Position numbers and translations under genes: made by a program. The notes beneath the pieces were generated by a model, which did not search any database, had not been told where the DNA came from, and worked only from the letters and a program-made list of their open reading frames with translations. From an uncultured Acidobacteriota bacterium (GTDB taxonomy: Bacteria > Acidobacteriota > Thermoanaerobaculia > Gp7-AA8), in the NCBI GenBank assembly GCA_963822445.1, contig CAWGHO010000001.1, positions 512,001-576,000 on the forward strand: a DNA stretch of 64,000 nucleotides. Reading direction: 5' to 3'. This document shows, one piece after another, positions 1-64,000 of the stretch. Numbering within the stretch: the stretch's first letter is position 1; each line of letters starts with the position of its first letter.

Positions 1-1509
1 CAACCGGATCAGGTACTCCTTCTCGAACAACTCCAGGGTGTGACTCGGCAGAGCAAGTCCGAGATCTGCCACAGCCGTCGGGAGTCGCACGCGGCCGCCC
101 ACCGACGAAGCCACGGCGATGCGACGCAACAGATCCAGCTCTGCGGGCTGCAACTCGCCGCGCCGCACGTCCTCCTTCAATCTCCGGATTTGGCTGTCCA
201 GCGTCTTGCCGAGGGCTTCGCCCTTCGTGACGAGATACGTGAATTCCATGAGCGGGCCGGCTCCGCCGAACTTCGTCCAGGCGTCCGCGAAATCGAGGAA
301 CTCTCCCGAGACCTCACGGCGCTGGAGATCAGCGAACACGAGCGCCGCTTCCTCTTTATCGAGCGCGAGATCGATCTCCGCGGCGGACAGCGTCACGCCG
401 GCGTTTTTCGCCCGTGTCCAATCCTCCTCTCGGATCGTGACGAGCACCTGTACATCCTCCAAGTCTCGGATGCCATCGACGACCTGCGCCCATGCGGTTG
501 CACGCGGCGTTGCGTCCAACCAGACCATCGTCCGGACGCCGATCCGCGCGTGAGCCTGCAGCGCCAGAATCACGTTGCGCGCATGGCGGATGTCCTGCAA
601 TTCGGCGATCTCGAAGCGCCACGTCGATGGCGGCGCTTCCAGGAGATACCGGCAGGCCAGCGCGGTCTTTCCCTGTCCGGATGCTCCGTGGATCACCACG
701 ACGTTCGACGCCTGGAAGCCGCTCTCGATCGCCCTCAGCTTCGCGTCGCGCCGGACATCCACGCCCGCAAGCACGTGATCGAAGCGCGCGGAAACACCGT
801 CGTAAAACTGCTGCGCGAGTTTTTCGCGTTCGGTGGCGTCGATCTCACGCTCGATCAGCGGACGAATGGTCCGGAACCATTCTTCGTGATGCGCCGCCTC
901 CTCGGCGATGTACTGGCCAACGGCGAGCAGTCGCGCCTGAACGTCGGCCGCCGTCACGCGCCGCCGATCCTCCGTCGCGCGAGCCAGCCATCCGCTGAGA
1001 TAGAGAAACGCCACATCGGCATTCGCGCTCGTTACGGTGGCGGAAAGCTGATCGAGCACAACTCGCTCGATGTCCGCTTCGCTCACTTCAGTAACGCGGA
1101 AGGCTGCGGAAAACGCATCGGCCTCGCCGGCATCGAGCCCATACACCTTCAGCGCGTCACGCGCATCGTCAGATGGGCTTTCGAGGAGACGAAGGCTCAG
1201 GCCGACGTCACCGAAGCTGACGACATGCTGGAGCGATTCAGGCGCACTCCGCAGGCGTTCTTTGGCGCGGATGAAGAAGGAGTCGTCCTTGCTTCGCAAC
1301 CTGGAAGGCGTCAGCGGTGCGCTCTCGCGCGCCTTGACCTGGATGGCCTCGATCAGGTGGCCGCTCTCATCGAAAATCTCGAGATCTTCCGTACCCTCGA
1401 GCTGAATGCTGTATCGCTCCCGCGAGGCGTCCGTCAGCAGCCGGAAGAGCGCGTACAGATGCTGACGTCGGAAACCCCGTAGCGCGGGCGGCGCACCGGC
1501 AAGTGTCAT
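1..1509 (-). CDS. PD-(D/E)xK (Cap4/DUF4297-like) nuclease fused to STAND P-loop NTPase, Avs-like; runs off the left edge
   Basis: Not in the ORF track; translated by hand from ATG 1509: MTLAGAPPALRGFRRQHLYAL...EGTEDLEI...EAIQVK (nuclease motif), Walker A HGASGQGKT (690-664), Walker B-like MVWLD, VLVTIREEDW, GPLMEF. ATGA overlap with the upstream gene. Confidence 0.8.
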   Translation of the reverse strand, partial: MTLAGAPPALRGFRRQHLYALFRLLTDASRERYSIQLEGTEDLEIFDESGHLIEAIQVKARESAPLTPSRLRSKDDSFFIRAKERLRSAPESLQHVVSFGDVGLSLRLLESPSDDARDALKVYGLDAGEADAFSAAFRVTEVSEADIERVVLDQLSATVTSANADVAFLYLSGWLARATEDRRRVTAADVQARLLAVGQYIAEEAAHHEEWFRTIRPLIEREIDATEREKLAQQFYDGVSARFDHVLAGVDVRRDAKLRAIESGFQASNVVVIHGASGQGKTALACRYLLEAPPSTWRFEIAELQDIRHARNVILALQAHARIGVRTMVWLDATPRATAWAQVVDGIRDLEDVQVLVTIREEDWTRAKNAGVTLSAAEIDLALDKEEAALVFADLQRREVSGEFLDFADAWTKFGGAGPLMEFTYLVTKGEALGKTLDSQIRRLKEDVRRGELQPAELDLLRRIAVASSVGGRVRLPTAVADLGLALPSHTLELFEKEYLIRL

Positions 1510-3299
1510 CGGCCCTGCCCCTCCTCGATGCGGCCAAATACCACCACACACTTGAGCAGCAGCCACCAAGCATAGACGGCGGTCTCACCGTAGAACGCAC
1601 TCGTTTCCAACAATCCGTGCGCCAGATCGTTGCGGAGATTTCCGCCGAAGCGATTGACGAATACCGCGGTCATGGTGAAGACCAGATCCTCACCGAGGAT
1701 CTTTGTAGTCTGAGGATCGCGCAGCACGGCGTTGAGATCCGGAAGCTCCTCGTATCCCTGTTTCGTCCACGCAACCGGCACTTTGCCGGATCGCACGAGC
1801 AGGATCCGGATCGAATGCTCGACCTGCGGCACGAGCACGTGCGTAGCGGTGAGGAAGTCGCCCATCATTCCGGCTTGAAGACCAAGCGCCCAGATCGACT
1901 CCCGGCTTCGCGGAATGAATTCGCTGAGCGACGCGAGTCTCAGAAACGGTTGCGCGGTGATCACATGCTCATGAACGATCTGATCCCGAGCGGGATCGAT
2001 GAACCCGAAAACGGTAACTACACGGCGTTGGCGAAGATCTTTGAACATTCGTGACTTGAGGGCGTGGTTGGCTTCGTCAGCATCCGGATTGAGCGGGCCG
2101 AAACCGGCGAGCGGCGCACCTTCGTCGTTCACCAGGACGGTGGGAAAGAGCTGATCCGAAATGAATGTCTTCGCGCTCTCGAGTACATCCTTGCGTAGCG
2201 CATCGACCGACGGAATCGGCAGGATGTCCGTGAGAGCAACGATGGCCTCGTCGAGAGAGAGACCTGCCACTCGTTTCCTCGCCGCGGCGACGCATTCGGT
2301 GACGTCCACCTTCCCGCCGATCGGCTTCATCTCACTCACGCCGCGGCGCTGCAGTTCTTTGTACCGCGCGAGAAGTGAAGAGACGCGATCCTTCTGATTC
2401 TGGAGGCGCCTCAAGGCAGCGATTCCGTGGCCATACATCGTTGCCGCAACACCGAAATCAGGAGACGCCGACGTCGCGACGAGTTCTCCTTCCTGAATGT
2501 ATGTCTCCCCGAAACCGGCGCGGGCCGCGTTTTCGGCAGCGTCGTCGTGACTCATGCGATGCCATTCGGCAGCAACGATCCAGCGCTGACGCGCAACGTG
2601 GTATTTAGATCGATCGCCCTGCGCGGCCTCTTCCTCGGCCCGCCGCGCGCCCTTCTCCGCAAGGGCAGCATAGGTTGTGGCGTCGCCACCTGCTCGCGTT
2701 TCGATCAATGCCTCCATCAACTTCACGGAGAGAAACCGAGGATCCTCGCCATTGAGCCGTCGCAGCAACTCATCCACCGCACTGACGACCTGTTGGAAGA
2801 GTGGGCCGCGACCCAGGCGCGCCGCAAGGCGCAGCGCGCGATTGTAGTAATCCGCCGTCGCCATCCAGCTTTCGTCGTTCTCGTGCTCTTTCGCAAGCTT
2901 CACGTATGCATCGACGGCACGCCGCGCGTACGTGTGATCGGATCTCGCTAGCCAGACGTAGTCCGCCAGCCTCGCCAGCGCCGCCGGCCGATCCACACGC
3001 TCGACGAGCGTCTTCAGCAGCTCGACCTGGGGATCGGTCAAGGTCTTGGGGTTCACCCAAAACGTATTCGCCTCCATCCCGCTCTCTCTGAGCGCTCCGA
3101 CGGAAGGGAAGAACACCCGCGCGACGAGTCGAATCCACTCCTCGAGTGCTGCATCCTCTCTTTCCTGCGCCACTCGAACCAGCGGAAAGAGGGCGGACGA
3201 ATACTTCATGGCCTCGTCCTCGCCCGCACCTGTGATGGCGGCGAGGATCAGGCGTACTTCATCATCTGTCAGTGGCCGCAGGTTGGGTTCGTTCGGCAA
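1506..3299 (-). CDS. DUF4209-type protein: helical/TPR-like N-terminus, C-terminal HEPN-like RNase motif
   Basis: 597-aa ORF; C-terminal VLVPQVEHSIR...GGNLRNDLAHG (Rx4H) as in DUF4209 proteins. Confidence 0.75.
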   Translation of the reverse strand: MPNEPNLRPLTDDEVRLILAAITGAGEDEAMKYSSALFPLVRVAQEREDAALEEWIRLVARVFFPSVGALRESGMEANTFWVNPKTLTDPQVELLKTLVERVDRPAALARLADYVWLARSDHTYARRAVDAYVKLAKEHENDESWMATADYYNRALRLAARLGRGPLFQQVVSAVDELLRRLNGEDPRFLSVKLMEALIETRAGGDATTYAALAEKGARRAEEEAAQGDRSKYHVARQRWIVAAEWHRMSHDDAAENAARAGFGETYIQEGELVATSASPDFGVAATMYGHGIAALRRLQNQKDRVSSLLARYKELQRRGVSEMKPIGGKVDVTECVAAARKRVAGLSLDEAIVALTDILPIPSVDALRKDVLESAKTFISDQLFPTVLVNDEGAPLAGFGPLNPDADEANHALKSRMFKDLRQRRVVTVFGFIDPARDQIVHEHVITAQPFLRLASLSEFIPRSRESIWALGLQAGMMGDFLTATHVLVPQVEHSIRILLVRSGKVPVAWTKQGYEELPDLNAVLRDPQTTKILGEDLVFTMTAVFVNRFGGNLRNDLAHGLLETSAFYGETAVYAWWLLLKCVVVFGRIEEGQGR

Positions 3300-3339
3300 G
3301 CGTCGTAGTGTCGCCGATTCGCAACGCCTATGGCAGCCT

Positions 3340-3537
3340 GAAGAATCGCTAGCGCTCGAAGCCGACGGTCCGCAGCCGGCGCTCTACACGTGGCTCTCCG
3401 CGATCCTCCTCCGGCGGCTGTTGTTGAACGCTCGTAGGGCCGATCCCGTCGCGGCGCTGGTCATGCTGCCGATCATCGCGCGCGATCGCCTCGAAGGCAT
3501 CCCCGGCGAGCGCTGCAACGATGGCTGCGGGGACTAA
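3340..3537 (+). pseudogene. Degraded C-terminal fragment of a cation-efflux (CDF)-type membrane protein
   Basis: SLALEADG...YTWLSAILL..LLLNA..ADPVAALVMLPII...GERCNDGC resembles the end of small CDF transporters; no start, N-terminus missing. Confidence 0.5.
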
Positions 3538-3594
3538 AAAGACGTGCGGACGAGCTGGGATGAGTCCGTGCCACGGAAGGTGTTCTAGTGTCGT

Positions 3595-4437
3595 ATGGCG
3601 ACGACGAAACCTGCAGTGATCAAGCAGACGCTGCTTGAAAATGCTCTCGATCACGTGCGCGAGGGAATCGAACGGTTTTTCTCCGACGAACAGCCGAGTA
3701 CCGGCGCACACAAGTTCGGACTGAGCGATCTCTACACCGGCGTGTTGCTGCTGCTGAAAGAGCGACTGCGGCGCACGGACCCGGCGTTGATCCTCCAGCC
3801 GTCGAAGAAGAACCCGAACAAAACGGTCGACTTCCACGAGCTGCTCAAACGGCTGGAGAGCGATGCAGGAGTGACGCTCGATCCAACCGACCGCACGATG
3901 CTGGAGACCGTGCGCGAGTTGCGTAACCCGATCGAGCACGGCGAAGTAACGCTCACGGTCTCGGATGCGGAGCAAATGATCGCCGGGATGACATCGTTCG
4001 CGTATCTGTTCGCGCGAGATGAACTAGCGGTCGCTCTGGAGACGGAGCTCGACTCAACGGCGTTCTTCCGTGTCTCCCACCTCAGAAAAGTCTCCGAGCG
4101 GCTGAACAAAGAGTTCGCCGAATACATGGAGCAGTGGTGGAAAGACCTCGCAGCGAAGTACACGAAGATGTCGAAGAAGAAGGTCCTGGCGCTGCGTGAC
4201 GTGGAGCCGTACCACCCGAAGCACAAACCTGATGCTGAGGAGATTTACATTTGCCCGGCTTGCGGTGAAGAAACCGTCGTGAAGGTCGAGGAAGGCGCTG
4301 CGAGGTTCTGCACCAATCCGGACTGTCGTGAGCTGTACTCGTCGAAGACATGCGAGCGGTGCGGAGAGCCGACGTTCGACGATGATGCGATCCTCTGCGA
4401 CGGTTGCTCCGACCATGTTTTTGGAGGAGACGACTGA
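3595..4437 (+). CDS. HEPN-like domain plus C-terminal zinc-ribbon protein
   Basis: LLENALD...LLLKERL...ELRNPIEHG (Rx4H); CPAC, CTNPDC, CERC, CDGC. Confidence 0.7.
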   Translation: MATTKPAVIKQTLLENALDHVREGIERFFSDEQPSTGAHKFGLSDLYTGVLLLLKERLRRTDPALILQPSKKNPNKTVDFHELLKRLESDAGVTLDPTDRTMLETVRELRNPIEHGEVTLTVSDAEQMIAGMTSFAYLFARDELAVALETELDSTAFFRVSHLRKVSERLNKEFAEYMEQWWKDLAAKYTKMSKKKVLALRDVEPYHPKHKPDAEEIYICPACGEETVVKVEEGAARFCTNPDCRELYSSKTCERCGEPTFDDDAILCDGCSDHVFGGDD

Positions 4438-5046
4438 ATGATGCTCGTGAAGCTCGATAGCGCCCCGGCATCGGTTCAGAAAGCGCTCGCCCGGCTGTAC
4501 CGCCGGCTTGGTGTGCATGATGTTGTAGTCGTGCCAGTGAAGCCGGAGTTGGATGCCGAATTTGACGAATGCTTCGCGGCCGTCCAGAAGAAGATCGGCC
4601 GCGATGGCGGCAAGCCCGTGTACGGTTGGGCGATTCACGCCAATCCAATCCTCGTCCAGGCGGAATGTCATGCCGTTTGGCAGGCGCCAACTGGCGAACT
4701 CGTGGACGTCACGCCGAAACGCAACGATGCGCACGCAACCTCGTTCGTCGCTGACCCACAGATTTCAGATGACGGTCGACAGCGCAATAACGTACGCTTG
4801 CCTGTGTACGAGAACGATGTAATCGTCAGTCGGTTCATCCGGGTCTGTGACGAAATCTTCGAGGTTATGAACCGCGGCGATCGCGCGGAGCAACTCGGCG
4901 CGATGATGATCCCTGCGGCGGAAATCGCGCCGCTGGTGCGTAAGCAAGAGATGTTGGAGACTCGCATGAGCGAGCGACCCTTCGGACCCGACGAACCGTG
5001 CGTATGCGGCAGCTCGCGCAAGCTGAAGAAGTGCTGCGGCATTTGA
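4438..5046 (+). CDS. SEC-C motif protein with putative Cys-His-Asp N-terminal domain
   Basis: C-terminal PCVCGSSRKLKKCC; ECF / HAVW / DVTP motifs; starts immediately after the upstream stop. Confidence 0.7.
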   Translation: MMLVKLDSAPASVQKALARLYRRLGVHDVVVVPVKPELDAEFDECFAAVQKKIGRDGGKPVYGWAIHANPILVQAECHAVWQAPTGELVDVTPKRNDAHATSFVADPQISDDGRQRNNVRLPVYENDVIVSRFIRVCDEIFEVMNRGDRAEQLGAMMIPAAEIAPLVRKQEMLETRMSERPFGPDEPCVCGSSRKLKKCCGI

Positions 5047-5407
5047 AACTCGCGAGGCAGGAACACGCCCCAGCTAGAAGTGCGCGGTTGCACGCCACCC
5101 CGGCCTCAAGTGGCGAGCGACCGCGACGAGCGCTAGAGCGGGTTGACAAGCTAGAAGTCCGGCCGATGAGAGCCGTAGTAAAATGTCCGAACGGACCTCT
5201 CATGAGAGAGGTCATAGGTCCGAAGGGGACCTTGCCCGAATCGTTCGGGTATAGCAGCTTGGATAACAGCGAGATCTAAGCAAGGTCGCGTTTCGAGGCT
5301 GTATCGAAACACGGTCTCAGCGAGACGGTCATAGGCTCAACCCCTCCGCGGGCAGCAATGCAACCCCTCAACTCGCCAACCCTCGAAAGAGGTGCTTGGA
5401 GAGAGCT

Positions 5408-5662
5408 ATGGGTGCTGTCAATTTCATTTCGAGCCTTGCTGCTGACCATCCTGTCGTTACCGTCTTCTTCATGATCTTTCTCGGAAACGCGCTCGTCCTC
5501 GGGCTGATGCACGAGATGCGGTTGCTCGGCGAGTGCCTCATCCTCGGCGTCCACCTTTTCAAACATGAGCTGCTCGCATGGCGTGAGTTCCTCCGTCGGC
5601 TGCGGCGGGAGATCACGACGTGGGACACGGGTGAACCTACGGAACGGAATCCCGAGCAGTGA
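5408..5662 (+). CDS. Small hypothetical membrane protein
   Basis: GGAGAG before ATG 5408; hydrophobic segment VVTVFFMIFLGNALVLGLM. Confidence 0.4.
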   Translation: MGAVNFISSLAADHPVVTVFFMIFLGNALVLGLMHEMRLLGECLILGVHLFKHELLAWREFLRRLRREITTWDTGEPTERNPEQ

Positions 5663-5693
5663 CTGCGGCGTTCGCTTCTTCCGGAGAGCAGAC

Positions 5694-6344
5694 ATGAAGA
5701 ATCCGGTTCTCTTCAAGGAATCCGATATTCGCGTTCCGGGGTCCGTCGATCTCTGGAACGGGTGGGATGCGGCCGTGGAGTTCGGGATGTACGCGGAGAA
5801 CTTTCAGGCCACGGCGCGGGCACTCGTTCACGAGTTGATGGCCGATGAGACGTTCATGCGATCTGCCTCTGCTCGCGCGAGTTTCCGCGCGTATCCGGCG
5901 TTCTACAACTATCGCCACGCGCTTGAACTGGCGCTCAAAGGCATCATCGTCGCGGGCGCGGACCTTCTCGAGTACGACGGCACGCCGATGAACGAGAAGG
6001 CGGTCTACCAGAATCACAGCTTCGGGATGTTGCGGACGGATCTCGAGCGGACCTTCGAACTGATCGGCTGGGAGTGGGACCTCGGCATTGCTGGATTCAA
6101 AACGGTCGAGGACTTCCGGGCGCTCCTGTCTGAGCTCGACGAGTTCGACGCAAAGTCCACGCTCTGGCGCTACCCCGTGACCGTGAAAGGTACCGCTTCG
6201 ATGGAGATACAGCGGTGCGTGAATCTCATCGAGTTCGCGAACACGATGGAAGCGCTGCTCGACGTTCTGGCCGACGTGCCGAGCATCGTGAAAGACGAAG
6301 TCGACCAGTACATGAGCTACGTCGCCGACGTAGCCGGATATTGA
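5694..6344 (+). CDS. HEPN-fold-like hypothetical protein
   Basis: GGAGAG RBS; YPAFYNYRHALELALK ... H ... D..STLWRYP pattern typical of stand-alone HEPN-like proteins. Confidence 0.65.
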   Translation: MKNPVLFKESDIRVPGSVDLWNGWDAAVEFGMYAENFQATARALVHELMADETFMRSASARASFRAYPAFYNYRHALELALKGIIVAGADLLEYDGTPMNEKAVYQNHSFGMLRTDLERTFELIGWEWDLGIAGFKTVEDFRALLSELDEFDAKSTLWRYPVTVKGTASMEIQRCVNLIEFANTMEALLDVLADVPSIVKDEVDQYMSYVADVAGY

Positions 6345-6454
6345 GCCGCTGCTCGACTGCGCCGCGCGCCCGGTCGGCCATCGCCAACGCGAAGCGCGTC
6401 GCGACGTAGCCGGGCGGCGGAACAGCATCACGACTGCGGTCGGAACCACGCGCG

Positions 6455-6805
6455 TCAAGTGTCGAGCGACGATGACGACCGCTTGCCATGTCGACGTCGC
6501 GCCATGGTTCGCCACCGCGCCATGCGTTCGCCCCGCGGCAGCATGCGCCCGATGTTCGGACGGATGCATGCGACCGTCGCGCGGATGAAGGCCATGCGCG
6601 GGTTATCCGCCGTGATGAGCAGGTCCGGCACCTCGTGCGGCTCGTAGCCGACGTCGGCTGCGGCCTGCATCAGCGCGTCCGCGGCGTGCCACATGGCGAT
6701 GAAGTCGCCGAAAGGCAACAAGCCGAAGCGGTCGCAGAAGTAGGTGTAATCGATCAGGAGTCGCGGAGCGAACGGGTCAACCTTCACGCGATCCACTCTA
6801 AGCAA
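6455..6805 (-). CDS. Hypothetical protein (ends uncertain)
   Basis: Protein-like composition in the N-terminal two thirds; no recognised motif. Confidence 0.35.
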   Translation of the reverse strand: MLRVDRVKVDPFAPRLLIDYTYFCDRFGLLPFGDFIAMWHAADALMQAAADVGYEPHEVPDLLITADNPRMAFIRATVACIRPNIGRMLPRGERMARWRTMARRRHGKRSSSSLDT

Positions 6806-6897
6806 GGTGTGGCCGAAATGAGCAAAATGCTACCCATTGGAGAGGCACAGGGTTGTAGCGCGATGCGACGCCGGCGTGCGGCGTCGCATCGGAACCG

Positions 6898-7041
6898 CTA
6901 GGTGCTGAGCATGTGATGCAGTTCGTTGATCCGCGCGATCGCGCGGCGAAGATACTCGCGGACCTTCTTGCTGCCGGAGCGGCGCCGTGCAGCCTCGAGG
7001 TCGCGGAGTGCGAGTTGGAGCAGCCACAGTGTGTCGTCCAT
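6898..7041 (-). CDS. 47-aa helical microprotein (below the ORF-track cut-off)
   Basis: GGAG RBS then MDDTLWLLQLALRDLEAARRRSGSKKVREYLRRAIARINELHHMLST*, 12 bp after the amidase stop. Confidence 0.55.
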   Translation of the reverse strand: MDDTLWLLQLALRDLEAARRRSGSKKVREYLRRAIARINELHHMLST

Positions 7042-7053
7042 GGTGGCGCTCCA

Positions 7054-7713
7054 TCACGATGCGAGGCGGATCCCCGCCGCTTCGATCTTCTCGTAAACCC
7101 ACTGCGGCAGACAGAGGTCGGTCTTGTCGGTGCGGCAGTTGGAGTGACAGATGATCGTCGCGACCTGGAAGCATCGCGGGAAGTCGTACGTGGTGGACGG
7201 GTAGTAGAAGACGGGCTCGATCTTGTGGCGCTTGCAGATGTCGAGCGTGAGCTCGATCCCCGCGTCGACTTGCGGCTCGTCGAGCTGCGCGAAGAAGTTG
7301 AAGCCGCGCCAGTCGTGCGTGATGAACGGGCCGTTGTAGACGGTGTTCGGCGTGTTCATGCCGAATGCGTACAGGCGATCGCCGTCCAGGTCGAGCGGGC
7401 CTTCGTTCGCGAACTCGATCGCGACCGATTGCTTGTCGTAGGCGCCCTTCGTGCCCTTCAGCCCGAGATGGTAAATCCACCCGGAGTCGTTGAAGGTCTC
7501 GAAGACCGTGCCGTCGCGATCGACGAGCCACGGAGCGCCGACGCGATCCGCGGTGAGGTTCCAGCCGTCGATGGACGTCGTGGCCTTGCCGGGACGTCCG
7601 GAGACGGGCGTGTGCATCGTGCGGCCGGCCGTGCCGTGCCAGACGACGAATTTTTTGGCGGTGAGATCGGGAAAGTATTGGCCTTTCTTGAGCGGGTATT
7701 GCTGGACGTTCAT
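7054..7713 (-). CDS. N-acetylmuramoyl-L-alanine amidase (Amidase_2 family)
   Basis: VVWHGTAG, WLVDRDGTV, WIYHLG, SVAIEFANEG, ICHS...KTD zinc-amidase motifs; GGAGAG RBS; no signal peptide. Confidence 0.8.
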   Translation of the reverse strand: MNVQQYPLKKGQYFPDLTAKKFVVWHGTAGRTMHTPVSGRPGKATTSIDGWNLTADRVGAPWLVDRDGTVFETFNDSGWIYHLGLKGTKGAYDKQSVAIEFANEGPLDLDGDRLYAFGMNTPNTVYNGPFITHDWRGFNFFAQLDEPQVDAGIELTLDICKRHKIEPVFYYPSTTYDFPRCFQVATIICHSNCRTDKTDLCLPQWVYEKIEAAGIRLAS

Positions 7714-7762
7714 GGTCTCTCTCCGAAGAGGTGGAGCGCGCGCGAACGCGCGCCCCACCGGG

Positions 7763-8032
7763 TCAACTGCGTGAAGCGTCAGAGATCACGGCCGGCCTTG
7801 AAGTTGCGGCCGGTGTTCTTCCCCTTCGCGGTGCGGATGATCCTGCCCCGCCTTGAAGCTGTGGCGGTTCTGGTTCTCCTCGGTGAGTGACCGCGGCGCG
7901 GCGGCGACGCAGCCGCGAAGACGACGGATAGTTGATCGTCTCCACGACCGTGTATTGCGGCCAGCGGCGCGCGTCACGGGCGCTGATGAAGCGGCCGGAC
8001 GAGGCGCTGCGTGCGACCTTGCGCGTGCTCAT
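7763..8032 (-). CDS. Small basic protein (RSASSGRFIS...TVVETI type); 3' part possibly frameshifted
   Basis: ATGA overlap with the upstream gene; MSTRKVARSASSGRFISARDARRWPQYTVVETI. Confidence 0.55.
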   Translation of the reverse strand: MSTRKVARSASSGRFISARDARRWPQYTVVETINYPSSSRLRRRRAAVTHRGEPEPPQLQGGAGSSAPRRGRTPAATSRPAVISDASRS

Positions 8033-8370
8033 TCCTGCTCCGCGAGGTCCTTCCCCGCCTTGAACTGCGCGGTGATCTCGCCGCCGACGGCCGACAGCGA
8101 TTCGAGCGCCTGCGTGAACATGACGATGGCGGCACGCCACGTCGACGGGATGAGCGGGAGCGACGACAGGACGGTGAAGACCGGCCGGATGCCGCGCCAG
8201 ATCTTCAGCACCTTCTGCAGGCGGCCGTTCGGCGTGTCCTGCACGAGGGTGTTCTCCTGCTCCATGTCGACGTTGAGCGCGCGCAGCGTGCGATCGGTCG
8301 AGCGCTTGCTCTTCTCGATCATGGACTTCGACGCTTCGAGGGGATTCAGTTCTTTGGGATTCGTGCTCAT
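8029..8370 (-). CDS. Hypothetical 113-aa helical protein ending FKAGKDLAEQE
   Basis: Strong AAGGAGAGG RBS before ATG 8370; amphipathic helices. Confidence 0.7.
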   Translation of the reverse strand: MSTNPKELNPLEASKSMIEKSKRSTDRTLRALNVDMEQENTLVQDTPNGRLQKVLKIWRGIRPVFTVLSSLPLIPSTWRAAIVMFTQALESLSAVGGEITAQFKAGKDLAEQE

Positions 8371-8429
8371 GTTGATGCCTCTCCTTTCGAGGCAGGTCGG
8401 ATGCTGGTGGATGGGTGAAGAGAAGGCGG

Positions 8430-9588
8430 TCAGCGGGCGGGCCGGCGACGCACGCGCGGCATGCGCGTAGCGACGACGGCGGCGCGCTGGCGCGGCCTTG
8501 GGACGGCGGTGTGTTTGGCGACACACCCGACGACGGCCGGGAACAGGCCCACGTCCGACCAGGCGTCGGCGACGACACGCTGGATCGACGCGCCGTGGCC
8601 GTAAAGCTCGCCGGCGATGTCGACGGTGGCCTGCACGAAGTCCGCGAAGTCAGCCTCGGGCCGGAGCCGTTCGGTGAGCGCGGCGTACCAGATGCGCCCC
8701 AGCACGTTCCCACGTGTCGCCGCCGAGAGTCATCGCGGCGATGTAGAACGCGTGGTTGAGAATGCCGGAGTTGATGTGGACGCCGCCGTTGTCTTCCGTC
8801 GTTTCGACGTAGTCGCGCATGTGCGACGGTTGCGGGTCTTTGCCGAGGACGGGATCGTCGTAGGCAGTGCCCGGAAACGCCATGGACCGCACGGCTACGC
8901 CGTTTACGGCAGGGCCGAAAATCTCCGCGCCGATGAGCCAATCGGACTCGCTTGCGGACTGGCCGAGCAACCACTGCTTGACCATGATCCCGAACGCGTC
9001 GGAAAGGTGCTCGTTGAGCGCACCGGTCTGACCGTGATAGCCGAGAGCCGCGGCGAACTGCGTGAGGCCGTGCGTCAGCTCATGGGCGATCACATCGACG
9101 GATGCGGTGAAGCGCTTGAAGATTCGTCCGTCCGCGTGGCCGTAGACCATCTGGCGGCCGTTCCAGAGCGCGTTCTCGAAGGACGTGCCGTAGTGCACGG
9201 TGGAATCGAGACGCATTCCGCTGCCGTCGATGGAGGAACGCTGAAAGACGCTTGCGAAAAAATCGTACGTCGAGCCGCTCCCGTCGTAAGCCTCGTTGAC
9301 TTCGACGTCCTTGCCGCGCGTCTTGTGCTCGCTCATGACGAGCTTCCCGGGCAGGCGAAGGGTGTGGTTCGCGGAGTAGACGTTCCGCCGTTTTTTCGGA
9401 GTGGTGAGCGTGGCGGCAACCGCGCTCGGTCGTTCGAGGAGCGTTGCGGCGCGACCCGTGGCCAGCTCGCGCATGTGCTCGAGCGTGGCGCGGGCGGTGC
9501 CGCTTGCTTCAGAGGATGTGTGCTCGGCAACCCGCGTCAGGATGTGAGGCGGGATGACGCCGCATATGTACTGCGGTATGTTTCCCAT
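8430..9588 (-). CDS. Protealysin-like M4 metallopeptidase, frameshift near 8700
   Basis: CGVIPPHIL propeptide motif, NALWNG, HELTH, GALNEHLSD, DNGGVHINSG; C-terminus (GRIWYAAL...AWSDVG) lies in another frame. Confidence 0.85.
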
Positions 9589-9669
9589 GACACTGCTGCT
9601 CCTTTGGTCCTAGCAGACGGAGGGGCGTTCGTGTCCGGCCCGAGCCGCGTGCCGCGCGGCTCGGAGTCG

Positions 9670-10306
9670 TCACGAATCCCGCATCTCCTTCCGACTCGGA
9701 AGCAGGCGCGGCGTGGGAACGCCGATGCCGGGAGTCGCGGTGGTCTTACGCAACGCGAGAGGCGTTTTCGGACGGCCGCGGCGGCCGAGATCGCGCTTCA
9801 TGTTCGCGACGAGCGACGCGATGGTGGCGCTGTTCGGATCGCGAGCGAGGCCTTTCGCCACGTCGTACGTCAGCAGCGAGTCGGTGGCGAGTTTCGCCTT
9901 GCGCGAATCCATCGTGTACTTCAGGTTCTTCGCGAAGGCGTCCACCTTGTCGCGGACGGGACGGAAGGCTTCGAGGAACTGGATGGTGTCACGGGCGGCG
10001 TTCACGTCGAGCTTGTTGATCGCCTGAAGCTCCGGAACCTGTTCGACGGCCGCGGTGACGGTGGCCAGGAACTCGTTCGGAACGTTGAGGCGGGAGCGCA
10101 CGAGATTCGCGGTGGAGACGTGGATCGCTTCCAGCTTCGGAATGATCTGCGCAATCTCGTCGAGCGCGGACATGAACTCTGCGGCGACTTGCTGGTAATG
10201 CGTGATCGTCGGGGTCGGGAGTCTCGACGGTCGGTGCTGCGGTGGTGCCATCGGTCGCTGTTGCTGCTCCGGTGGCGTTTGCGGTGGTGGCTTTCGTTGT
10301 AGCCAT
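9670..10306 (-). CDS. Hypothetical helical protein with T/A-rich N-terminus; frameshift near 10220
   Basis: MATTKATTANA... continues in another frame as TPTITHYQQVAAEF...MKRDLGRRGR; GC3-biased codons. Confidence 0.65.
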
Positions 10307-11082
10307 ACACCCACACATTTCCTTCCCATCGCAACCGAACGCTACGCGCGGGCGGCGCGATGAATTCGCGTTACCGGCCACGTTTCGGCCGAAGCGTGGC
10401 GGGCGATCGTTGCTGCAGCAACTTGGTGAAGCGGTCTGGACCTGTCACTAAGATACGTGACGTTCGTCAAAGTCAGTTCGTTACCAAATTGTAACGACGC
10501 CTAGTTATTTGTCCCCCGCGTTGATTCTTAAAGACTTATGTTTTAGGCCGTTTATCCGCCTTTTTATGGTGTTTCAGCATAGTCAATTCTGAGAAGTCAG
10601 TTGGCATCAAAACTGAGAAGTTTCCGCCCGATCTCGGAAACTCTGGCGCATGGCACGCCGATGGCGGATGGTAGGGAAACGTGCCGGAATGACACCCCTA
10701 CAGGGTAGGGAGAGTTGTGCGTCGCATCCGGCCCCCGGCCTGGTAGATCGGCGCGACCGCCGCGCAGCGCGCCGGTCACGACGATCGGGGTGGGCGGCGT
10801 ACTCTCAGGGCGGCGGGATCTCTCGGGGGTGGTGAGCCCGGCGCGGCCGTTGCGCAGGCAGCGGACGTGACGGGCGGGGGTGGCGCGGCAGAATCTACGA
10901 GCGGTGGAGTCCCCCGGAGGGACGGGCGGCGCGGCGAGGCCGGCGCGAAGCGGCGGACGCGACGCGCGGGGGGCGCGCGGCCGCATCTACCAGGCGTAGA
11001 GCGCCTCGAGCGCTGGCGGTTTACCCCTCCTCTGCTGGGCCGATCGCCCGCGACCAGGAACGATCGCCGGCGCGAGCTCGCG

Positions 11083-11314
11083 GAAGTGAACCGCGGGCAC
11101 TTTCAAATGCGGAGCGATCAAAAACACGCGACCCGCGGTCACTTAAAAGTGAGCGCGGCGCACGTTCAACTGTCCTCAAGTTGAGATCAAAGTGAGGCGC
11201 GGTCACTTTCACTGTCCTCCAGACGAGAAGCAAGTGACCGGCGATCACTTTCACATGCCCGCGCGTCGAGTGAAAGTGACGCGCGGGCACTTAAAAGCGA
11301 AACGCGCGACGTCA
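11083..11314. repeat. Tandem array of about 11 21-bp units, consensus AAAGTGA-N7-TCACTTT
   Basis: Conserved units start at 11083, 11125, 11146, 11189 (perfect), 11231, 11273; divergent 21-22 bp units lie between them. Confidence 0.8.
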
Positions 11315-11911
11315 CCGCGTCTTGCGGCGAGGATGCGCACCGGACGGCGGCGACGTGACGGCCGGCGACGCGGCGCGAGCAGCCTTCGCGCGGCGCCAGC
11401 TCCGGAAGCGGCGAGCGAAACGGCGATCCCGCTCCGCGTACGCGAGCAGCGCCCGAATGAACGGCGACGTCCAGCCGTCGTACGCGAGCGAGAGAGTGGC
11501 CACGAATTCGCGCTCGCGTGACGTCTCTTCCTCGCGGTCGAGAGCACGCACCGCGAGGACGGTGCTCAGCACGGCGTTGACGTCGAAGGAATCGCGCCGC
11601 CAGCGCCGCACCGGGTGATTCTGGGTCCCGATCGGATCGGGCTTACCGAGCAGCGGAGGAACGGCGCACTTGCTGGCGCGCCAAGTGCGGAAGCGGCGGG
11701 CGACGCGCTGGGCGCGTTCCATGTACACCACGGCTGCAATGATGAAGATCGAAGCCGAATGACGGCGGCCGTCCGTGAGTGCTTCGTGCACGAAGCTGGT
11801 GAACACGTCGTGCATGCGGGCGTCCGCCTTCGCGAGATCGCGCAACGCGAGGCCGGCGTTGATGATCAACGCGACGTCGATCGACTCCGCGGCATTGCGG
11901 TAATGCCTCAT
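11312..11911 (-). CDS. Hypothetical protein with internal duplication
   Basis: ATGA overlap with the upstream gene; halves end ARRFRTWRASK and ARRFRSWRRAK. Confidence 0.55.
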   Translation of the reverse strand: MRHYRNAAESIDVALIINAGLALRDLAKADARMHDVFTSFVHEALTDGRRHSASIFIIAAVVYMERAQRVARRFRTWRASKCAVPPLLGKPDPIGTQNHPVRRWRRDSFDVNAVLSTVLAVRALDREEETSREREFVATLSLAYDGWTSPFIRALLAYAERDRRFARRFRSWRRAKAARAASPAVTSPPSGAHPRRKTR

Positions 11912-13047
11912 GCGCGCCTCACCACACGCTGCGCGGCGACGGCGGCAGCGGATGCGGAGACGCGTTGCCTCCGGCCGACGCGCGCGGCCACCACTTGCGC
12001 GACGGTGCCCGGCTGCTCAGCCGGAGACTGCGCCGCCTTCTCTGCCTGCGCGGGATCTTTGACGGTGATGACGAGGCAACCTTGCGACGCTTTGATGTAG
12101 ATGCGCGTGCGCGTCTTGAACCCGAACGACGCGAGCCAATGACCGCGCAGCCGCAGGAAAGGCACGAAGCGCTGATAGCCGAGTTCAAAGTAGCTGAGCG
12201 TCGCTTCGCGGATGCCATCGGGACGGTTGCGCCGCGCGGGCGCCGGCGACGTCTGCAGCGGTTCACCCGAGCGACGGCGCGCGCCGAGACGCCGACGACG
12301 TTTCGCCGGCGACTCGGGAACGTAGGGCATCAGCGGAGGCAACGGAGCAGCCGGAACAGCGACGCCCGGCGCGACGCCGGGCGATGCGCTGCCGTGGTCA
12401 CGGATCACCGAAGGTGCGGCAGCGACCTCCCGCATGGGCGGCGGCCGATCACAACCGCGAGAAGGCGGCGTTGCGGCAAGAGCGGGCGGCGGGATGAGGG
12501 CACAGGTGCGCGCGCTGCGGCCGCCCACTCGGGCAGCGCGCGCAACATGAACGCTGACAGGATCGGCGGCAGCGGTGTGCTTCGCCTCCCCCATGAACGA
12601 GGCAGCATCGTTGAACACGGGCACGTTGGCGACCAGCTCCGTGATGTGCTGCGCGGCGTAGTCGTCCAGGATGCGACCGAGCACCGTTTCTTTCGACTCG
12701 TTCCCCTTCTTGGCGAAGTACTCGAGCATCGCATCCGCGTACTCGTGGACCGGGACGATCAGCGGGCGGACGAGCAGACCGGGAGGAAAGACGTTGACCA
12801 CGTTCGGTCCTAGCGCTTCCTGAATGACCGAAAACGGCCATTGATGCGTGGCCTTTTCGATCAGTTCTGCGCGCGAGATCCGCGCGTCTTCTGCCGTGGG
12901 ATCGAGCTCGATATCGCCCCACTTGATGGCCTTGTCCATTTCGTCGAGCGTCCAGCCGAGCAGTTCCGCCGCGTGATCGGGCGTGACGGGCTGGCCGTCG
13001 TGTAGGAAGATGGCGCAGATGGATTTGACGAGGTCTGAATTCAGCAT
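11908..13047 (-). CDS. HTH-like N-terminal domain plus C-terminal SymE-like (AbrB-fold) toxin domain; may be two genes
   Basis: GGAGGG RBS; PFLRLRGHWLASFGFKTRTRIYIKASQGCLVIT matches the SymE pattern; Pro/Ala-rich linker. Confidence 0.65.
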   Translation of the reverse strand: MLNSDLVKSICAIFLHDGQPVTPDHAAELLGWTLDEMDKAIKWGDIELDPTAEDARISRAELIEKATHQWPFSVIQEALGPNVVNVFPPGLLVRPLIVPVHEYADAMLEYFAKKGNESKETVLGRILDDYAAQHITELVANVPVFNDAASFMGEAKHTAAADPVSVHVARAARVGGRSARTCALIPPPALAATPPSRGCDRPPPMREVAAAPSVIRDHGSASPGVAPGVAVPAAPLPPLMPYVPESPAKRRRRLGARRRSGEPLQTSPAPARRNRPDGIREATLSYFELGYQRFVPFLRLRGHWLASFGFKTRTRIYIKASQGCLVITVKDPAQAEKAAQSPAEQPGTVAQVVAARVGRRQRVSASAAAVAAQRVVRRA

Positions 13048-13118
13048 GATTCTGCCCTCCTGCTTATACAAAGTATTGTATACGCGGAGCGCGTCAGAAT
13101 CAACGCTAACGGCGGCCG

Positions 13119-13373
13119 ATGACTGAGCCGCTGAACGTCGGTAAGGTCTTCGGCGAGCGGCTGCGCGAGTTGCGCCTGAAGCGCAAGCTGACGCAGACAG
13201 AAGTAGCGCAGCGGTCGGGCCTGCTGCAGCATCACATCAGCCAGTTGGAGAACGGCGTGGGTATGCCGACGCTCGCAACGATGCTCAAGCTCGCGGCTGC
13301 GATCGGCTGCAAACCCACCGAGTTGCTCGCGCCGTTCAACGGGATAGACCTCGCAACGCTGCTCGACCAGTGA
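13119..13373 (+). CDS. XRE-family HTH transcriptional regulator
   Basis: FGERLRELR...LTQTEVA...ISQLENG..PTLATMLKLA. Confidence 0.9.
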   Translation: MTEPLNVGKVFGERLRELRLKRKLTQTEVAQRSGLLQHHISQLENGVGMPTLATMLKLAAAIGCKPTELLAPFNGIDLATLLDQ

Positions 13374-13591
13374 CGCGGCAATCGCGCGGAAACGCGCGCG
13401 GAGGCATCCAAAAATCGAATGTTCCACGGCTCAAGGGGTGTGTTCCACGCACAAGAAAGTGTGCACCTTGCGAGTCGACCGAAACTCGCAAGGTGACTCG
13501 CAAGGTCGCTGTTCCGCGCCCGCAAGTCACTCGGTTTCAGTGAGTTATCCCACGGCTCGTAGATCGACTCCTCTCTATGTACCCACGACCT

Positions 13592-13641
13592 CCGGCCTGT
13601 CACGCCGGAGGTCGCGGGTTCGAGTCCCGTCGGCCCCGCCA
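13592..13641 (+). mobile_element. 3' half of tRNA-Asp(GTC); probable att site at the island's right boundary
   Basis: Anticodon arm CCGGC-CTGTCAC-GCCGG, T arm GGGTTCGAGTCCC, CCA end; no D arm or 5' acceptor strand upstream. Confidence 0.85.
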
Positions 13642-13658
13642 AATATCGAATGTGAGTG

Positions 13659-13682
13659 AACGCCGCCGAAAGGCGGCGTTTT
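13659..13682 (+). terminator. Intrinsic terminator hairpin
   Basis: AACGCCGCC-GAAA-GGCGGCGTT followed by TT. Confidence 0.75.
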
Positions 13683-13723
13683 GCGTTATCCACGCGTCCG
13701 CCCACGCCGGGCGCAAACGCGTT

Positions 13724-14359
13724 TCACCGCCTAAACGCCAGCACCTCCGCTTGATACGTCTCGACGACCTCTGAAAATGCAACATGGTCCGCCGTGTAAA
13801 GAACAGCGCGGTGCTGGAAGACCTCGTTGGGAATCGCAAGCATCTGCCGGCGATTTGGGCGGAATCGCGATCGCGGCTGCTGCTCCCAACCGTGCGGTAG
13901 CGGGGTCCAGAGCATCGTCGCGGCGATCGTGCGTCGATAGGGTGCGAGCGCTTGGACCGCTTTGCCGAACGGAGTATCGGTCGTGGTCAAGAGCGCGTTC
14001 ATCTCCGGCGTCAGCCGGGCCGGCACGTACCAGTTGTCGGCCACGGACAGGACGTGCGCGCCGCAGCGCAGCTCGACGCGGCGGTACTGCAGTGCCGAAG
14101 CGTCGCGAACGCCGAGCCGCTGCAACTGTTCGGCGGACGGCTCCTTGCGGACGTCAGGCACTCGAATCGCGACGATCTTCGGATCCTCCGCCATGCGGTG
14201 TTCGCCGCACCACGCCTCCAACGTCCGCGTTGCGCTCGAACTGGCGAGAATCTCGCCGTTGAGCGTTTGCAGCAGAGCGAGGATCTCCAGTCGCGATTCA
14301 TACGTATCGCGCCACGCAATCGAGAAGAAGAGAGCGATGATCAGCGCCGCACGTTTCAT
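13724..14359 (-). CDS. Chorismate-lyase/UTRA-fold-like protein with signal-like N-terminus
   Basis: SATRTLEAWC...YRRVELRCG..VLSVADNWY...TDTPFG...FSEVVETY. Confidence 0.6.
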   Translation of the reverse strand: MKRAALIIALFFSIAWRDTYESRLEILALLQTLNGEILASSSATRTLEAWCGEHRMAEDPKIVAIRVPDVRKEPSAEQLQRLGVRDASALQYRRVELRCGAHVLSVADNWYVPARLTPEMNALLTTTDTPFGKAVQALAPYRRTIAATMLWTPLPHGWEQQPRSRFRPNRRQMLAIPNEVFQHRAVLYTADHVAFSEVVETYQAEVLAFRR

Positions 14360-14382
14360 GGCGGCATGGTACGGCGAGGCTG

Positions 14383-15159
14383 TTACCGCCCGAACTGCAC
14401 GGACCTTCGCGTCAACGATCCCATCCACCATCCGTCGATCGGAAACTGCACGCGCTCCCCTTCCGCGGCTGCGCCGAGGGAGACCAGGAGGGGGATGAAG
14501 TGCTCGCGGGTGGGGAGGGCGATGTTCGCGCCGGGACCCTTCCGCTGGTAGTCGAGCAGCGCGTCGACGTCCTTGCGTACCAGCGCGTCCGCGGTCCACG
14601 CGTCGAAGTCCGTGGCCCACGCCGGTGGCGGAGTCGCGCCGTGCCAGTCGAGCGTGCGCAGGTTGTGCGTGATGAAACCGCTTCCGATGATAAGCACGCC
14701 CGCGTCGCGCAACGGTTGTAGAGCGCGGCCAAAGGCGAAGAGCTCCTGCGGGTTCTCACTCGGAAGCGAGACCTGCAGAACAGGCACGTCCGCGTTCGGA
14801 TACATCGCCACGAGCGGCACGTACGCGCCGTGATCGAGTCCGCGATCCGGATGCTCGGCAATCGGCTGTCCCTCGAGAAGACCGCGCACCATCTTCGCGA
14901 GCTCCGGTGCGCCCGGCGCCGGGTACTTCTGTTCGTAGTGGTGCGGCAGGAAGCCGTGAAAGTCGTAGATCAGAGGAATGGTGCGCGTCGCGCCGATCGT
15001 GATGGGACGTTCCTCCCAATGGGCGGAGAGCATGAGGATCGCCTGCGGCCTCGGAAGCGCGGCGGCCCAGGAGCCGAGCTCCTCGACCCAGTTCGGATCG
15101 TCGAGCAGCGGCGGCGCGCCGTGCGCCAGAAAAATCGAAGGAAGGCGATCCTCATTCAT
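14383..15159 (-). CDS. LigB/DODA-type extradiol dioxygenase (YgiD-like)
   Basis: FLAHGAP, LSAHW, YDFHGF, GLDHGAYVP, GSGFITHNL, PTREHFIP. Confidence 0.9.
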   Translation of the reverse strand: MNEDRLPSIFLAHGAPPLLDDPNWVEELGSWAAALPRPQAILMLSAHWEERPITIGATRTIPLIYDFHGFLPHHYEQKYPAPGAPELAKMVRGLLEGQPIAEHPDRGLDHGAYVPLVAMYPNADVPVLQVSLPSENPQELFAFGRALQPLRDAGVLIIGSGFITHNLRTLDWHGATPPPAWATDFDAWTADALVRKDVDALLDYQRKGPGANIALPTREHFIPLLVSLGAAAEGERVQFPIDGWWMGSLTRRSVQFGR

Positions 15160-15162
15160 TGA

Positions 15163-15720
15163 TCAGGCTCCGACGAGGGCAACTTTGACAGCCTGCACCT
15201 CGATCTCGATTCGCACTTCATTGGCAACCAGGATTCCGCCCGTCTCCAACGCCTGATTCCACTTCAGGCCCCACTCGCGGCGGTCGATGGTAGTCGTCGC
15301 GCGAGCACCGCCGCGCGTTCCGCCCCACGGATCCTTGCCGGTCCCCTCGTACACCGCGTCGAGCGTCACTTCCATGGTCGTGCCACGGATGGTGAGGTCG
15401 CCGACGATCTTGAACTTGTCGCCTTCCTTCTTCATCGCCCCTTCCACGCGCTTGCTGCGGAACGTCAGCACCGGATGAGTCTCGACGTCGAGAAAGTCAG
15501 CCGAGCGCAGATGAGTGTCGCGATCGGCGGCGCCGGTATCGATGCTGGCCGCGCCGATCTCGACGTTGACCGTCGAGCGGTCCGGATTCTGTTCGTCGAT
15601 TTCGATCGTCCCCTTCACGTCCTTGAAACGCCCGCGGACGGTGGTGAACATCATGTGCTTGACCGCAAATTCGACCGAAGAGTGGGCAGGGTCGATCTGC
15701 CAGGAAATGGTGTTGGTCAT
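15163..15720 (-). CDS. YceI family protein
   Basis: WQIDPAHSSVEFAVKHM, RDTHLRSADF, GDLTIRG, DPWG. Confidence 0.93.
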   Translation of the reverse strand: MTNTISWQIDPAHSSVEFAVKHMMFTTVRGRFKDVKGTIEIDEQNPDRSTVNVEIGAASIDTGAADRDTHLRSADFLDVETHPVLTFRSKRVEGAMKKEGDKFKIVGDLTIRGTTMEVTLDAVYEGTGKDPWGGTRGGARATTTIDRREWGLKWNQALETGGILVANEVRIEIEVQAVKVALVGA

Positions 15721-15810
15721 CGGTGCTTCTCCTTTTCGTCCATTCAGAACTACCGGTCTCACGACGATATTCCTCATCACAAATATCGTCTAAAGGCGTA
15801 TAGTCGGGAC

Positions 15811-16275
15811 ATGAGCCTGAAACGAGACATCAAGCAGAAACGGCCGTTTCGCAGCCTGCAGGAAGAGGTGATCCTTTCCATGAACCGCACCGCGGATCAG
15901 CTCGCCGGGCCTGTCTCGGAGGTTCTGCGCGGGGCGAACCTGAGCCTGTCGCAGTACAACGTGCTGCGGATCCTGCGCGGTGCGGGCGAGGAAGCGCTGG
16001 CGTGCGGCGAGATTGCCGAACGGATGATCCGCCGCGATCCGGATCTCACCCGACTGCTCGACAAACTCGAAGCGCGCGGACTCGTCACGCGCTCGCGGGG
16101 AACGAGCGACCGCCGCGTGGTGCGCGCGGCGATCGCCCCGGCTGGTCTGCGTCTTCTGGAGTCGCTCGATGACCTCATCGACAAAACGACGAAGAAGACG
16201 CTGTCGCACATGTCCACCGATCGGCTGAAGCTGTTGTCCGAGCTCCTCGACGAAGCTCGGACCTCAGCCGACTGA
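15811..16275 (+). CDS. MarR family regulator, divergent from yceI
   Basis: SQYNVLRILRG, DLTRLLDKLE, R..SDRRVV. Confidence 0.9.
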   Translation: MSLKRDIKQKRPFRSLQEEVILSMNRTADQLAGPVSEVLRGANLSLSQYNVLRILRGAGEEALACGEIAERMIRRDPDLTRLLDKLEARGLVTRSRGTSDRRVVRAAIAPAGLRLLESLDDLIDKTTKKTLSHMSTDRLKLLSELLDEARTSAD

Positions 16276-16287
16276 CATGGTTCTCCG

Positions 16288-18114
16288 TTACTGCGCGATC
16301 ACCAGCTCCACCCGCCGGTTCTGCTGACGGCCCGCTGGTGTGTCGTTGGTAGCAACCGGCGACGTCTCCCCCATCCCGGTGACCGTCATCCGATTGGCTG
16401 GAATGCCGCGGCTGACCAGGTAAGAGCGCACGGCCTCAGCGCGTTTTTCGGACAGCGACTGATTGAGCGAGTCGCTGCCCACGCTGTCGGTATGACCTTC
16501 GATGGTGATCGTGAGCTGATCGTTGACGCGCAGCTGATCGGCGATCTTCGAAAGCGTGTTGCGCGCTCCCGCTTTCAACGCCGATTTGCCGGAATCGAAG
16601 AACAGACCAGGCAGCGTGACGATGAATCCACGCTCGGTCGTTTTCGTCGCCGCGAGTTTCGACAGCTCTTCCTGCATCCTGGCGATCCGATCCGCGCTCG
16701 CGGCGTCGCGCCGTGAAAGCTCTTCCCGCGCACGAGCCAGTTCCGCCTCGGTCTCCGCGGCGCGGCTGCGCTCGACCGCAATCTGCTGACGAAGCGCCTC
16801 GGCCTGACTCTCGGCCTCGGACCGCTTGCGTTCCGCTTCCGCGATCGCCGCGGCCCGCGCGGTCTCCGCTTCCACGCGCCGGCGATTGCTTTCCTCGCGC
16901 TCGGCCTGCAGACGTGTGAGCTCCTCGCGTTGCGTGCGCAACTCGCTTTCGCGTTGGGCGATCACGTCCTGGTTCAGGCGTCCGTCGCTCCGCTCCTTGT
17001 CCAGCGCGGTCTCGAGCGTTTTGATCTGACTCTCCAGCGAGGCCTCGCTGGCCTGCTCGCGCGCCTGAATGGTGCGCAAGGCCAGCGACTGGTCTTCGAC
17101 CTGCCGGCGCAACATCTCCACTTCCGCGCTGCTCGCACCACGCTCGGCGAGAGCGGTCTGATAGCGCGCGACGACGTCGTCGAGGGTTCGCTCGGCGGCG
17201 ATGCGCGCGTCGCGGTCCGCCTGAAGACGCGTCCGAAATTCGGCTTCACTCGACGCGACCTGCTGGCGCAAGCGGTCCAGCTCCGCCTGTTCCATCTGCC
17301 TGCTGCGCGACTCGGCCTCGAGCCGCTGCCGCAGTTCGGCCGCCTGACGCTCGGCTTCGACCCGGCGAGCTTGTTCCTCGCGAGCTCGCGCGTCGGCCGC
17401 GAGTTGCGCGAGGCGCGTGCGCTCGGCGCGAAATTCAGGAAGGCGCGGCCCGATGGCGTTGCGACGGGCCAGGTATTCGGCGCGGCGCGCCATCATTTCA
17501 GCCATGAAAGCGAGGTGATCGGCACCTTCGTGCTGGGTTTTGCTTCGCGCCAGCATGCGGGCCGTTTTCAGGATGTCCCCCGCACGGTCGAGATCGGCCT
17601 GAGCGACCGAGTTGCCGCCGGCGGCGCGCGCCGCGGCGAGCGCGTTCTCCGCGACGATGACGCGATCGAGGGACGTCGCCCCGCGACTGGACAGCGCCGG
17701 CGGGTCGTACAACTGGACCGGGCGGACCGTGCCGCCGAGGGTTCCGATTTCCGTCGTCAGGGTCCGAATCTCGCGATTCGCCGATACGAGCAGAGCCAGC
17801 GCTTCCGCCGCGCCCGCGGCAGCGCCCGCTTCGATCGCACGAAGCGCCGCCAGGCGGCGGTCGTCAGCGTCGTTGTTGTTCCAATTGGAGCGGGCGACGT
17901 TCAGCCGCCGCTCTGCTTCCTCATACAGCTCTCTCGCAAGCTCCGGCGCATCCGCCGCCCGCGCCGCGGCCAATGCGGCCTCGGCAATGGTCACGTGCGA
18001 CTGCGCTGTTGCCTTCTCGCGGTCCGTCGTCGACTGGGCACCCGCCGGGATTGCCGGCGAGAGAGCCATGAGAACCGCGCAAATTACGCTTACCAGGCTC
18101 GTTTTCAGGTTCAT
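16288..18114 (-). CDS. Exported coiled-coil protein with C-terminal OmpA-like peptidoglycan-binding domain
   Basis: Signal peptide; IEGHTDSVG..NQSLSEKRAEAV; NRRVE. Confidence 0.9.
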   Translation of the reverse strand: MNLKTSLVSVICAVLMALSPAIPAGAQSTTDREKATAQSHVTIAEAALAAARAADAPELARELYEEAERRLNVARSNWNNNDADDRRLAALRAIEAGAAAGAAEALALLVSANREIRTLTTEIGTLGGTVRPVQLYDPPALSSRGATSLDRVIVAENALAAARAAGGNSVAQADLDRAGDILKTARMLARSKTQHEGADHLAFMAEMMARRAEYLARRNAIGPRLPEFRAERTRLAQLAADARAREEQARRVEAERQAAELRQRLEAESRSRQMEQAELDRLRQQVASSEAEFRTRLQADRDARIAAERTLDDVVARYQTALAERGASSAEVEMLRRQVEDQSLALRTIQAREQASEASLESQIKTLETALDKERSDGRLNQDVIAQRESELRTQREELTRLQAEREESNRRRVEAETARAAAIAEAERKRSEAESQAEALRQQIAVERSRAAETEAELARAREELSRRDAASADRIARMQEELSKLAATKTTERGFIVTLPGLFFDSGKSALKAGARNTLSKIADQLRVNDQLTITIEGHTDSVGSDSLNQSLSEKRAEAVRSYLVSRGIPANRMTVTGMGETSPVATNDTPAGRQQNRRVELVIAQ

Positions 18115-18269
18115 ATCGTTTCCTTCTCCAGCGCCGCATGGCGCCGGCTGTTACACCGGCTCTGAGCGTTGCAAGATCCGGGCGGGAAATGACTTACAGC
18201 TGCCCGAGGCGGGCCGGCACGCAGCCTGAACCGCGGCTGCTACAATCCGCTCCCCTCTCGGGAACCGCC

Positions 18270-20252
18270 ATGCCGAAGTTCTACCTCACCACAGCGATTC
18301 ACTACGTCAACGACGACCCGCACATCGGGCACATGTACGAGAACATCGTCGGCGACGTCATAGCCCGTCATCGACGGCGCATGGGGGACGATGTCCGCTT
18401 TCTGACAGGCACCGATGAGCATGGGCAGAAGATCGAGCGCGCCGCGGCGAAGGAAGGGATCTCGCCGATCGAGCTCGCCGACCGCGTCGTGAAGACCCAT
18501 CACGCCCTGTGGGAAAAGCTCGGCATCAGCCACGACGACTTCATTCGCACGACCGAGTCGCGGCATCGCATCGGCGTGCTCGAGATGATCCGCCGCATTC
18601 AGGAGCGGAATCCCGAGGACATTTATCTCGGGGAGCACTCCGGCTGGTATTGCCAGAGCGAAGAGACCTTCATCCCCGAAAATCAGGTGAAGGCCGCCCG
18701 CGAGGGCGTATCTGACGCCACGGACGCGGACGGGCACAAGGTCGAGTGGACGACCGAGCGGAATTACTTCTTCAAGCTCTCCCGCTACACGAAGCCGCTC
18801 CTCGAGCACTATCGCGCGAATCCGCAATTCGTCTGGCCGCCGACGCGTCTCAATGAAGTGGTGACGTTCGTCGAGCAGGGTCTGCGTGATCTGTCGATCT
18901 CGCGCAGCTCGATCAAATGGGGCATCCCCTTCCCGGGCAATCCCGATCACGTGATCTACGTCTGGATGGACGCGCTGACGAATTACATCGCCGCGCTCGG
19001 TTTCGGCAGCGCGCAGCACGATCTGTTCGATCGGTACTGGCCGGCGGACATTCATCTCATCGGCAAGGACATCATCCGGTTCCACGCCGTCTACTGGCCG
19101 GCGTTCCTGATGGCGGCCGGCGTCGAGCTGCCGAAGCGCGTCGTCGGCCACGGGTTCTGGCTTCGCGATCAGCAGAAGATCTCGAAGTCGCTGGGCAACG
19201 TCGTGCGTCCGTACAACATCCTCGAGGACTTCGGCGCGGACGCGCTGCGCTACTACGTCACGCGGGAGATGGTCTTCGGCCAGGATCAGGACTATTCGGA
19301 CGAATCACTCCTCACCCGCTACAACGCCGACCTCGCCAACGGCCTCGGCAACGCTTTGTCGCGGGCGATCACCATGGCCAACAGCTACTTCGACGGAAAG
19401 ACGCCGCCGGAGCGCTGCTTCGACAACGAGTTGCGGACCAAGGCCGAGGAGGTCGTGCCGCGCTATCTGCAGTCGATGGACGACCTCGGCTTTCAACGCG
19501 CGCTCGAGGCGGCGTGGGAGCTCGTGGGCGCGATCGATCGTTACATCGTCACGCGCGAACCGTGGAAGCACTTCAAACAACAAGGCGCCGACCGGGCCCT
19601 GGCCCGGATCATCTGGAGCACGCTCGAGGCCCTTCGGATCGTCTGCGTGATGACCGCGCCGTTCATGCCGGTGTCGTCGCGCGAGGCGTTGTCGCGGCTG
19701 GGAGCGGATCCGGAAGAGATCGGGGCCACGGCCTTGCGTTGGGGCCTGCTTCCGGCGAACGCGCCGGTGAGAGTCGGCGAGTCGATCTTTCCGCGCGTCG
19801 ACGTCGCCAAATACATCGGAGATCAAACGAAAATGAGCGAAAGCACCCCTGAACCGCCGGCTCAACCAATTCAAGCAGCGCCTCAAGCGGCGCCGATCGA
19901 AACGACCCAGGCCGTGCCGCCGGATGTCGCCAAGATCGGGATCGACCAGTTCATGCAGACTGATCTGCGCGTGGCGGAGATCCGGGCCGCAGAGCGCGTG
20001 CCGAAGTCGAAGAAGCTCATCAAGATGTCGGTCTTCACCGGCGACGGTGAGCGGACGATCGTCGCGGGCATCGGGACGAAGTACACGCCCGAGGAACTGT
20101 TGGGGCGCAAGGTCGTGATCGTGGCGAACCTGCAGCCGGCGACGCTGATGGGTGTCGAATCGAACGGGATGGTGCTGGCCGCGTCGATCGACGGCGAGCC
20201 CAGCCTGGTGAGTGTCGATCCCGGCGTTCCGGCGGGAACGAAAGTCCGCTGA
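18270..20252 (+). CDS. metG: Methionine--tRNA ligase with C-terminal tRNA-binding domain
   Basis: HIGH, TGTDEHGQK, YVWMDAL, IGKDI, KISKS; C-terminal NLQPATLMGVESNGM. Confidence 0.97.
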   Translation: MPKFYLTTAIHYVNDDPHIGHMYENIVGDVIARHRRRMGDDVRFLTGTDEHGQKIERAAAKEGISPIELADRVVKTHHALWEKLGISHDDFIRTTESRHRIGVLEMIRRIQERNPEDIYLGEHSGWYCQSEETFIPENQVKAAREGVSDATDADGHKVEWTTERNYFFKLSRYTKPLLEHYRANPQFVWPPTRLNEVVTFVEQGLRDLSISRSSIKWGIPFPGNPDHVIYVWMDALTNYIAALGFGSAQHDLFDRYWPADIHLIGKDIIRFHAVYWPAFLMAAGVELPKRVVGHGFWLRDQQKISKSLGNVVRPYNILEDFGADALRYYVTREMVFGQDQDYSDESLLTRYNADLANGLGNALSRAITMANSYFDGKTPPERCFDNELRTKAEEVVPRYLQSMDDLGFQRALEAAWELVGAIDRYIVTREPWKHFKQQGADRALARIIWSTLEALRIVCVMTAPFMPVSSREALSRLGADPEEIGATALRWGLLPANAPVRVGESIFPRVDVAKYIGDQTKMSESTPEPPAQPIQAAPQAAPIETTQAVPPDVAKIGIDQFMQTDLRVAEIRAAERVPKSKKLIKMSVFTGDGERTIVAGIGTKYTPEELLGRKVVIVANLQPATLMGVESNGMVLAASIDGEPSLVSVDPGVPAGTKVR

Positions 20253-20360
20253 CCTTCCACAAAATAGTGGTGACGTAACGGGTCCGCGGACCTACATTGG
20301 CAGCTGTCGCTGCAATGTGGATTTTGGCAGCGACCCAGCCGCCGCGCTCGTGCGCGATGT

Positions 20361-20396
20361 CCCGCTTCCCCTGGCCAGGGAAGCGGGTTTTTGTTT
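20361..20396 (+). terminator. Intrinsic terminator between metG and the RHS gene
   Basis: CCCGCTTCCC...GGGAAGCGGG followed by TTTTTGTTT. Confidence 0.8.
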
Positions 20397-20513
20397 GCGC
20401 GTGAAAAGCGAAACGCCTCCGCCGAAAGTGCCAATACGCAGGTCCGGCCTCCGTCTCTACGAGCGAATACCGCCGATCGCGGTGTCGCCGCTCGCATGGA
20501 GAGGAAAATTTCA

Positions 20514-23500
20514 ATGGTCCGTCTGCGCCGCATCATCGCCGCCGTTCCGTCGCGTTCACCTGTCACGCAAGTTCGTACCATGGCCATCGCGCTCGGTCTT
20601 CTCTGGGCTGTGGCGACGGCGCCGGATGTACAGGCCGTCTGCCAGACTCCCCCTCAGGTAGGGGTCTCGGTGAGCGGCGATCTGAACGGCCAGGTGACGG
20701 CCCAAGTCACTTACAGTTTTCCGGACACCGAGGGCGCCGGGCACCGCCATCTCTCGCTGAGCGTCAAGCGAGACGGCGATACAGCGGGCGCCTTTCTCGG
20801 GGCGATACAGCCCGAGCAAATCTCCGGAGTGTGGGAGGTCAGCCACAGCCTCTCCTGCTCGCCACCCGGAACGTATGTTTACACCGCGCAGGCCATTTCC
20901 TGTGGCAAGGCCGATCTCAAGAGAGAGGCGACGGATTCGTATGAGCTCATTACCCAGACCACAGGGGACATCACGTACGACGGCCCCGACGATCTAAGCC
21001 ACGGCACCGTCACCGTCGACTACAACTTTCCGAACACTTCGGCGGACTCGCACCGGTTTCTCTCGCATCGCGTCATCGACCCCGACGGCTTCTCAGGTCT
21101 TGGTCCTTCGCTGCACCCGACCCAGCAACAAGGCCAGTGGATCTTCCCCTTCAACATGGCCTGTCGACGCAGCGGGACGTACATCCACGAGATCACCGCG
21201 CGTCATTGCAACGGACAGGTCGTGACCAAGACCGACGTCGCGGTCGTCCAGGCTACGCCAACGATCTCCGTCTCGGCCGAGGGTCCGGATCCGACAGGCA
21301 ACGTAGTGGTGACCATGGACTTCGGCTTTCCGAACACCGATGCTCCCGGCTATCGACATCTGCAACCCTGGATCGAAACGGAATCCGGGACGATCGCGAT
21401 GCAGGGGTTTCCACCCGAGCAGCAATACGGTCAGTACATCTTCACGTACAACGCGGCGTGCTTCGTGGGCGAGCTCACATTCGTGGGCGAAGTGCGGAGT
21501 TGCAATGGCGAAACAGCGCAGGCTCGCGACTCGGTGACGATCGATCCGAAACCGAGCGTATCGCTCTCGTATTCGGAGCAGAACGGCGGCGTTGCGTCAG
21601 TGACGTATGACTTCCCGAACACCAATCATCACGTGCAGAGGCTGCTGGAGCTATACATCGACGACGCCTTCGCCGGCGCTTACGAAGCACCATCGACAAA
21701 CGGCGTCTGGTCGCCCACGGTCGGAACGTGCTGGAAAAAGCTACGGGTCGTGGCCACGGCTTGTGGCCAGCGCGGAAACGACGAGTTCACCGCCGAGGAC
21801 GAGATCGAGCAAGAGGACAAGACCAAGGATGCGGTCTCGGTGGCGCTTCTCAAGGTCAGCGACACGGACATTCAGGCAACCATTACCTGGCACGATGTAA
21901 TCGCCGGGGGCACGATCAAGCTCGAGCTTCAGAACTGGACGAACCCTGCCGGACAGGAGATCCCGGGCGGACCATTGACGACCTTCACGGCTACGACGGC
22001 CAGTGGCACGCACGTGTTCACATTCTCCAGACCTCCAGGAGCCCGGCAACTGAAAGTGCTGGCCACAGCTCCCACAGCGTGCGGGCCTGCGACCGACGAC
22101 GCCTGGATCGAGTGCGGCTGCGAAGACGCCACGCTCAACCCGGTGTATTGGAGCGACGGGAACATGAGACTGACCGATGGCGAGCCGTTGCCGGCCATCG
22201 GCGGGCATGGGCTCACCCGGACGTATGACAGCGACGAACAGCTCGGCGGCCTGTTCGGCCGCGGATGGACCACGCTCTTCGAGCAGCGTCTCATCACCCA
22301 CGACGACGGTGCGATCTCGATCCTGAGCGCCACCAACGAGGCTGTGACTTTTCGCCCGGCGGCAGGGTCGTTCCGGCAGACGTGGCCACGGTCCCAATCG
22401 CCGGGGACGCTCGCCCATGATGCTGCGGCGGGAACGTTCACATACCGAGCTCCCGGTTCCACGGAAACGGCAATCTTCCGCGCCGCCGATGGCCGGCTTC
22501 TGACGCTGCGCGACGCAGCGAACGCCCGCGAGGCGGTGATCGCGTACGACGCGCAGGGCCGGCCTTCGACATTCACCGACGCTGTGACCGGTGTGACGTG
22601 GAACCTGACCATCAACGCGCAACGGAGAGTCACGTCCATCGGCGTGGCCTCCCATCCGGAACTGACCTGGACCTATTCGTACGACGCGAACGGCAACCTG
22701 CTGTCGGTATTCGCGCCCGGGAATGCGGTCTGGCGAACCTACGAATACGAAAACGATTGGATGACGGCGTCGTACGACGCACTGGGCAACCTCATCGAAA
22801 GTCATACCTACGACGCGGAAGGCCGCGCCATCACGTCCACGGGCGACGGCGATGAGATCGCGAACATCGAATATGGCTTGCCCGGCGCGACTGCCGGAGA
22901 ACGAGTGACTCGCGTGACGTACAAGACCGGCGCAACGGCCGAGTACGCGCTTCGGGCCGTGGGTGGTGCGTGGCGGGCCGTGTCCGTGCGTGGCAGCTGC
23001 GCGAGTTGCGGAGCGGACGAAGCCACGTACGTCCGCGACACGCAGGGCCGTGCGATTCGCCAGCAAGGAGCGGACGGCTACATTCAGGCCACCACCTACG
23101 CCGGCGATCGGGTCCAGTCCAGGGAGCGGGCGTTGAAGCCGGCGGGCTGCGATCCGCAGACTGACCCGCAACGTTGCCGACTGGGACCGGATGCATTGGC
23201 GACGGCATTGCTCGAGCCGACCGCGGCAACGGTCGAGACTACCTACGAATACAGCGATTCACGGTGGCCCGACAGAATCACGGCAAGAACGACCCCAAGC
23301 GTCCGCGCGCCCGCGAATCAGCGCCGCGAGGAGTACACCTACCATCCCGTGACAGGAGCGGGCAACAGCGCGACCGTCCGCGGCTGGGCGGATGAAGAAG
23401 AGCCGGAAATCGATCGCGTCACGCGGACGTCGTTCTACGGCGACGTGCCGGCGTGCGGCCAGGAGCCGTGTCCACCATCCGATCCCCATGCTCCGGCCTT

Positions 23501-26402
23501 TGCACCGGGCGGCTCGTTCCAGAGTGCGTGGCTCGCACTGCCGCAGCCATCGCATCTGCCGAAAGCGATCGACGGCTCGCGCACGGATGTGCAGGACATC
23601 ACTGCGCGAGTGTATTACCCGATCGATGCGTCCGTCCCGGCATTGCTTCGCGGGCGACTGGCGGCGACGAAAAACGCGGCCGGACACATCACTCGCTACG
23701 AGGGTTATGACGTCTTCGGCAACGTCACCCGGATCGTCGATCCGAACGGCGTGGTCACCGAAATGACTTTCGACACCCTCGGCCGGCTGTCCACATCGAC
23801 GACCAGAGGTGTGGCGGGCTGCAACACCACGGACGATCCTCTGTGCGCCACGGACCTCACCGTCACGCGCGCGTATGCCTCTGTTGTCGGACCATTGCGG
23901 CTGGAACGGGCACCCGGCGGCGGCGTGACGGTCTATACCTACGATGCGCGCGGCCGCGTGCAGACGATCTCGCGCGGCCCGTCCGAGAGTGACCTGCGCG
24001 AACAGATCGAAACGAGCTACGACGCGCTGACCGGCAAGAAGAGCATCGAGCGGACGCTGGCCCGTGAGGCGGGAACGTGGGTCGAGAAACGGCGCCAGTC
24101 GTTCTCGTACGACGGGCAGGCGCGATTGCAGACCGTCACTCACGCGGACGGCGCCGCGATCCACTACACGTACGACTCCGCGGATCGCCTCGCGGGAGTC
24201 CGCGATGAAAATCATGCGGCTCCCAACACGCTCTATGCGTACGACCCCGCTGGACGAATGGCAACCGTGACGCAGACGCTCGCCAACGCACCGGGCGGCG
24301 TCATCACCACACGCTATTCATATGACACGCATGACAACCTGACCACGGTCACCGACCCGAATGGAAACGTCACCAGCTACGTGTACGACGATTTCGGTCA
24401 GATGGCTTCGCAACACAGTCCTGTCACCGGGACGACCGCCTACGCCTACGACACTGCCGGAAATCCGACGCAAGTGGTCGACGCGAACGGAGCCGTGACG
24501 ACGCGCACGTACGACGTCCTGAACCGAGTCACGACCGCCACATCCACCTTGGCTCCCGTGTCAGAAGTCGTGTCTTGGTCCTATGACGACCCGACGACCG
24601 GACGCTTTGCCATCGGCCGGCTGGCGACAATGGGAGATCCCAGCGGCCTGACGGCGTACAGCTACGACCGGCGCGGCTTGCTGCGGCTCGAGACGCACGC
24701 GATGCTCGACTCGACCTTCGTGCAGACCTATGGATATGACGCGAACGGCAATCGAACCTCCATCGGTTATCCGTCCGGCCGTGTCGTGACGTATGTGTTC
24801 GACAATGCCGGACGACCGATCGCGGCCACGGGCACGGCCGCGGGACAGGTCACTCCCTACGTCACGGGCGCGGCCTACCTGCCGTTCGGCCCGATGACCT
24901 CGCTGACCCTCGGCAACGGCACCACCGAAACACGAACGTACAACACGCGATACCTGCCGCTGGCGAACCGCCTGGCCTACGGTGCGACGACGATCGCTCA
25001 CTACACGCATCAGACCGATCCGGCCGGCAACATCACCGCCATCACCGACCTGATGCAGCCGACTTACAGCCGCACGTTCGGGTACGACGATCTCCATCGG
25101 CTGACAGTCGCAAATACTGGCGCCTCGCTGTGGGGCACTGGATCGTACTCGTATGACCGGATGGGCAACATGCTCTCGGCAACGCTCGGCGGCAACCCGA
25201 GAACGTTCTCACACCAGGGCACGACACCGCGGATTGCCACGGCCACGGGCTTGGGAGGATCGATGGCGTACGACGCCGCGGGTAACGAGTTGAAGAGTCC
25301 GGCCGGCGATCCGGAGGACGGCTCACCGGCTGCCTCGTATTCGCCCCGTAACCTGCTGCAGTCGCAGTTCGTACGCGCTTATGACCGCTGCTATGAGGAG
25401 CAAGGCAGCGCATGTATCCAACCCGACCCCGTGCAGGAGTGGCGATCGAACGTTTACGACGGCCGCGGCGTGCGCGTGCAGTCGACCAGGACCATCATCA
25501 GCCTCGGCTCGATCACCATCGAGGATCCGCCGCCGGCGGAGCTGTTCTTTTACACGCCTGAGTTGAAGATGCTGAACGTCGTGTCTCCCACCTACGGCCG
25601 CGTGGCCGACGTGATCTGGTTCGGATCACGGCCCGTCGCGGATCATGATGAGAGCACGGTCCGCTACACCTTCACCGATCATCTCGACACGCCAATCCTT
25701 CAGACCGTGTCCAACGGCGCGGTGGTATGGCGCGTGGAGTACGAACCCTTCGGCAATGTTTACGCTCTACGCGCCGGCGACGCCGCCGACGACCAACCCC
25801 TCCGCTTCCCCGGCCAGCAGGTCGCGTACAACACTGGCTCCGGAGAGGAGACCTACAACGTCTTCCGGTGGTACCGGAGCGGGTGGGGGCGGTATACGCA
25901 GGCGGATCCGATTGGAATCCACGGAGGTCTAAATCTCTACGCATATGTGAACGGCCAACCCACAGCTCATACCGATCGTTTCGGCCTCGCGGGCGACCTC
26001 GCTATGGAAACGATTAGCCCGGTCGCGCAATTGCTGGCGCACCTGCTCGACACGTTCTATGAAGACATCCAGAAACGGCGGGCTGACGGTCACCAGCGTT
26101 TCCCGGGCGAAGAGAACTCCAGAATGCGACACTGCACCGTAAGCTGCGAAGCCGCACAGTTTTGGGGTAAGCCGTTAGTTCGATTTGCTGGTGGCGCAAA
26201 CGAAATTCAAGGGTTTGTGCGCTGGGACATTCTCAATATCTGGAGCCGGATCACCGGGAAATCACCTTGGGCATTCCAGTTCGACGATCTCGCGAACAAC
26301 GAGCAGGGCTTCGCCTGCGTGGATCGGCTTGCGTCAGGTAACGACAAGCAGTGCACGACCTGTGAAGAGTGCTGCGCCGGAAAGTGCTGCGGTAACAAAT
26401 GA
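20514..26402 (+). CDS. RHS/YD-repeat protein with N-terminal Ig-like repeats and C-terminal toxin domain
   Basis: Many YD repeats; core PLRFPGQ...RYTQADPIG..GLNLYAYVNGQP..TDRFGL; hydrophobic signal-like N-terminus; start codon uncertain. Confidence 0.92.
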   Translation: MVRLRRIIAAVPSRSPVTQVRTMAIALGLLWAVATAPDVQAVCQTPPQVGVSVSGDLNGQVTAQVTYSFPDTEGAGHRHLSLSVKRDGDTAGAFLGAIQPEQISGVWEVSHSLSCSPPGTYVYTAQAISCGKADLKREATDSYELITQTTGDITYDGPDDLSHGTVTVDYNFPNTSADSHRFLSHRVIDPDGFSGLGPSLHPTQQQGQWIFPFNMACRRSGTYIHEITARHCNGQVVTKTDVAVVQATPTISVSAEGPDPTGNVVVTMDFGFPNTDAPGYRHLQPWIETESGTIAMQGFPPEQQYGQYIFTYNAACFVGELTFVGEVRSCNGETAQARDSVTIDPKPSVSLSYSEQNGGVASVTYDFPNTNHHVQRLLELYIDDAFAGAYEAPSTNGVWSPTVGTCWKKLRVVATACGQRGNDEFTAEDEIEQEDKTKDAVSVALLKVSDTDIQATITWHDVIAGGTIKLELQNWTNPAGQEIPGGPLTTFTATTASGTHVFTFSRPPGARQLKVLATAPTACGPATDDAWIECGCEDATLNPVYWSDGNMRLTDGEPLPAIGGHGLTRTYDSDEQLGGLFGRGWTTLFEQRLITHDDGAISILSATNEAVTFRPAAGSFRQTWPRSQSPGTLAHDAAAGTFTYRAPGSTETAIFRAADGRLLTLRDAANAREAVIAYDAQGRPSTFTDAVTGVTWNLTINAQRRVTSIGVASHPELTWTYSYDANGNLLSVFAPGNAVWRTYEYENDWMTASYDALGNLIESHTYDAEGRAITSTGDGDEIANIEYGLPGATAGERVTRVTYKTGATAEYALRAVGGAWRAVSVRGSCASCGADEATYVRDTQGRAIRQQGADGYIQATTYAGDRVQSRERALKPAGCDPQTDPQRCRLGPDALATALLEPTAATVETTYEYSDSRWPDRITARTTPSVRAPANQRREEYTYHPVTGAGNSATVRGWADEEEPEIDRVTRTSFYGDVPACGQEPCPPSDPHAPAFAPGGSFQSAWLALPQPSHLPKAIDGSRTDVQDITARVYYPIDASVPALLRGRLAATKNAAGHITRYEGYDVFGNVTRIVDPNGVVTEMTFDTLGRLSTSTTRGVAGCNTTDDPLCATDLTVTRAYASVVGPLRLERAPGGGVTVYTYDARGRVQTISRGPSESDLREQIETSYDALTGKKSIERTLAREAGTWVEKRRQSFSYDGQARLQTVTHADGAAIHYTYDSADRLAGVRDENHAAPNTLYAYDPAGRMATVTQTLANAPGGVITTRYSYDTHDNLTTVTDPNGNVTSYVYDDFGQMASQHSPVTGTTAYAYDTAGNPTQVVDANGAVTTRTYDVLNRVTTATSTLAPVSEVVSWSYDDPTTGRFAIGRLATMGDPSGLTAYSYDRRGLLRLETHAMLDSTFVQTYGYDANGNRTSIGYPSGRVVTYVFDNAGRPIAATGTAAGQVTPYVTGAAYLPFGPMTSLTLGNGTTETRTYNTRYLPLANRLAYGATTIAHYTHQTDPAGNITAITDLMQPTYSRTFGYDDLHRLTVANTGASLWGTGSYSYDRMGNMLSATLGGNPRTFSHQGTTPRIATATGLGGSMAYDAAGNELKSPAGDPEDGSPAASYSPRNLLQSQFVRAYDRCYEEQGSACIQPDPVQEWRSNVYDGRGVRVQSTRTIISLGSITIEDPPPAELFFYTPELKMLNVVSPTYGRVADVIWFGSRPVADHDESTVRYTFTDHLDTPILQTVSNGAVVWRVEYEPFGNVYALRAGDAADDQPLRFPGQQVAYNTGSGEETYNVFRWYRSGWGRYTQADPIGIHGGLNLYAYVNGQPTAHTDRFGLAGDLAMETISPVAQLLAHLLDTFYEDIQKRRADGHQRFPGEENSRMRHCTVSCEAAQFWGKPLVRFAGGANEIQGFVRWDILNIWSRITGKSPWAFQFDDLANNEQGFACVDRLASGNDKQCTTCEECCAGKCCGNK

Positions 26403-26746
26403 GAGTTATCCTCAGTCTTGCGTTCGCTACGCTCCTCGCTTGTTCGGATGCGAAGCCGAGCCAGGAAGATCAGCGCCGAGAAGCACTGCTTGAGCAGCAG
26501 TATGGTGCGGAGTATGACTTTCGCCTCGAGGACGTCTATATCGTCGCGACGCGCCGGTCTGGTGAACCCACCCACCGTGAAGCAGCCGCGATCAGCAAGG
26601 CTTTTTGGTCCGACACAACTGGTCAGCTCCGCAGTGATACGACGATGACGTACCTCAATATGCACGGTCCAGCGGGATTTCAGTTCCAGGCGTACTACGA
26701 TCGAAAGTCGGGTGAACTGAAGTTTGCGACCACCGAGCACTACTGA
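26399..26746 (+). CDS. Lipoprotein, putative RHS immunity protein
   Basis: ATGA overlap with the RHS stop; lipobox LLAC. Confidence 0.7.
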   Translation: MRVILSLAFATLLACSDAKPSQEDQRREALLEQQYGAEYDFRLEDVYIVATRRSGEPTHREAAAISKAFWSDTTGQLRSDTTMTYLNMHGPAGFQFQAYYDRKSGELKFATTEHY

Positions 26747-27046
26747 TGGCGAAGAGAGATGTAACAAGCATGTGCAGGGTGTCCAAATGGGGATCTGTCA
26801 TATTTTTCCTCCGCGAAGGTTGGTGGTTCTGACTCACCGATGTCCATCCGAGACAGGGCAGTGACGTGCTTGACGAAGCGTCGTCGCGAGATTGACTAAC
26901 TGCCCGAGGTGATGAGCAAGACCAAGGTGTCCTGGTTCGTCGAAAGCACCCAAGGACGATAGAAACTCGCAATCTGATCGCCAACCGGCTCGACGATCCC
27001 GTTCCCTTCCACCACCGCCCTTCCTCCCCTCCGCTAAACTCCCTCC

Positions 27047-30000
27047 ATGCTCAGCCTTCTCCTACTCCTCGGTATTGCCGTGCCGGTCGGTGGTGTGTGG
27101 CCCCCGCCCGCTGAGACGGTCGCGACTGAATTCGTTCGTGTGCTCCGTTCGGGCGACATGGAGCAGCTGGCGACGATCGCCACGGGCGCAGCGGTTGCCT
27201 CCGAGGATTGGAGAGAGCTGCGCCACGCCGTAGAGAAGTTCGACTGCATCTCCATTCGCGCGCATTCCGTCGAGGTAACGAACATTACCGAGACTGAGGC
27301 CGCGCTTGTCGTGACCACCGACGCCACCGCGTTCGCACGTGGAAACAAGTCCCCCCTTCGCCTTCCGAGGCGCTGGCATGTCGTCGCCGTGCCTGCCGAC
27401 GGTGGCTGGAAACTGCAGAGCATCCTCAACGAGGAAAAAGTGATCGCCCGCCGTCTCATGGCCGTGCCGGAACTGACCGAGCAGACGTTCCTCGACGCGG
27501 TGGGAAACGGCGACCTCGAGCGCATCCTGCTCGAGTTCATCAGCCACCCGGGACTCTACGCGAACGAAGGGACCGCGAAAGCAGACCTCGCCCGAGGCAT
27601 CGCCAGGAAGCGCGGCCTCGTGATGCCCGAGCTCGTCTCCCTGCTCGAGGAATCTCTCCTTCTGCTTGAACACAGGAACAACCCGGCCGGTGCGCAAGAA
27701 GTCGGAGAGAGGATGATCGCCTTCGCGGAGCTGCATGCCCTTCCCGACGGCCTTGCCACGGCGCGGCTGACCGCTGGCGTGCTCGCCTGGCGCAACGGAC
27801 GCTTCGACGATGCGCTCGAACACTTCGCAGTCGCGTCCTCGCTGATGAACGACGTCGAGGATCCCCGGGGCCCGATGAAAGCGCTGTACATGCGCGCTCT
27901 CCTGTTGATGAACCGCGGTCGCTATCGCGAAGCTTTGGCATCCGCGGCGATCCTCGGCGATGCGGCGGAGCGATTCTCGTGGCTCGAAGGTGTGTTCCTG
28001 ACGTCCGTTCTTCGCGGTTCAACCTTCACCCTGCTGCAGGACAAGTCGACGGCCGCCCATTTCGACCGGCATGCTCTCCGGCTGGCCGAACGGATGCGTC
28101 GCGAAGAATTCATCACCATCAGTCTTTCCAACCTCGCCGAGGCCGAAGAGGCCTTGGAAAACGGCGCCGAGGCCGCGCGGCTCCGGCAGAGAATCGTCGC
28201 CCGTGCGCGCTCGGCGAAGGCGGATCAGGCGGCGCTCGCCACGATGCATTTGTCTCTGGCCACGGCGCTCGCGAAAGACAACCGTCGGGCCCAAGCCGAT
28301 GCCGAGCTCCAGACGGCGCTTCGCATCGCACGGAGCTCGCCCGAAAAGCTGCTCGAAGCGGAGATCGTGCAGGCGTTGGCGCAGCTCCGGCTCGCTGAAA
28401 GCCGCCCTGAAGAAGCGCTTAGATTCGCCGAGGAAGCCGATGCGCTCGCTCGCCAGTTCGGAGCGACCATCGGTCTCCATCGCGGCACCAGACTCTGGGC
28501 CATCCGCAGTACGCTCGGCAGCGCTCTCCGCGCGACCGGAAAAGAGCGGGAAGCGGCCGAGGCGCTGCGGTCCTCGATCGATCTGATCGAAGCGGCGCGC
28601 TCGAGTGTCGGCGCCGACGAGGTCGCGTTGTCCTCGTTCCTGCGGGACAAGGCACATCCTTACCTCGAACTGATGTCGCTGCACATCGACCAGGGACGCT
28701 CCCTCGATGCTCTCGTTGTCTCCGAACGGTTCCGCGCGCGCGCACTGGCGACCGCCGCCGCCCAGGGGAATGTCGATCCGTTCGCGTCAATGACGGAGGC
28801 GGATCGCAAACGTCATGACTCTTTGCAGGACGCGATCTCGGACCTGAATCGCAAGCTGCTGGCTGACCGAGACGCCCCCGCGAATGCCGCGATCGACGAG
28901 CAACTTGGTCAGGTGCGCGCCGAGCTACGCGCATTCCTTTCCCAAATCTACGCCGCGCGCGCGGACATCCGGCACCGCAGCCTCGAGGACCCGGCGATCG
29001 TGCTCGCGGATGGCGCGCGCGTGCTTCCGGATGCCAACGAGATCGCGCTGAGTTTCTCCGTGCACGATGATCGAACCTACGTGTTTTGCATCGAGCGTGC
29101 GGCGGACCGGCTGGAGCTGTCGGTCCGGCGAATTCCGGTCGGAAAAGCCGAGCTCGAGGAACGGATCCGCCGGTTCGTCGCGCGCATCGAGCGGCGAGAC
29201 CTCGACTATCGGCGCGACGCGCGCTCCCTTCACGACCTCCTCCTGCAGCCGTTCGCCTCGCAGGTAGCGGGCAAACGGCTGCTCTACCTCATCCCTGATG
29301 GCATGCTGTGGCGCCTGCCGTTCCAGGCCCTGCAGCGGCCTGACGGAAAATACGTGGCCGAGACGGTGGCCGTGGCCTATACGCCGTCACTGCTGTTGCT
29401 TCGAAACAAGCGTCGCCGCGATCAGGCAGAGCCGGCCAGGCCGGCACTCCTGGCCATCGCGGATCCCACACTGCCGCAATACACGGCCACCACGGCCCGC
29501 GCCACGCACCGGGATGTGGATCTCGGTCCGCTTCCGGATACGCGATCGGAGGTAGAGGCGATCCGGGACCTGTATGACGAAAAGAGCCGGGTTCTTCTCG
29601 GCCCCGCTGCCACCGAGTCGGCCGCGAAGTCGCTTGCGCCGCGGTTCGGGGTTCTCCACTTCGCAACGCACGGCATTCTCGTCGACGGAGCGCCGATGTA
29701 TTCGGCGCTGGTTCTCGCGGGCTCGGGTACGGACGACGGGCTGCTCGAAGCGCGAGAGATGATGGAGCTGCCTCTGGGCGCTGATCTCGCGATTCTTTCG
29801 GCCTGCGAATCCGCCGGTGGGGACGTCACGCCCGGCGAAGGCATCATCGGAATGTCGTGGGCGCTCATGGTTGCCGGCTGCCGCAATACCGTCGTCAGCC
29901 AGTGGAAGGTCGAATCGCGAAGCACGGCCGCACTGATGATCGCGTTTCATCGCCACGCCGCGCGCGGCGGCGACTATGCCTACGCCCTCCAGCGCGCACA

Positions 30001-30079
30001 ACGGGAGCTGATGAAGCAGGACGAATTCAGCCACCCGTACTACTGGTCGGCGTTCGTTCTCGTAGCGACTTCGCAATGA
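27047..30079 (+). CDS. TPR + CHAT (caspase-like) domain protein
   Basis: LIPDGMLWRLPF, LHFATHG, ILSACES, VSQWKV, HPYYWSAF; N-terminal signal-like segment. Confidence 0.92.
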   Translation: MLSLLLLLGIAVPVGGVWPPPAETVATEFVRVLRSGDMEQLATIATGAAVASEDWRELRHAVEKFDCISIRAHSVEVTNITETEAALVVTTDATAFARGNKSPLRLPRRWHVVAVPADGGWKLQSILNEEKVIARRLMAVPELTEQTFLDAVGNGDLERILLEFISHPGLYANEGTAKADLARGIARKRGLVMPELVSLLEESLLLLEHRNNPAGAQEVGERMIAFAELHALPDGLATARLTAGVLAWRNGRFDDALEHFAVASSLMNDVEDPRGPMKALYMRALLLMNRGRYREALASAAILGDAAERFSWLEGVFLTSVLRGSTFTLLQDKSTAAHFDRHALRLAERMRREEFITISLSNLAEAEEALENGAEAARLRQRIVARARSAKADQAALATMHLSLATALAKDNRRAQADAELQTALRIARSSPEKLLEAEIVQALAQLRLAESRPEEALRFAEEADALARQFGATIGLHRGTRLWAIRSTLGSALRATGKEREAAEALRSSIDLIEAARSSVGADEVALSSFLRDKAHPYLELMSLHIDQGRSLDALVVSERFRARALATAAAQGNVDPFASMTEADRKRHDSLQDAISDLNRKLLADRDAPANAAIDEQLGQVRAELRAFLSQIYAARADIRHRSLEDPAIVLADGARVLPDANEIALSFSVHDDRTYVFCIERAADRLELSVRRIPVGKAELEERIRRFVARIERRDLDYRRDARSLHDLLLQPFASQVAGKRLLYLIPDGMLWRLPFQALQRPDGKYVAETVAVAYTPSLLLLRNKRRRDQAEPARPALLAIADPTLPQYTATTARATHRDVDLGPLPDTRSEVEAIRDLYDEKSRVLLGPAATESAAKSLAPRFGVLHFATHGILVDGAPMYSALVLAGSGTDDGLLEAREMMELPLGADLAILSACESAGGDVTPGEGIIGMSWALMVAGCRNTVVSQWKVESRSTAALMIAFHRHAARGGDYAYALQRAQRELMKQDEFSHPYYWSAFVLVATSQ

Positions 30080-31169
30080 GCGCGGCGTTTGCCGCGACGC
30101 GCTGCGCACGAGCCGATCGGGGATAGTCCGCGGCGTGACGCGCCAGCGATCGCGCGCCTTCCTCAATGAGTCCTTCGCGCATGCAGATCAATCCCGCTTC
30201 GAGCGGCGAGTCCGAGCGGCGTGCGGCCAGGAGCTCTTCGTGCGCGTCGCTGCCGAGGACGTGAAAGAGCACCGGCGGATCGGGAGGCGCCGGAACCGTC
30301 GTGCTTCGACCGTCCGGCGACACGACGCGCAACTGCCAGCGGTAAGTCGCTCCACGCTTCAGCGGACGGTCCACGGGCCACGACGTACCCTTCGACGGAG
30401 GACTCTCGGCGACGAGCGCATACGTGCGATCAAAAACCTGCACTCTCATCTCCACCCCGTCAGCGCGCCTGTTCCACCGAAACGTGGGCCGATCCGATTC
30501 AATGACCATCCCAGCCGGGTCCATCAACTGCACCTCGGATTCCACCGTCGCACCGACGGAACGTTGAGATTCGTTGGGCGGGTGCAGCGACGAGACAAGG
30601 GCGACCGCCGGAAACGTTCCGGCCTCGATCGCCGCCGCGACACCGCGCAGCGGAGGCGCCAGCGAATCCATCGGATCGGCGGCCGGAAGAGTGGGGGTCT
30701 TTTCCGCCGTCTGCGTCGGGGGCATGACATCACGGTGCGCGATGGGCTGCCGCGACTCGGCGGGAACGTACCTGTCGTACACCCAGAAAGACATCGCAGC
30801 GATGAGCACCGCCGCCGCAGCAGCCGCCCACCAACGCCATGGTCGATGCGCGAACGTGCGGGCGTACGCTTCGAGATCCTCCATCTCCCGAGCGCACGAG
30901 GAACACGCTTCTGCGTGTCCGATGATGTCCGTACGTTCCTCCGGCGAGAGCTCGCCGTTCACGTAGCGCTCAATCGTTTCGTACGGAATGTGTTCGCCGC
31001 GCGTGGCGTCGAGCGTCCGTTGCCACGCGACCGTGTTCGTCACGCCGGAAGCAACCACGCGGCGGCACTCGTCACAAGCGGCGAGATGATCGTCGACCGC
31101 GAGCAACTTCTTCGAATCGAGCTTCCGCCGTTTGTAGGCCTCGAGGTCCGCCGCGACGGGATGGATCAT
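30027..31169 (-). CDS. Anti-sigma factor with two zinc-binding HxxxCxxC motifs, a TM helix and a beta-rich C-terminal domain
   Basis: HLAACDEC, HAEACSSC, WWAAAAAAVLIAAMSFW; ATGA overlap with the sigma gene. Confidence 0.8.
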   Translation of the reverse strand: MIHPVAADLEAYKRRKLDSKKLLAVDDHLAACDECRRVVASGVTNTVAWQRTLDATRGEHIPYETIERYVNGELSPEERTDIIGHAEACSSCAREMEDLEAYARTFAHRPWRWWAAAAAAVLIAAMSFWVYDRYVPAESRQPIAHRDVMPPTQTAEKTPTLPAADPMDSLAPPLRGVAAAIEAGTFPAVALVSSLHPPNESQRSVGATVESEVQLMDPAGMVIESDRPTFRWNRRADGVEMRVQVFDRTYALVAESPPSKGTSWPVDRPLKRGATYRWQLRVVSPDGRSTTVPAPPDPPVLFHVLGSDAHEELLAARRSDSPLEAGLICMREGLIEEGARSLARHAADYPRSARAQRVAANAALIAKSLRERTPTSSTGG

Positions 31170-32161
31170 GAAGGATTCCTCCGCTTGGTTCGAACCGGAT
31201 TGAGACGGCGCGCGAGACGGTCGCGCGCGGAGCGCCGGAGATTGATCACCTGCTGCCGCGTGATGTGGAGAATGACCGCGATCCGCGTGTCCTCGAGCGG
31301 CAGTTCGTTCCAGAGGTCGCCGAATGCCTCGGGGTCGAGCGCAAGGGTGTCCGCCACCTGGCGGATCGTGGCCACGCCGGTGATGGGAAGGAACTGCGTG
31401 ACCGACTCGCCCGCGGCGTCGCGTGCACTGAGCAGAAGTGCGATGCGCTGGTTGAGCGGCAGCTCGCAGATCTCCCGCCAGAGCTCCCGCAACAACTGGA
31501 GGTTCTCGAGCTCCTGTCCGGGTGCGCCGGCCCTCGGCGTCGATTCGTCGCGCAGGTCCTCGCTCCCGAAAGCCGAGGCTGGCGCAAGCCGCGCCATCAC
31601 ATCGTCGAAGGCGATCGGACCACCGGTCTGCTGAAAAAGATCGATCAGGTTCAGGCGGACGTCAGCTCCCGGCGCAATGCTCACTTCGTCGATGCGGACC
31701 TGGGCCGGAGGAGTACGCCCCTCCTCTCCGGCAAAGCCGCAGTACGCTGTGCCGGCGACTTCCCAGAGCGCGAACCGCGCGTCGTTCCGGAGCGCATACC
31801 GCACGCGATTTCGCAACTTCGTCCACGCCGGAAATGCCCGGCGCATGAAGTCATCGAACGTGTTGAAGGCGACGACCGAGACGTAGTCCGCGAAATTCTG
31901 GAGCGGCTCGGGCGCGAGCCGTTGAAGGCGATGCACCAGTTTGAGCAGAATCTCGGCGCGTACGTCGTCCCGCTGGTCCGCGGCGAGGCTCGAGCGGCGG
32001 AAACGCCCGCCGAGGATGCGGTCGATGCGCCAGTAGACATGAGTGGAGAGAAGGCTGGCAATCGCCTCTTCCCGCGCCCGATCCGTCGGCGCGTGAAGGA
32101 CATCCTCGAGGACGGGATCGTTTACACCCGCACCCGGTCGATCGGCAGGTTCGGCGGCCAC
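31166..32161 (-). CDS. ECF-type sigma-70 factor with internal insertion
   Basis: DDVRAEILLKL, YVSVVAFNTFDDFMR, ICELPLNQRIALLL, QVINLRRSARDRL; start codon uncertain. Confidence 0.8.
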   Translation of the reverse strand: MAAEPADRPGAGVNDPVLEDVLHAPTDRAREEAIASLLSTHVYWRIDRILGGRFRRSSLAADQRDDVRAEILLKLVHRLQRLAPEPLQNFADYVSVVAFNTFDDFMRRAFPAWTKLRNRVRYALRNDARFALWEVAGTAYCGFAGEEGRTPPAQVRIDEVSIAPGADVRLNLIDLFQQTGGPIAFDDVMARLAPASAFGSEDLRDESTPRAGAPGQELENLQLLRELWREICELPLNQRIALLLSARDAAGESVTQFLPITGVATIRQVADTLALDPEAFGDLWNELPLEDTRIAVILHITRQQVINLRRSARDRLARRLNPVRTKRRNPS

Positions 32162-32227
32162 AGTCGTCTCTGGAGTGTAGACGACAAAGAGTCGCGCATA
32201 TGCGCATCCCGAAGGGGGCAAAAAGCG

Positions 32228-32255
32228 AAAAGCCGCTGATTTCTCAGCGGCTTTT
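32228..32255 (-). terminator. rRNA operon terminator
   Basis: AAAAGCCGCTGA-TTTC-TCAGCGGCTTTT hairpin just past the 5S gene. Confidence 0.8.
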
Positions 32256-32267
32256 CATAAAAATTAT

Positions 32268-32384
32268 CCCGGCGGCGTCCTACTTTCCCACGCAGTTGCC
32301 CGCGCAGTATCATTGGCGATGCGGAGCTTGACTGCCGTGTTCGGAATGGGAACGGGTATTTCCTCCGCTCTATGACCACCGGAA
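32268..32384 (-). rRNA. rrf: 5S rRNA
   Basis: Reverse complement contains CCCGTTCCCATTCCGAACACGG and AAGTAGGACGCCGCCGGG. Confidence 0.95.
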
Positions 32385-32482
32385 ACTTGGTTTCTGGTTG
32401 GTTAAAGCAAAATTCATTGAATACGGGTAGTAGTGAGATGGTCGGCGTTGTAGCTAGCAGACAACATCAAATCAAGACAAAT

Positions 32483-35453
<2,971 letters not shown>

Positions 35454-35707
35454 AAAGTGCCTTGATCTCATGCGATCTGCAGCTACCACACGTTTACTCA
35501 CGATATGACGCTTGCATCTCATTTACTTACCCGTATTCAATTGTCAAAGAGACTTCGGGCGTCGGTGCCCTGAAAACTGACTAGGAAAGCACGAGGCGAA
35601 ACGCTTGCCGAGCATTGCGCTCAGCAGATTCCTTTCGACCTAGGTTGACATCATTCGGCACCTAGACGATGCCGTCGCGATCTCGTTTTGATCCGAGACG
35701 GAAGATG

Positions 35708-37250
<1,543 letters not shown>

Positions 37251-37404
37251 TTATCTGTTGAATTTGAAGCTCTAGCATCAGTCAGTAACGACTGTTGCTT
37301 ATTCGGATACTTCTTATGTGTGTTTCTGACGAGTCCGACGTTGTTCAATGAACATAGTCAGGACTCAAAGGAATCACGTTTGCCTTCGTTGCTTTCCTAT
37401 TCAG

Positions 37405-37418
37405 TTGTCAAGGAACCG
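37405..37418 (-). promoter_or_regulatory. boxA-like antitermination element in the rRNA leader (second copy near 35542-35551 in the ITS)
   Basis: Reverse complement GGTTCCTTGACAAC and CTCTTTGACA, at the positions expected for boxA. Confidence 0.5.
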
Positions 37419-38002
37419 ACTACTTTCGATCGCGTCGGATCGGTGCTGCGTACGACTCGCGTTTTTCCCGCTTTCGTCCGCACCGCCGATCCCGCGCTGG
37501 GATCATGGGTAACCTGCTGCAACCCCTTGTTATTTCAACCGCTTACGGCCCCGCTCGACTCTGTCTGGCGGCCCGCCGCCGTTCATGCGCCGGGATCGAG
37601 TCATAACTCGGAGCGACTCGCGGTTATTTCAACGACCGCGCCGGCTTCCTGTTCGGCTCGCCTTGTCTTCAGCGCGGACCAGGGATAACCGGATCGCGGC
37701 GCAGACATTCCACGAATGTAGGAATCGGCCGCGAAACCGTCCCTTGGAAGGGTAGCGGCGTGGGGCCTCCCGTCACGTTCTCGGCAGGCCGCTCTCTGCA
37801 GGGCGGGCTCGGACGCACCCGCGTGATGATGGCGTGCACATCCATGGTCTCAACGAGCCCCCCGAGAAGTGACGGCATTGCCGCCGCGTCTGCTGCATGC
37901 CAGCGACGCCTGCCGGCAGGTCGCCGACCGCACCGTCCTGCTCCCAAGCTCCTCGGCCGCAAGCGCACAAGAAAAAGAAGGCGGCGCCGAAGCCTCGAGT
38001 GA

Positions 38003-39586
38003 TCAGCGCAACGGAATCGATTGCGCGTGATGAAAATGGTCCTCGGGATCCCACCGCTGTTTGACCTTGACCAGATTGCGCGGATTCCGCCGGAAGTTGT
38101 CGAGGAAATACAGCCAGAGCGCGCGGTCGACGTCACCACGCTCGTGGCTGCCGAGCACCGTGTCGGGATAGTTGTAGTAGGCGCCGTCGACGGTGCCGGT
38201 CTCGTCGCGGGCCGGGTCGGGCGTGCCGCCGTATTCGGCATACACGTCACGATAGAAATCGTTGATCCACTCGAGGTGCGTGCCGGCTTGCGCGCGGTAG
38301 GGCTGCTGATCGCTCTCCCCCGGCTTCGAATCATTGATCCAGTACGTCTGGTACTGAAGCTTCATGATGGAGCTGCGCTGCGGCACCGGGGTCGCATCCG
38401 CCGCCCGCCTGTTGATCGCGCCGCCGTAGCTGTCCACCTGCAGCAATGACTGGCTCATGTCGCCGGGAGGAAGGCCGGACGGAGTGGTGTTCAACCATCG
38501 ATAGATGGCCTCTACCTGATCGTCCGGAAAGCGCTTCTTCATGTAGGCCGATTTGTACTTGCCGAACTGATTCGGCCCGGAGCCGTTCATCGTCTGCAGC
38601 GCCTCCAGGTAGGTGACGTGCTGCACCGCGACGCTGGCCGGCAGGGTCGTCATGTAGCCGGGATGCCCGCCGAGCGGCTTCTGGAGGGACACGGCCGGCA
38701 CGACCTGGCCGAGCCGCGCTCGAGCTCCCTGAAAGCTCGACTCGGCCCGCTCGCGATGCTCGCGTTGTGCGACACCCGGCGCCGACACCATCTGCATGAT
38801 CAGGCCGATCTGCCCGTTCGAGACGTGGTTCAGTTTGAAGAGGGTGAAGTCGGTATCGGGCATCTCCGCGACGAAGTCCGCGTAGACGGCCAGCAGTCCG
38901 GCGAACGTCTTCCGGTCGAGATCGGACCAGTTCCAGGCCAGAGTCGCGATCGAGGCATGCGCTGGCGCGTCGGGCAATTGCGCAAAGTAGTAGCGCACGA
39001 TGACGCCGAAGTTGCCGCACCCGGCGCCGCACAAGGCCCAGAACAAGTCCCGCTCGTCGCTCGTCGCGCTCTCGGCGGACACGTGACGCAGCTCCGCCCG
39101 TCCCGTCCTCGCGTCCCATGTCACGATGTCCACGGCGCTCAGGTGATCGACGGTCAAGCCGTGCAGCCGAGACAACAGCCCATACCCGCCGCCGGTAATG
39201 TGACCGCCCGCGCCGACCGAATAGCAGCTGCCGGCGGGCAGGGTCTTGTTGAACGCATTCAACAGCGTGCGGTAAACGGTCCAGTTCTCACATCCGGCAT
39301 CGACGAAGAAGGCATTGCGTACCGGATCGAGCCCGACCTGGTTCAGCGCGGACATGTCGATGACGGCCCGCGTGGTGCTGTTGTAGACGAAGTTCTCATA
39401 GCAGTGACGTCCCGAGGCGACCTTGACGTCTCTGCCGTAGGCGTTGATGGCCGCAGTCACACAGTCAGCGACGCGCTCCGGATAGGTCGGCGCGTACACC
39501 GCTTGCAGGTTCGCCGCGAACCAGCGGCGGTCGAATCCCTGGCGATCGCTGAGAACAACGGGGCGGTTTCCGGCAGATGGGATCAC
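38003..39586 (-). CDS. FAD-linked oxidase, VAO/BBE family
   Basis: GTGA overlap with the xdh stop; SGRHCYE, PAGSCYSVGAGGHITGGGYG, DLFWA, GAYYNYPD, VKQRWDP. Confidence 0.9.
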   Translation of the reverse strand: MIPSAGNRPVVLSDRQGFDRRWFAANLQAVYAPTYPERVADCVTAAINAYGRDVKVASGRHCYENFVYNSTTRAVIDMSALNQVGLDPVRNAFFVDAGCENWTVYRTLLNAFNKTLPAGSCYSVGAGGHITGGGYGLLSRLHGLTVDHLSAVDIVTWDARTGRAELRHVSAESATSDERDLFWALCGAGCGNFGVIVRYYFAQLPDAPAHASIATLAWNWSDLDRKTFAGLLAVYADFVAEMPDTDFTLFKLNHVSNGQIGLIMQMVSAPGVAQREHRERAESSFQGARARLGQVVPAVSLQKPLGGHPGYMTTLPASVAVQHVTYLEALQTMNGSGPNQFGKYKSAYMKKRFPDDQVEAIYRWLNTTPSGLPPGDMSQSLLQVDSYGGAINRRAADATPVPQRSSIMKLQYQTYWINDSKPGESDQQPYRAQAGTHLEWINDFYRDVYAEYGGTPDPARDETGTVDGAYYNYPDTVLGSHERGDVDRALWLYFLDNFRRNPRNLVKVKQRWDPEDHFHHAQSIPLR

Positions 39587-42500
39587 AGATGCATCGACCC
39601 CCGCTGCACCCTGCAGTGACTCTGCACTCGTCCCACCGTCGCCGGCGCGGGCATGGTGAACCACGTATCGTCGCCCTGGTCGCGCCGCGCGGCCATGATG
39701 GCTTGCTTGATCGCGAAGAACGCTGACGTCGAGAGCACGAGCGGCGGCTCTCCGATGCCTCGCGAGGACATCACCGCGGAGTTGCTCTGATTCGGATCGC
39801 CGCCTTTGTCGAGGGTCACCCGCAGGTCGACGGGGATCGATTTCGAACAGGGCGGCTTGTACTCCCACGTGCCGTTCGAGTAGAGCCGGCCGTCGGGCTC
39901 GTACATCATCTGCTCGGTTGTCATCAGTCCGAGTCCCTGCACGAACGCGCCTTCGACCTGTCCGACGTCGAGGCAGGGATTGAGGCTGTGCCCGATGTCG
40001 ATGAGGATGTCGGAGCGAAGCACGGTCGTCTCGCCGGTGAGCACATCGATCTCGACCTCGCTCGCCGCGGCGGCATAGACGAAGTAGAGGAACGCGCGGC
40101 CGTACTGGCTCGTCCCCTCGACGTCGCCGATCAGCGGCGTCTGGTAGAACCCCTCCACCGCAAGGTTCACGCGCGCCGCGTACGCGCCGCCGACGATCGA
40201 CGGCCAGAGCTGCTTCCAGTTCGTCTTCCAGCCCTTGACTTTGTTTTCTTTGCAGTACTTCTCGAGCCGCGCGCGCAACTCGAGGCAGGCGTTCTTCACC
40301 GCGCCGCCGAACAGATCCGAGCCTGACGACGCGGCCGTCGGCGTGGCATTCGGCATGGTGTCCGTCGATGTCTGCGCGACATGGATGATGCTCATGTCGA
40401 TGCCGAGGGTCTCGGCGGCGATCTGCATCATCTTCGTGTCGATCCCCTGCCCCGACTCGGCGCCACCGTGCTGCAGCATCACGCTTCCGTCGGCCGCGTA
40501 CGCGGCGACATAGGCGACACCCTGATCGAGAAGACGCGGCTGATAGCCGACGCCGTACTTGAGCGGGATCATCGTCAGCCCGCGCTTGCGCCAGCGATTC
40601 TTCGCGTTGAACCTGTCGACGGCGTCCCGGCGCTTGTTGAAGTCGGACGACTTCATCAGCCGCTTCCAGAGATCGCGGATGTTGCACTGATCGAGCTTCT
40701 GTGCGTAGGGCGTGGTCTGGTACGAGCGCCTCGAGCCATCCTGGTACATGTTCTTCCAGCGCACATCCTCGGCGCGCATGCCGCACGCGTGCGCGATCTT
40801 CTCGATGGCCTCCTCGCAGATCAGCGTGGCCTGCACTACGCCGAAACTGCGGAATGCCGTGTTGCTGGCGTTGTTCGTCCGGCAGACATCGCCGCGGCTG
40901 TGCCACGTCGGCACGAAGTACGCGCCGTCGGAATGCTGCTGCGAGAGATCCATCACGGGGAAACTGAGATCGTATGTCGAGCCGCCGTTGGAGTAGAGCT
41001 GCACCTTGTAGCCTTTGATCTCCCCCTTCTTCGTGAACGTCGCATGGAAGCGGCCCTGGTACGGGTGCCGCTTGCCGGTGACGTTCATGTCCGTGTTGCG
41101 GTCGAGGAGCAATCGCACCGGCCGATTGAGAATCCATGCCGCGATGGCCGGCGCCGGATTGATGACCAGAGGCCGCGCCTGTTTGCCGCCGAAACCGCCG
41201 CCGAGCGGACGCTGGAAGACGGTGACGGCGCTGTTCTCGATCTCCAGGAGCTGGGCGACGGATGATTGCACCGACGATCCCTGCTGCGTTCCCGAATAGA
41301 TCGTCATCTTCCCCTGCGCCTCGGGAAGCGCGAGCGCGCCTTGCGTCTCCATGTAGAAGTGTTCCTGGGCCTCGTTCCCCATCTCTCCTTCGACGACTTC
41401 GCATCCCTTCATCGGCTGCGTCGGATCCTTCAGCCACTTCTCGTCGCTTCCCTTGCGCGTGATATCGGGGATGTGCTGGTTCTCCTTCTGCTGGGGGAAG
41501 AAGTCTTTTTTCGAGACCGCCTCGTCGATCGTCAGCACGGGCGTCGCCGGCTTGAACTCGATCAGCTCCGATTGGATGTACCAGGCGGCGCGCTGCGCGG
41601 TCCAGCGGTCCTTCGCCACCACGAGACCGATCGGCTGGCCCCAGCAGATGATCTGTTGATTGAGAGCGAACACGACGTCGTCTCCGCCGAGCCCGAGGTA
41701 GGGGTTTTTCTGGTTCGGGACGTCGGCGGCGGTGATGTACGCGACCACGCCGGCGAACTTCGCCTGCGCGGCTTTCAATGCGCCGGCTTTGTAGCGGAAC
41801 GTGCCGCTGGCGATCTCGCTGATGACGAACGCCGAGTCGTATCCGTGCGGCGGCAACGGAATGTCCTGCGTGTATTTCTGCTCGCCGGCGGCCTGCACGA
41901 ACGCCGTCGTCTTGAGGATCGGCTCACCGACCGGCTTCTCCTGGTGATAGACGCTCACCGTCTGCGTGCCGCCGGAGAGCGCGCGCACGTAGACTTCGCC
42001 GCCGGAGCGGTTCTCGGGCTCCACTTCCTTCGGGAAACGCTCGTTGGCAACGTGCAGAAAAAACTTGTAGAGCAGCGTCTCGCAGAGCGACTCGCGGTAG
42101 CCTTCCGGAAGGAAGTTGGTGCCCGGCATCGGACGAATCACCTTCGCGACTTCGCCAGCGAGCACCCGCAGTGCCTCCTGCAGTGTTGCGTCGTTCCACT
42201 TCTTGCCGGTGATGGCTGCTTCGGTTTTCGTCATGCGTGACGGCAGATTCGCGAGGCCGCCGTAGAGGATCGTCGCGCTCTGGATCGTGCCTTTTTTGTC
42301 GAGGCGCACGAGGAAGCCGGCATTCACGATCGCGTGCGCGTTCTGATCGCGATAGGCGATCTTGAACGTCTCGATCTCGTCGCCTTCCTGCGAGTACGGA
42401 ATGTGGAAAGACTGTGCGATCGCATCAGCGGGAAGTTTCCACACCGCGGGTAGATCCGCCATCGCGTAGGTCTTGTTGCCTTCGTGCGAGGCGATCATGA

Positions 42501-43605
42501 TCGACGCGCCGAGGGTCTGCAGCACGAGGTAGACGTCCGATGGGAACGGCGAATCCGTCTCCGCCTGCGCGCGCGTCATCATTACGTTGCCGCCGATCGA
42601 GCCGATGTTGCGCACCTGCAGGTTGGCGACGTCGAGCAGATGGCGGCGGAACGCCGCGAAACCGCGCGTCTTGTCCTTCGGCTTCTTCTCGATCACGCGC
42701 TGCAGCTCATCGATCACGTTCTGCAGCGGCTCCGCGGCACCGACATCGAGTCCTTTGCCGGTCTCGCGGAAGCCGAGGAGGCTCGCGATCGCGTGGATGT
42801 CGATGAGGATGTGCGGGTCGTCGACGTCGGCCTTGTAGATGCCGATCGACGTGTTGCCGGCGACGAGCTTCACGTTGCGCGAGTTGCCGCCGTGCGACGC
42901 CTTGATCTTCTGTGCCTCTTCGAGCGTCGCCGGACGGAACCAGCGATAACCGCGGCCGGCGCTCTCCAGCGACGACATCTTTTCGGCGTACTCGATCAGC
43001 TCGCGCGGGAACTCCGTTGACGGACGCGGGCCCGGCAGATGCTGCTCGATCGGCACGTCGGCGTGGCAGCGGTGATTCGTCGAGTAGGTGTTGTGCTTCT
43101 TGAAATCGACGGCGAAGCTCTTCATCCCCTCGAGGATCGGGCGGTAGCCGGTGCAGCGGCAAAGGTGGCCGTCGAAAAGGTCTTCGATCTGCTGCTGCTC
43201 GGGCTTCGGATTGTTGCGGAGGAACGTGAACATGTTCATCACGAACCCCGGCGTGCAGAAGCCGCATTGCGAGCCGTTGTGTGCGGCGATCCGATACTGA
43301 ACCGGATCGAGTTTCTCGCGCGTGCTCCCGATGCCCTCGGTGGTCGTGATCATCGCGCCATCAAGCGAGCAAATCGGACGGAGACAGGAGTTGATCGCCG
43401 TCTCGGCGACGCGCCGCTCTTTCGGCTCCCAACGCGAGAGCATCACCGTGCACGCGCCGCAGCCTCCTTCGCCGCAGGAAAGCTTCGTGCCGGTGAATCC
43501 GATGGCGTCGCTGCGCAGCCAGTCGATGAGCAGCGTGGTGGGATCGGGGTCGGCAATCTCGAAGCGGTCTCCGTTGACGTAGAAGAGGATCGCGTGCGAA
43601 GTCAT
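39583..43605 (-). CDS. Single-chain xanthine dehydrogenase/aldehyde oxidase family molybdoenzyme (2Fe-2S + FAD + Mo domains)
   Basis: GTKLSCGEGGCGAC, QCGFCTPG, LCRCTGY, QEHFYMET, GGGFGGKQ, TAFRSFG, GQVEGAF, GIGEPP. Confidence 0.93.
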   Translation of the reverse strand: MTSHAILFYVNGDRFEIADPDPTTLLIDWLRSDAIGFTGTKLSCGEGGCGACTVMLSRWEPKERRVAETAINSCLRPICSLDGAMITTTEGIGSTREKLDPVQYRIAAHNGSQCGFCTPGFVMNMFTFLRNNPKPEQQQIEDLFDGHLCRCTGYRPILEGMKSFAVDFKKHNTYSTNHRCHADVPIEQHLPGPRPSTEFPRELIEYAEKMSSLESAGRGYRWFRPATLEEAQKIKASHGGNSRNVKLVAGNTSIGIYKADVDDPHILIDIHAIASLLGFRETGKGLDVGAAEPLQNVIDELQRVIEKKPKDKTRGFAAFRRHLLDVANLQVRNIGSIGGNVMMTRAQAETDSPFPSDVYLVLQTLGASIMIASHEGNKTYAMADLPAVWKLPADAIAQSFHIPYSQEGDEIETFKIAYRDQNAHAIVNAGFLVRLDKKGTIQSATILYGGLANLPSRMTKTEAAITGKKWNDATLQEALRVLAGEVAKVIRPMPGTNFLPEGYRESLCETLLYKFFLHVANERFPKEVEPENRSGGEVYVRALSGGTQTVSVYHQEKPVGEPILKTTAFVQAAGEQKYTQDIPLPPHGYDSAFVISEIASGTFRYKAGALKAAQAKFAGVVAYITAADVPNQKNPYLGLGGDDVVFALNQQIICWGQPIGLVVAKDRWTAQRAAWYIQSELIEFKPATPVLTIDEAVSKKDFFPQQKENQHIPDITRKGSDEKWLKDPTQPMKGCEVVEGEMGNEAQEHFYMETQGALALPEAQGKMTIYSGTQQGSSVQSSVAQLLEIENSAVTVFQRPLGGGFGGKQARPLVINPAPAIAAWILNRPVRLLLDRNTDMNVTGKRHPYQGRFHATFTKKGEIKGYKVQLYSNGGSTYDLSFPVMDLSQQHSDGAYFVPTWHSRGDVCRTNNASNTAFRSFGVVQATLICEEAIEKIAHACGMRAEDVRWKNMYQDGSRRSYQTTPYAQKLDQCNIRDLWKRLMKSSDFNKRRDAVDRFNAKNRWRKRGLTMIPLKYGVGYQPRLLDQGVAYVAAYAADGSVMLQHGGAESGQGIDTKMMQIAAETLGIDMSIIHVAQTSTDTMPNATPTAASSGSDLFGGAVKNACLELRARLEKYCKENKVKGWKTNWKQLWPSIVGGAYAARVNLAVEGFYQTPLIGDVEGTSQYGRAFLYFVYAAAASEVEIDVLTGETTVLRSDILIDIGHSLNPCLDVGQVEGAFVQGLGLMTTEQMMYEPDGRLYSNGTWEYKPPCSKSIPVDLRVTLDKGGDPNQSNSAVMSSRGIGEPPLVLSTSAFFAIKQAIMAARRDQGDDTWFTMPAPATVGRVQSHCRVQRGSMHL

Positions 43606-43614
43606 GCGTTCTCC

Positions 43615-44568
43615 TTAGCTGTTGATCACGTCGAGGAAGAGGTCGTAGAAGGCATCGGCGTCCGCGTCGAGCATCACGTCGATCGATGCGCCGTTCGGAT
43701 CTTCGACGAGCTGGCCGGAGTGGTCGGCCTCTTCGTCGAGCTCCTGCACGACGCGCAGCTTCAGCGTCCTACCGGATGCGATGGGCGGATCGGTGAGCAC
43801 CGCGGCCGCGAGCGGATCCCAGAAGAAAAAGTCGCCGCTCTGCACGAAGGGGATGTCGGCAGTCAGCGTCTGATAGATGAACGCCGCCTGCGGCGTGGTG
43901 TGACGCTGCTGGATGCGGTCGTAGAACGGCAGATTCAGCGGAACGTGATCGGACGCGTCGAGCGGGACCAGCGTGACCGGGACGCCGGAGTCGAAAATGT
44001 ACTGACCGCCGAGCGGATCGAGGAAGAAGTTCCACTCCGCGACCGTGTTCAAGTAATCGGGATCGACCACGTTGACGTTGCCGGGAACGAGGATCGCGCC
44101 GCCCATCATCACGATGCGCTCGATCTTCGGCGCGACTTCGGGACAGGTGTGCAGGAGCGTGCCGAGGTTCGTGCCGCCGCCGATGGCGAGAATGGTCATC
44201 GGCTCGGGCGATGCCTCGAGCGCCGCGCGGAGAAAGTCGACGGCGCTTTCGTTCACCGGCGAATTCGGATTCGTTGGAAGCGGAACGTTGTAGACCGCGT
44301 CGATCGGTCCGCGGATCGACTGCGGAAAGACATTGCTGTAGCTCAGCGGCGCGCTCGTTCCCTTCGCCACCGGGATGCCGGGCTTGCCCGTGAGTTGGAG
44401 AAGATCGAGCGCGTTGCGCGTGCCGGGCGTGAGGTGGCATGCGCCGACGCCGGTCGTAGTGACGCCGCGGAGATCGACGCTGGGATGCATCGAGAGATAG
44501 AGGATGGCCATCCAGTCGTCGATGTCGACGTCCGTGTCGATCAGCACAGGGATTCGCATGGCGGTCAT
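43615..44568 (-). CDS. Nucleoside hydrolase
   Basis: DTDVDIDD, MMGGA, AEWNFFLDP, VPLD, FFWDP. Confidence 0.92.
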   Translation of the reverse strand: MTAMRIPVLIDTDVDIDDWMAILYLSMHPSVDLRGVTTTGVGACHLTPGTRNALDLLQLTGKPGIPVAKGTSAPLSYSNVFPQSIRGPIDAVYNVPLPTNPNSPVNESAVDFLRAALEASPEPMTILAIGGGTNLGTLLHTCPEVAPKIERIVMMGGAILVPGNVNVVDPDYLNTVAEWNFFLDPLGGQYIFDSGVPVTLVPLDASDHVPLNLPFYDRIQQRHTTPQAAFIYQTLTADIPFVQSGDFFFWDPLAAAVLTDPPIASGRTLKLRVVQELDEEADHSGQLVEDPNGASIDVMLDADADAFYDLFLDVINS

Positions 44569-44627
44569 CGTATCAGCCCGCAGGGATGTTAGGATGCACA
44601 TCCATCCCTAAAACCGAAGGAGGCAGC

Positions 44628-45575
44628 ATGGACGTCATCCTCGTGCACGACGCTGCGATCGACGAGTACATGTCGCAGGTGCTTCTGACCACCATGCCCG
44701 GGATCAATCTCCTGGGCGCCGTGATCGTCAACGCCGACTGCATCGACTCCGCGGCCATGCAGACCGCCTGGCAGATCATGAGCTACATCGATCGCACCGA
44801 CATTCCGATGGGACTCAGCGGCGCGCGCGGATGGAATCCGTTTCCCTGGCAGTACCGCAGCGACTGCGTTCGCGAGTCGGCCATCACCTGCCTCAAAGAC
44901 TTTCGGCCGAATCCGAAGTGGCCGCCGTTCCCCGACGGCGACGCGCTGCTGCAGTCTCTGATGGAGGCGGCTGCAGGGCCGGTGACGCTGCTGGTGACGT
45001 GTCCGTTCACGCCGATCATGACTCTGCTGCAGCAGTCGCCTGCACTGGCATCGAAGATCGAGCAGATGATCTGGATGGGCGGCGCGATCAACGTCGCCGG
45101 CAATCTCGATCCGACCACCGTGCCGACCCCGCCGTGGAACAACTGCGCGGAGTGGAATGCCTTCTGGGATGCGGTGTCGGTCGACTGGGTCTTCAGGAAC
45201 ACGACCTGTCCGATCATCCAGTTCCCGCTGGACATGACCAATCGGGCCGCGATCACGACCAGCTTCATGGAGACGCTGGCCGTACAGGCATCGAACGGCT
45301 CACGCTACTCCGAGCTCGCGTTCGAGAGCTACATGCTAGTGAGCTACGAGACGTTCTATGACATGTGGGACGTCGTCACCACCTGCTGGCTCGCGGACCA
45401 GAGCTTCTTCCAGCCGCCGACGACGATGAGCCTCGCGATCGATGCGACGCTGAGCAACACGCAGGGCTGCATCAAGCCGGTGGCCGGCGGACGCGAAGTG
45501 CAGGTGGTGTTGAATTTCTCCGCGAACGGCCAGCAGGCGTTTTACGACTACGTGGCGAAACAGTTCAACCGGTAA
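44628..45575 (+). CDS. Nucleoside hydrolase (IAG-type-like)
   Basis: AGGAGG RBS; HDAAIDE, NADC, WMGGA, AEWNAFWD, PLDMT, YDMWD. Confidence 0.9.
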   Translation: MDVILVHDAAIDEYMSQVLLTTMPGINLLGAVIVNADCIDSAAMQTAWQIMSYIDRTDIPMGLSGARGWNPFPWQYRSDCVRESAITCLKDFRPNPKWPPFPDGDALLQSLMEAAAGPVTLLVTCPFTPIMTLLQQSPALASKIEQMIWMGGAINVAGNLDPTTVPTPPWNNCAEWNAFWDAVSVDWVFRNTTCPIIQFPLDMTNRAAITTSFMETLAVQASNGSRYSELAFESYMLVSYETFYDMWDVVTTCWLADQSFFQPPTTMSLAIDATLSNTQGCIKPVAGGREVQVVLNFSANGQQAFYDYVAKQFNR

Positions 45576-45579
45576 ACCC

Positions 45580-45619
45580 GAGATCCTTCCCCTTCGCATT
45601 GCTCAGGGTCAGGATGACA
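45580..45619. repeat. REP-like short intergenic element (GAGATCC...TCAGGATGAC type)
   Basis: GAGATCCTTCCCCTTCGCATTGCTCAGGGTCAGGATGACA resembles a widespread palindromic repeat class; single copy in this window. Confidence 0.5.
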
Positions 45620-45964
45620 CCGGAAGCCGCTGCAGACCTCGAACGCCGACATCGTCGCCTGGAACAATCGCACGCCAGCCCCTGCACATGCGCCTGCGCG
45701 TCGGACAGCGGCTTCCCGTCCGCGCCGAAAGGGCCACGGCTGCCGCCGGTCGGCGATTGCAAAGGCGCAATCATGAAACACAACGTTCCGCTTTGCGTCG
45801 CTGCTCTCGCCGTCGCTCACGCCGTCGCCGCGCAAGCCGCGTCAATGAGATCGGCCTTTCTCCCGAGGGCAGCCTGTGGGTCCTCAGCGCCATCGGCAAT
45901 GCGTATGGCAGCGCGACGGCACCCAACCTCTATACAACGCTTCCTTCTCCGCTACCCGCGACTC

Positions 45965-46014
45965 CCGCCCTGCCACGCCGGGGGTCGCGGGTTGGAGCCC
46001 CGCCGGCGCCGCGC
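45965..46014 (+). repeat. Degenerate copy of the tRNA-Asp 3' half
   Basis: 41/50 identity to 13592-13641 by manual alignment. Confidence 0.65.
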
Positions 46015-46090
46015 CGCCGCGAGCTGTTCGAGAGAGCGCGCGCTGACCTCCGATGCACGGGAAGCCGATGCCGGAGAGCCGGCAGGGGCG

Positions 46091-46961
46091 TCACATCCCC
46101 ACGGGATGCCAGACCGTCTTCGACTCCTGGAAGTCGTAGATGGCGTAGGGGCTCTGGGAGCGCGTCTCGTCGTCCCAACCTATCCTCGCGCCGTCGAAGT
46201 GCACCACCCGCTTCACGTTCTCCGCGGCGGCTTTCTGTGTAGCCGGGATCGCTTCAGCGGTCACGCCGGTGATGTCGATGGCGTTCACATCCATATGGGA
46301 CGCGAGCCACGGGACGAGCTCGCTCTTCAGGCCGGAGATCAAATTGATGACCCCGCCGGGTACATCCGAGGTCTCGAACGCCTCGGCCAGGGTGATGGCC
46401 GGCAGCGGACGCTTTTCCGAGGTGACGGCCACGACCGTATTGCCACCGACGATGGCCGGTGCAATTCGGCTGACCAGACCGAGCAGCGACGGCTCTTCGG
46501 GAGCGATCACGCCTACCACGCCAGTCGGCTCGGGAACGGTGAAGTTGTAATACGGGCCGGCCACCGGATTCACGGAGCCGAACGATCTGCGTGTATTTGT
46601 CGCTCCAGCCGGCGTAATAGACCCACCGATCGACGACCTGCTCCACTTCCCGCCGCGCCTCGGCCGCGCTCGAACCCTGCTGGCGCAACTCGTCAGTCAG
46701 TTCGGCAGCCCGCGCCTCGCACACCTCGGCGATGCGATAGAGGATCTGCCCGCGGTTGTACGCGGTCTTTCCGCTCCACCCGCCAAATGCCTTGCGCGCC
46801 GCGACGACGGCATTGCGCAGGTCTTTCCTCGATCCGCGGCAGGCGTTCGCGAGCAACTCTCCCCCTTTGCCGAGTACCGGATAGAAGCGTCCCGATTCGG
46901 TGCGCGGAAACTCACCATTGATGTACAGCTTGTAGGTCTTGCGGACGTTCAGTCTGGCCAT
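46091..46961 (-). CDS. Short aldehyde dehydrogenase family protein, frameshift near 46580
   Basis: MARLNVRKTYKLYING..., then NPVAGPYYNFTVPEPTGVV...ESKTVWHP in another frame. Confidence 0.85.
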
Positions 46962-46963
46962 GA

Positions 46964-48463
46964 TTACGACAGATGCACGTACGGCGCGAGGCCGTGCAAG
47001 CCGCCTTCGCGTCCGAATCCCGATTCCTTGTATCCGCCGAACGGCGAGGTCGGGTCGAACTTGTTGTAGGTGTTCGCCCAGACCACGCCCGCGCGGAGCT
47101 TCGACGCCATCTTGAGAATGCGCGAGCCCTTGTCCGTCCAGACACCGGCCGACAATCCATACGGCGTGTTGTTCGCCTTTTCCAATGCCTCTTCCGGCGT
47201 GCGGAAAGTCAGCACGGACAGACCGGACCAAAGATTTCTTCCTGCGCGATGCGATACGACTGCGAAACGCCCGTGAAGAACGTCGGCGCGAACCAGTAGC
47301 CTCGCGCCGGCAGCGCGCATTGCGACTGCACCATCTCCGCGCCTTCTTCGACGCCGCTGTCGACGAGCTCGCGGATCTTGTCGAGCTGCATCCGCGAGTT
47401 GATCGCGCCGACGTCGGTGTTCTTGTCGAGCGGATTGCCGACGCGCAGCGTCTGAATGCGGTCGCGCAGTTTGCGGATCACCGGCTCGACGATCGATTCC
47501 TGCACGAACAGACGCGAGCCCGGCGCAGCAGACGTGGCCCTGATTGAAGTAGATGCCGTTGATGATGCCTTCGACAGCCTGGTCGATCGGTGCATCATCG
47601 AACATGATGTTCGGCGCTTTGCCGCCCAGTTCGAGCGTCAGCTTCTTTTCGTCCCGGCCAGTGCGCGTTGAATCCGCTTGCCGACTTCTGTCGATGCCGG
47701 TGAAGGCGATCTTGTCGACGTCGGGATGGGATACGAGCGCAGCGCCGGTTCCACCAGCGCCGGTGATGATGTTCACAACGCCCTGCGGCAAATCGGCTTC
47801 CTGGATGATCTCGGCGAGCATCAACGCGGTGAGCGGCGTCGTCTCGGCCGGCTTCAGTACGACCGTGTTTCCGGCTGCGAGTGCCGGCGCGATCTTCCAC
47901 GCCGCCATCAGCAGCGGAAAGTTCCAGGGGATGATCTGCCCTGCAACGCCGAGCGGTGCACGATTGCGATTCGGGAAACGCGTACTCGAGCTTGTCCGCC
48001 CAGCCCGCGTAATAGAAAAAGTGCGCCGCGGCAAGCGGGATGTCGATATCGCGCGACTCTTTGATCGGCTTGCCGCCGTCCATCGTCTCGAGCACCGCCA
48101 ATGCCCGCGACTTTTCCTGAATCAGCCGGGCGATGCGGAAGATGTATTTCGCCCGCTCGGACGGCCGAGCTTCCGCCACGATTTCTCATAAGCCCGCCGC
48201 GCCTCTTTGACGGCACGATCGACGTCTTCGGCATCCGCTTCAGCGACTTCAGCCAGCGTTTCTTCCGTCGCCGGATTGATCGTCTCGAACCATTTCTTCG
48301 AATGGGGCTCGACGAACTTCCCGCCGATGAAGAGATTCTGCTTTTTGGCGATCTTGACGTGATCGGTGGCCTCGATGGAGGGCGCGTACTCCCAGATCGC
48401 GGAGGAAGCGGCTCCCGGCGTAAGGCGCTCGCGAGTTTCGATTTCAGAGGTGGTCATGATCAA
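46964..48463 (-). CDS. Aldehyde dehydrogenase, several frameshifts
   Basis: IIPWNFP, LKPAETTP, AFTG, LELGGK, QEEIFGP, PFGGYKESG spread over different frames. Confidence 0.88.
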
Positions 48464-49415
48464 TCAATCGTGAAGTAGTCGGCGGACTGATACGCGCCGG
48501 ACTGTTCTTTTCTGAGCTGCATGAGAATGTCATTGAGAAGGGAGCTGGCGCCGAGGCGGAAGAGATCGGGGTTCATCCACTCGCCGCCGAGGGTTTCATA
48601 GAGGAGGACGAGGTAGGCCAAGGCCAGCTTGGCATTGGCAATCCCGCCGGCCGGCTTCATCCCGATTTTCTTGCCCGTGGCATGGTGGAAATCGCGAATG
48701 GCCTCGAACATGACCAGCGTGACCGGCAGAGTGGCATTGACGTCACTTTTCCGGTCGAGGTCTTGATGAAATCGGCGCCGGCGTACATCGAAATGAGCGA
48801 CGCTTTGCGAACCTGGTCGTAATTGGCCAATTCGCCGGTTTCGAGAATGACTTTCAAGTGCGCGGGACCGCAGGCTTCTTTGACTTCCGCGACCTCGTCG
48901 AACACCTTTTGATAGTCGCCGGAGAGGAATGCGCCGCGATCGATGACCATATCGATCTCGTCGGCACCCGCGGCGACGGTCCGCCGGGTTTCCTCGATCT
49001 TGATCTCGGAGAAGGTCTGTCCGCTCGGGAACCCGGTCGCAACGGCGGCGGTCTTGACGCCGGTCCCCTTCAGCGCCTTATGAACGAAGGGCACCATCGT
49101 CGGATAGACGCAGACCGCGCCCACGTGAGGAATGGTGTGATCGGATGGATCGGGCCGGATTGCCTTCTGACACAGCGCGCGAACTTTGCCGGGCGTGTCT
49201 TTGCCCTCCAGCGTGGTGAGGTCGATCATGCTGATGGCCAGCTTGAGACCCCACACTTTCGCCTCTTTTTTCAGCGACCGTTTCGCCAGAGAGGCGGCCC
49301 GCTCTTCGAGGGCCACGGCATCGACGCCGTGCGCGAGCTCGAGGGCATCGCCGAGGCTGCGGCGAAACATCGCCGGCGCAAAGGTCGACGAGTGTGCAAC
49401 CAGTGATTCAGACAT
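48460..49415 (-). CDS. deoC: Deoxyribose-phosphate aldolase, frameshift near 48740
   Basis: DLTTLEG, VCVYP, TGFPSG, EIDMV, LKVILETGEL, FIKTSTGK, then KPAGGI, FRLGASSL. Confidence 0.92.
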
Positions 49416-49482
49416 GGGAGCGATAAGGTAGCAGAGATGCGCGTGCGGCGGGCATCTCGCCCGCCGGACGCGCGGCGTTCCC

Positions 49483-51514
49483 TTAATCGACGGGGGTTTC
49501 GGAGGGAGTCGGAGCCGTCGGCAGAGACGGGCTGCTCGCACGGCGGCGTCCGCCACCGGACAGGTCGGGGAGCAGCTCCCAGTTCGACCCGGTCCACTGC
49601 CAGTTTTCGGAGAAGTAGAAGCCGGCAAAGCCGCCGTAGAGCGTCAACCGCTTCGCGACCGGATCGTAGGCGACGCGGCCGTTCTGTCGCGGGTCGGGAG
49701 AGGTCGCCGGAGACAGCTTCGTCCACGTGCTCGCGGCGCCGTCCCACAGCCAGGTTTCGTTGTCGTAGAACTGGCGGCGGGATGTTTCCTTGTCGGGATC
49801 GGCCAGCTCGGACTTCATGCCGCCGAAGAGCAGCAGTTTGCCGGTGACCGGATCGATGGCGTACTGCGGTCCCAGCCGCTCGCCCGGGCGTGGTCGTGAC
49901 GTTCAGCTTCGTCCAGCCGGTGCCGGTGAACGCCCACATGTCGCTGAAGCGCTCGACGTGGTCTTCGATGCTGTCGCGACCGATGCCGCCGTAGATGAGG
50001 GTCTTCTTCTGCAGCGGGTCGTACCACATCGCATGCAGGCTCCGGTTATCCGGCTTGTCCTTCTTGACCTCGGTCCAGTTCGCGCCGTCCCAGGTCCAGG
50101 TGTCGTCGCGGAAGTCCTGCCCGTCGTAACCGCCGAACAGGATCACTTTCTTGAGGGTCTCGTCGTACACCAGCGTGCCGAAGCGGCGCGCGTCAGGCCT
50201 GTCTTTGGTGGTCTCGATCTTCTTGAAGGCCGCGCCATCGAACTCGTAGACGTCGATCTCGAGATCGCCGGACGGCCAGCAGGCGAAGACGACCTTCGAG
50301 CGATTCGTGTCGAAGACAGCCAGGGGTGCGTCGCACCGGCCCGGGACGTCTTTCGCGGCCTTCATGAACCACTGGCCGTTTCGCATGCCCCACATGTCCT
50401 CGAGGTAACTGCTGCTGTACTCGTTGAGGCCGCCGAAGAGCCAGACGGTCTGCGTCGCCGGATCGCTGGTCATGGTGAAGAGCGACCGCGGCGAGGGGCG
50501 CGCGTTGTTGATCCCGAAACGCCAGTTGGCGTTGCTGTAGAGAAGGGTGAGGCTCCGCGGCGTGGGAGAGCCGACTTCCGACCCGCCGTACAGCACGGTC
50601 GTCCCGCGCAACGCGTCATGACCGAGCGAGGCAGCGACGATGCGGCCGAGGGACATCGTCTTGATCTCTGTCCAGGTCGTGCCGTTCCATTCCCAGGTCT
50701 TGTCGAGAGCGACGCCGCAATTGCCGCCGATCGACATCAGCGTGTTGTTGTGGCTCTGGTAAACCATCACCGAGTCGTTCGCGCAGTCCGGAAGCGTCTC
50801 CGGCGTCAGCTTGACCCAGGCCTTGGCCACCGCGTCGAAGCGATACATCGCCGTTTTCGACTCGGCGTCGAGGCCGAGGAGGATCGTCTGGTTCCGGGCC
50901 GCGTCGTAGGCCATCGTCGGCCGGGTCAGCTTCACCGACTCATCGCCGACCTGGGTCCAGGTCGTGCCATCGAACTCCCACGTATCCGACTTCGTCGTGG
51001 GGGTGATGCCGTCCGTGCCGACGGTGAAACCGCCGTAGAGGACCATGCGGTCGCGCACGGAGTCGTAAGCCATGGCCGAAAGCTGACGGGGACCGGGCGT
51101 CGTCGCCGGATTGAGCTCGGTCCAGTCACCGTTGGCGTAAGCCCAGGTGTCGCCGAGGTCGTTGACCTCGCCAGTGGCCAGTCCGAGCTGCTCCCTGCCG
51201 CCGAACAGGACGATGCGGCCGCGGGCGGAGTCGTAGGCCATCACGTGCGCGCTGCGCGCGGAGGGGGTGTGCGCCGGGTAACGCTGCACCCAGCGAACGC
51301 CGGTCCAGGCCCAGGTCTCATCGGAGTCGTAGGCCCGCTGCGTGCCGTTGTCGAACGCGCTCGTGCCGCCGAAGAGGATCAGCTCGCCCCCCTGCGCATC
51401 GAAGGCCAGGCGCGCGTAGTTGCGCGGCGAGGGATTGGCTGCGAAGGCGTTTGCGGTGAGTAGGACGGCCGCCAGAGCGGCGAAAAGCAGTCGTTTCGGT
51501 GAGAAAACGCTCAT
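49483..51514 (-). CDS. Secreted Kelch-like beta-propeller protein, frameshift near 49885
   Basis: Signal peptide; repeated YD...LFGG...DTW.WDG..W units; C-terminal GGRRRA. Confidence 0.85.
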
Positions 51515-51705
51515 CCGTGAAGAGGCCTCGTCATCGTTTAATTGGTTGGTGCTCCGCGAGTTGCGCGCGGGCCGGTTTGGCGTCGATCCGAACCCGGCCC
51601 TTCGGGGGTAAATTCCGATTCGTTCCTGAGACGGATGAGCCCCAAAAAGGAAACGCGCCGGCGGTTCGGCCGGCGCGTTTCAGGTCACGAAATCGTGGTT
51701 CGCGG

Positions 51706-51939
51706 CTACTCGCCCGGTCGCGGGTGAACGCCGTACTGCTCGGCGATGCTCACCAGACGTTGTTCCACATCATCCCCGCCCAGCGTGGTGCGGATCTTCT
51801 CGATCTCGGCCATCTCCGCGTCCTCGAGAGCAAACCCGTGCGACTGCAGCGCTTCCTGCGGGCTGTCGATGAGCCGCCGCCGAAACTCGGGATGCTCGAT
51901 CGCCCGACGGACGACCGCCCCGATCATTTCATTTCGCAT
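51706..51939 (-). CDS. Small NHLP-clan (Os1348/Franean1_4349-like) protein
   Basis: GGAGG RBS; VVRRAIEHPEFRRRLIDSPQEALQSHGFAL. Confidence 0.7.
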   Translation of the reverse strand: MRNEMIGAVVRRAIEHPEFRRRLIDSPQEALQSHGFALEDAEMAEIEKIRTTLGGDDVEQRLVSIAEQYGVHPRPGE

Positions 51940-51981
51940 GCTTGTGCCTCCCGAAGGTGAGAGGAGCAAGAGGTGGGCCTG

Positions 51982-52093
51982 TGTTGCGGGGTTACGGGGG
52001 TGCGGGGTTACGGGGTTTCGCGGTTCGGGTCAGGCGCGACTCGTGACTGCAAACCTCGCAACCCCGAAACCTCGTAACCCCGAAACCCCGAAA
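51982..52093. repeat. Inverted arrays of 8-bp tandem repeats
   Basis: (GGTTRCGG)n at 51982-52029 and complementary (CCCCGAAA/CCTCGYAA)n at 52052-52093. Confidence 0.75.
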
Positions 52094-52094
52094 A

Positions 52095-53390
52095 TCAGCT
52101 CCGCCACCTCACCGTGACCAGCACTTCCTTCAGCTCCAGCGGAAAGCGGCTGTCGACGTCGTGCTGGGTGTACTCCGCGGTCACGTCCAGGCCATGTTTG
52201 AGGCCGACGCGGATGCCGGCGTCGACTTTCGCCCAGTCCCAAAAGACGCTCGGCGCGGGGAAAGTCGGCCCGACGAAGTCGTTGTCGATGACGCTGTAGC
52301 GGGCCGCGGGCTGGATGGACTCGATCCAGCCGAGATTGAGCGTAAACTGGTAGCCTAGCTCCACTTCCCATCCGAACCGCTCCAGCCCGGCTACTTCCTG
52401 CGTCGTGTACTGCGCCGTCCCGGCCAGACCGCCCCACTCGCCGTACAACCGCGCGCCGTACTCCTCTTTGTCGTCGCTGGTGATCGGCAGACTGCCCTGC
52501 CCGAACGCACCATCGAGCAGATCGATGTCGCCGTTGTAGAAGGTCCCGTAAAGATCCGCCGACTGGGCGAGCTCCCGTTTGTAATGAAAGACGATCAGAT
52601 CGAAACCAGCTCGCTGATCTTCGGTCTGCCAGCGATATCCGAGGGCTTCGCCGATCTCCACGTTTCCAGTCTCGAAGACCAGGCTCTCCACTTCGGCGTC
52701 GTACAGGATCGGAAAGCCGCTCTTGATGTCGACGCTCGGATTCGGCGGCACACGATTCGGCTTGCCGTTGTCCCCCGCCAGCGCGTTCGGATCGCGCATG
52801 AACACGGGATTCCCATTCGAGGCCTGCGCGCGCCAGTAGAAATTGCGGCCGACCGTGCCGCCGACGAGGAACTGCGTGTCTTCGAAGCGATTGAAGGACG
52901 TGGCCGCGAGGCCGTAGCTCTCGAGCAGGCGCGTCGGCTGCCGTTCCATCTTCGGGGCCTTGCCGGCCTGCGCGAAAAAGCTCGTGCCGCTCGGCCGGTC
53001 GAGCATCTCCGGCTTCTTTCCGACGCGGATGAACAGCTCATCGGCGTCGATCTGGCGATCGTTCGAGGTCGGATTCGCGCGATGCAGTGCCTGGGCGTGG
53101 ATCTTCGCGCGCGCCAGGAACCACTCGCCGTAACCGAGATCGAAGGTCACGTCGGCGACGTTCAGCTCGACGTGGCTTCCGGGGTCGGGCGTCTGTAGCA
53201 GCACGCGCGTCTGGCCCGGCGGGATGAAACTCGGTGGGAAGGGGAATGGAATCGGATGCGACTCTTCATCGCTCCATCGATAGTCGGCGCGAAGCTCGAA
53301 GCGGTGGCTCCAGGTCCAGGTGTTCTGCGCGAGAGCGGCCGGGCAAACGACGAGCAGCGCGATTACAGCGACAACCAACTTTTGCAGCAT
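52095..53390 (-). CDS. Outer-membrane beta-barrel (porin-like) protein
   Basis: Signal peptide, alternating aromatic strands, C-terminal VLVTVRWRS. Confidence 0.7.
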   Translation of the reverse strand: MLQKLVVAVIALLVVCPAALAQNTWTWSHRFELRADYRWSDEESHPIPFPFPPSFIPPGQTRVLLQTPDPGSHVELNVADVTFDLGYGEWFLARAKIHAQALHRANPTSNDRQIDADELFIRVGKKPEMLDRPSGTSFFAQAGKAPKMERQPTRLLESYGLAATSFNRFEDTQFLVGGTVGRNFYWRAQASNGNPVFMRDPNALAGDNGKPNRVPPNPSVDIKSGFPILYDAEVESLVFETGNVEIGEALGYRWQTEDQRAGFDLIVFHYKRELAQSADLYGTFYNGDIDLLDGAFGQGSLPITSDDKEEYGARLYGEWGGLAGTAQYTTQEVAGLERFGWEVELGYQFTLNLGWIESIQPAARYSVIDNDFVGPTFPAPSVFWDWAKVDAGIRVGLKHGLDVTAEYTQHDVDSRFPLELKEVLVTVRWRS

Positions 53391-53398
53391 GACGAATT

Positions 53399-55075
53399 CT
53401 AAACGGCCTCTGCCGCGCGCGGAAAACAAAGGCGGCAAAGCTCGAACCCATCGACGCTCGTCACTTCCATGCGCACGGTTCCCGTCAGCCGGCGCGCACT
53501 GACGCAAGTCGGCTGATGAACCTTGCGCGATTTCGACGAGGCGATGAAGGTCATCGGCCGCTCCTGGAGGATGGTCTCGACGTCGACGCGCAACGGCACG
53601 AGCTGCAGCGCCGGCAGTTCCCCATCCACGAACACGTATCGCCCCTCGGTCCACGAGAGCAGCTCCGCGATCTCATCCTGCATCTTGCTGCGCATCGCCT
53701 CGATCAGCTGATCCTCGGTGATCGCGCCGAGGATCAGCAGGATGCGGCCGAGGGCGAGCTGGGAGGCCTGCTTGATCTCGTTGGCCATCAACCGCTGCTC
53801 GCCGGTGATCGCGCCCGATGAAAGCAGTCGATTGGTGAGGAACTTCTCCGGATCGTTCGAGGCGCAGGAGAAGATCCGTCCCTCTTCGAAAAAGATCTCC
53901 TTCTCCGAATCGCCGCTGTGCACGATCAGCGTTCCGCTGCGCTCGTGGAAGGCCTGCTCGCGAAGGACGCCGATGATGCGCGTGTCGGCGAGCGGTCGCC
54001 AGGCGCGCTCGGGCGGCGCGGGCACGCTCACCTCTTCTTCTTCGATCACCGTCGTGCTGACGCGACGCAGTTCTTCCTCGGCCTTCTTGCGCCGCTCGAT
54101 CTCGTCGCGCAACGCGCCGGTCATGATCCGGAGCTCGGTCATCGTCTCTTCGCTCGAGCGGCGGAGGTCGTCGATGAGGTCGCGCAAGGACAACTGGACG
54201 CGCTGCTCTTTGTCGAGCTGTGTGCGGAGTTGTTCGATGAGCGGAGCGGTGTCGGGCGCTTTCGGCGCGGACGGAGTGGTAATCGTCTCGATATAGCCGC
54301 GCAACGCGCCCTCCGGCTTGTACGGCGCGAGCGTGCTGCGGATCCAGACGTGGCCGCCGTCGCGAGTCACGCGCCAGTCCTCCATCTCAACGCGCTGCGC
54401 CGCGGCGTTCTGCAGGACGGCGGTCGACTTCCCTTCCCAACTGTCCGCGTCGCGATACAGCGAGCGGCGGTTCTTGCCGATGATCTCGTCGCGTGAATAG
54501 CCGAAGAGCCGCTGTGCGCCGGCGTTCCAGCCGGTGATCACGCCGTGGGTGTCGGTGCGGATGACGGCGACGTCGACCAGTTGATCGATGACGGCGGCGA
54601 ACACACGGTCCGGTTCTGCTTTGCGCGGCGCAGATTGCGACTGCGACTGCGACTGGGACTGGGGTTCGTCGACGATGTAGATGAAGACCGCGGCGTCGCG
54701 CGCGACGGTCGTAAGCACTTCCAGCATGCGATAGCGGCCGGTCCGGGCCATGACCCGCTTTTCGAGGCGGTAGCTGTCGCAATCCGCGCCGAGCAGCCGT
54801 TTCATCAGCGGCAGCTCTTTCTTCGCGTCTTCGGGATGGGTGATTCCGTTGAACGAGACGCGGGCAAGCTCTTCGCGGCTGTAACCGACCAGCTCCTGAA
54901 AGCGATCGTTCATGAATAGCCAGTTGCCGTCGAGCGTGGCCACGGCGATTCCCACCGGCGCCAGCGCGATCGCGGCGCGAATGCGCTCTTCGCGCGGAAT
55001 CGCGCCGCGCTTCGCCGGCCGCACGCCCGGTTTCCGGACGAGGGAGATCACCTGGTCGACGAGGGGGATGCGCAT
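53399..55075 (-). CDS. PAS-PAS-coiled coil-DUF4388(PatA-N)-like protein with C-terminal metal-binding motif
   Basis: ITHPED, WNAGAQRLFGYS, RSGTL...IFFEEGRI, LLSWTEGRYVF, H..TC...CRLC. Confidence 0.8.
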   Translation of the reverse strand: MRIPLVDQVISLVRKPGVRPAKRGAIPREERIRAAIALAPVGIAVATLDGNWLFMNDRFQELVGYSREELARVSFNGITHPEDAKKELPLMKRLLGADCDSYRLEKRVMARTGRYRMLEVLTTVARDAAVFIYIVDEPQSQSQSQSQSAPRKAEPDRVFAAVIDQLVDVAVIRTDTHGVITGWNAGAQRLFGYSRDEIIGKNRRSLYRDADSWEGKSTAVLQNAAAQRVEMEDWRVTRDGGHVWIRSTLAPYKPEGALRGYIETITTPSAPKAPDTAPLIEQLRTQLDKEQRVQLSLRDLIDDLRRSSEETMTELRIMTGALRDEIERRKKAEEELRRVSTTVIEEEEVSVPAPPERAWRPLADTRIIGVLREQAFHERSGTLIVHSGDSEKEIFFEEGRIFSCASNDPEKFLTNRLLSSGAITGEQRLMANEIKQASQLALGRILLILGAITEDQLIEAMRSKMQDEIAELLSWTEGRYVFVDGELPALQLVPLRVDVETILQERPMTFIASSKSRKVHQPTCVSARRLTGTVRMEVTSVDGFELCRLCFPRAAEAV

Positions 55076-55151
55076 GGTGGGAGGGGGTGGATTGTACCTC
55101 TGTCGTCGCGAGGGGCGACGCGATCGACATCCAGCCGCAAAATCTGAGAAC

Positions 55152-55398
55152 TTCAGCGAAGTCGCTGAAAACACCAGCAGCCAGACCGCCATCGTTCACT
55201 GATTCGCTGAAAGGCATCGCAACGTCGGCTGCTATTTAAGCTAAGTCGCTGAAATGCGACACGAACGACGTTGCCTCTCTTGATGTATCGGGCCACAGTT
55301 TCAGCGAACTTGCTTGAAACGCAGGGGACATCGCTGATTTTTAATCGAGTTCGCTCAAGTCTCACGCGCTCAGGGTCAATTTTTCAGCATATTCGCTG
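55152..55398. promoter_or_regulatory. Cluster of TCGCTGAAA motifs upstream of an XRE gene
   Basis: Direct copies at 55162, 55204, 55246; inverted copies at 55152, 55299; partial copies at 55331, 55351, 55382, 55393. Confidence 0.6.
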
Positions 55399-55410
55399 CC
55401 GGAGAACGAA

Positions 55411-55779
55411 TTGAAGACACGCGAGTTTGGAGTGCGTTTGACGCAATATCGCGAGCGGCTGCAGCTGTCGATCACCGAGCTCGCCAACCGCCTCGGCGTC
55501 GACTACATGCAGATCTCCCGCTATGAAAAGGGGCAAAGCCTCCCATCGCTCGAGACCGCGATCCGTCTCGCGAAGGTCCTGCAGGTTTCCCTCGACGACC
55601 TGGCCACCGGAAGCGAGCCCCCCGAGCCCCCCATGTTCCGGAACGCGCGCCTCCTCAAGGCGATGCGCGAGCTCGACCAGATTCCGCCCGAGCGGCAGGA
55701 GCTCGCCCTGCGAGTCCTCGACACCGTCATCGCCGGCCACGAGCTCGAAACCCTCGGCGCCCGCCTGCGCCGCTCGTGA
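55411..55779 (+). CDS. XRE-family HTH transcriptional regulator
   Basis: FGVRL...LSITELA...QISRYEKG..PSLET..LAKVLQVSLDDL. Confidence 0.9.
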   Translation: MKTREFGVRLTQYRERLQLSITELANRLGVDYMQISRYEKGQSLPSLETAIRLAKVLQVSLDDLATGSEPPEPPMFRNARLLKAMRELDQIPPERQELALRVLDTVIAGHELETLGARLRRS

Positions 55780-55884
55780 GGGATCGCGTGGTCGGGTGCT
55801 CTGGTACTAGCGCGCAGTAAAGACGCTGCTCTGGGTTTCAGCCGCTGAGCCACAGACTGAGTTCTCTGTCGACGGCGCCGACCT

Positions 55885-55934
55885 TCGGCCCGTCACGCCG
55901 CAGGTCGCGGGGTCGAGCCCCGTCGGCCCCGCCA
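55885..55934 (+). repeat. Degenerate copy of the tRNA-Asp 3' half (att-like scar)
   Basis: 45/50 identity to 13592-13641; both are preceded by CGACCT, continue AAT after the CCA and have a downstream GC hairpin. Confidence 0.8.
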
Positions 55935-56019
55935 AATGTTGCTCACCAGGCGCCGCTTTAGCGGCTTTCGTGTCGCGAAGAGCGGGACATCCGGCAGCTC
56001 GAGGACGAGCAGGAACGCC

Positions 56020-56531
56020 TCCCGAGCTGCTGCGCTCCTCGACAGCCAGATCGGCGCGTTCCAGTTGCGGCGTGGGAGCGCCGAAGCGGCGGCCCTGCGG
56101 TTCAGCGTCGCGTACCAGGCGTTCGATGCCGCCGAAAGGGCGCGCGAAGCGCTCCTGGCTCGCAAGGGGATGGCCGAGGCCGCGGTCGCGCGCGGGTGTT
56201 TCACGAGGCGGTCTCGGAGTACTACAAGGTGCAGGCATTGCTCCTCGCGAACGGCGACGTCGTCGATGCCGCGGTCGCCTCGGCGGAGATCCTCGACCTG
56301 CCCCTCCCCGCCGGCCGCCACGATGAACTGCTGCAGCGCGCCCACCTCTTCGTGGGCACGTTCGCCGAGGCGGGCCTGAGGTTGAACGCGCTGCATGCGT
56401 AAACGTTCCTCCGCCGGCGTGCTCGAGCCGGCGCGCTGACCCACGAAGACCTCGCCGCCGCCCGCGATTACTTCGAGCGCCTGCCCCTTCGCCCGAACGC
56501 GCCCTTCATCCCGCCGGAGCCGGGCCGATGA
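56020..56531 (+). pseudogene. Broken C-terminal fragment of a TPR-like helical protein
   Basis: Helical Ala/Leu-rich segments across three frames, an internal stop, no start. Confidence 0.45.
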
Positions 56532-56656
56532 CCGTGACCGAGCTGACACGCGGGCCGGAAGAGCGCAGCGAACCTAGGTGCGTGGTGACCGTCGCCGCGC
56601 CGCTGGCCAAACACAGCATATAATCGCTAATACTTCAGCAAATAGGGAGAGATAGA

Positions 56657-59600
56657 ATGCCGACGCTCCAGGACGCGGTCGATGCGATCGACCGTGGGGA
56701 AGATGCAGTCGCACGCGAACTCCTCAATTCGCTACTCGCAACCGATCCGGCACTCATCGATGCTTGGGTATGGCTCGCGACACTCGCAGAAGCAAGAAAC
56801 GACTTCGCGGAGCAACGACATTGTCTTGAGCGGATCACGGCAATAGATCCGAACAACTCCGAAGCGCGACGCATCCGTATACGCCTTCAACGAGCGGACG
56901 CATCGTCACAGCCTATGGCGCCAGCGCCGTCGGAAGTGCCACCTGGTGACCAGCCGCAACCGCAGTCTGACGTGGTGGAACACGAACTTGCCGACGAGGA
57001 AAATGACGGCGCCGGCACAGATGCCGACACACGGCACGTCATCAGGCTTGCGGCAACTCCGCGCCTCGACAAGATCGGCGCTCCCGTCTGGGATTGGTTC
57101 TTCGCCGACGAACGCTCGCTAATCGGCGCCTTACCGTCGCTCCTCAAAGACTTTATCGACGCGGGACAGGCGTTCGGTGCGGATACGGCACGCCTTGAGC
57201 GACTCCACACGACAGTGGCCGAAGGAAATGAGGAAGCGCGCAGAAATCTACTGGTAGCCGTGTTGCGCAGCGGCGTCGAGGCGGCGACCTTTCTAAATAG
57301 GCAAGAATCCTGCGGCCAGGCATTCTGGATCGCCAACGCTCTCTACCAGGCCGGGAAAATCGTCAGTTTCCGCGAGAAAAACAACACGCCTAAGATGATG
57401 GAGCGGTTGCTGGTTATTGCCGCCGACGCGGCGGCTCGGCTCGTCCCGTCCTCAGTAGCAATCGACGACCTGCAGATGGCCATAGATCGAATCATCACAC
57501 TCGCGCACAGCACGCGATACGTTGGACGTACCTTTGCATCCGTGCGTCCCGATCTCGGGATCGTCGAAAAAATCGCCCTCGATACGATTGCCGCAGATTT
57601 CGATCGCCGCTTGCGAGAGATGGTGGAGAGTGACCGACCCAGTATCAATGAATATGTCTCGAACAATATGCCGAAGCTGTACCGAATGAGACTTTCACCG
57701 GAATGGTTGGCGTGTCGAGATGCGTGGGAACAGGCCATCATTGATGCTGGGTACGACGACACGCTACGCAGCCTGAAGAGCTTGGGGCTCCTCGTACGAG
57801 TGGACCAAATTGGCATCATTCTTCCCGACGCACGGGATCAGATCCGAATGGCCGCGGACGCCGGTGATTACGCAAGCATCCGCAAGTTACTCGAACCCAG
57901 CGAAAAGGAGTTGCGGAACCTACTGTACAAGGAAACGCAGACTGCACTCGTGTTTCGCGAGCCACCGTCGCCGACCCTCAGGCAACAACACCGCGAGCCG
58001 TGGCAGCGCGCCATGCGAACATTACGCAACCACGGCCCGCGAGCCGCCATGGTGAAGGTCAGCGAGATCTGGCAAGAAGATGCCAACAATCTCGATATCC
58101 GCGATTGGGCCGCGTACCTGCACGCGCAGGACGCCAGCAAGCTGCAGGCGGAGCGGATCCTCACGGTCATCCGCGACTCCCGAAAGGCAGACCACAATTT
58201 CACCACGAGCTGGAACCTAGCCGTAATCTATTCGCAACGACATGAGGAGGCGAAAGCCTACGAGCTGCTGCTACCGTTATTCCATACGCATCAGACTGAC
58301 GAGCGCCTGATCAAGGTGCTGCTCGGGCTTGCGCGGTCCCTCAACGATCATGAGGGCTTCCTCCGCCTCATTCCCCAGTCGCGCACTCTGATGTACCACC
58401 CGATCGCATTTACGCTCGCTGTGGAGATCAACGATGATGCCCGCGCAAAGAGCATCCTCACGGAGATGATTGCGCGATGGGAACATCAATGGGACCTTCC
58501 ACATGTCAGCGCGCTCTATCGCAACGAAGATGAGCTGATAGCGGTCGTCACAAGCGGGATGATCGCGGGCCAGATCGAACAAGTCATTGCGTGGCTGCGC
58601 GCGCGCATCGCTGCAGCTCCGGCGTGGATCCCGAACTACCTCGTGTTGGCGAATGTACTTGAGCGCGAGCATCGTGACTTCGATGATGCATTTCAAGTGC
58701 TGCTCGAGGGATGCAAACGGCGCAGAGACGACGATCCGCGGCGTGACGCGGCGTATCGCGACCTGCTCGATTTGTGCCGTCGCGCGAAGCGCACAGATCT
58801 CGAACAGAGAGCGTACGAGTTCGCGAAGAAAGCACGCGTGAGCGAAAGCGTCCTCAGCCAGTTCCAAGTCGATTCGCGTGTGGTTAAGGATCGTGCGAGT
58901 GACGACGAAACCGAACCCTCTCAGACACCGCCACCAACAAAACCTCCGAAAGTTGTGACGCGCGAAGAGCCAAATTTCACGTGGATTACGGCTAAGCTGG
59001 CGCGCATCCGCGACGCCGACTCGTTTAGTAAGGAGCAGGTTGCGCTCGACGATTTCTCGTCGATGCTTTCTAGGTACTATCCCGATACGAGCGTTCAGAT
59101 CGTCCCTTGGTTGAAGGATCTCTCGAAGATCACGAACCAGTTCGCAGAAGCAGAACCAGAGTCGTCATATAACGATCGCGTAGTACTGTACAACCGCGCC
59201 ACAGCTATTGAGCGGGACCTCACGCGTCACATGGAGAGTGGAGCATTGCCACCGGACTTGGTGGAGGTCATGACGCCATATCATGAGGCGCTCAAACGCG
59301 TCGTCAGCAACCTTTCGCGCGCGGCCGGCGTCGGCCCGAAGGTCGAATCGACCATCCTAAATTCATTCATTGCTCCTGACGCGCCACGCACCACGGTCGT
59401 GGTTCAACTGAAAAACACGACCAACGGCGAACGAACAATTACTGATGTCGTCGTCGAACTGCGAGCAGAGCGCAATCTCGCTGCTGTAATGCCTCGGCAG
59501 CGGCTGATTCGGAGGTTGGAGGCGGCGCAGACCGTAGACATCAATTTCACGATCACGCTAGACGCAACGGCGCGCTCGGCGGCTGAGGTGACGTTTGACA

Positions 59601-61396
59601 TGTACGTCCGTTCGTCGGTGGAAGGGTTCCTAAACGTCGATCAACCAATAGCGCAGACGAAATTACCGGTAAGAACGCTTAGAGCGGCGATCAATACCGA
59701 CGAGATTCCAAAGCTCTTCATTGATAGCAGTCCGTTGGATCAGTCGTCGCAGCTGTTTCATGGACGCGACACCGTCATGCAGAGAATTCGGAGTAGCCTA
59801 TATGACGGTACACAGCGGGAACGTTTGTTTCTCGACGGTATCCGCCGCGTAGGCAAGAGTTCGATCATTAACTTTGTTCCCCTAAATGTACCCGACGTAA
59901 TTATTGCCGTTCCGTTGGGAACGGAGGGGCTGGGCCTGCAGGTACCGCTCGACGCGGCCGTGGTGCTTTGGAAGATCGCCAAAGTGATTGACGACGCTTT
60001 CCGCGCGCGCGCCATCACGCGACCAGCGCTGCCGACGCCGCCGACAATCGATGGCTGTGCAGCGTATTTCGAGTCCGTGAAGGCGGTTACTGGTTACACT
60101 CCACTGCTCATGGTTGATGAATTCCAGGAGATGTTAAAGAGCATCAAGGAAACCGGTCGGAATGCCGAGGTAATTCTCGACATCCTGCGTAATGCACTGG
60201 AGAAGCGTTTTATTTATGGCCTGTTCACCGGTTCGATCCGTTTCTCCAGTTTGTCAACGATTGTTCCACACCGGATTTTCGGCAATATTACCCGCTTGCG
60301 CGTCTCATTCCTCGAAGAGCCAGACGTTATGGCGGTTCTTCGCGCTGGCTTTGGGCAGTGGGTAGTCGCCACCCCCGGCGCAGTTAAGAGTATCTTCGAG
60401 CTTACAGGCGGCTATCCGTACATAGTACAAAAATTTGGCTCCGCACTCGTGACACTCCTTAATGAGGAGAAGCGCTGCATCGCGAGCAGCGACGACGTGG
60501 AGCGTGTGGCCAGCGCCGATCTCCTGAGTGACGACAGCATCTTTGAGTATTGGTGGCCGACCGATCAGTTGCGCCGTGATGAGGAGCGGGCGGTGGAACT
60601 GCTGTTCCATCACTTTCCTGATGCGACCTCTGTTTCAATCGATGACTTCCTCGGCAGAGTAGAGCGTCGCGAAGTCGAGAACCTCCGCAAGGCGCTGCAG
60701 AACCTACAATCCTGCGAAGTGCTCGATTCCACGGGCGCGGGCCAACTACGCTTTACGGCTGAGATCGTACGCCGATGGCTTCACGGCCACTACCACCGCG
60801 CCGAACGACGCCTGCGGATCCCGATGCAGCAAGAGGATTCTTCACTGCCGGCTATCGTTGCGAATACGCGGCCTCTTCTCGGCCACGTCGGCGTTTATAT
60901 CGATCACGAGAACTTCGTCAGGTCTCTCGCCCGAATTCGAATCGCGAGGTCGAGCGAGAACGAGCCAGCAGTGCGTTGGTTTGACCGCTCGCTTAAGCAA
61001 GTGCTCGGTGAAGTCGAAAAACGCTTCGGACGCATCGATCAGAAAGTCGCGGTTGCGTTCTGGGATCGTCAGGATGAGATGCGGTTGCAGCCGTCGTATA
61101 CGAGGCGGGACTTCGACGTGCGAACGCCGGAGCGCACGGGCAAAGGCAATGAAGCCGATTTCAAGCTCGCAGATGAGATCCGCCGTTCTATGGCCCAAGC
61201 CAAACTCGAAGGAGCCTCGCTGCGTGATGCGATTGTTATCACGGGTGATGCGGATTTCACGAACGTCATCAGTGGCTTGAAAAACGACGGTGTTAATGTG
61301 CATGTCTGGGCGGCCGGGGCGTCCGCTAGTCAAACGCTCATTGGTCTCGTTGGTCCAGAGAACGTCGTGATGCTCGACGACATTTGTGTTACGTAG
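56657..61396 (+). CDS. Large TPR - Ig-like - P-loop (STAND/AAA) ATPase - NYN/LabA (PIN-fold) nuclease protein
   Basis: 1579 aa; N-terminal TPR; Walker A GIRRVGKSS, Walker B LLMVDEFQ, LTGGYPY; NYN motifs YIDHEN, ADFKLA, ITGDADF. Confidence 0.85.
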   Translation: MPTLQDAVDAIDRGEDAVARELLNSLLATDPALIDAWVWLATLAEARNDFAEQRHCLERITAIDPNNSEARRIRIRLQRADASSQPMAPAPSEVPPGDQPQPQSDVVEHELADEENDGAGTDADTRHVIRLAATPRLDKIGAPVWDWFFADERSLIGALPSLLKDFIDAGQAFGADTARLERLHTTVAEGNEEARRNLLVAVLRSGVEAATFLNRQESCGQAFWIANALYQAGKIVSFREKNNTPKMMERLLVIAADAAARLVPSSVAIDDLQMAIDRIITLAHSTRYVGRTFASVRPDLGIVEKIALDTIAADFDRRLREMVESDRPSINEYVSNNMPKLYRMRLSPEWLACRDAWEQAIIDAGYDDTLRSLKSLGLLVRVDQIGIILPDARDQIRMAADAGDYASIRKLLEPSEKELRNLLYKETQTALVFREPPSPTLRQQHREPWQRAMRTLRNHGPRAAMVKVSEIWQEDANNLDIRDWAAYLHAQDASKLQAERILTVIRDSRKADHNFTTSWNLAVIYSQRHEEAKAYELLLPLFHTHQTDERLIKVLLGLARSLNDHEGFLRLIPQSRTLMYHPIAFTLAVEINDDARAKSILTEMIARWEHQWDLPHVSALYRNEDELIAVVTSGMIAGQIEQVIAWLRARIAAAPAWIPNYLVLANVLEREHRDFDDAFQVLLEGCKRRRDDDPRRDAAYRDLLDLCRRAKRTDLEQRAYEFAKKARVSESVLSQFQVDSRVVKDRASDDETEPSQTPPPTKPPKVVTREEPNFTWITAKLARIRDADSFSKEQVALDDFSSMLSRYYPDTSVQIVPWLKDLSKITNQFAEAEPESSYNDRVVLYNRATAIERDLTRHMESGALPPDLVEVMTPYHEALKRVVSNLSRAAGVGPKVESTILNSFIAPDAPRTTVVVQLKNTTNGERTITDVVVELRAERNLAAVMPRQRLIRRLEAAQTVDINFTITLDATARSAAEVTFDMYVRSSVEGFLNVDQPIAQTKLPVRTLRAAINTDEIPKLFIDSSPLDQSSQLFHGRDTVMQRIRSSLYDGTQRERLFLDGIRRVGKSSIINFVPLNVPDVIIAVPLGTEGLGLQVPLDAAVVLWKIAKVIDDAFRARAITRPALPTPPTIDGCAAYFESVKAVTGYTPLLMVDEFQEMLKSIKETGRNAEVILDILRNALEKRFIYGLFTGSIRFSSLSTIVPHRIFGNITRLRVSFLEEPDVMAVLRAGFGQWVVATPGAVKSIFELTGGYPYIVQKFGSALVTLLNEEKRCIASSDDVERVASADLLSDDSIFEYWWPTDQLRRDEERAVELLFHHFPDATSVSIDDFLGRVERREVENLRKALQNLQSCEVLDSTGAGQLRFTAEIVRRWLHGHYHRAERRLRIPMQQEDSSLPAIVANTRPLLGHVGVYIDHENFVRSLARIRIARSSENEPAVRWFDRSLKQVLGEVEKRFGRIDQKVAVAFWDRQDEMRLQPSYTRRDFDVRTPERTGKGNEADFKLADEIRRSMAQAKLEGASLRDAIVITGDADFTNVISGLKNDGVNVHVWAAGASASQTLIGLVGPENVVMLDDICVT

Positions 61397-62017
61397 CTCC
61401 CCGGGCGCGGGAGGGCAGACAGTACGAGTCTTCGTACGGAGATCGTACGCAGCGAGGCCCGCGCCTTCTCCGCGCACCAGCGCCGCGGATCCGTTTGCAA
61501 CTGGCGGCATAACCAACCCGGACAAGCTGGTGGTGAACAACCGCATGGTCGCGCATCGTAACCTCGACCTCGACGCCATGCCCGGCAGCGGTGGCCTCGC
61601 GGGATGGACGGAGGGTCGGGCCTGCCGGCAGGCTTCGTCGCGCGAGGTGCAGATATACGGCAGCGGCGCCGCGCCGGCGGTTGGTCGCGCCGAGTCTGCC
61701 GGAGGAGGCGATCGTCGTGACGTTCGGGCCGAAGAAGTTCCGCTACGAGGAGACTAAGGTCCCGAAGGACGAGAGAAGGCAAAGGACGCGCTGCTAAAAG
61801 AGACTCGCTGCGCGGCTACGACATCGACCGGGCCATCCTGCGCGAGGTCAAGCGCGGCGCCGAGATCGTCGTCGGCGAAACGAACCTCGAGCGCGACAAG
61901 CCGGCCCGCCTCTTCGTTGGCCGTGCATTCGGCGAAGTGGGACCGCGAGCAGCTCACGCAGGAAAGTTTCACCCCCTCCGCAACAACCGCGTGCGTTCTC
62001 TCGTAAACGCACGTCCA

Positions 62018-62911
62018 ATGACACTTTCCATTTCTGGCCTCTCGAAAACGTACCCGAATGGCACCCGGGCGTTGAAAGGGATCTCCCTCGACGTTCCGCC
62101 GGGGATGTTCGGGTTGCTCGGGCGCAACGGGGCCGGCAAGTCGACGCTCATGCGCATCCTGGCCACGCTGCAGGAGCCGGATGAGGGAACGATTCATCTC
62201 GGCGAACTCGACGTCATCCGGCAGAAGGAGCTCGTTCGCGAGACGCTCGGGTACCTCCCCCAGTCGTTCGGCTTCCACCCGCGGGTGCGGGCGGAGCGGT
62301 TGCTGGATCACTTTGCCGTCCTGAAGGGTCTCGTCGACGCCGCGCCGAGGCGCGAGGTCGTGGAGGCGCTGTTGCGGCGGACGAATCTGTGGGACGTGCG
62401 CAACCAGCGCGTCGGCACGTTCTCCGGCGGCATGCGCCAGCGCCTCGGCGTGGCCATCGCGCTGCTGGGGAGTCCGAAGCTGATCATCGTCGACGAGCCG
62501 ACGGCGGGACTCGACCCCGAGGAGCGCGTGCGGTTTTTGAATTTGCTGAGTGAGATCGGGGAAGCGAGTGCGGTCATTCTGTCGACGCACATCGTCGAAG
62601 ACGTCGAGGAGCTGTGCAGCAACCTGGCGATCATCGACCGCGGCGAGATCCTCCTCGCCGGTTCGCCGGCGCGCGTGATCGCGGAAGTGCGCGGGCGGAT
62701 CTGGCGTCGCACGGTAACGCGGGAGGAGCTTCCGGCGCTGGAACAGGAGCATTCGGTGATCTCGACGAAGCTGCTGGCCGGACAGACGATCGCGCACGTG
62801 TATGCCGACGAGTCGCCGGGATCCGGCTTCGAGCCGGTCGAGCCCGACCTGAAGGACGTCTACTTCGCGGTCATGGGCGGTCACCGCGGCGCGCGGGCGG
62901 CGGCGGCATGA
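62018..62911 (+). CDS. ABC transporter ATP-binding protein
   Basis: GRNGAGKST, FSGGMRQR, IIVDEPT, STH. Confidence 0.95.
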   Translation: MTLSISGLSKTYPNGTRALKGISLDVPPGMFGLLGRNGAGKSTLMRILATLQEPDEGTIHLGELDVIRQKELVRETLGYLPQSFGFHPRVRAERLLDHFAVLKGLVDAAPRREVVEALLRRTNLWDVRNQRVGTFSGGMRQRLGVAIALLGSPKLIIVDEPTAGLDPEERVRFLNLLSEIGEASAVILSTHIVEDVEELCSNLAIIDRGEILLAGSPARVIAEVRGRIWRRTVTREELPALEQEHSVISTKLLAGQTIAHVYADESPGSGFEPVEPDLKDVYFAVMGGHRGARAAAA

Positions 62912-64000
62912 GATTCGGCGAGGTCTTTCGATACGAATTCGGGTACCGAGTCCGCTCGATCTCGACGTGGGTCTACGCCGTCGCCCTGCTGCTCATCGGG
63001 TTCTACATCGTGCATGTCGCCGTCACCGGCACGAACCCGGTCCACGTCAACTCGCCGCAAGACCTCGCGGAGAAGACGGCGCTCCTGTGCGGATTGTTCG
63101 GCATCCTCGTAACGGCCGGCCTCTTCTCCGATGCGGCCATCCGCGACCGCACGGCCGGAATGGATGCGCTCCTCTTCACCACCCGCCTCCGTCCTGCCGA
63201 ATACCTCCGCGGCCGCTTCCTGGCAGCGCTGGCGATCAACAGCATCCTCGTCTTCGCGATCCCGATCGGGCTCGCCGTCGGCACGATGATGCCGTATCTC
63301 ACGCGCGATGCGTTCGGCCCGAACACGTTCGCGGCGTATCTGCAGCCGATGCTGCTCTTCGTCCTGCCGAACCTCGTCCTGGTCGGGGCGATCCTCTTCA
63401 CGATCGCCGCCCTCACCCGCCACGTCATCCCCGTCTACCTCGGCGCGATCGCGTTTTTCATCGGCTACCTCGTCGCCGGCGGCTACTGGAGCGACATCAC
63501 GAATCCGCTCCTCTCCGTGCTGGCGGACCCGCTGGGGATCAACACGCTCGAGGGAATGACCGCGTACTGGACGGCGTCGGAGCGGAACACGCGCCTGATC
63601 GGATTCCCGTCGACGCTGTTGTGGAACCGGCTTTTCTGGCTCGCGATCGCGGCGGGGCTGTTCGCCGTCCTGCAGCGCGCGTTCCGCTTCACGCAGCGCG
63701 AAAGCGGTCGCGGCAACGAGACGGTGGACGCGCCTGGCGAGAGGGCTGAAGAGCGAGCATTCGGAGCCGTGCCGCAACTCCGCGGCGTATTCGGTTCGCG
63801 CACGCGCATGCGTCAGACACTGGCCGTGACGCGCCAGTCGCTCGCGGAAGCGGTTTCCGGCCGCGCGTTTCCCGTGGCCTTCCTCGCGGCGATCGGTCTG
63901 GTCGTGCTCCGCGGCTGGAACCTTGGCGACACCATCTTCGACACGATCACCTGGCCGGTCACGCATCTCGTCGCGCAGGTCGTGCTGTCGGAGCGCGCCA
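62908..64000 (+). CDS. ABC-2 type permease (N-terminus of the type often fused to an M1 aminopeptidase), partial
   Basis: ATGA overlap; MRFGEVFRYEF...STW, HVNSP, YLRGRFL, DPLG, LLWNR; multiple TM helices; open to the window end. Confidence 0.8.
   Translation, partial: MRFGEVFRYEFGYRVRSISTWVYAVALLLIGFYIVHVAVTGTNPVHVNSPQDLAEKTALLCGLFGILVTAGLFSDAAIRDRTAGMDALLFTTRLRPAEYLRGRFLAALAINSILVFAIPIGLAVGTMMPYLTRDAFGPNTFAAYLQPMLLFVLPNLVLVGAILFTIAALTRHVIPVYLGAIAFFIGYLVAGGYWSDITNPLLSVLADPLGINTLEGMTAYWTASERNTRLIGFPSTLLWNRLFWLAIAAGLFAVLQRAFRFTQRESGRGNETVDAPGERAEERAFGAVPQLRGVFGSRTRMRQTLAVTRQSLAEAVSGRAFPVAFLAAIGLVVLRGWNLGDTIFDTITWPVTHLVAQVVLSERA

Follow-up and report, generated by a model that had tools for sequence, protein, structure and literature searches.

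The open reading frame at 56657..61396 on the forward strand of the window (the whole 64,000-nt stretch of DNA analyzed here) encodes a 1579-residue protein in which helical and TPR-like repeats, an Ig-like domain, a P-loop NTPase and a C-terminal NYN domain follow one another, with the motifs of both enzyme domains intact and conserved among relatives. The gene has a patchy, horizontal inheritance and no partner gene. Taken together, the analysis points to a probable role in conflict, as an RNase gated by ATP; more specifically, we give a probability of about one half to its being a stand-alone STAND-type switch, ordered sensor, NTPase, effector, that fires its NYN RNase in such conflict.

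The Gene and its Domain Architecture

The frame has 1579 codons and a stop, begins with ATG, and contains no internal stop; a Shine-Dalgarno-like GGGAGAG lies 6–12 nt upstream of the ATG, and the start position is common to close homologues. A search of the genome found it in a single copy. The gene is real and intact. Two AlphaFold models (residues 1–770, pLDDT 88.0; residues 766–1579, pLDDT 92.5 and pTM 0.74) and profile searches divide the protein as follows:

56657..56908 (+), residues 1–84: TPR unit (Pfam matches below cutoff, model helices, structure matches)
56909..57106 (+), residues 85–150: Pro-rich disordered linker (pLDDT, Pro content, identity)
57107..57973 (+), residues 151–439: all-helical region (model; family-specific)
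57974..58861 (+), residues 440–735: TPR-like repeat array, candidate ligand-binding sensor (VIA and profile matches)
58862..58978 (+), residues 736–774: flexible Pro-rich linker (18% Pro, pLDDT below 50)
58979..59326 (+), residues 775–890: bundle of six helices (model, pLDDT about 90)
59342..59671 (+), residues 896–1005: Ig/CARDB-like beta-sandwich (about 10 strands in the model)
59711..60796 (+), residues 1019–1380: NTPase, with P-loop nucleotide-binding domain (NBD), GGYP helical lid and winged helix (structure matches, motifs)
residues 1394–1407: disordered linker between the winged helix and the NYN domain
60881..61393 (+), residues 1409–1579: NYN/LK-nuclease domain (PF01936, structure matches, conservation)

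An earlier note, made from the letters alone, had proposed much the same series of domains (including the Pro-rich linker and the beta-rich Ig-like segment, which are those at 736–774 and 896–1005), and the models and profiles bear it out. The helix bundle at 775–890 was absent from that list. Searches of NCBIfam and of PDB sequences with the single 1579-residue protein gave no useful match.

The same note had counted about 750 residues of TPR or helical repeats. This stands by model and profile, but not in Pfam, where TPR_19, TPR_9 and TPR_14 reach residues 15–78 only, all under their cutoffs. In VIA comparisons, the N-terminal TPR unit (taken as residues 1–87) matches small TPR proteins with Z 11–12.8 and an rmsd of about 2, and the array (residues 440–729) has its best structural matches in MamA (4xi0, Z 14.3) and the KLC1/2 TPR (Z 12.8), values in the range (Z 11–14) common among helical repeats; the family profile matches consensus TPR proteins with E 4e-29. 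The N-terminal unit is optional in the family: 11 of the 17 relatives in the alignment have it. The linker that follows it has 13% Pro, pLDDT below 50 over residues 86–129, and a mean family identity of 15%; that at 736–774 has a family identity of 9%. Between the first linker and the array, the helical region 151–439 (model helices at about 152–430) is conserved in all 17 aligned relatives; a cursory structure comparison found no specific structural match for it, and the ESM Atlas no usable match for residues 140–440. Identity among these 17 is 30–39% in the putative sensor vs. 43% in the enzyme domains, and by these alignments the sensor-like region is not the more variable of the two.

The beta-sandwich is an all-beta domain in the model, while Pfam CARDB (PF07705) is matched by just one of 18 core members (E 0.005). 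Relatives that carry propellers (P0094, P0122, P0124, P0134, P0141) match CARDB in the corresponding position.

The NTPase Module

STAND NTPases have a Walker A motif GxxxxGK[ST], a Walker B motif hhhhD[DE], a GR motif before the P-loop, an arginine after strand 4 (the sensor-1 position), a helical lid with GxP, and a winged helix; in their usual layout the effector is N-terminal, the NTPase central and the repeat sensor C-terminal. These defining features were reportedly set out by Leipe et al. in 2004. The motifs in the present protein are LFHGRD (1033–38), GIRRVGKSS (1061–69, with the Walker A lysine K1067), MVDEFQ (1152–57, with the Walker B residues D1154/E1155), FTGSxR (1190–95, with R1195), and GGYPY (1251–55); the model places the lid helices and the winged helix at 1240–1377. 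By the secondary structure of the model, we take LFHGRD and FTGSxR to occupy the STAND GR and sensor-1 positions. The usual tripartite order is not found; the order is TPR/helical, Ig-like, NTPase, NYN instead.

In alignments of 18 and of 60 relatives, every motif of the NTPase and NYN domains is either invariant or conserved to at least 90%. Among the 18 sequences, F1034, G1036, R1037, G1066, K1067, D1154, E1155, R1195 and GGYP (1251–54) are invariant; in the 60, conservation of the K, D and E of the Walker motifs is complete or at least 90%. Walker A, Walker B and GGYP are intact, as the earlier note had them.

The closest folds in VIA are two archaeal proteins, 2qen_A (Z 20.4, 327 residues aligned) and 2fna_B (Z 19.5, 315 aligned), with Foldseek TMt of 0.68 and 0.60 but sequence identities of only 15–16%; the family profile finds them at E 0.011 and 2.3e-4, respectively. 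Further VIA matches are to plant NLRs (wheat 9h2l, Z 18.2; WRR4A, Z 16.8; ZAR1, Z 13.2), to other STAND switches (CED-4, Z 13.8; MalT, Z 13.6; NLRC4, Z 13.2), to Avs proteins (EfAvs5 9jap, Z 13.2; Avs3 8dgc, Z 12.8), and to DNA-linked AAA+ proteins (ORC2 1w5s, Z 18.1; Cdc6/Orc1 2qby, Z 17.4; MuB 8xvb, Z 14.6; TnsC, Z 14.1–14.4), where Z 13–18 is generic for the AAA+ fold. Over Foldseek and VIA, the top matches are uncharacterized archaeal PF01637 ATPases and ORC/Cdc6 rather than NLRs. The three subdomains align as one unit with plant NLRs, CED-4, MalT, Avs5 and Avs3, and for 9h2l, 9qlv, 2a5y and 6j5t the alignments extend from the NBD through the lid to the winged helix; this predicted fold, with the STAND-type motifs, gives the NTPase an NLR- or STAND-like character, consistent with its first identification as a STAND ATPase.

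In Pfam, no STAND family (NACHT, NB-ARC, nSTAND1-6, AAA_16) matches the 1579-residue protein at E up to 1, nor does the PF01637 ATPase_2 model match it; among the 18 core members, at E up to 0.01, AAA_16 is found in one and nSTAND1 (PF20703) in none. The cutoffs are passed by relatives that HMMER retrieved with E values of 1e-17 to 1e-22, for nSTAND1 (P0149, 61.7 bits; P0074, 35.2; P0100, 31.4; P0163, 29.0) or for ATPase_2 (P0089, 59.5 bits; P0122, 34.7; P0063, 33.4), and in the nearest cluster of the ESM Atlas the shares of nSTAND1 and ATPase_2 are 72% and 66%.

The NYN Domain

The C-terminal domain matches PF01936 at 35.4 bits (cutoff 24.2), and 14 of the 18 core members also have a PF01936 match. 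Its motifs are IDHENF (1415–20), D1501 and TGDADF (1529–34), which provide the acidic metal-binding residues D1416, E1418, D1501, D1531 and D1533 as well as N1419; in 60 sequences D1416 and N1419 are invariant, and E1418, D1501 and D1531 at least 90% conserved. The modeled fold is PIN-like, with VIA matches to the LabA-like VPA0982 (2qip_A; Z 17.9, rmsd 2.7, 155 residues aligned) and the MARF1 NYN domain (5yaa_A; Z 17.7, rmsd 2.6, 149 aligned); the domain alone has no match among PDB sequences at E up to 10. It is accordingly a predicted nuclease of the NYN/PIN-like type, and the acidic residues that the earlier note saw retained are conserved.

PF01936 or LK nucleases typically co-occur with OST-HTH, RRM, cold-shock and Zn-knuckle RNA-binding domains, although the PIN-like superfamily also contains 5′-3′ DNA nucleases (both from passages of PMC2848206). 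The latter, with the ORC2, Cdc6/Orc1, MuB and TnsC matches, suggest one alternative: a DNA-directed ATPase-nuclease, with an AAA+ module like those proteins and a DNA-cutting PIN-like domain, serving in a restriction-like system or left over from an element that integrated at tRNA-Asp. Binding of DNA by the winged helix is conceivable, and the gene lies just past an att-type tRNA-Asp scar (see below). However, the RNase-type MARF1 NYN and VPA0982 far outscore all else among the nuclease matches listed, the AAA+ scores are of the generic kind, the N-terminal domains ("heads") of relatives are RNA-binding rather than DNA-binding, and no integrase or transposase adjoins the gene in the window, or consistently does so at other loci. 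We consider this alternative quite improbable.

Family and Distribution

When 139 NTPase rows were placed in a tree, a single branch with support 99 set apart 69 rows that include all 59 with a NYN match, which indicates that the NTPase-NYN pair is one old module with swappable N-termini. These include the helical/TPR array, other TPRs and, in a sister subfamily, cold-shock (CSD; P0047, P0050, P0054) or RRM (P0075) domains. In a sister clade, the same NTPase is preceded by TIR, Ser/Thr kinase, FtsK-4TM or WD40/propeller domains. Among the related proteins in which no NYN domain was detected, 71 of 80 end 61 residues or fewer past the NTPase envelope; judging from these sequences, having the other domains ahead of the NTPase is the rule across the whole NTPase clade and not a peculiarity of this gene. 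The earlier note had described the domain order as reversed relative to Avs and bNACHT proteins; the reversal holds, but is not unique.

Family members are annotated as "NYN domain-containing" or "hypothetical" at most. A full-length homologue (44% identity) occurs in one of 24 same-genus genomes, and no NTPase-NYN match was found in 400 other genomes of the phylum; homologues are spread over the Acidobacteriota, Bacteroidota, Calditrichota and Desulfobacterota. None was found on 72,556 plasmids, in 50,697 phages or on viral contigs. At 14 of 17 loci the GC content of the gene is below that of its flanks. By these comparisons, the gene belongs to an undescribed family that is rare and has been scattered horizontally.

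Both the heads and the distribution bear on a second alternative, that the protein is an ATP-regulated processing or surveillance enzyme for the cell's own RNA, with an accessory stress or regulatory role rather than one in immunity. The TPR region would dock on the ribosome, the degradosome or a stress protein, the NTPase would set the timing or switch assembly on, and particular transcripts would be trimmed or degraded by the NYN domain. The habitual pairing of PF01936 nucleases with RNA-binding domains, the CSD and RRM heads of the sister subfamily, and the even conservation over all domains are what might be expected of such an enzyme, as are a majority of metabolic or unassigned neighborhoods and the lack of a match to known defence models in PADLOC (see below). 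On the other hand, one would expect stronger vertical conservation of a cellular RNA-processing gene than is seen in this one, which is found in one of 24 congeners and none of 400 genomes of the phylum, is spread over four phyla and is foreign in composition at most of its loci; and its closest relative (L009, 76% identity) has a TGA nonsense codon at a conserved Trp position. This alternative seems to us unlikely, if worth keeping in view.

The same nonsense codon, and frame changes in several metagenome copies (L016, L046/L047, L054-L056, L059), could also suggest a functionless passenger: an intact-looking, recently acquired gene, decaying and with no role in its host. The frame changes may however be assembly errors, and the gene has 1579 open codons, all of its catalytic motifs, and the Shine-Dalgarno-like sequence described above. 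The family furthermore remains full-length at 30–45% identity across phyla, which requires purifying selection. No RNA run was found to contain the gene, a result that speaks neither for nor against decay. We consider a passenger very improbable.

Genomic Surroundings

Three features lie upstream of the gene:

55411..55779 (+): XRE-family HTH gene (Pfam HTH_3, E 1.6e-16; context only)
55882..55934 (+): 3′ fragment of tRNA-Asp(GTC), an att-type scar (sequence reading and pattern search)
56049..56501 (+): gene remnant, its matches confined to the C-terminal portion of a 382-residue TPR-like ORF

All three had been named in the earlier note, as an XRE gene, a tRNA scar and a gene remnant, and each is supported. 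The XRE gene is not conserved beside homologues. An intact tRNA-Asp gene lies some 72 kb farther upstream, and the scar repeats its 3′ end; the last 32 nt of the scar (55903–55934) have two differences from another fragment, at 13610–13641, and one more from the intact gene. Neither ARAGORN nor Rfam called a tRNA near the gene or scar. The ORF matched by the remnant occurs in two same-genus genomes. Other neighbors in the window are PAS/DUF4388 and ABC-transporter genes, and synteny with relatives resumes exactly at the downstream ABC gene, so that the gene sits between the scar and the synteny break. The idea that the gene lies in an island with the two tRNA-Asp fragments as its ends was rejected: the gene is just outside the second, and relatives have no tRNA-Asp beside the ABC gene. 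The gene is also visibly AT-rich, as had been claimed (GC 0.573, vs. 0.645 in its flanks). Its composition, the low GC at other loci, the patchy distribution and the synteny break fit the horizontal acquisition proposed at the outset.

Across some 20 homologue loci, no conserved neighbor or partner gene was found. A PADLOC-type neighbor is present at only about three of 20 distinct loci, a figure that has no proper background rate beside it, and most neighborhoods are metabolic or of no assigned role. Defence-like neighbors include a PtuA-like ATPase (L016), an AbiEi-like protein (L042) and PDC-S09 (L050); toxin-antitoxin-like pairs are found at L012 and L045, and transposases with a Schlafen/AlbA_2 protein at L018. 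PADLOC returned no match to Avs or NACHT models, its sole match being a weak one to NYN (E 2e-4). PADLOC, NCBIfam and the literature searched yielded no named system that the protein matches over its full length, in agreement with the first impression that the architecture was not a named one. HEC-09, the one NYN-only defence candidate with a published test, gave no protection against any of the phages tried, according to passages of a preprint (bioRxiv 10.1101/2024.01.29.577857). A defence role for the present gene is plausible.

A Possible Mechanism

If the gene does encode a sensor-NTPase-effector switch used in conflict, it might work as follows. At rest, an ADP-bound NTPase would hold the protein monomeric, with the C-terminal NYN nuclease idle. 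The N-terminal helical/TPR array would bind a ligand, putatively an invader protein (in the CSD- and RRM-headed sister subfamilies, the ligand might be RNA). The bound ligand, along with ATP held at K1067 and D1154/E1155, would cause the NTPase and winged-helix modules to oligomerize, clustering or unmasking the NYN domains, which could then cut RNA through a four-acid metal site. This would shut off translation, whether the invader's, the host's or that of both, resulting in growth arrest or abortive infection. Ligand sensing by the array, oligomerization, RNA as substrate, and the defence role itself are all inferred.

Several lines of evidence favor conflict. The NTPase has an NLR-type predicted fold, invariant STAND motifs, and relatives in nSTAND1 and ATPase_2; the NYN domain is MARF1-like; and the gene is accessory and transferred, next to a tRNA-Asp scar, with some defence-like neighbors at other loci. 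The TIR, kinase, FtsK-4TM and WD40 domains of the sister clade are moreover the vocabulary of nSTAND1 conflict systems, as described in passages of PMC8195603. The conflict reading is weakened by the blank PADLOC result, the low proportion of defence neighbors, the lack of plasmid, phage and viral homologues, the evenly conserved sensor, the PF01637 and ORC proteins as best folds, and the CSD and RRM heads, which would fit RNA metabolism just as well.

Comparison with Known Systems

Avs and bNACHT proteins are the clearest link between prokaryotes and eukaryotes in innate immunity. In all characterized bacterial NLR-like proteins that we know of, the effector comes first and the sensor last. 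The present protein resembles Avs and bNACHT in that one large polypeptide combines a switch (P-loop NTPase, lid and winged helix) with a TPR-like array as likely sensor and a nuclease as likely effector, and in being encoded by an accessory gene that moves horizontally. It differs in its order (sensor, NTPase, effector, where theirs is effector, NTPase, sensor), in having an NYN/LK nuclease as putative effector, and in an NTPase that falls in the nSTAND1/ATPase_2 neighborhood rather than the NACHT/Avs clades, with the PADLOC models for these blank. NYN goes unmentioned in a 2026 survey of STAND proteins (PMC13581612) and in six of its supplementary files.

With nSTAND1 systems (PF20703; Kaur, Iyer, Burroughs, Aravind 2021, PMC8195603) there is a likeness in relatives that pass the cutoff, in the nearest Atlas cluster and in the TIR and kinase partners of the sister clade. 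However, neither the protein nor the 18 core members match PF20703 at the thresholds given above, and the NTPase described as "central" in the passages found of that paper is here at or near the C-terminus; those passages name no fusion of NYN with a STAND NTPase. PABY2304 (2qen) and SSO1545 (2fna), both PF01637, provide the best fold for the NTPase-lid-winged-helix unit, but are stand-alone ATPases of about 350 residues with no assigned function and no sensor or nuclease. The NYN domains of MARF1/Limkain-b1 and VPA0982 share PF01936, the acidic residues, an rmsd of 2.6–2.7 over about 150 residues, and a combination with RNA-binding domains that recurs in relatives of the gene; in contrast to these, the NYN domain here sits behind an NTPase switch and an N-terminal region of about 1000 residues, without OST-HTH.

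A coherent clade places everything before the NTPase, and one branch of it adds a MARF1-type RNase behind. If the protein is a ligand-gated oligomerizing RNase, the design space of STAND switches would be widened and NYN/LK nucleases would join the effector repertoire, while the CSD- and RRM-headed relatives would make it possible to test whether a STAND protein can sense RNA directly. Should the protein instead be an enzyme of RNA metabolism, it would be the first LK nuclease controlled by an ATP switch. More speculatively, and we think doubtfully, the whole NTPase-NYN clade might be a so far unrecognized, back-to-front branch of prokaryotic NLR-like immunity, whose interchangeable heads read invader proteins (the helical/TPR array) or nucleic acid directly (CSD and RRM), and whose NTPase oligomerizes to fire a MARF1-type RNase. 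Bacteria would then have a counterpart to the innate immunity that senses and cleaves RNA, and the nSTAND1/ATPase_2-like clade with C-terminal NTPases would signal in the opposite direction to classical NLRs.

Additional Observations

The idea that many homologues are broken was rejected, as tblastn leaves only L009 with a clean nonsense codon; in the same searches L053 proved to be a tandem pair, and L057 runs off the end of its contig. A promoter and terminator scan found 0 promoter-like sites and seven terminator-like sites (5.4 expected). Three soil-metagenome DNA runs contain 0.06–0.15 of the gene's words.

Gene and domain architecture

The gene under study (window 56657..61396, + strand) is listed as a single ORF of 1579 aa. 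Its open frame, 1590 aa in all, begins merely 11 codons 5′ of the ATG, which is immediately preceded by GGGAGAG, and the closest homologues have the same starting residues in the family alignment. There is one copy in the 6.0-Mb, three-contig genome. The protein was folded (AlphaFold) in two overlapping parts; the underlying alignments of natural relatives had 32 rows for residues 1-770 (pLDDT 88.0) and 60 for residues 766-1579 (pLDDT 92.5, pTM 0.74).

Domains in the two models
1-84: TPR unit
86-129: disordered stretch
152-430: helical region
~440-729: TPR-like array (model and structure search)
775-890: six-helix bundle
896-1005: all-beta domain
1019-1377: P-loop domain, helical lid and winged helix
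1394-1407: disordered linker
1409-1577: NYN domain

Since the models show the domains that the earlier note had read from the sequence (TPR/helical repeats, an Ig-like segment, an ATPase and a C-terminal NYN), and the searches agree, that list was correct; the helix bundle and winged helix are additions. Residues 1-87 and 440-729 align with many TPR proteins (MamA 4xi0, Z 14.3, 171 aligned; KLC TPRs, Z 12.8), in a Z range common for helical repeats; family profile A2 independently matches consensus TPR proteins (E 4e-29), and Pfam TPR matches at residues 15-78 are below threshold. The protein has no match in NCBIfam or among PDB sequences, and its sole match to PADLOC models is a weak one, to NYN.

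The NYN nuclease and NTPase modules

The C-terminal nuclease proposed in the earlier note holds up in sequence and fold. Pfam places NYN at residues 1411-1561 (E 1.9e-8; 35.4 bits vs a cutoff of 24.2), and VIA-align matches the domain to VPA0982 (2qip_A: Z 17.9, rmsd 2.7, 155/162 residues) and mouse MARF1 NYN (5yaa_A: Z 17.7, rmsd 2.6, 149/150 residues). Over 60 sequences D1416 and N1419 are invariant and E1418, D1501 and D1531 at least 90% conserved; the family alignment also retains D1533. Anantharaman et al. 2010 (PMC2848206) name PF01936/DUF88 the LK-nuclease, group it with PIN, NYN and 5′-3′ nucleases, and record fusions to RNA-binding domains; the MARF1 NYN is described as an active RNase, a statement made for its aspartates, in bioRxiv 10.1101/2024.01.29.577857.

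The NTPase carries LFHGRD (1033-38), GIRRVGKSS (1061-69), MVDEFQ (1152-57), FTGSxR (1190-95) and GGYPY (1251-55). Their key residues do not vary across the 18 rows of the family alignment, and across the 60 rows that take in distant relatives they are either invariant or at least 90% conserved. Against 48,161 PDB representatives (VIA-align), its model is matched by the PF01637 archaeal ATPases 2qen_A (Z 20.4, rmsd 4.6, 327 aligned) and 2fna_B (Z 19.5), the wheat NLR resistosome 9h2l (18.2), ORC2 1w5s (18.1), the TIR-NLR WRR4A (16.8), CED-4 (13.8), MalT (13.6), EfAvs5, NLRC4 and ZAR1 (13.2 each) and Avs3 (12.8); Foldseek is in accord (TMt 0.68 for 2qen, 0.60 for 2fna). Because the alignments with NLRs cover the NBD, lid and winged helix, the modelled module is best described as a STAND/ORC-type switch rather than a generic AAA+ domain, and the NLR-like character proposed for the ATPase is upheld across all three parts for plant NLRs, CED-4 and Avs.

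The protein itself has no sequence match to the STAND Pfam models, and core-family members have weak Pfam matches to AAA_14, AAA_22 and AAA_16 only. Pfam scans of 30, then 15, of the 150 listed HMMER matches, picked to sample the tiers described below, found relatives, linked by HMMER at E 1e-17 to 1e-22, that pass the cutoffs of nSTAND1 (27.1 bits; P0149 61.7, P0074 35.2, P0100 31.4, P0163 29.0) or ATPase_2 (33.2 bits; P0089 59.5, P0122 34.7, P0063 33.4). In the nearest ESM-Atlas cluster (score 0.98), 72% of members have nSTAND1 and 66% ATPase_2.

Family tiers

In a word-indexed search that scored 7999 candidates, 18 further clusters reached E ≤1e-3, every one from Thermoanaerobaculia MAGs (1127-1777 aa, 34-83% identity) and named "hypothetical" or "NYN domain-containing protein"; the N-terminally truncated P0004 was excluded from alignment A1. 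Exhaustive HMMER with residues 780-1579 matched 2141 proteins at E ≤1e-3 (557 at ≤1e-10, 48 at ≤1e-30), in three tiers, the first being the core family. The second (20-30% identity) retains NTPase-NYN behind other N-termini (TPRs, cold-shock, RRM). The third has the NTPase alone in common, placed behind other domains: in Pfam, TIR (P0074), Ser/Thr kinase (P0086), FtsK-4TM (P0084), and WD40/Reg_prop/CARDB arrays (P0082, P0093, P0094, P0111, P0122, P0124, P0134, P0141).

The NTPase tree (FastTree, local supports only, arbitrary root) comprised segments of the 139 stored proteins covering >250 of the 362 NTPase residues. NYN is detectable by phmmer in 59 of the 139; 71 of the other 80 end ≤61 residues past the NTPase envelope. 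A branch with support 99 separates all 59 NYN rows and 10 others from 70 rows, none with NYN. Three of these 10 have a Pfam NYN match (P0116, P0137, P0146), four have HMMER alignments reaching the query's NYN part (P0057, P0083, P0104, P0118), and three are C-terminally truncated (P0019, P0043, P0045). Given this split and the chain-end counts, NTPase-NYN appears to be a single old module whose heads can be exchanged, and across the wider clade the NTPase is C-terminal as a rule.

Four second-tier proteins begin with an RNA-binding domain (CSD in P0047, P0050 and P0054, RRM in P0075), followed by ~900 residues and then NTPase-NYN, an arrangement that suggests direct nucleic-acid sensing by these relatives. 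The same heads favour the main rival to a defence function, a role in RNA metabolism, as does the even conservation across domains (30-39% identity in N-terminal regions vs 43% in NBD and NYN); we consider this rival rather unlikely.

Domain layout, unbroken motifs and the sister clade's partner domains point to an ATP-dependent switch, gated by a ligand and oligomerising, that would control an RNase; we infer the oligomerisation, substrate and trigger. A full-text literature search found no description of a prokaryotic STAND or AAA+ NTPase fused to an NYN/LK nuclease. The 2021 eLife paper defining nSTAND1 (PMC8195603), in the portion available, has NYN only in animal TRADD-N proteins. A Nature survey of 2026 that covers 589 STAND clades (PMC13581612) does not use "NYN" in its text or in part of its supplementary files; a listing in its other files, or in supplements on bioRxiv, is still possible.

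Distribution and acquisition

Of the 40 genomes of relatives searched (unpublished G002 counted as negative), a single one, same-genus G013, encodes a homologue along the full length (44% identity); five further matches are TPR-only (E ~1e-4 to 1e-3). In G001, of the same genus too, the core-family gene is absent; its NTPase-NYN protein (L003, G001:C200, − strand, 1381-4674 and beyond) belongs to the second tier, exceeds 1097 aa, is 28% identical over residues 1017-1553 and has an NYN match at E 4.9e-10. NTPase-NYN had no match at E ≤1e-20 in 400 genomes drawn evenly from the phylum, one of which (G133) matched the NTPase part alone. In named public records the core family occurs in Thermoanaerobaculia, Pyrinomonadaceae, Bryobacteraceae, Aminicenantes, Bacteroidota, Calditrichota and Desulfosarcina variabilis; metagenomes add 21 loci.

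As the earlier note had remarked, the gene is more AT-rich than its surroundings (GC 0.573 vs 0.645 in its flanks). When 17 loci were compared with up to 10 kb of flanking sequence, gene GC was lower by at least 0.02 in 14, the same in L016 and L046, and higher in L049.

Features around the gene
53399-55192, −: PAS/DUF4388 gene
55411-55779, +: XRE HTH gene
56049-56501, +: remnant (matching the C-terminal part of a 382-aa ORF of same-genus genomes), between the XRE gene and the gene under study
61937-62911, +: ABC ATPase gene, downstream

In a synteny comparison of 31 genomes (unpublished G002 and G041 included), DNA similarity to 30 same-genus genomes starts exactly at the ABC-transporter gene (window ~61,935-61,970); in G045, G044, G008 and G003, the sequence preceding the ABC gene has no match near the window gene. 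The ~540 bp from the gene's stop to the ABC gene (61397-61936) are not conserved in relatives, and two ORFs there (61386-61757, +; 61330-61782, −) have no family matches.

The "tRNA scar" seen upstream in the earlier note is real: but for 2-3 mismatches, window 55,903-55,934 is a copy of the 3′ end of a complete tRNA-Asp(GTC) (G000:C1:495,403-495,479, in the source genome). That tRNA lies ~30 kb upstream of a second 3′ fragment (window 13590-13641, +, anticodon arm included; repeat part 13,610-13,641). The gene sits just outside the last fragment, and no tRNA-Asp was found adjoining the ABC gene in relatives, so that these tRNA sequences set no clear limits to the acquired segment. A complete rRNA operon (32267-37251, −; 5S 32267-32383, 23S 32483-35451, 16S 35716-37251) lies between the fragments, an odd thing to find in a simple integrated island. 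The pairing of XRE gene and fragment at 55411-55934 is mirrored at the second fragment: the ORF before it, with its end at 13373, resembles an XRE-type HTH when its translation is read by eye.

Because the gene behaves as accessory and transferred, conflict or defence is its most likely use, with a probability of about 0.5.

Neighbourhoods of homologues

No neighbouring gene recurs across ~20 distinct homologue loci (L009-L012, L016-L018, L041-L057; L047, L048 and L058 apparently repeat L046, L011 and L017). Defence-type PADLOC matches flank three: a PtuA-like ATPase (L016, E 2e-40), an AbiEi-like gene adjoining an HTH_37 gene (L042, E 5e-20) and a PDC-S09 candidate (L050). Generic matches are a RecQ-like helicase (L011), a kinase (L052) and an E1-like protein (L057). 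Toxin-antitoxin-like or mobile genes include DUF4160/DUF2442 and ParE (L012), DUF5615 (L045), two transposases and Schlafen/AlbA_2 (L018), and PRiA4_ORF3 (L052). Counted without a matched background, such neighbours are suggestive; the probability of 0.0153 that PMC13581612 gives for a randomly picked gene to have a DefenseFinder system no more than 5 kb away is not comparable with single-protein PADLOC matches.

Several loci have peculiarities of their own. In L009, the closest relative (Thermoanaerobaculia MAG, 76% aa identity), a TGA at 11504-11506 replaces the Trp codon in HREPWQRAM, so that the homologue falls into two ORFs, one of 624 aa and one of 1127 aa; the cause may be a recent nonsense mutation or an error in the sequence. 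L041 has a 1533-aa ORF (8928-13529), with no Pfam or PADLOC match, ~4.8 kb downstream of a 69%-identical homologue. In L053 a second, NTPase-only paralogue (2469-4511) lies directly 3′ of the homologue, and in L051 ~1.5 kb (7888-9448) interrupts the homologue between its Ig-like and NTPase parts, as a split gene or an insertion.
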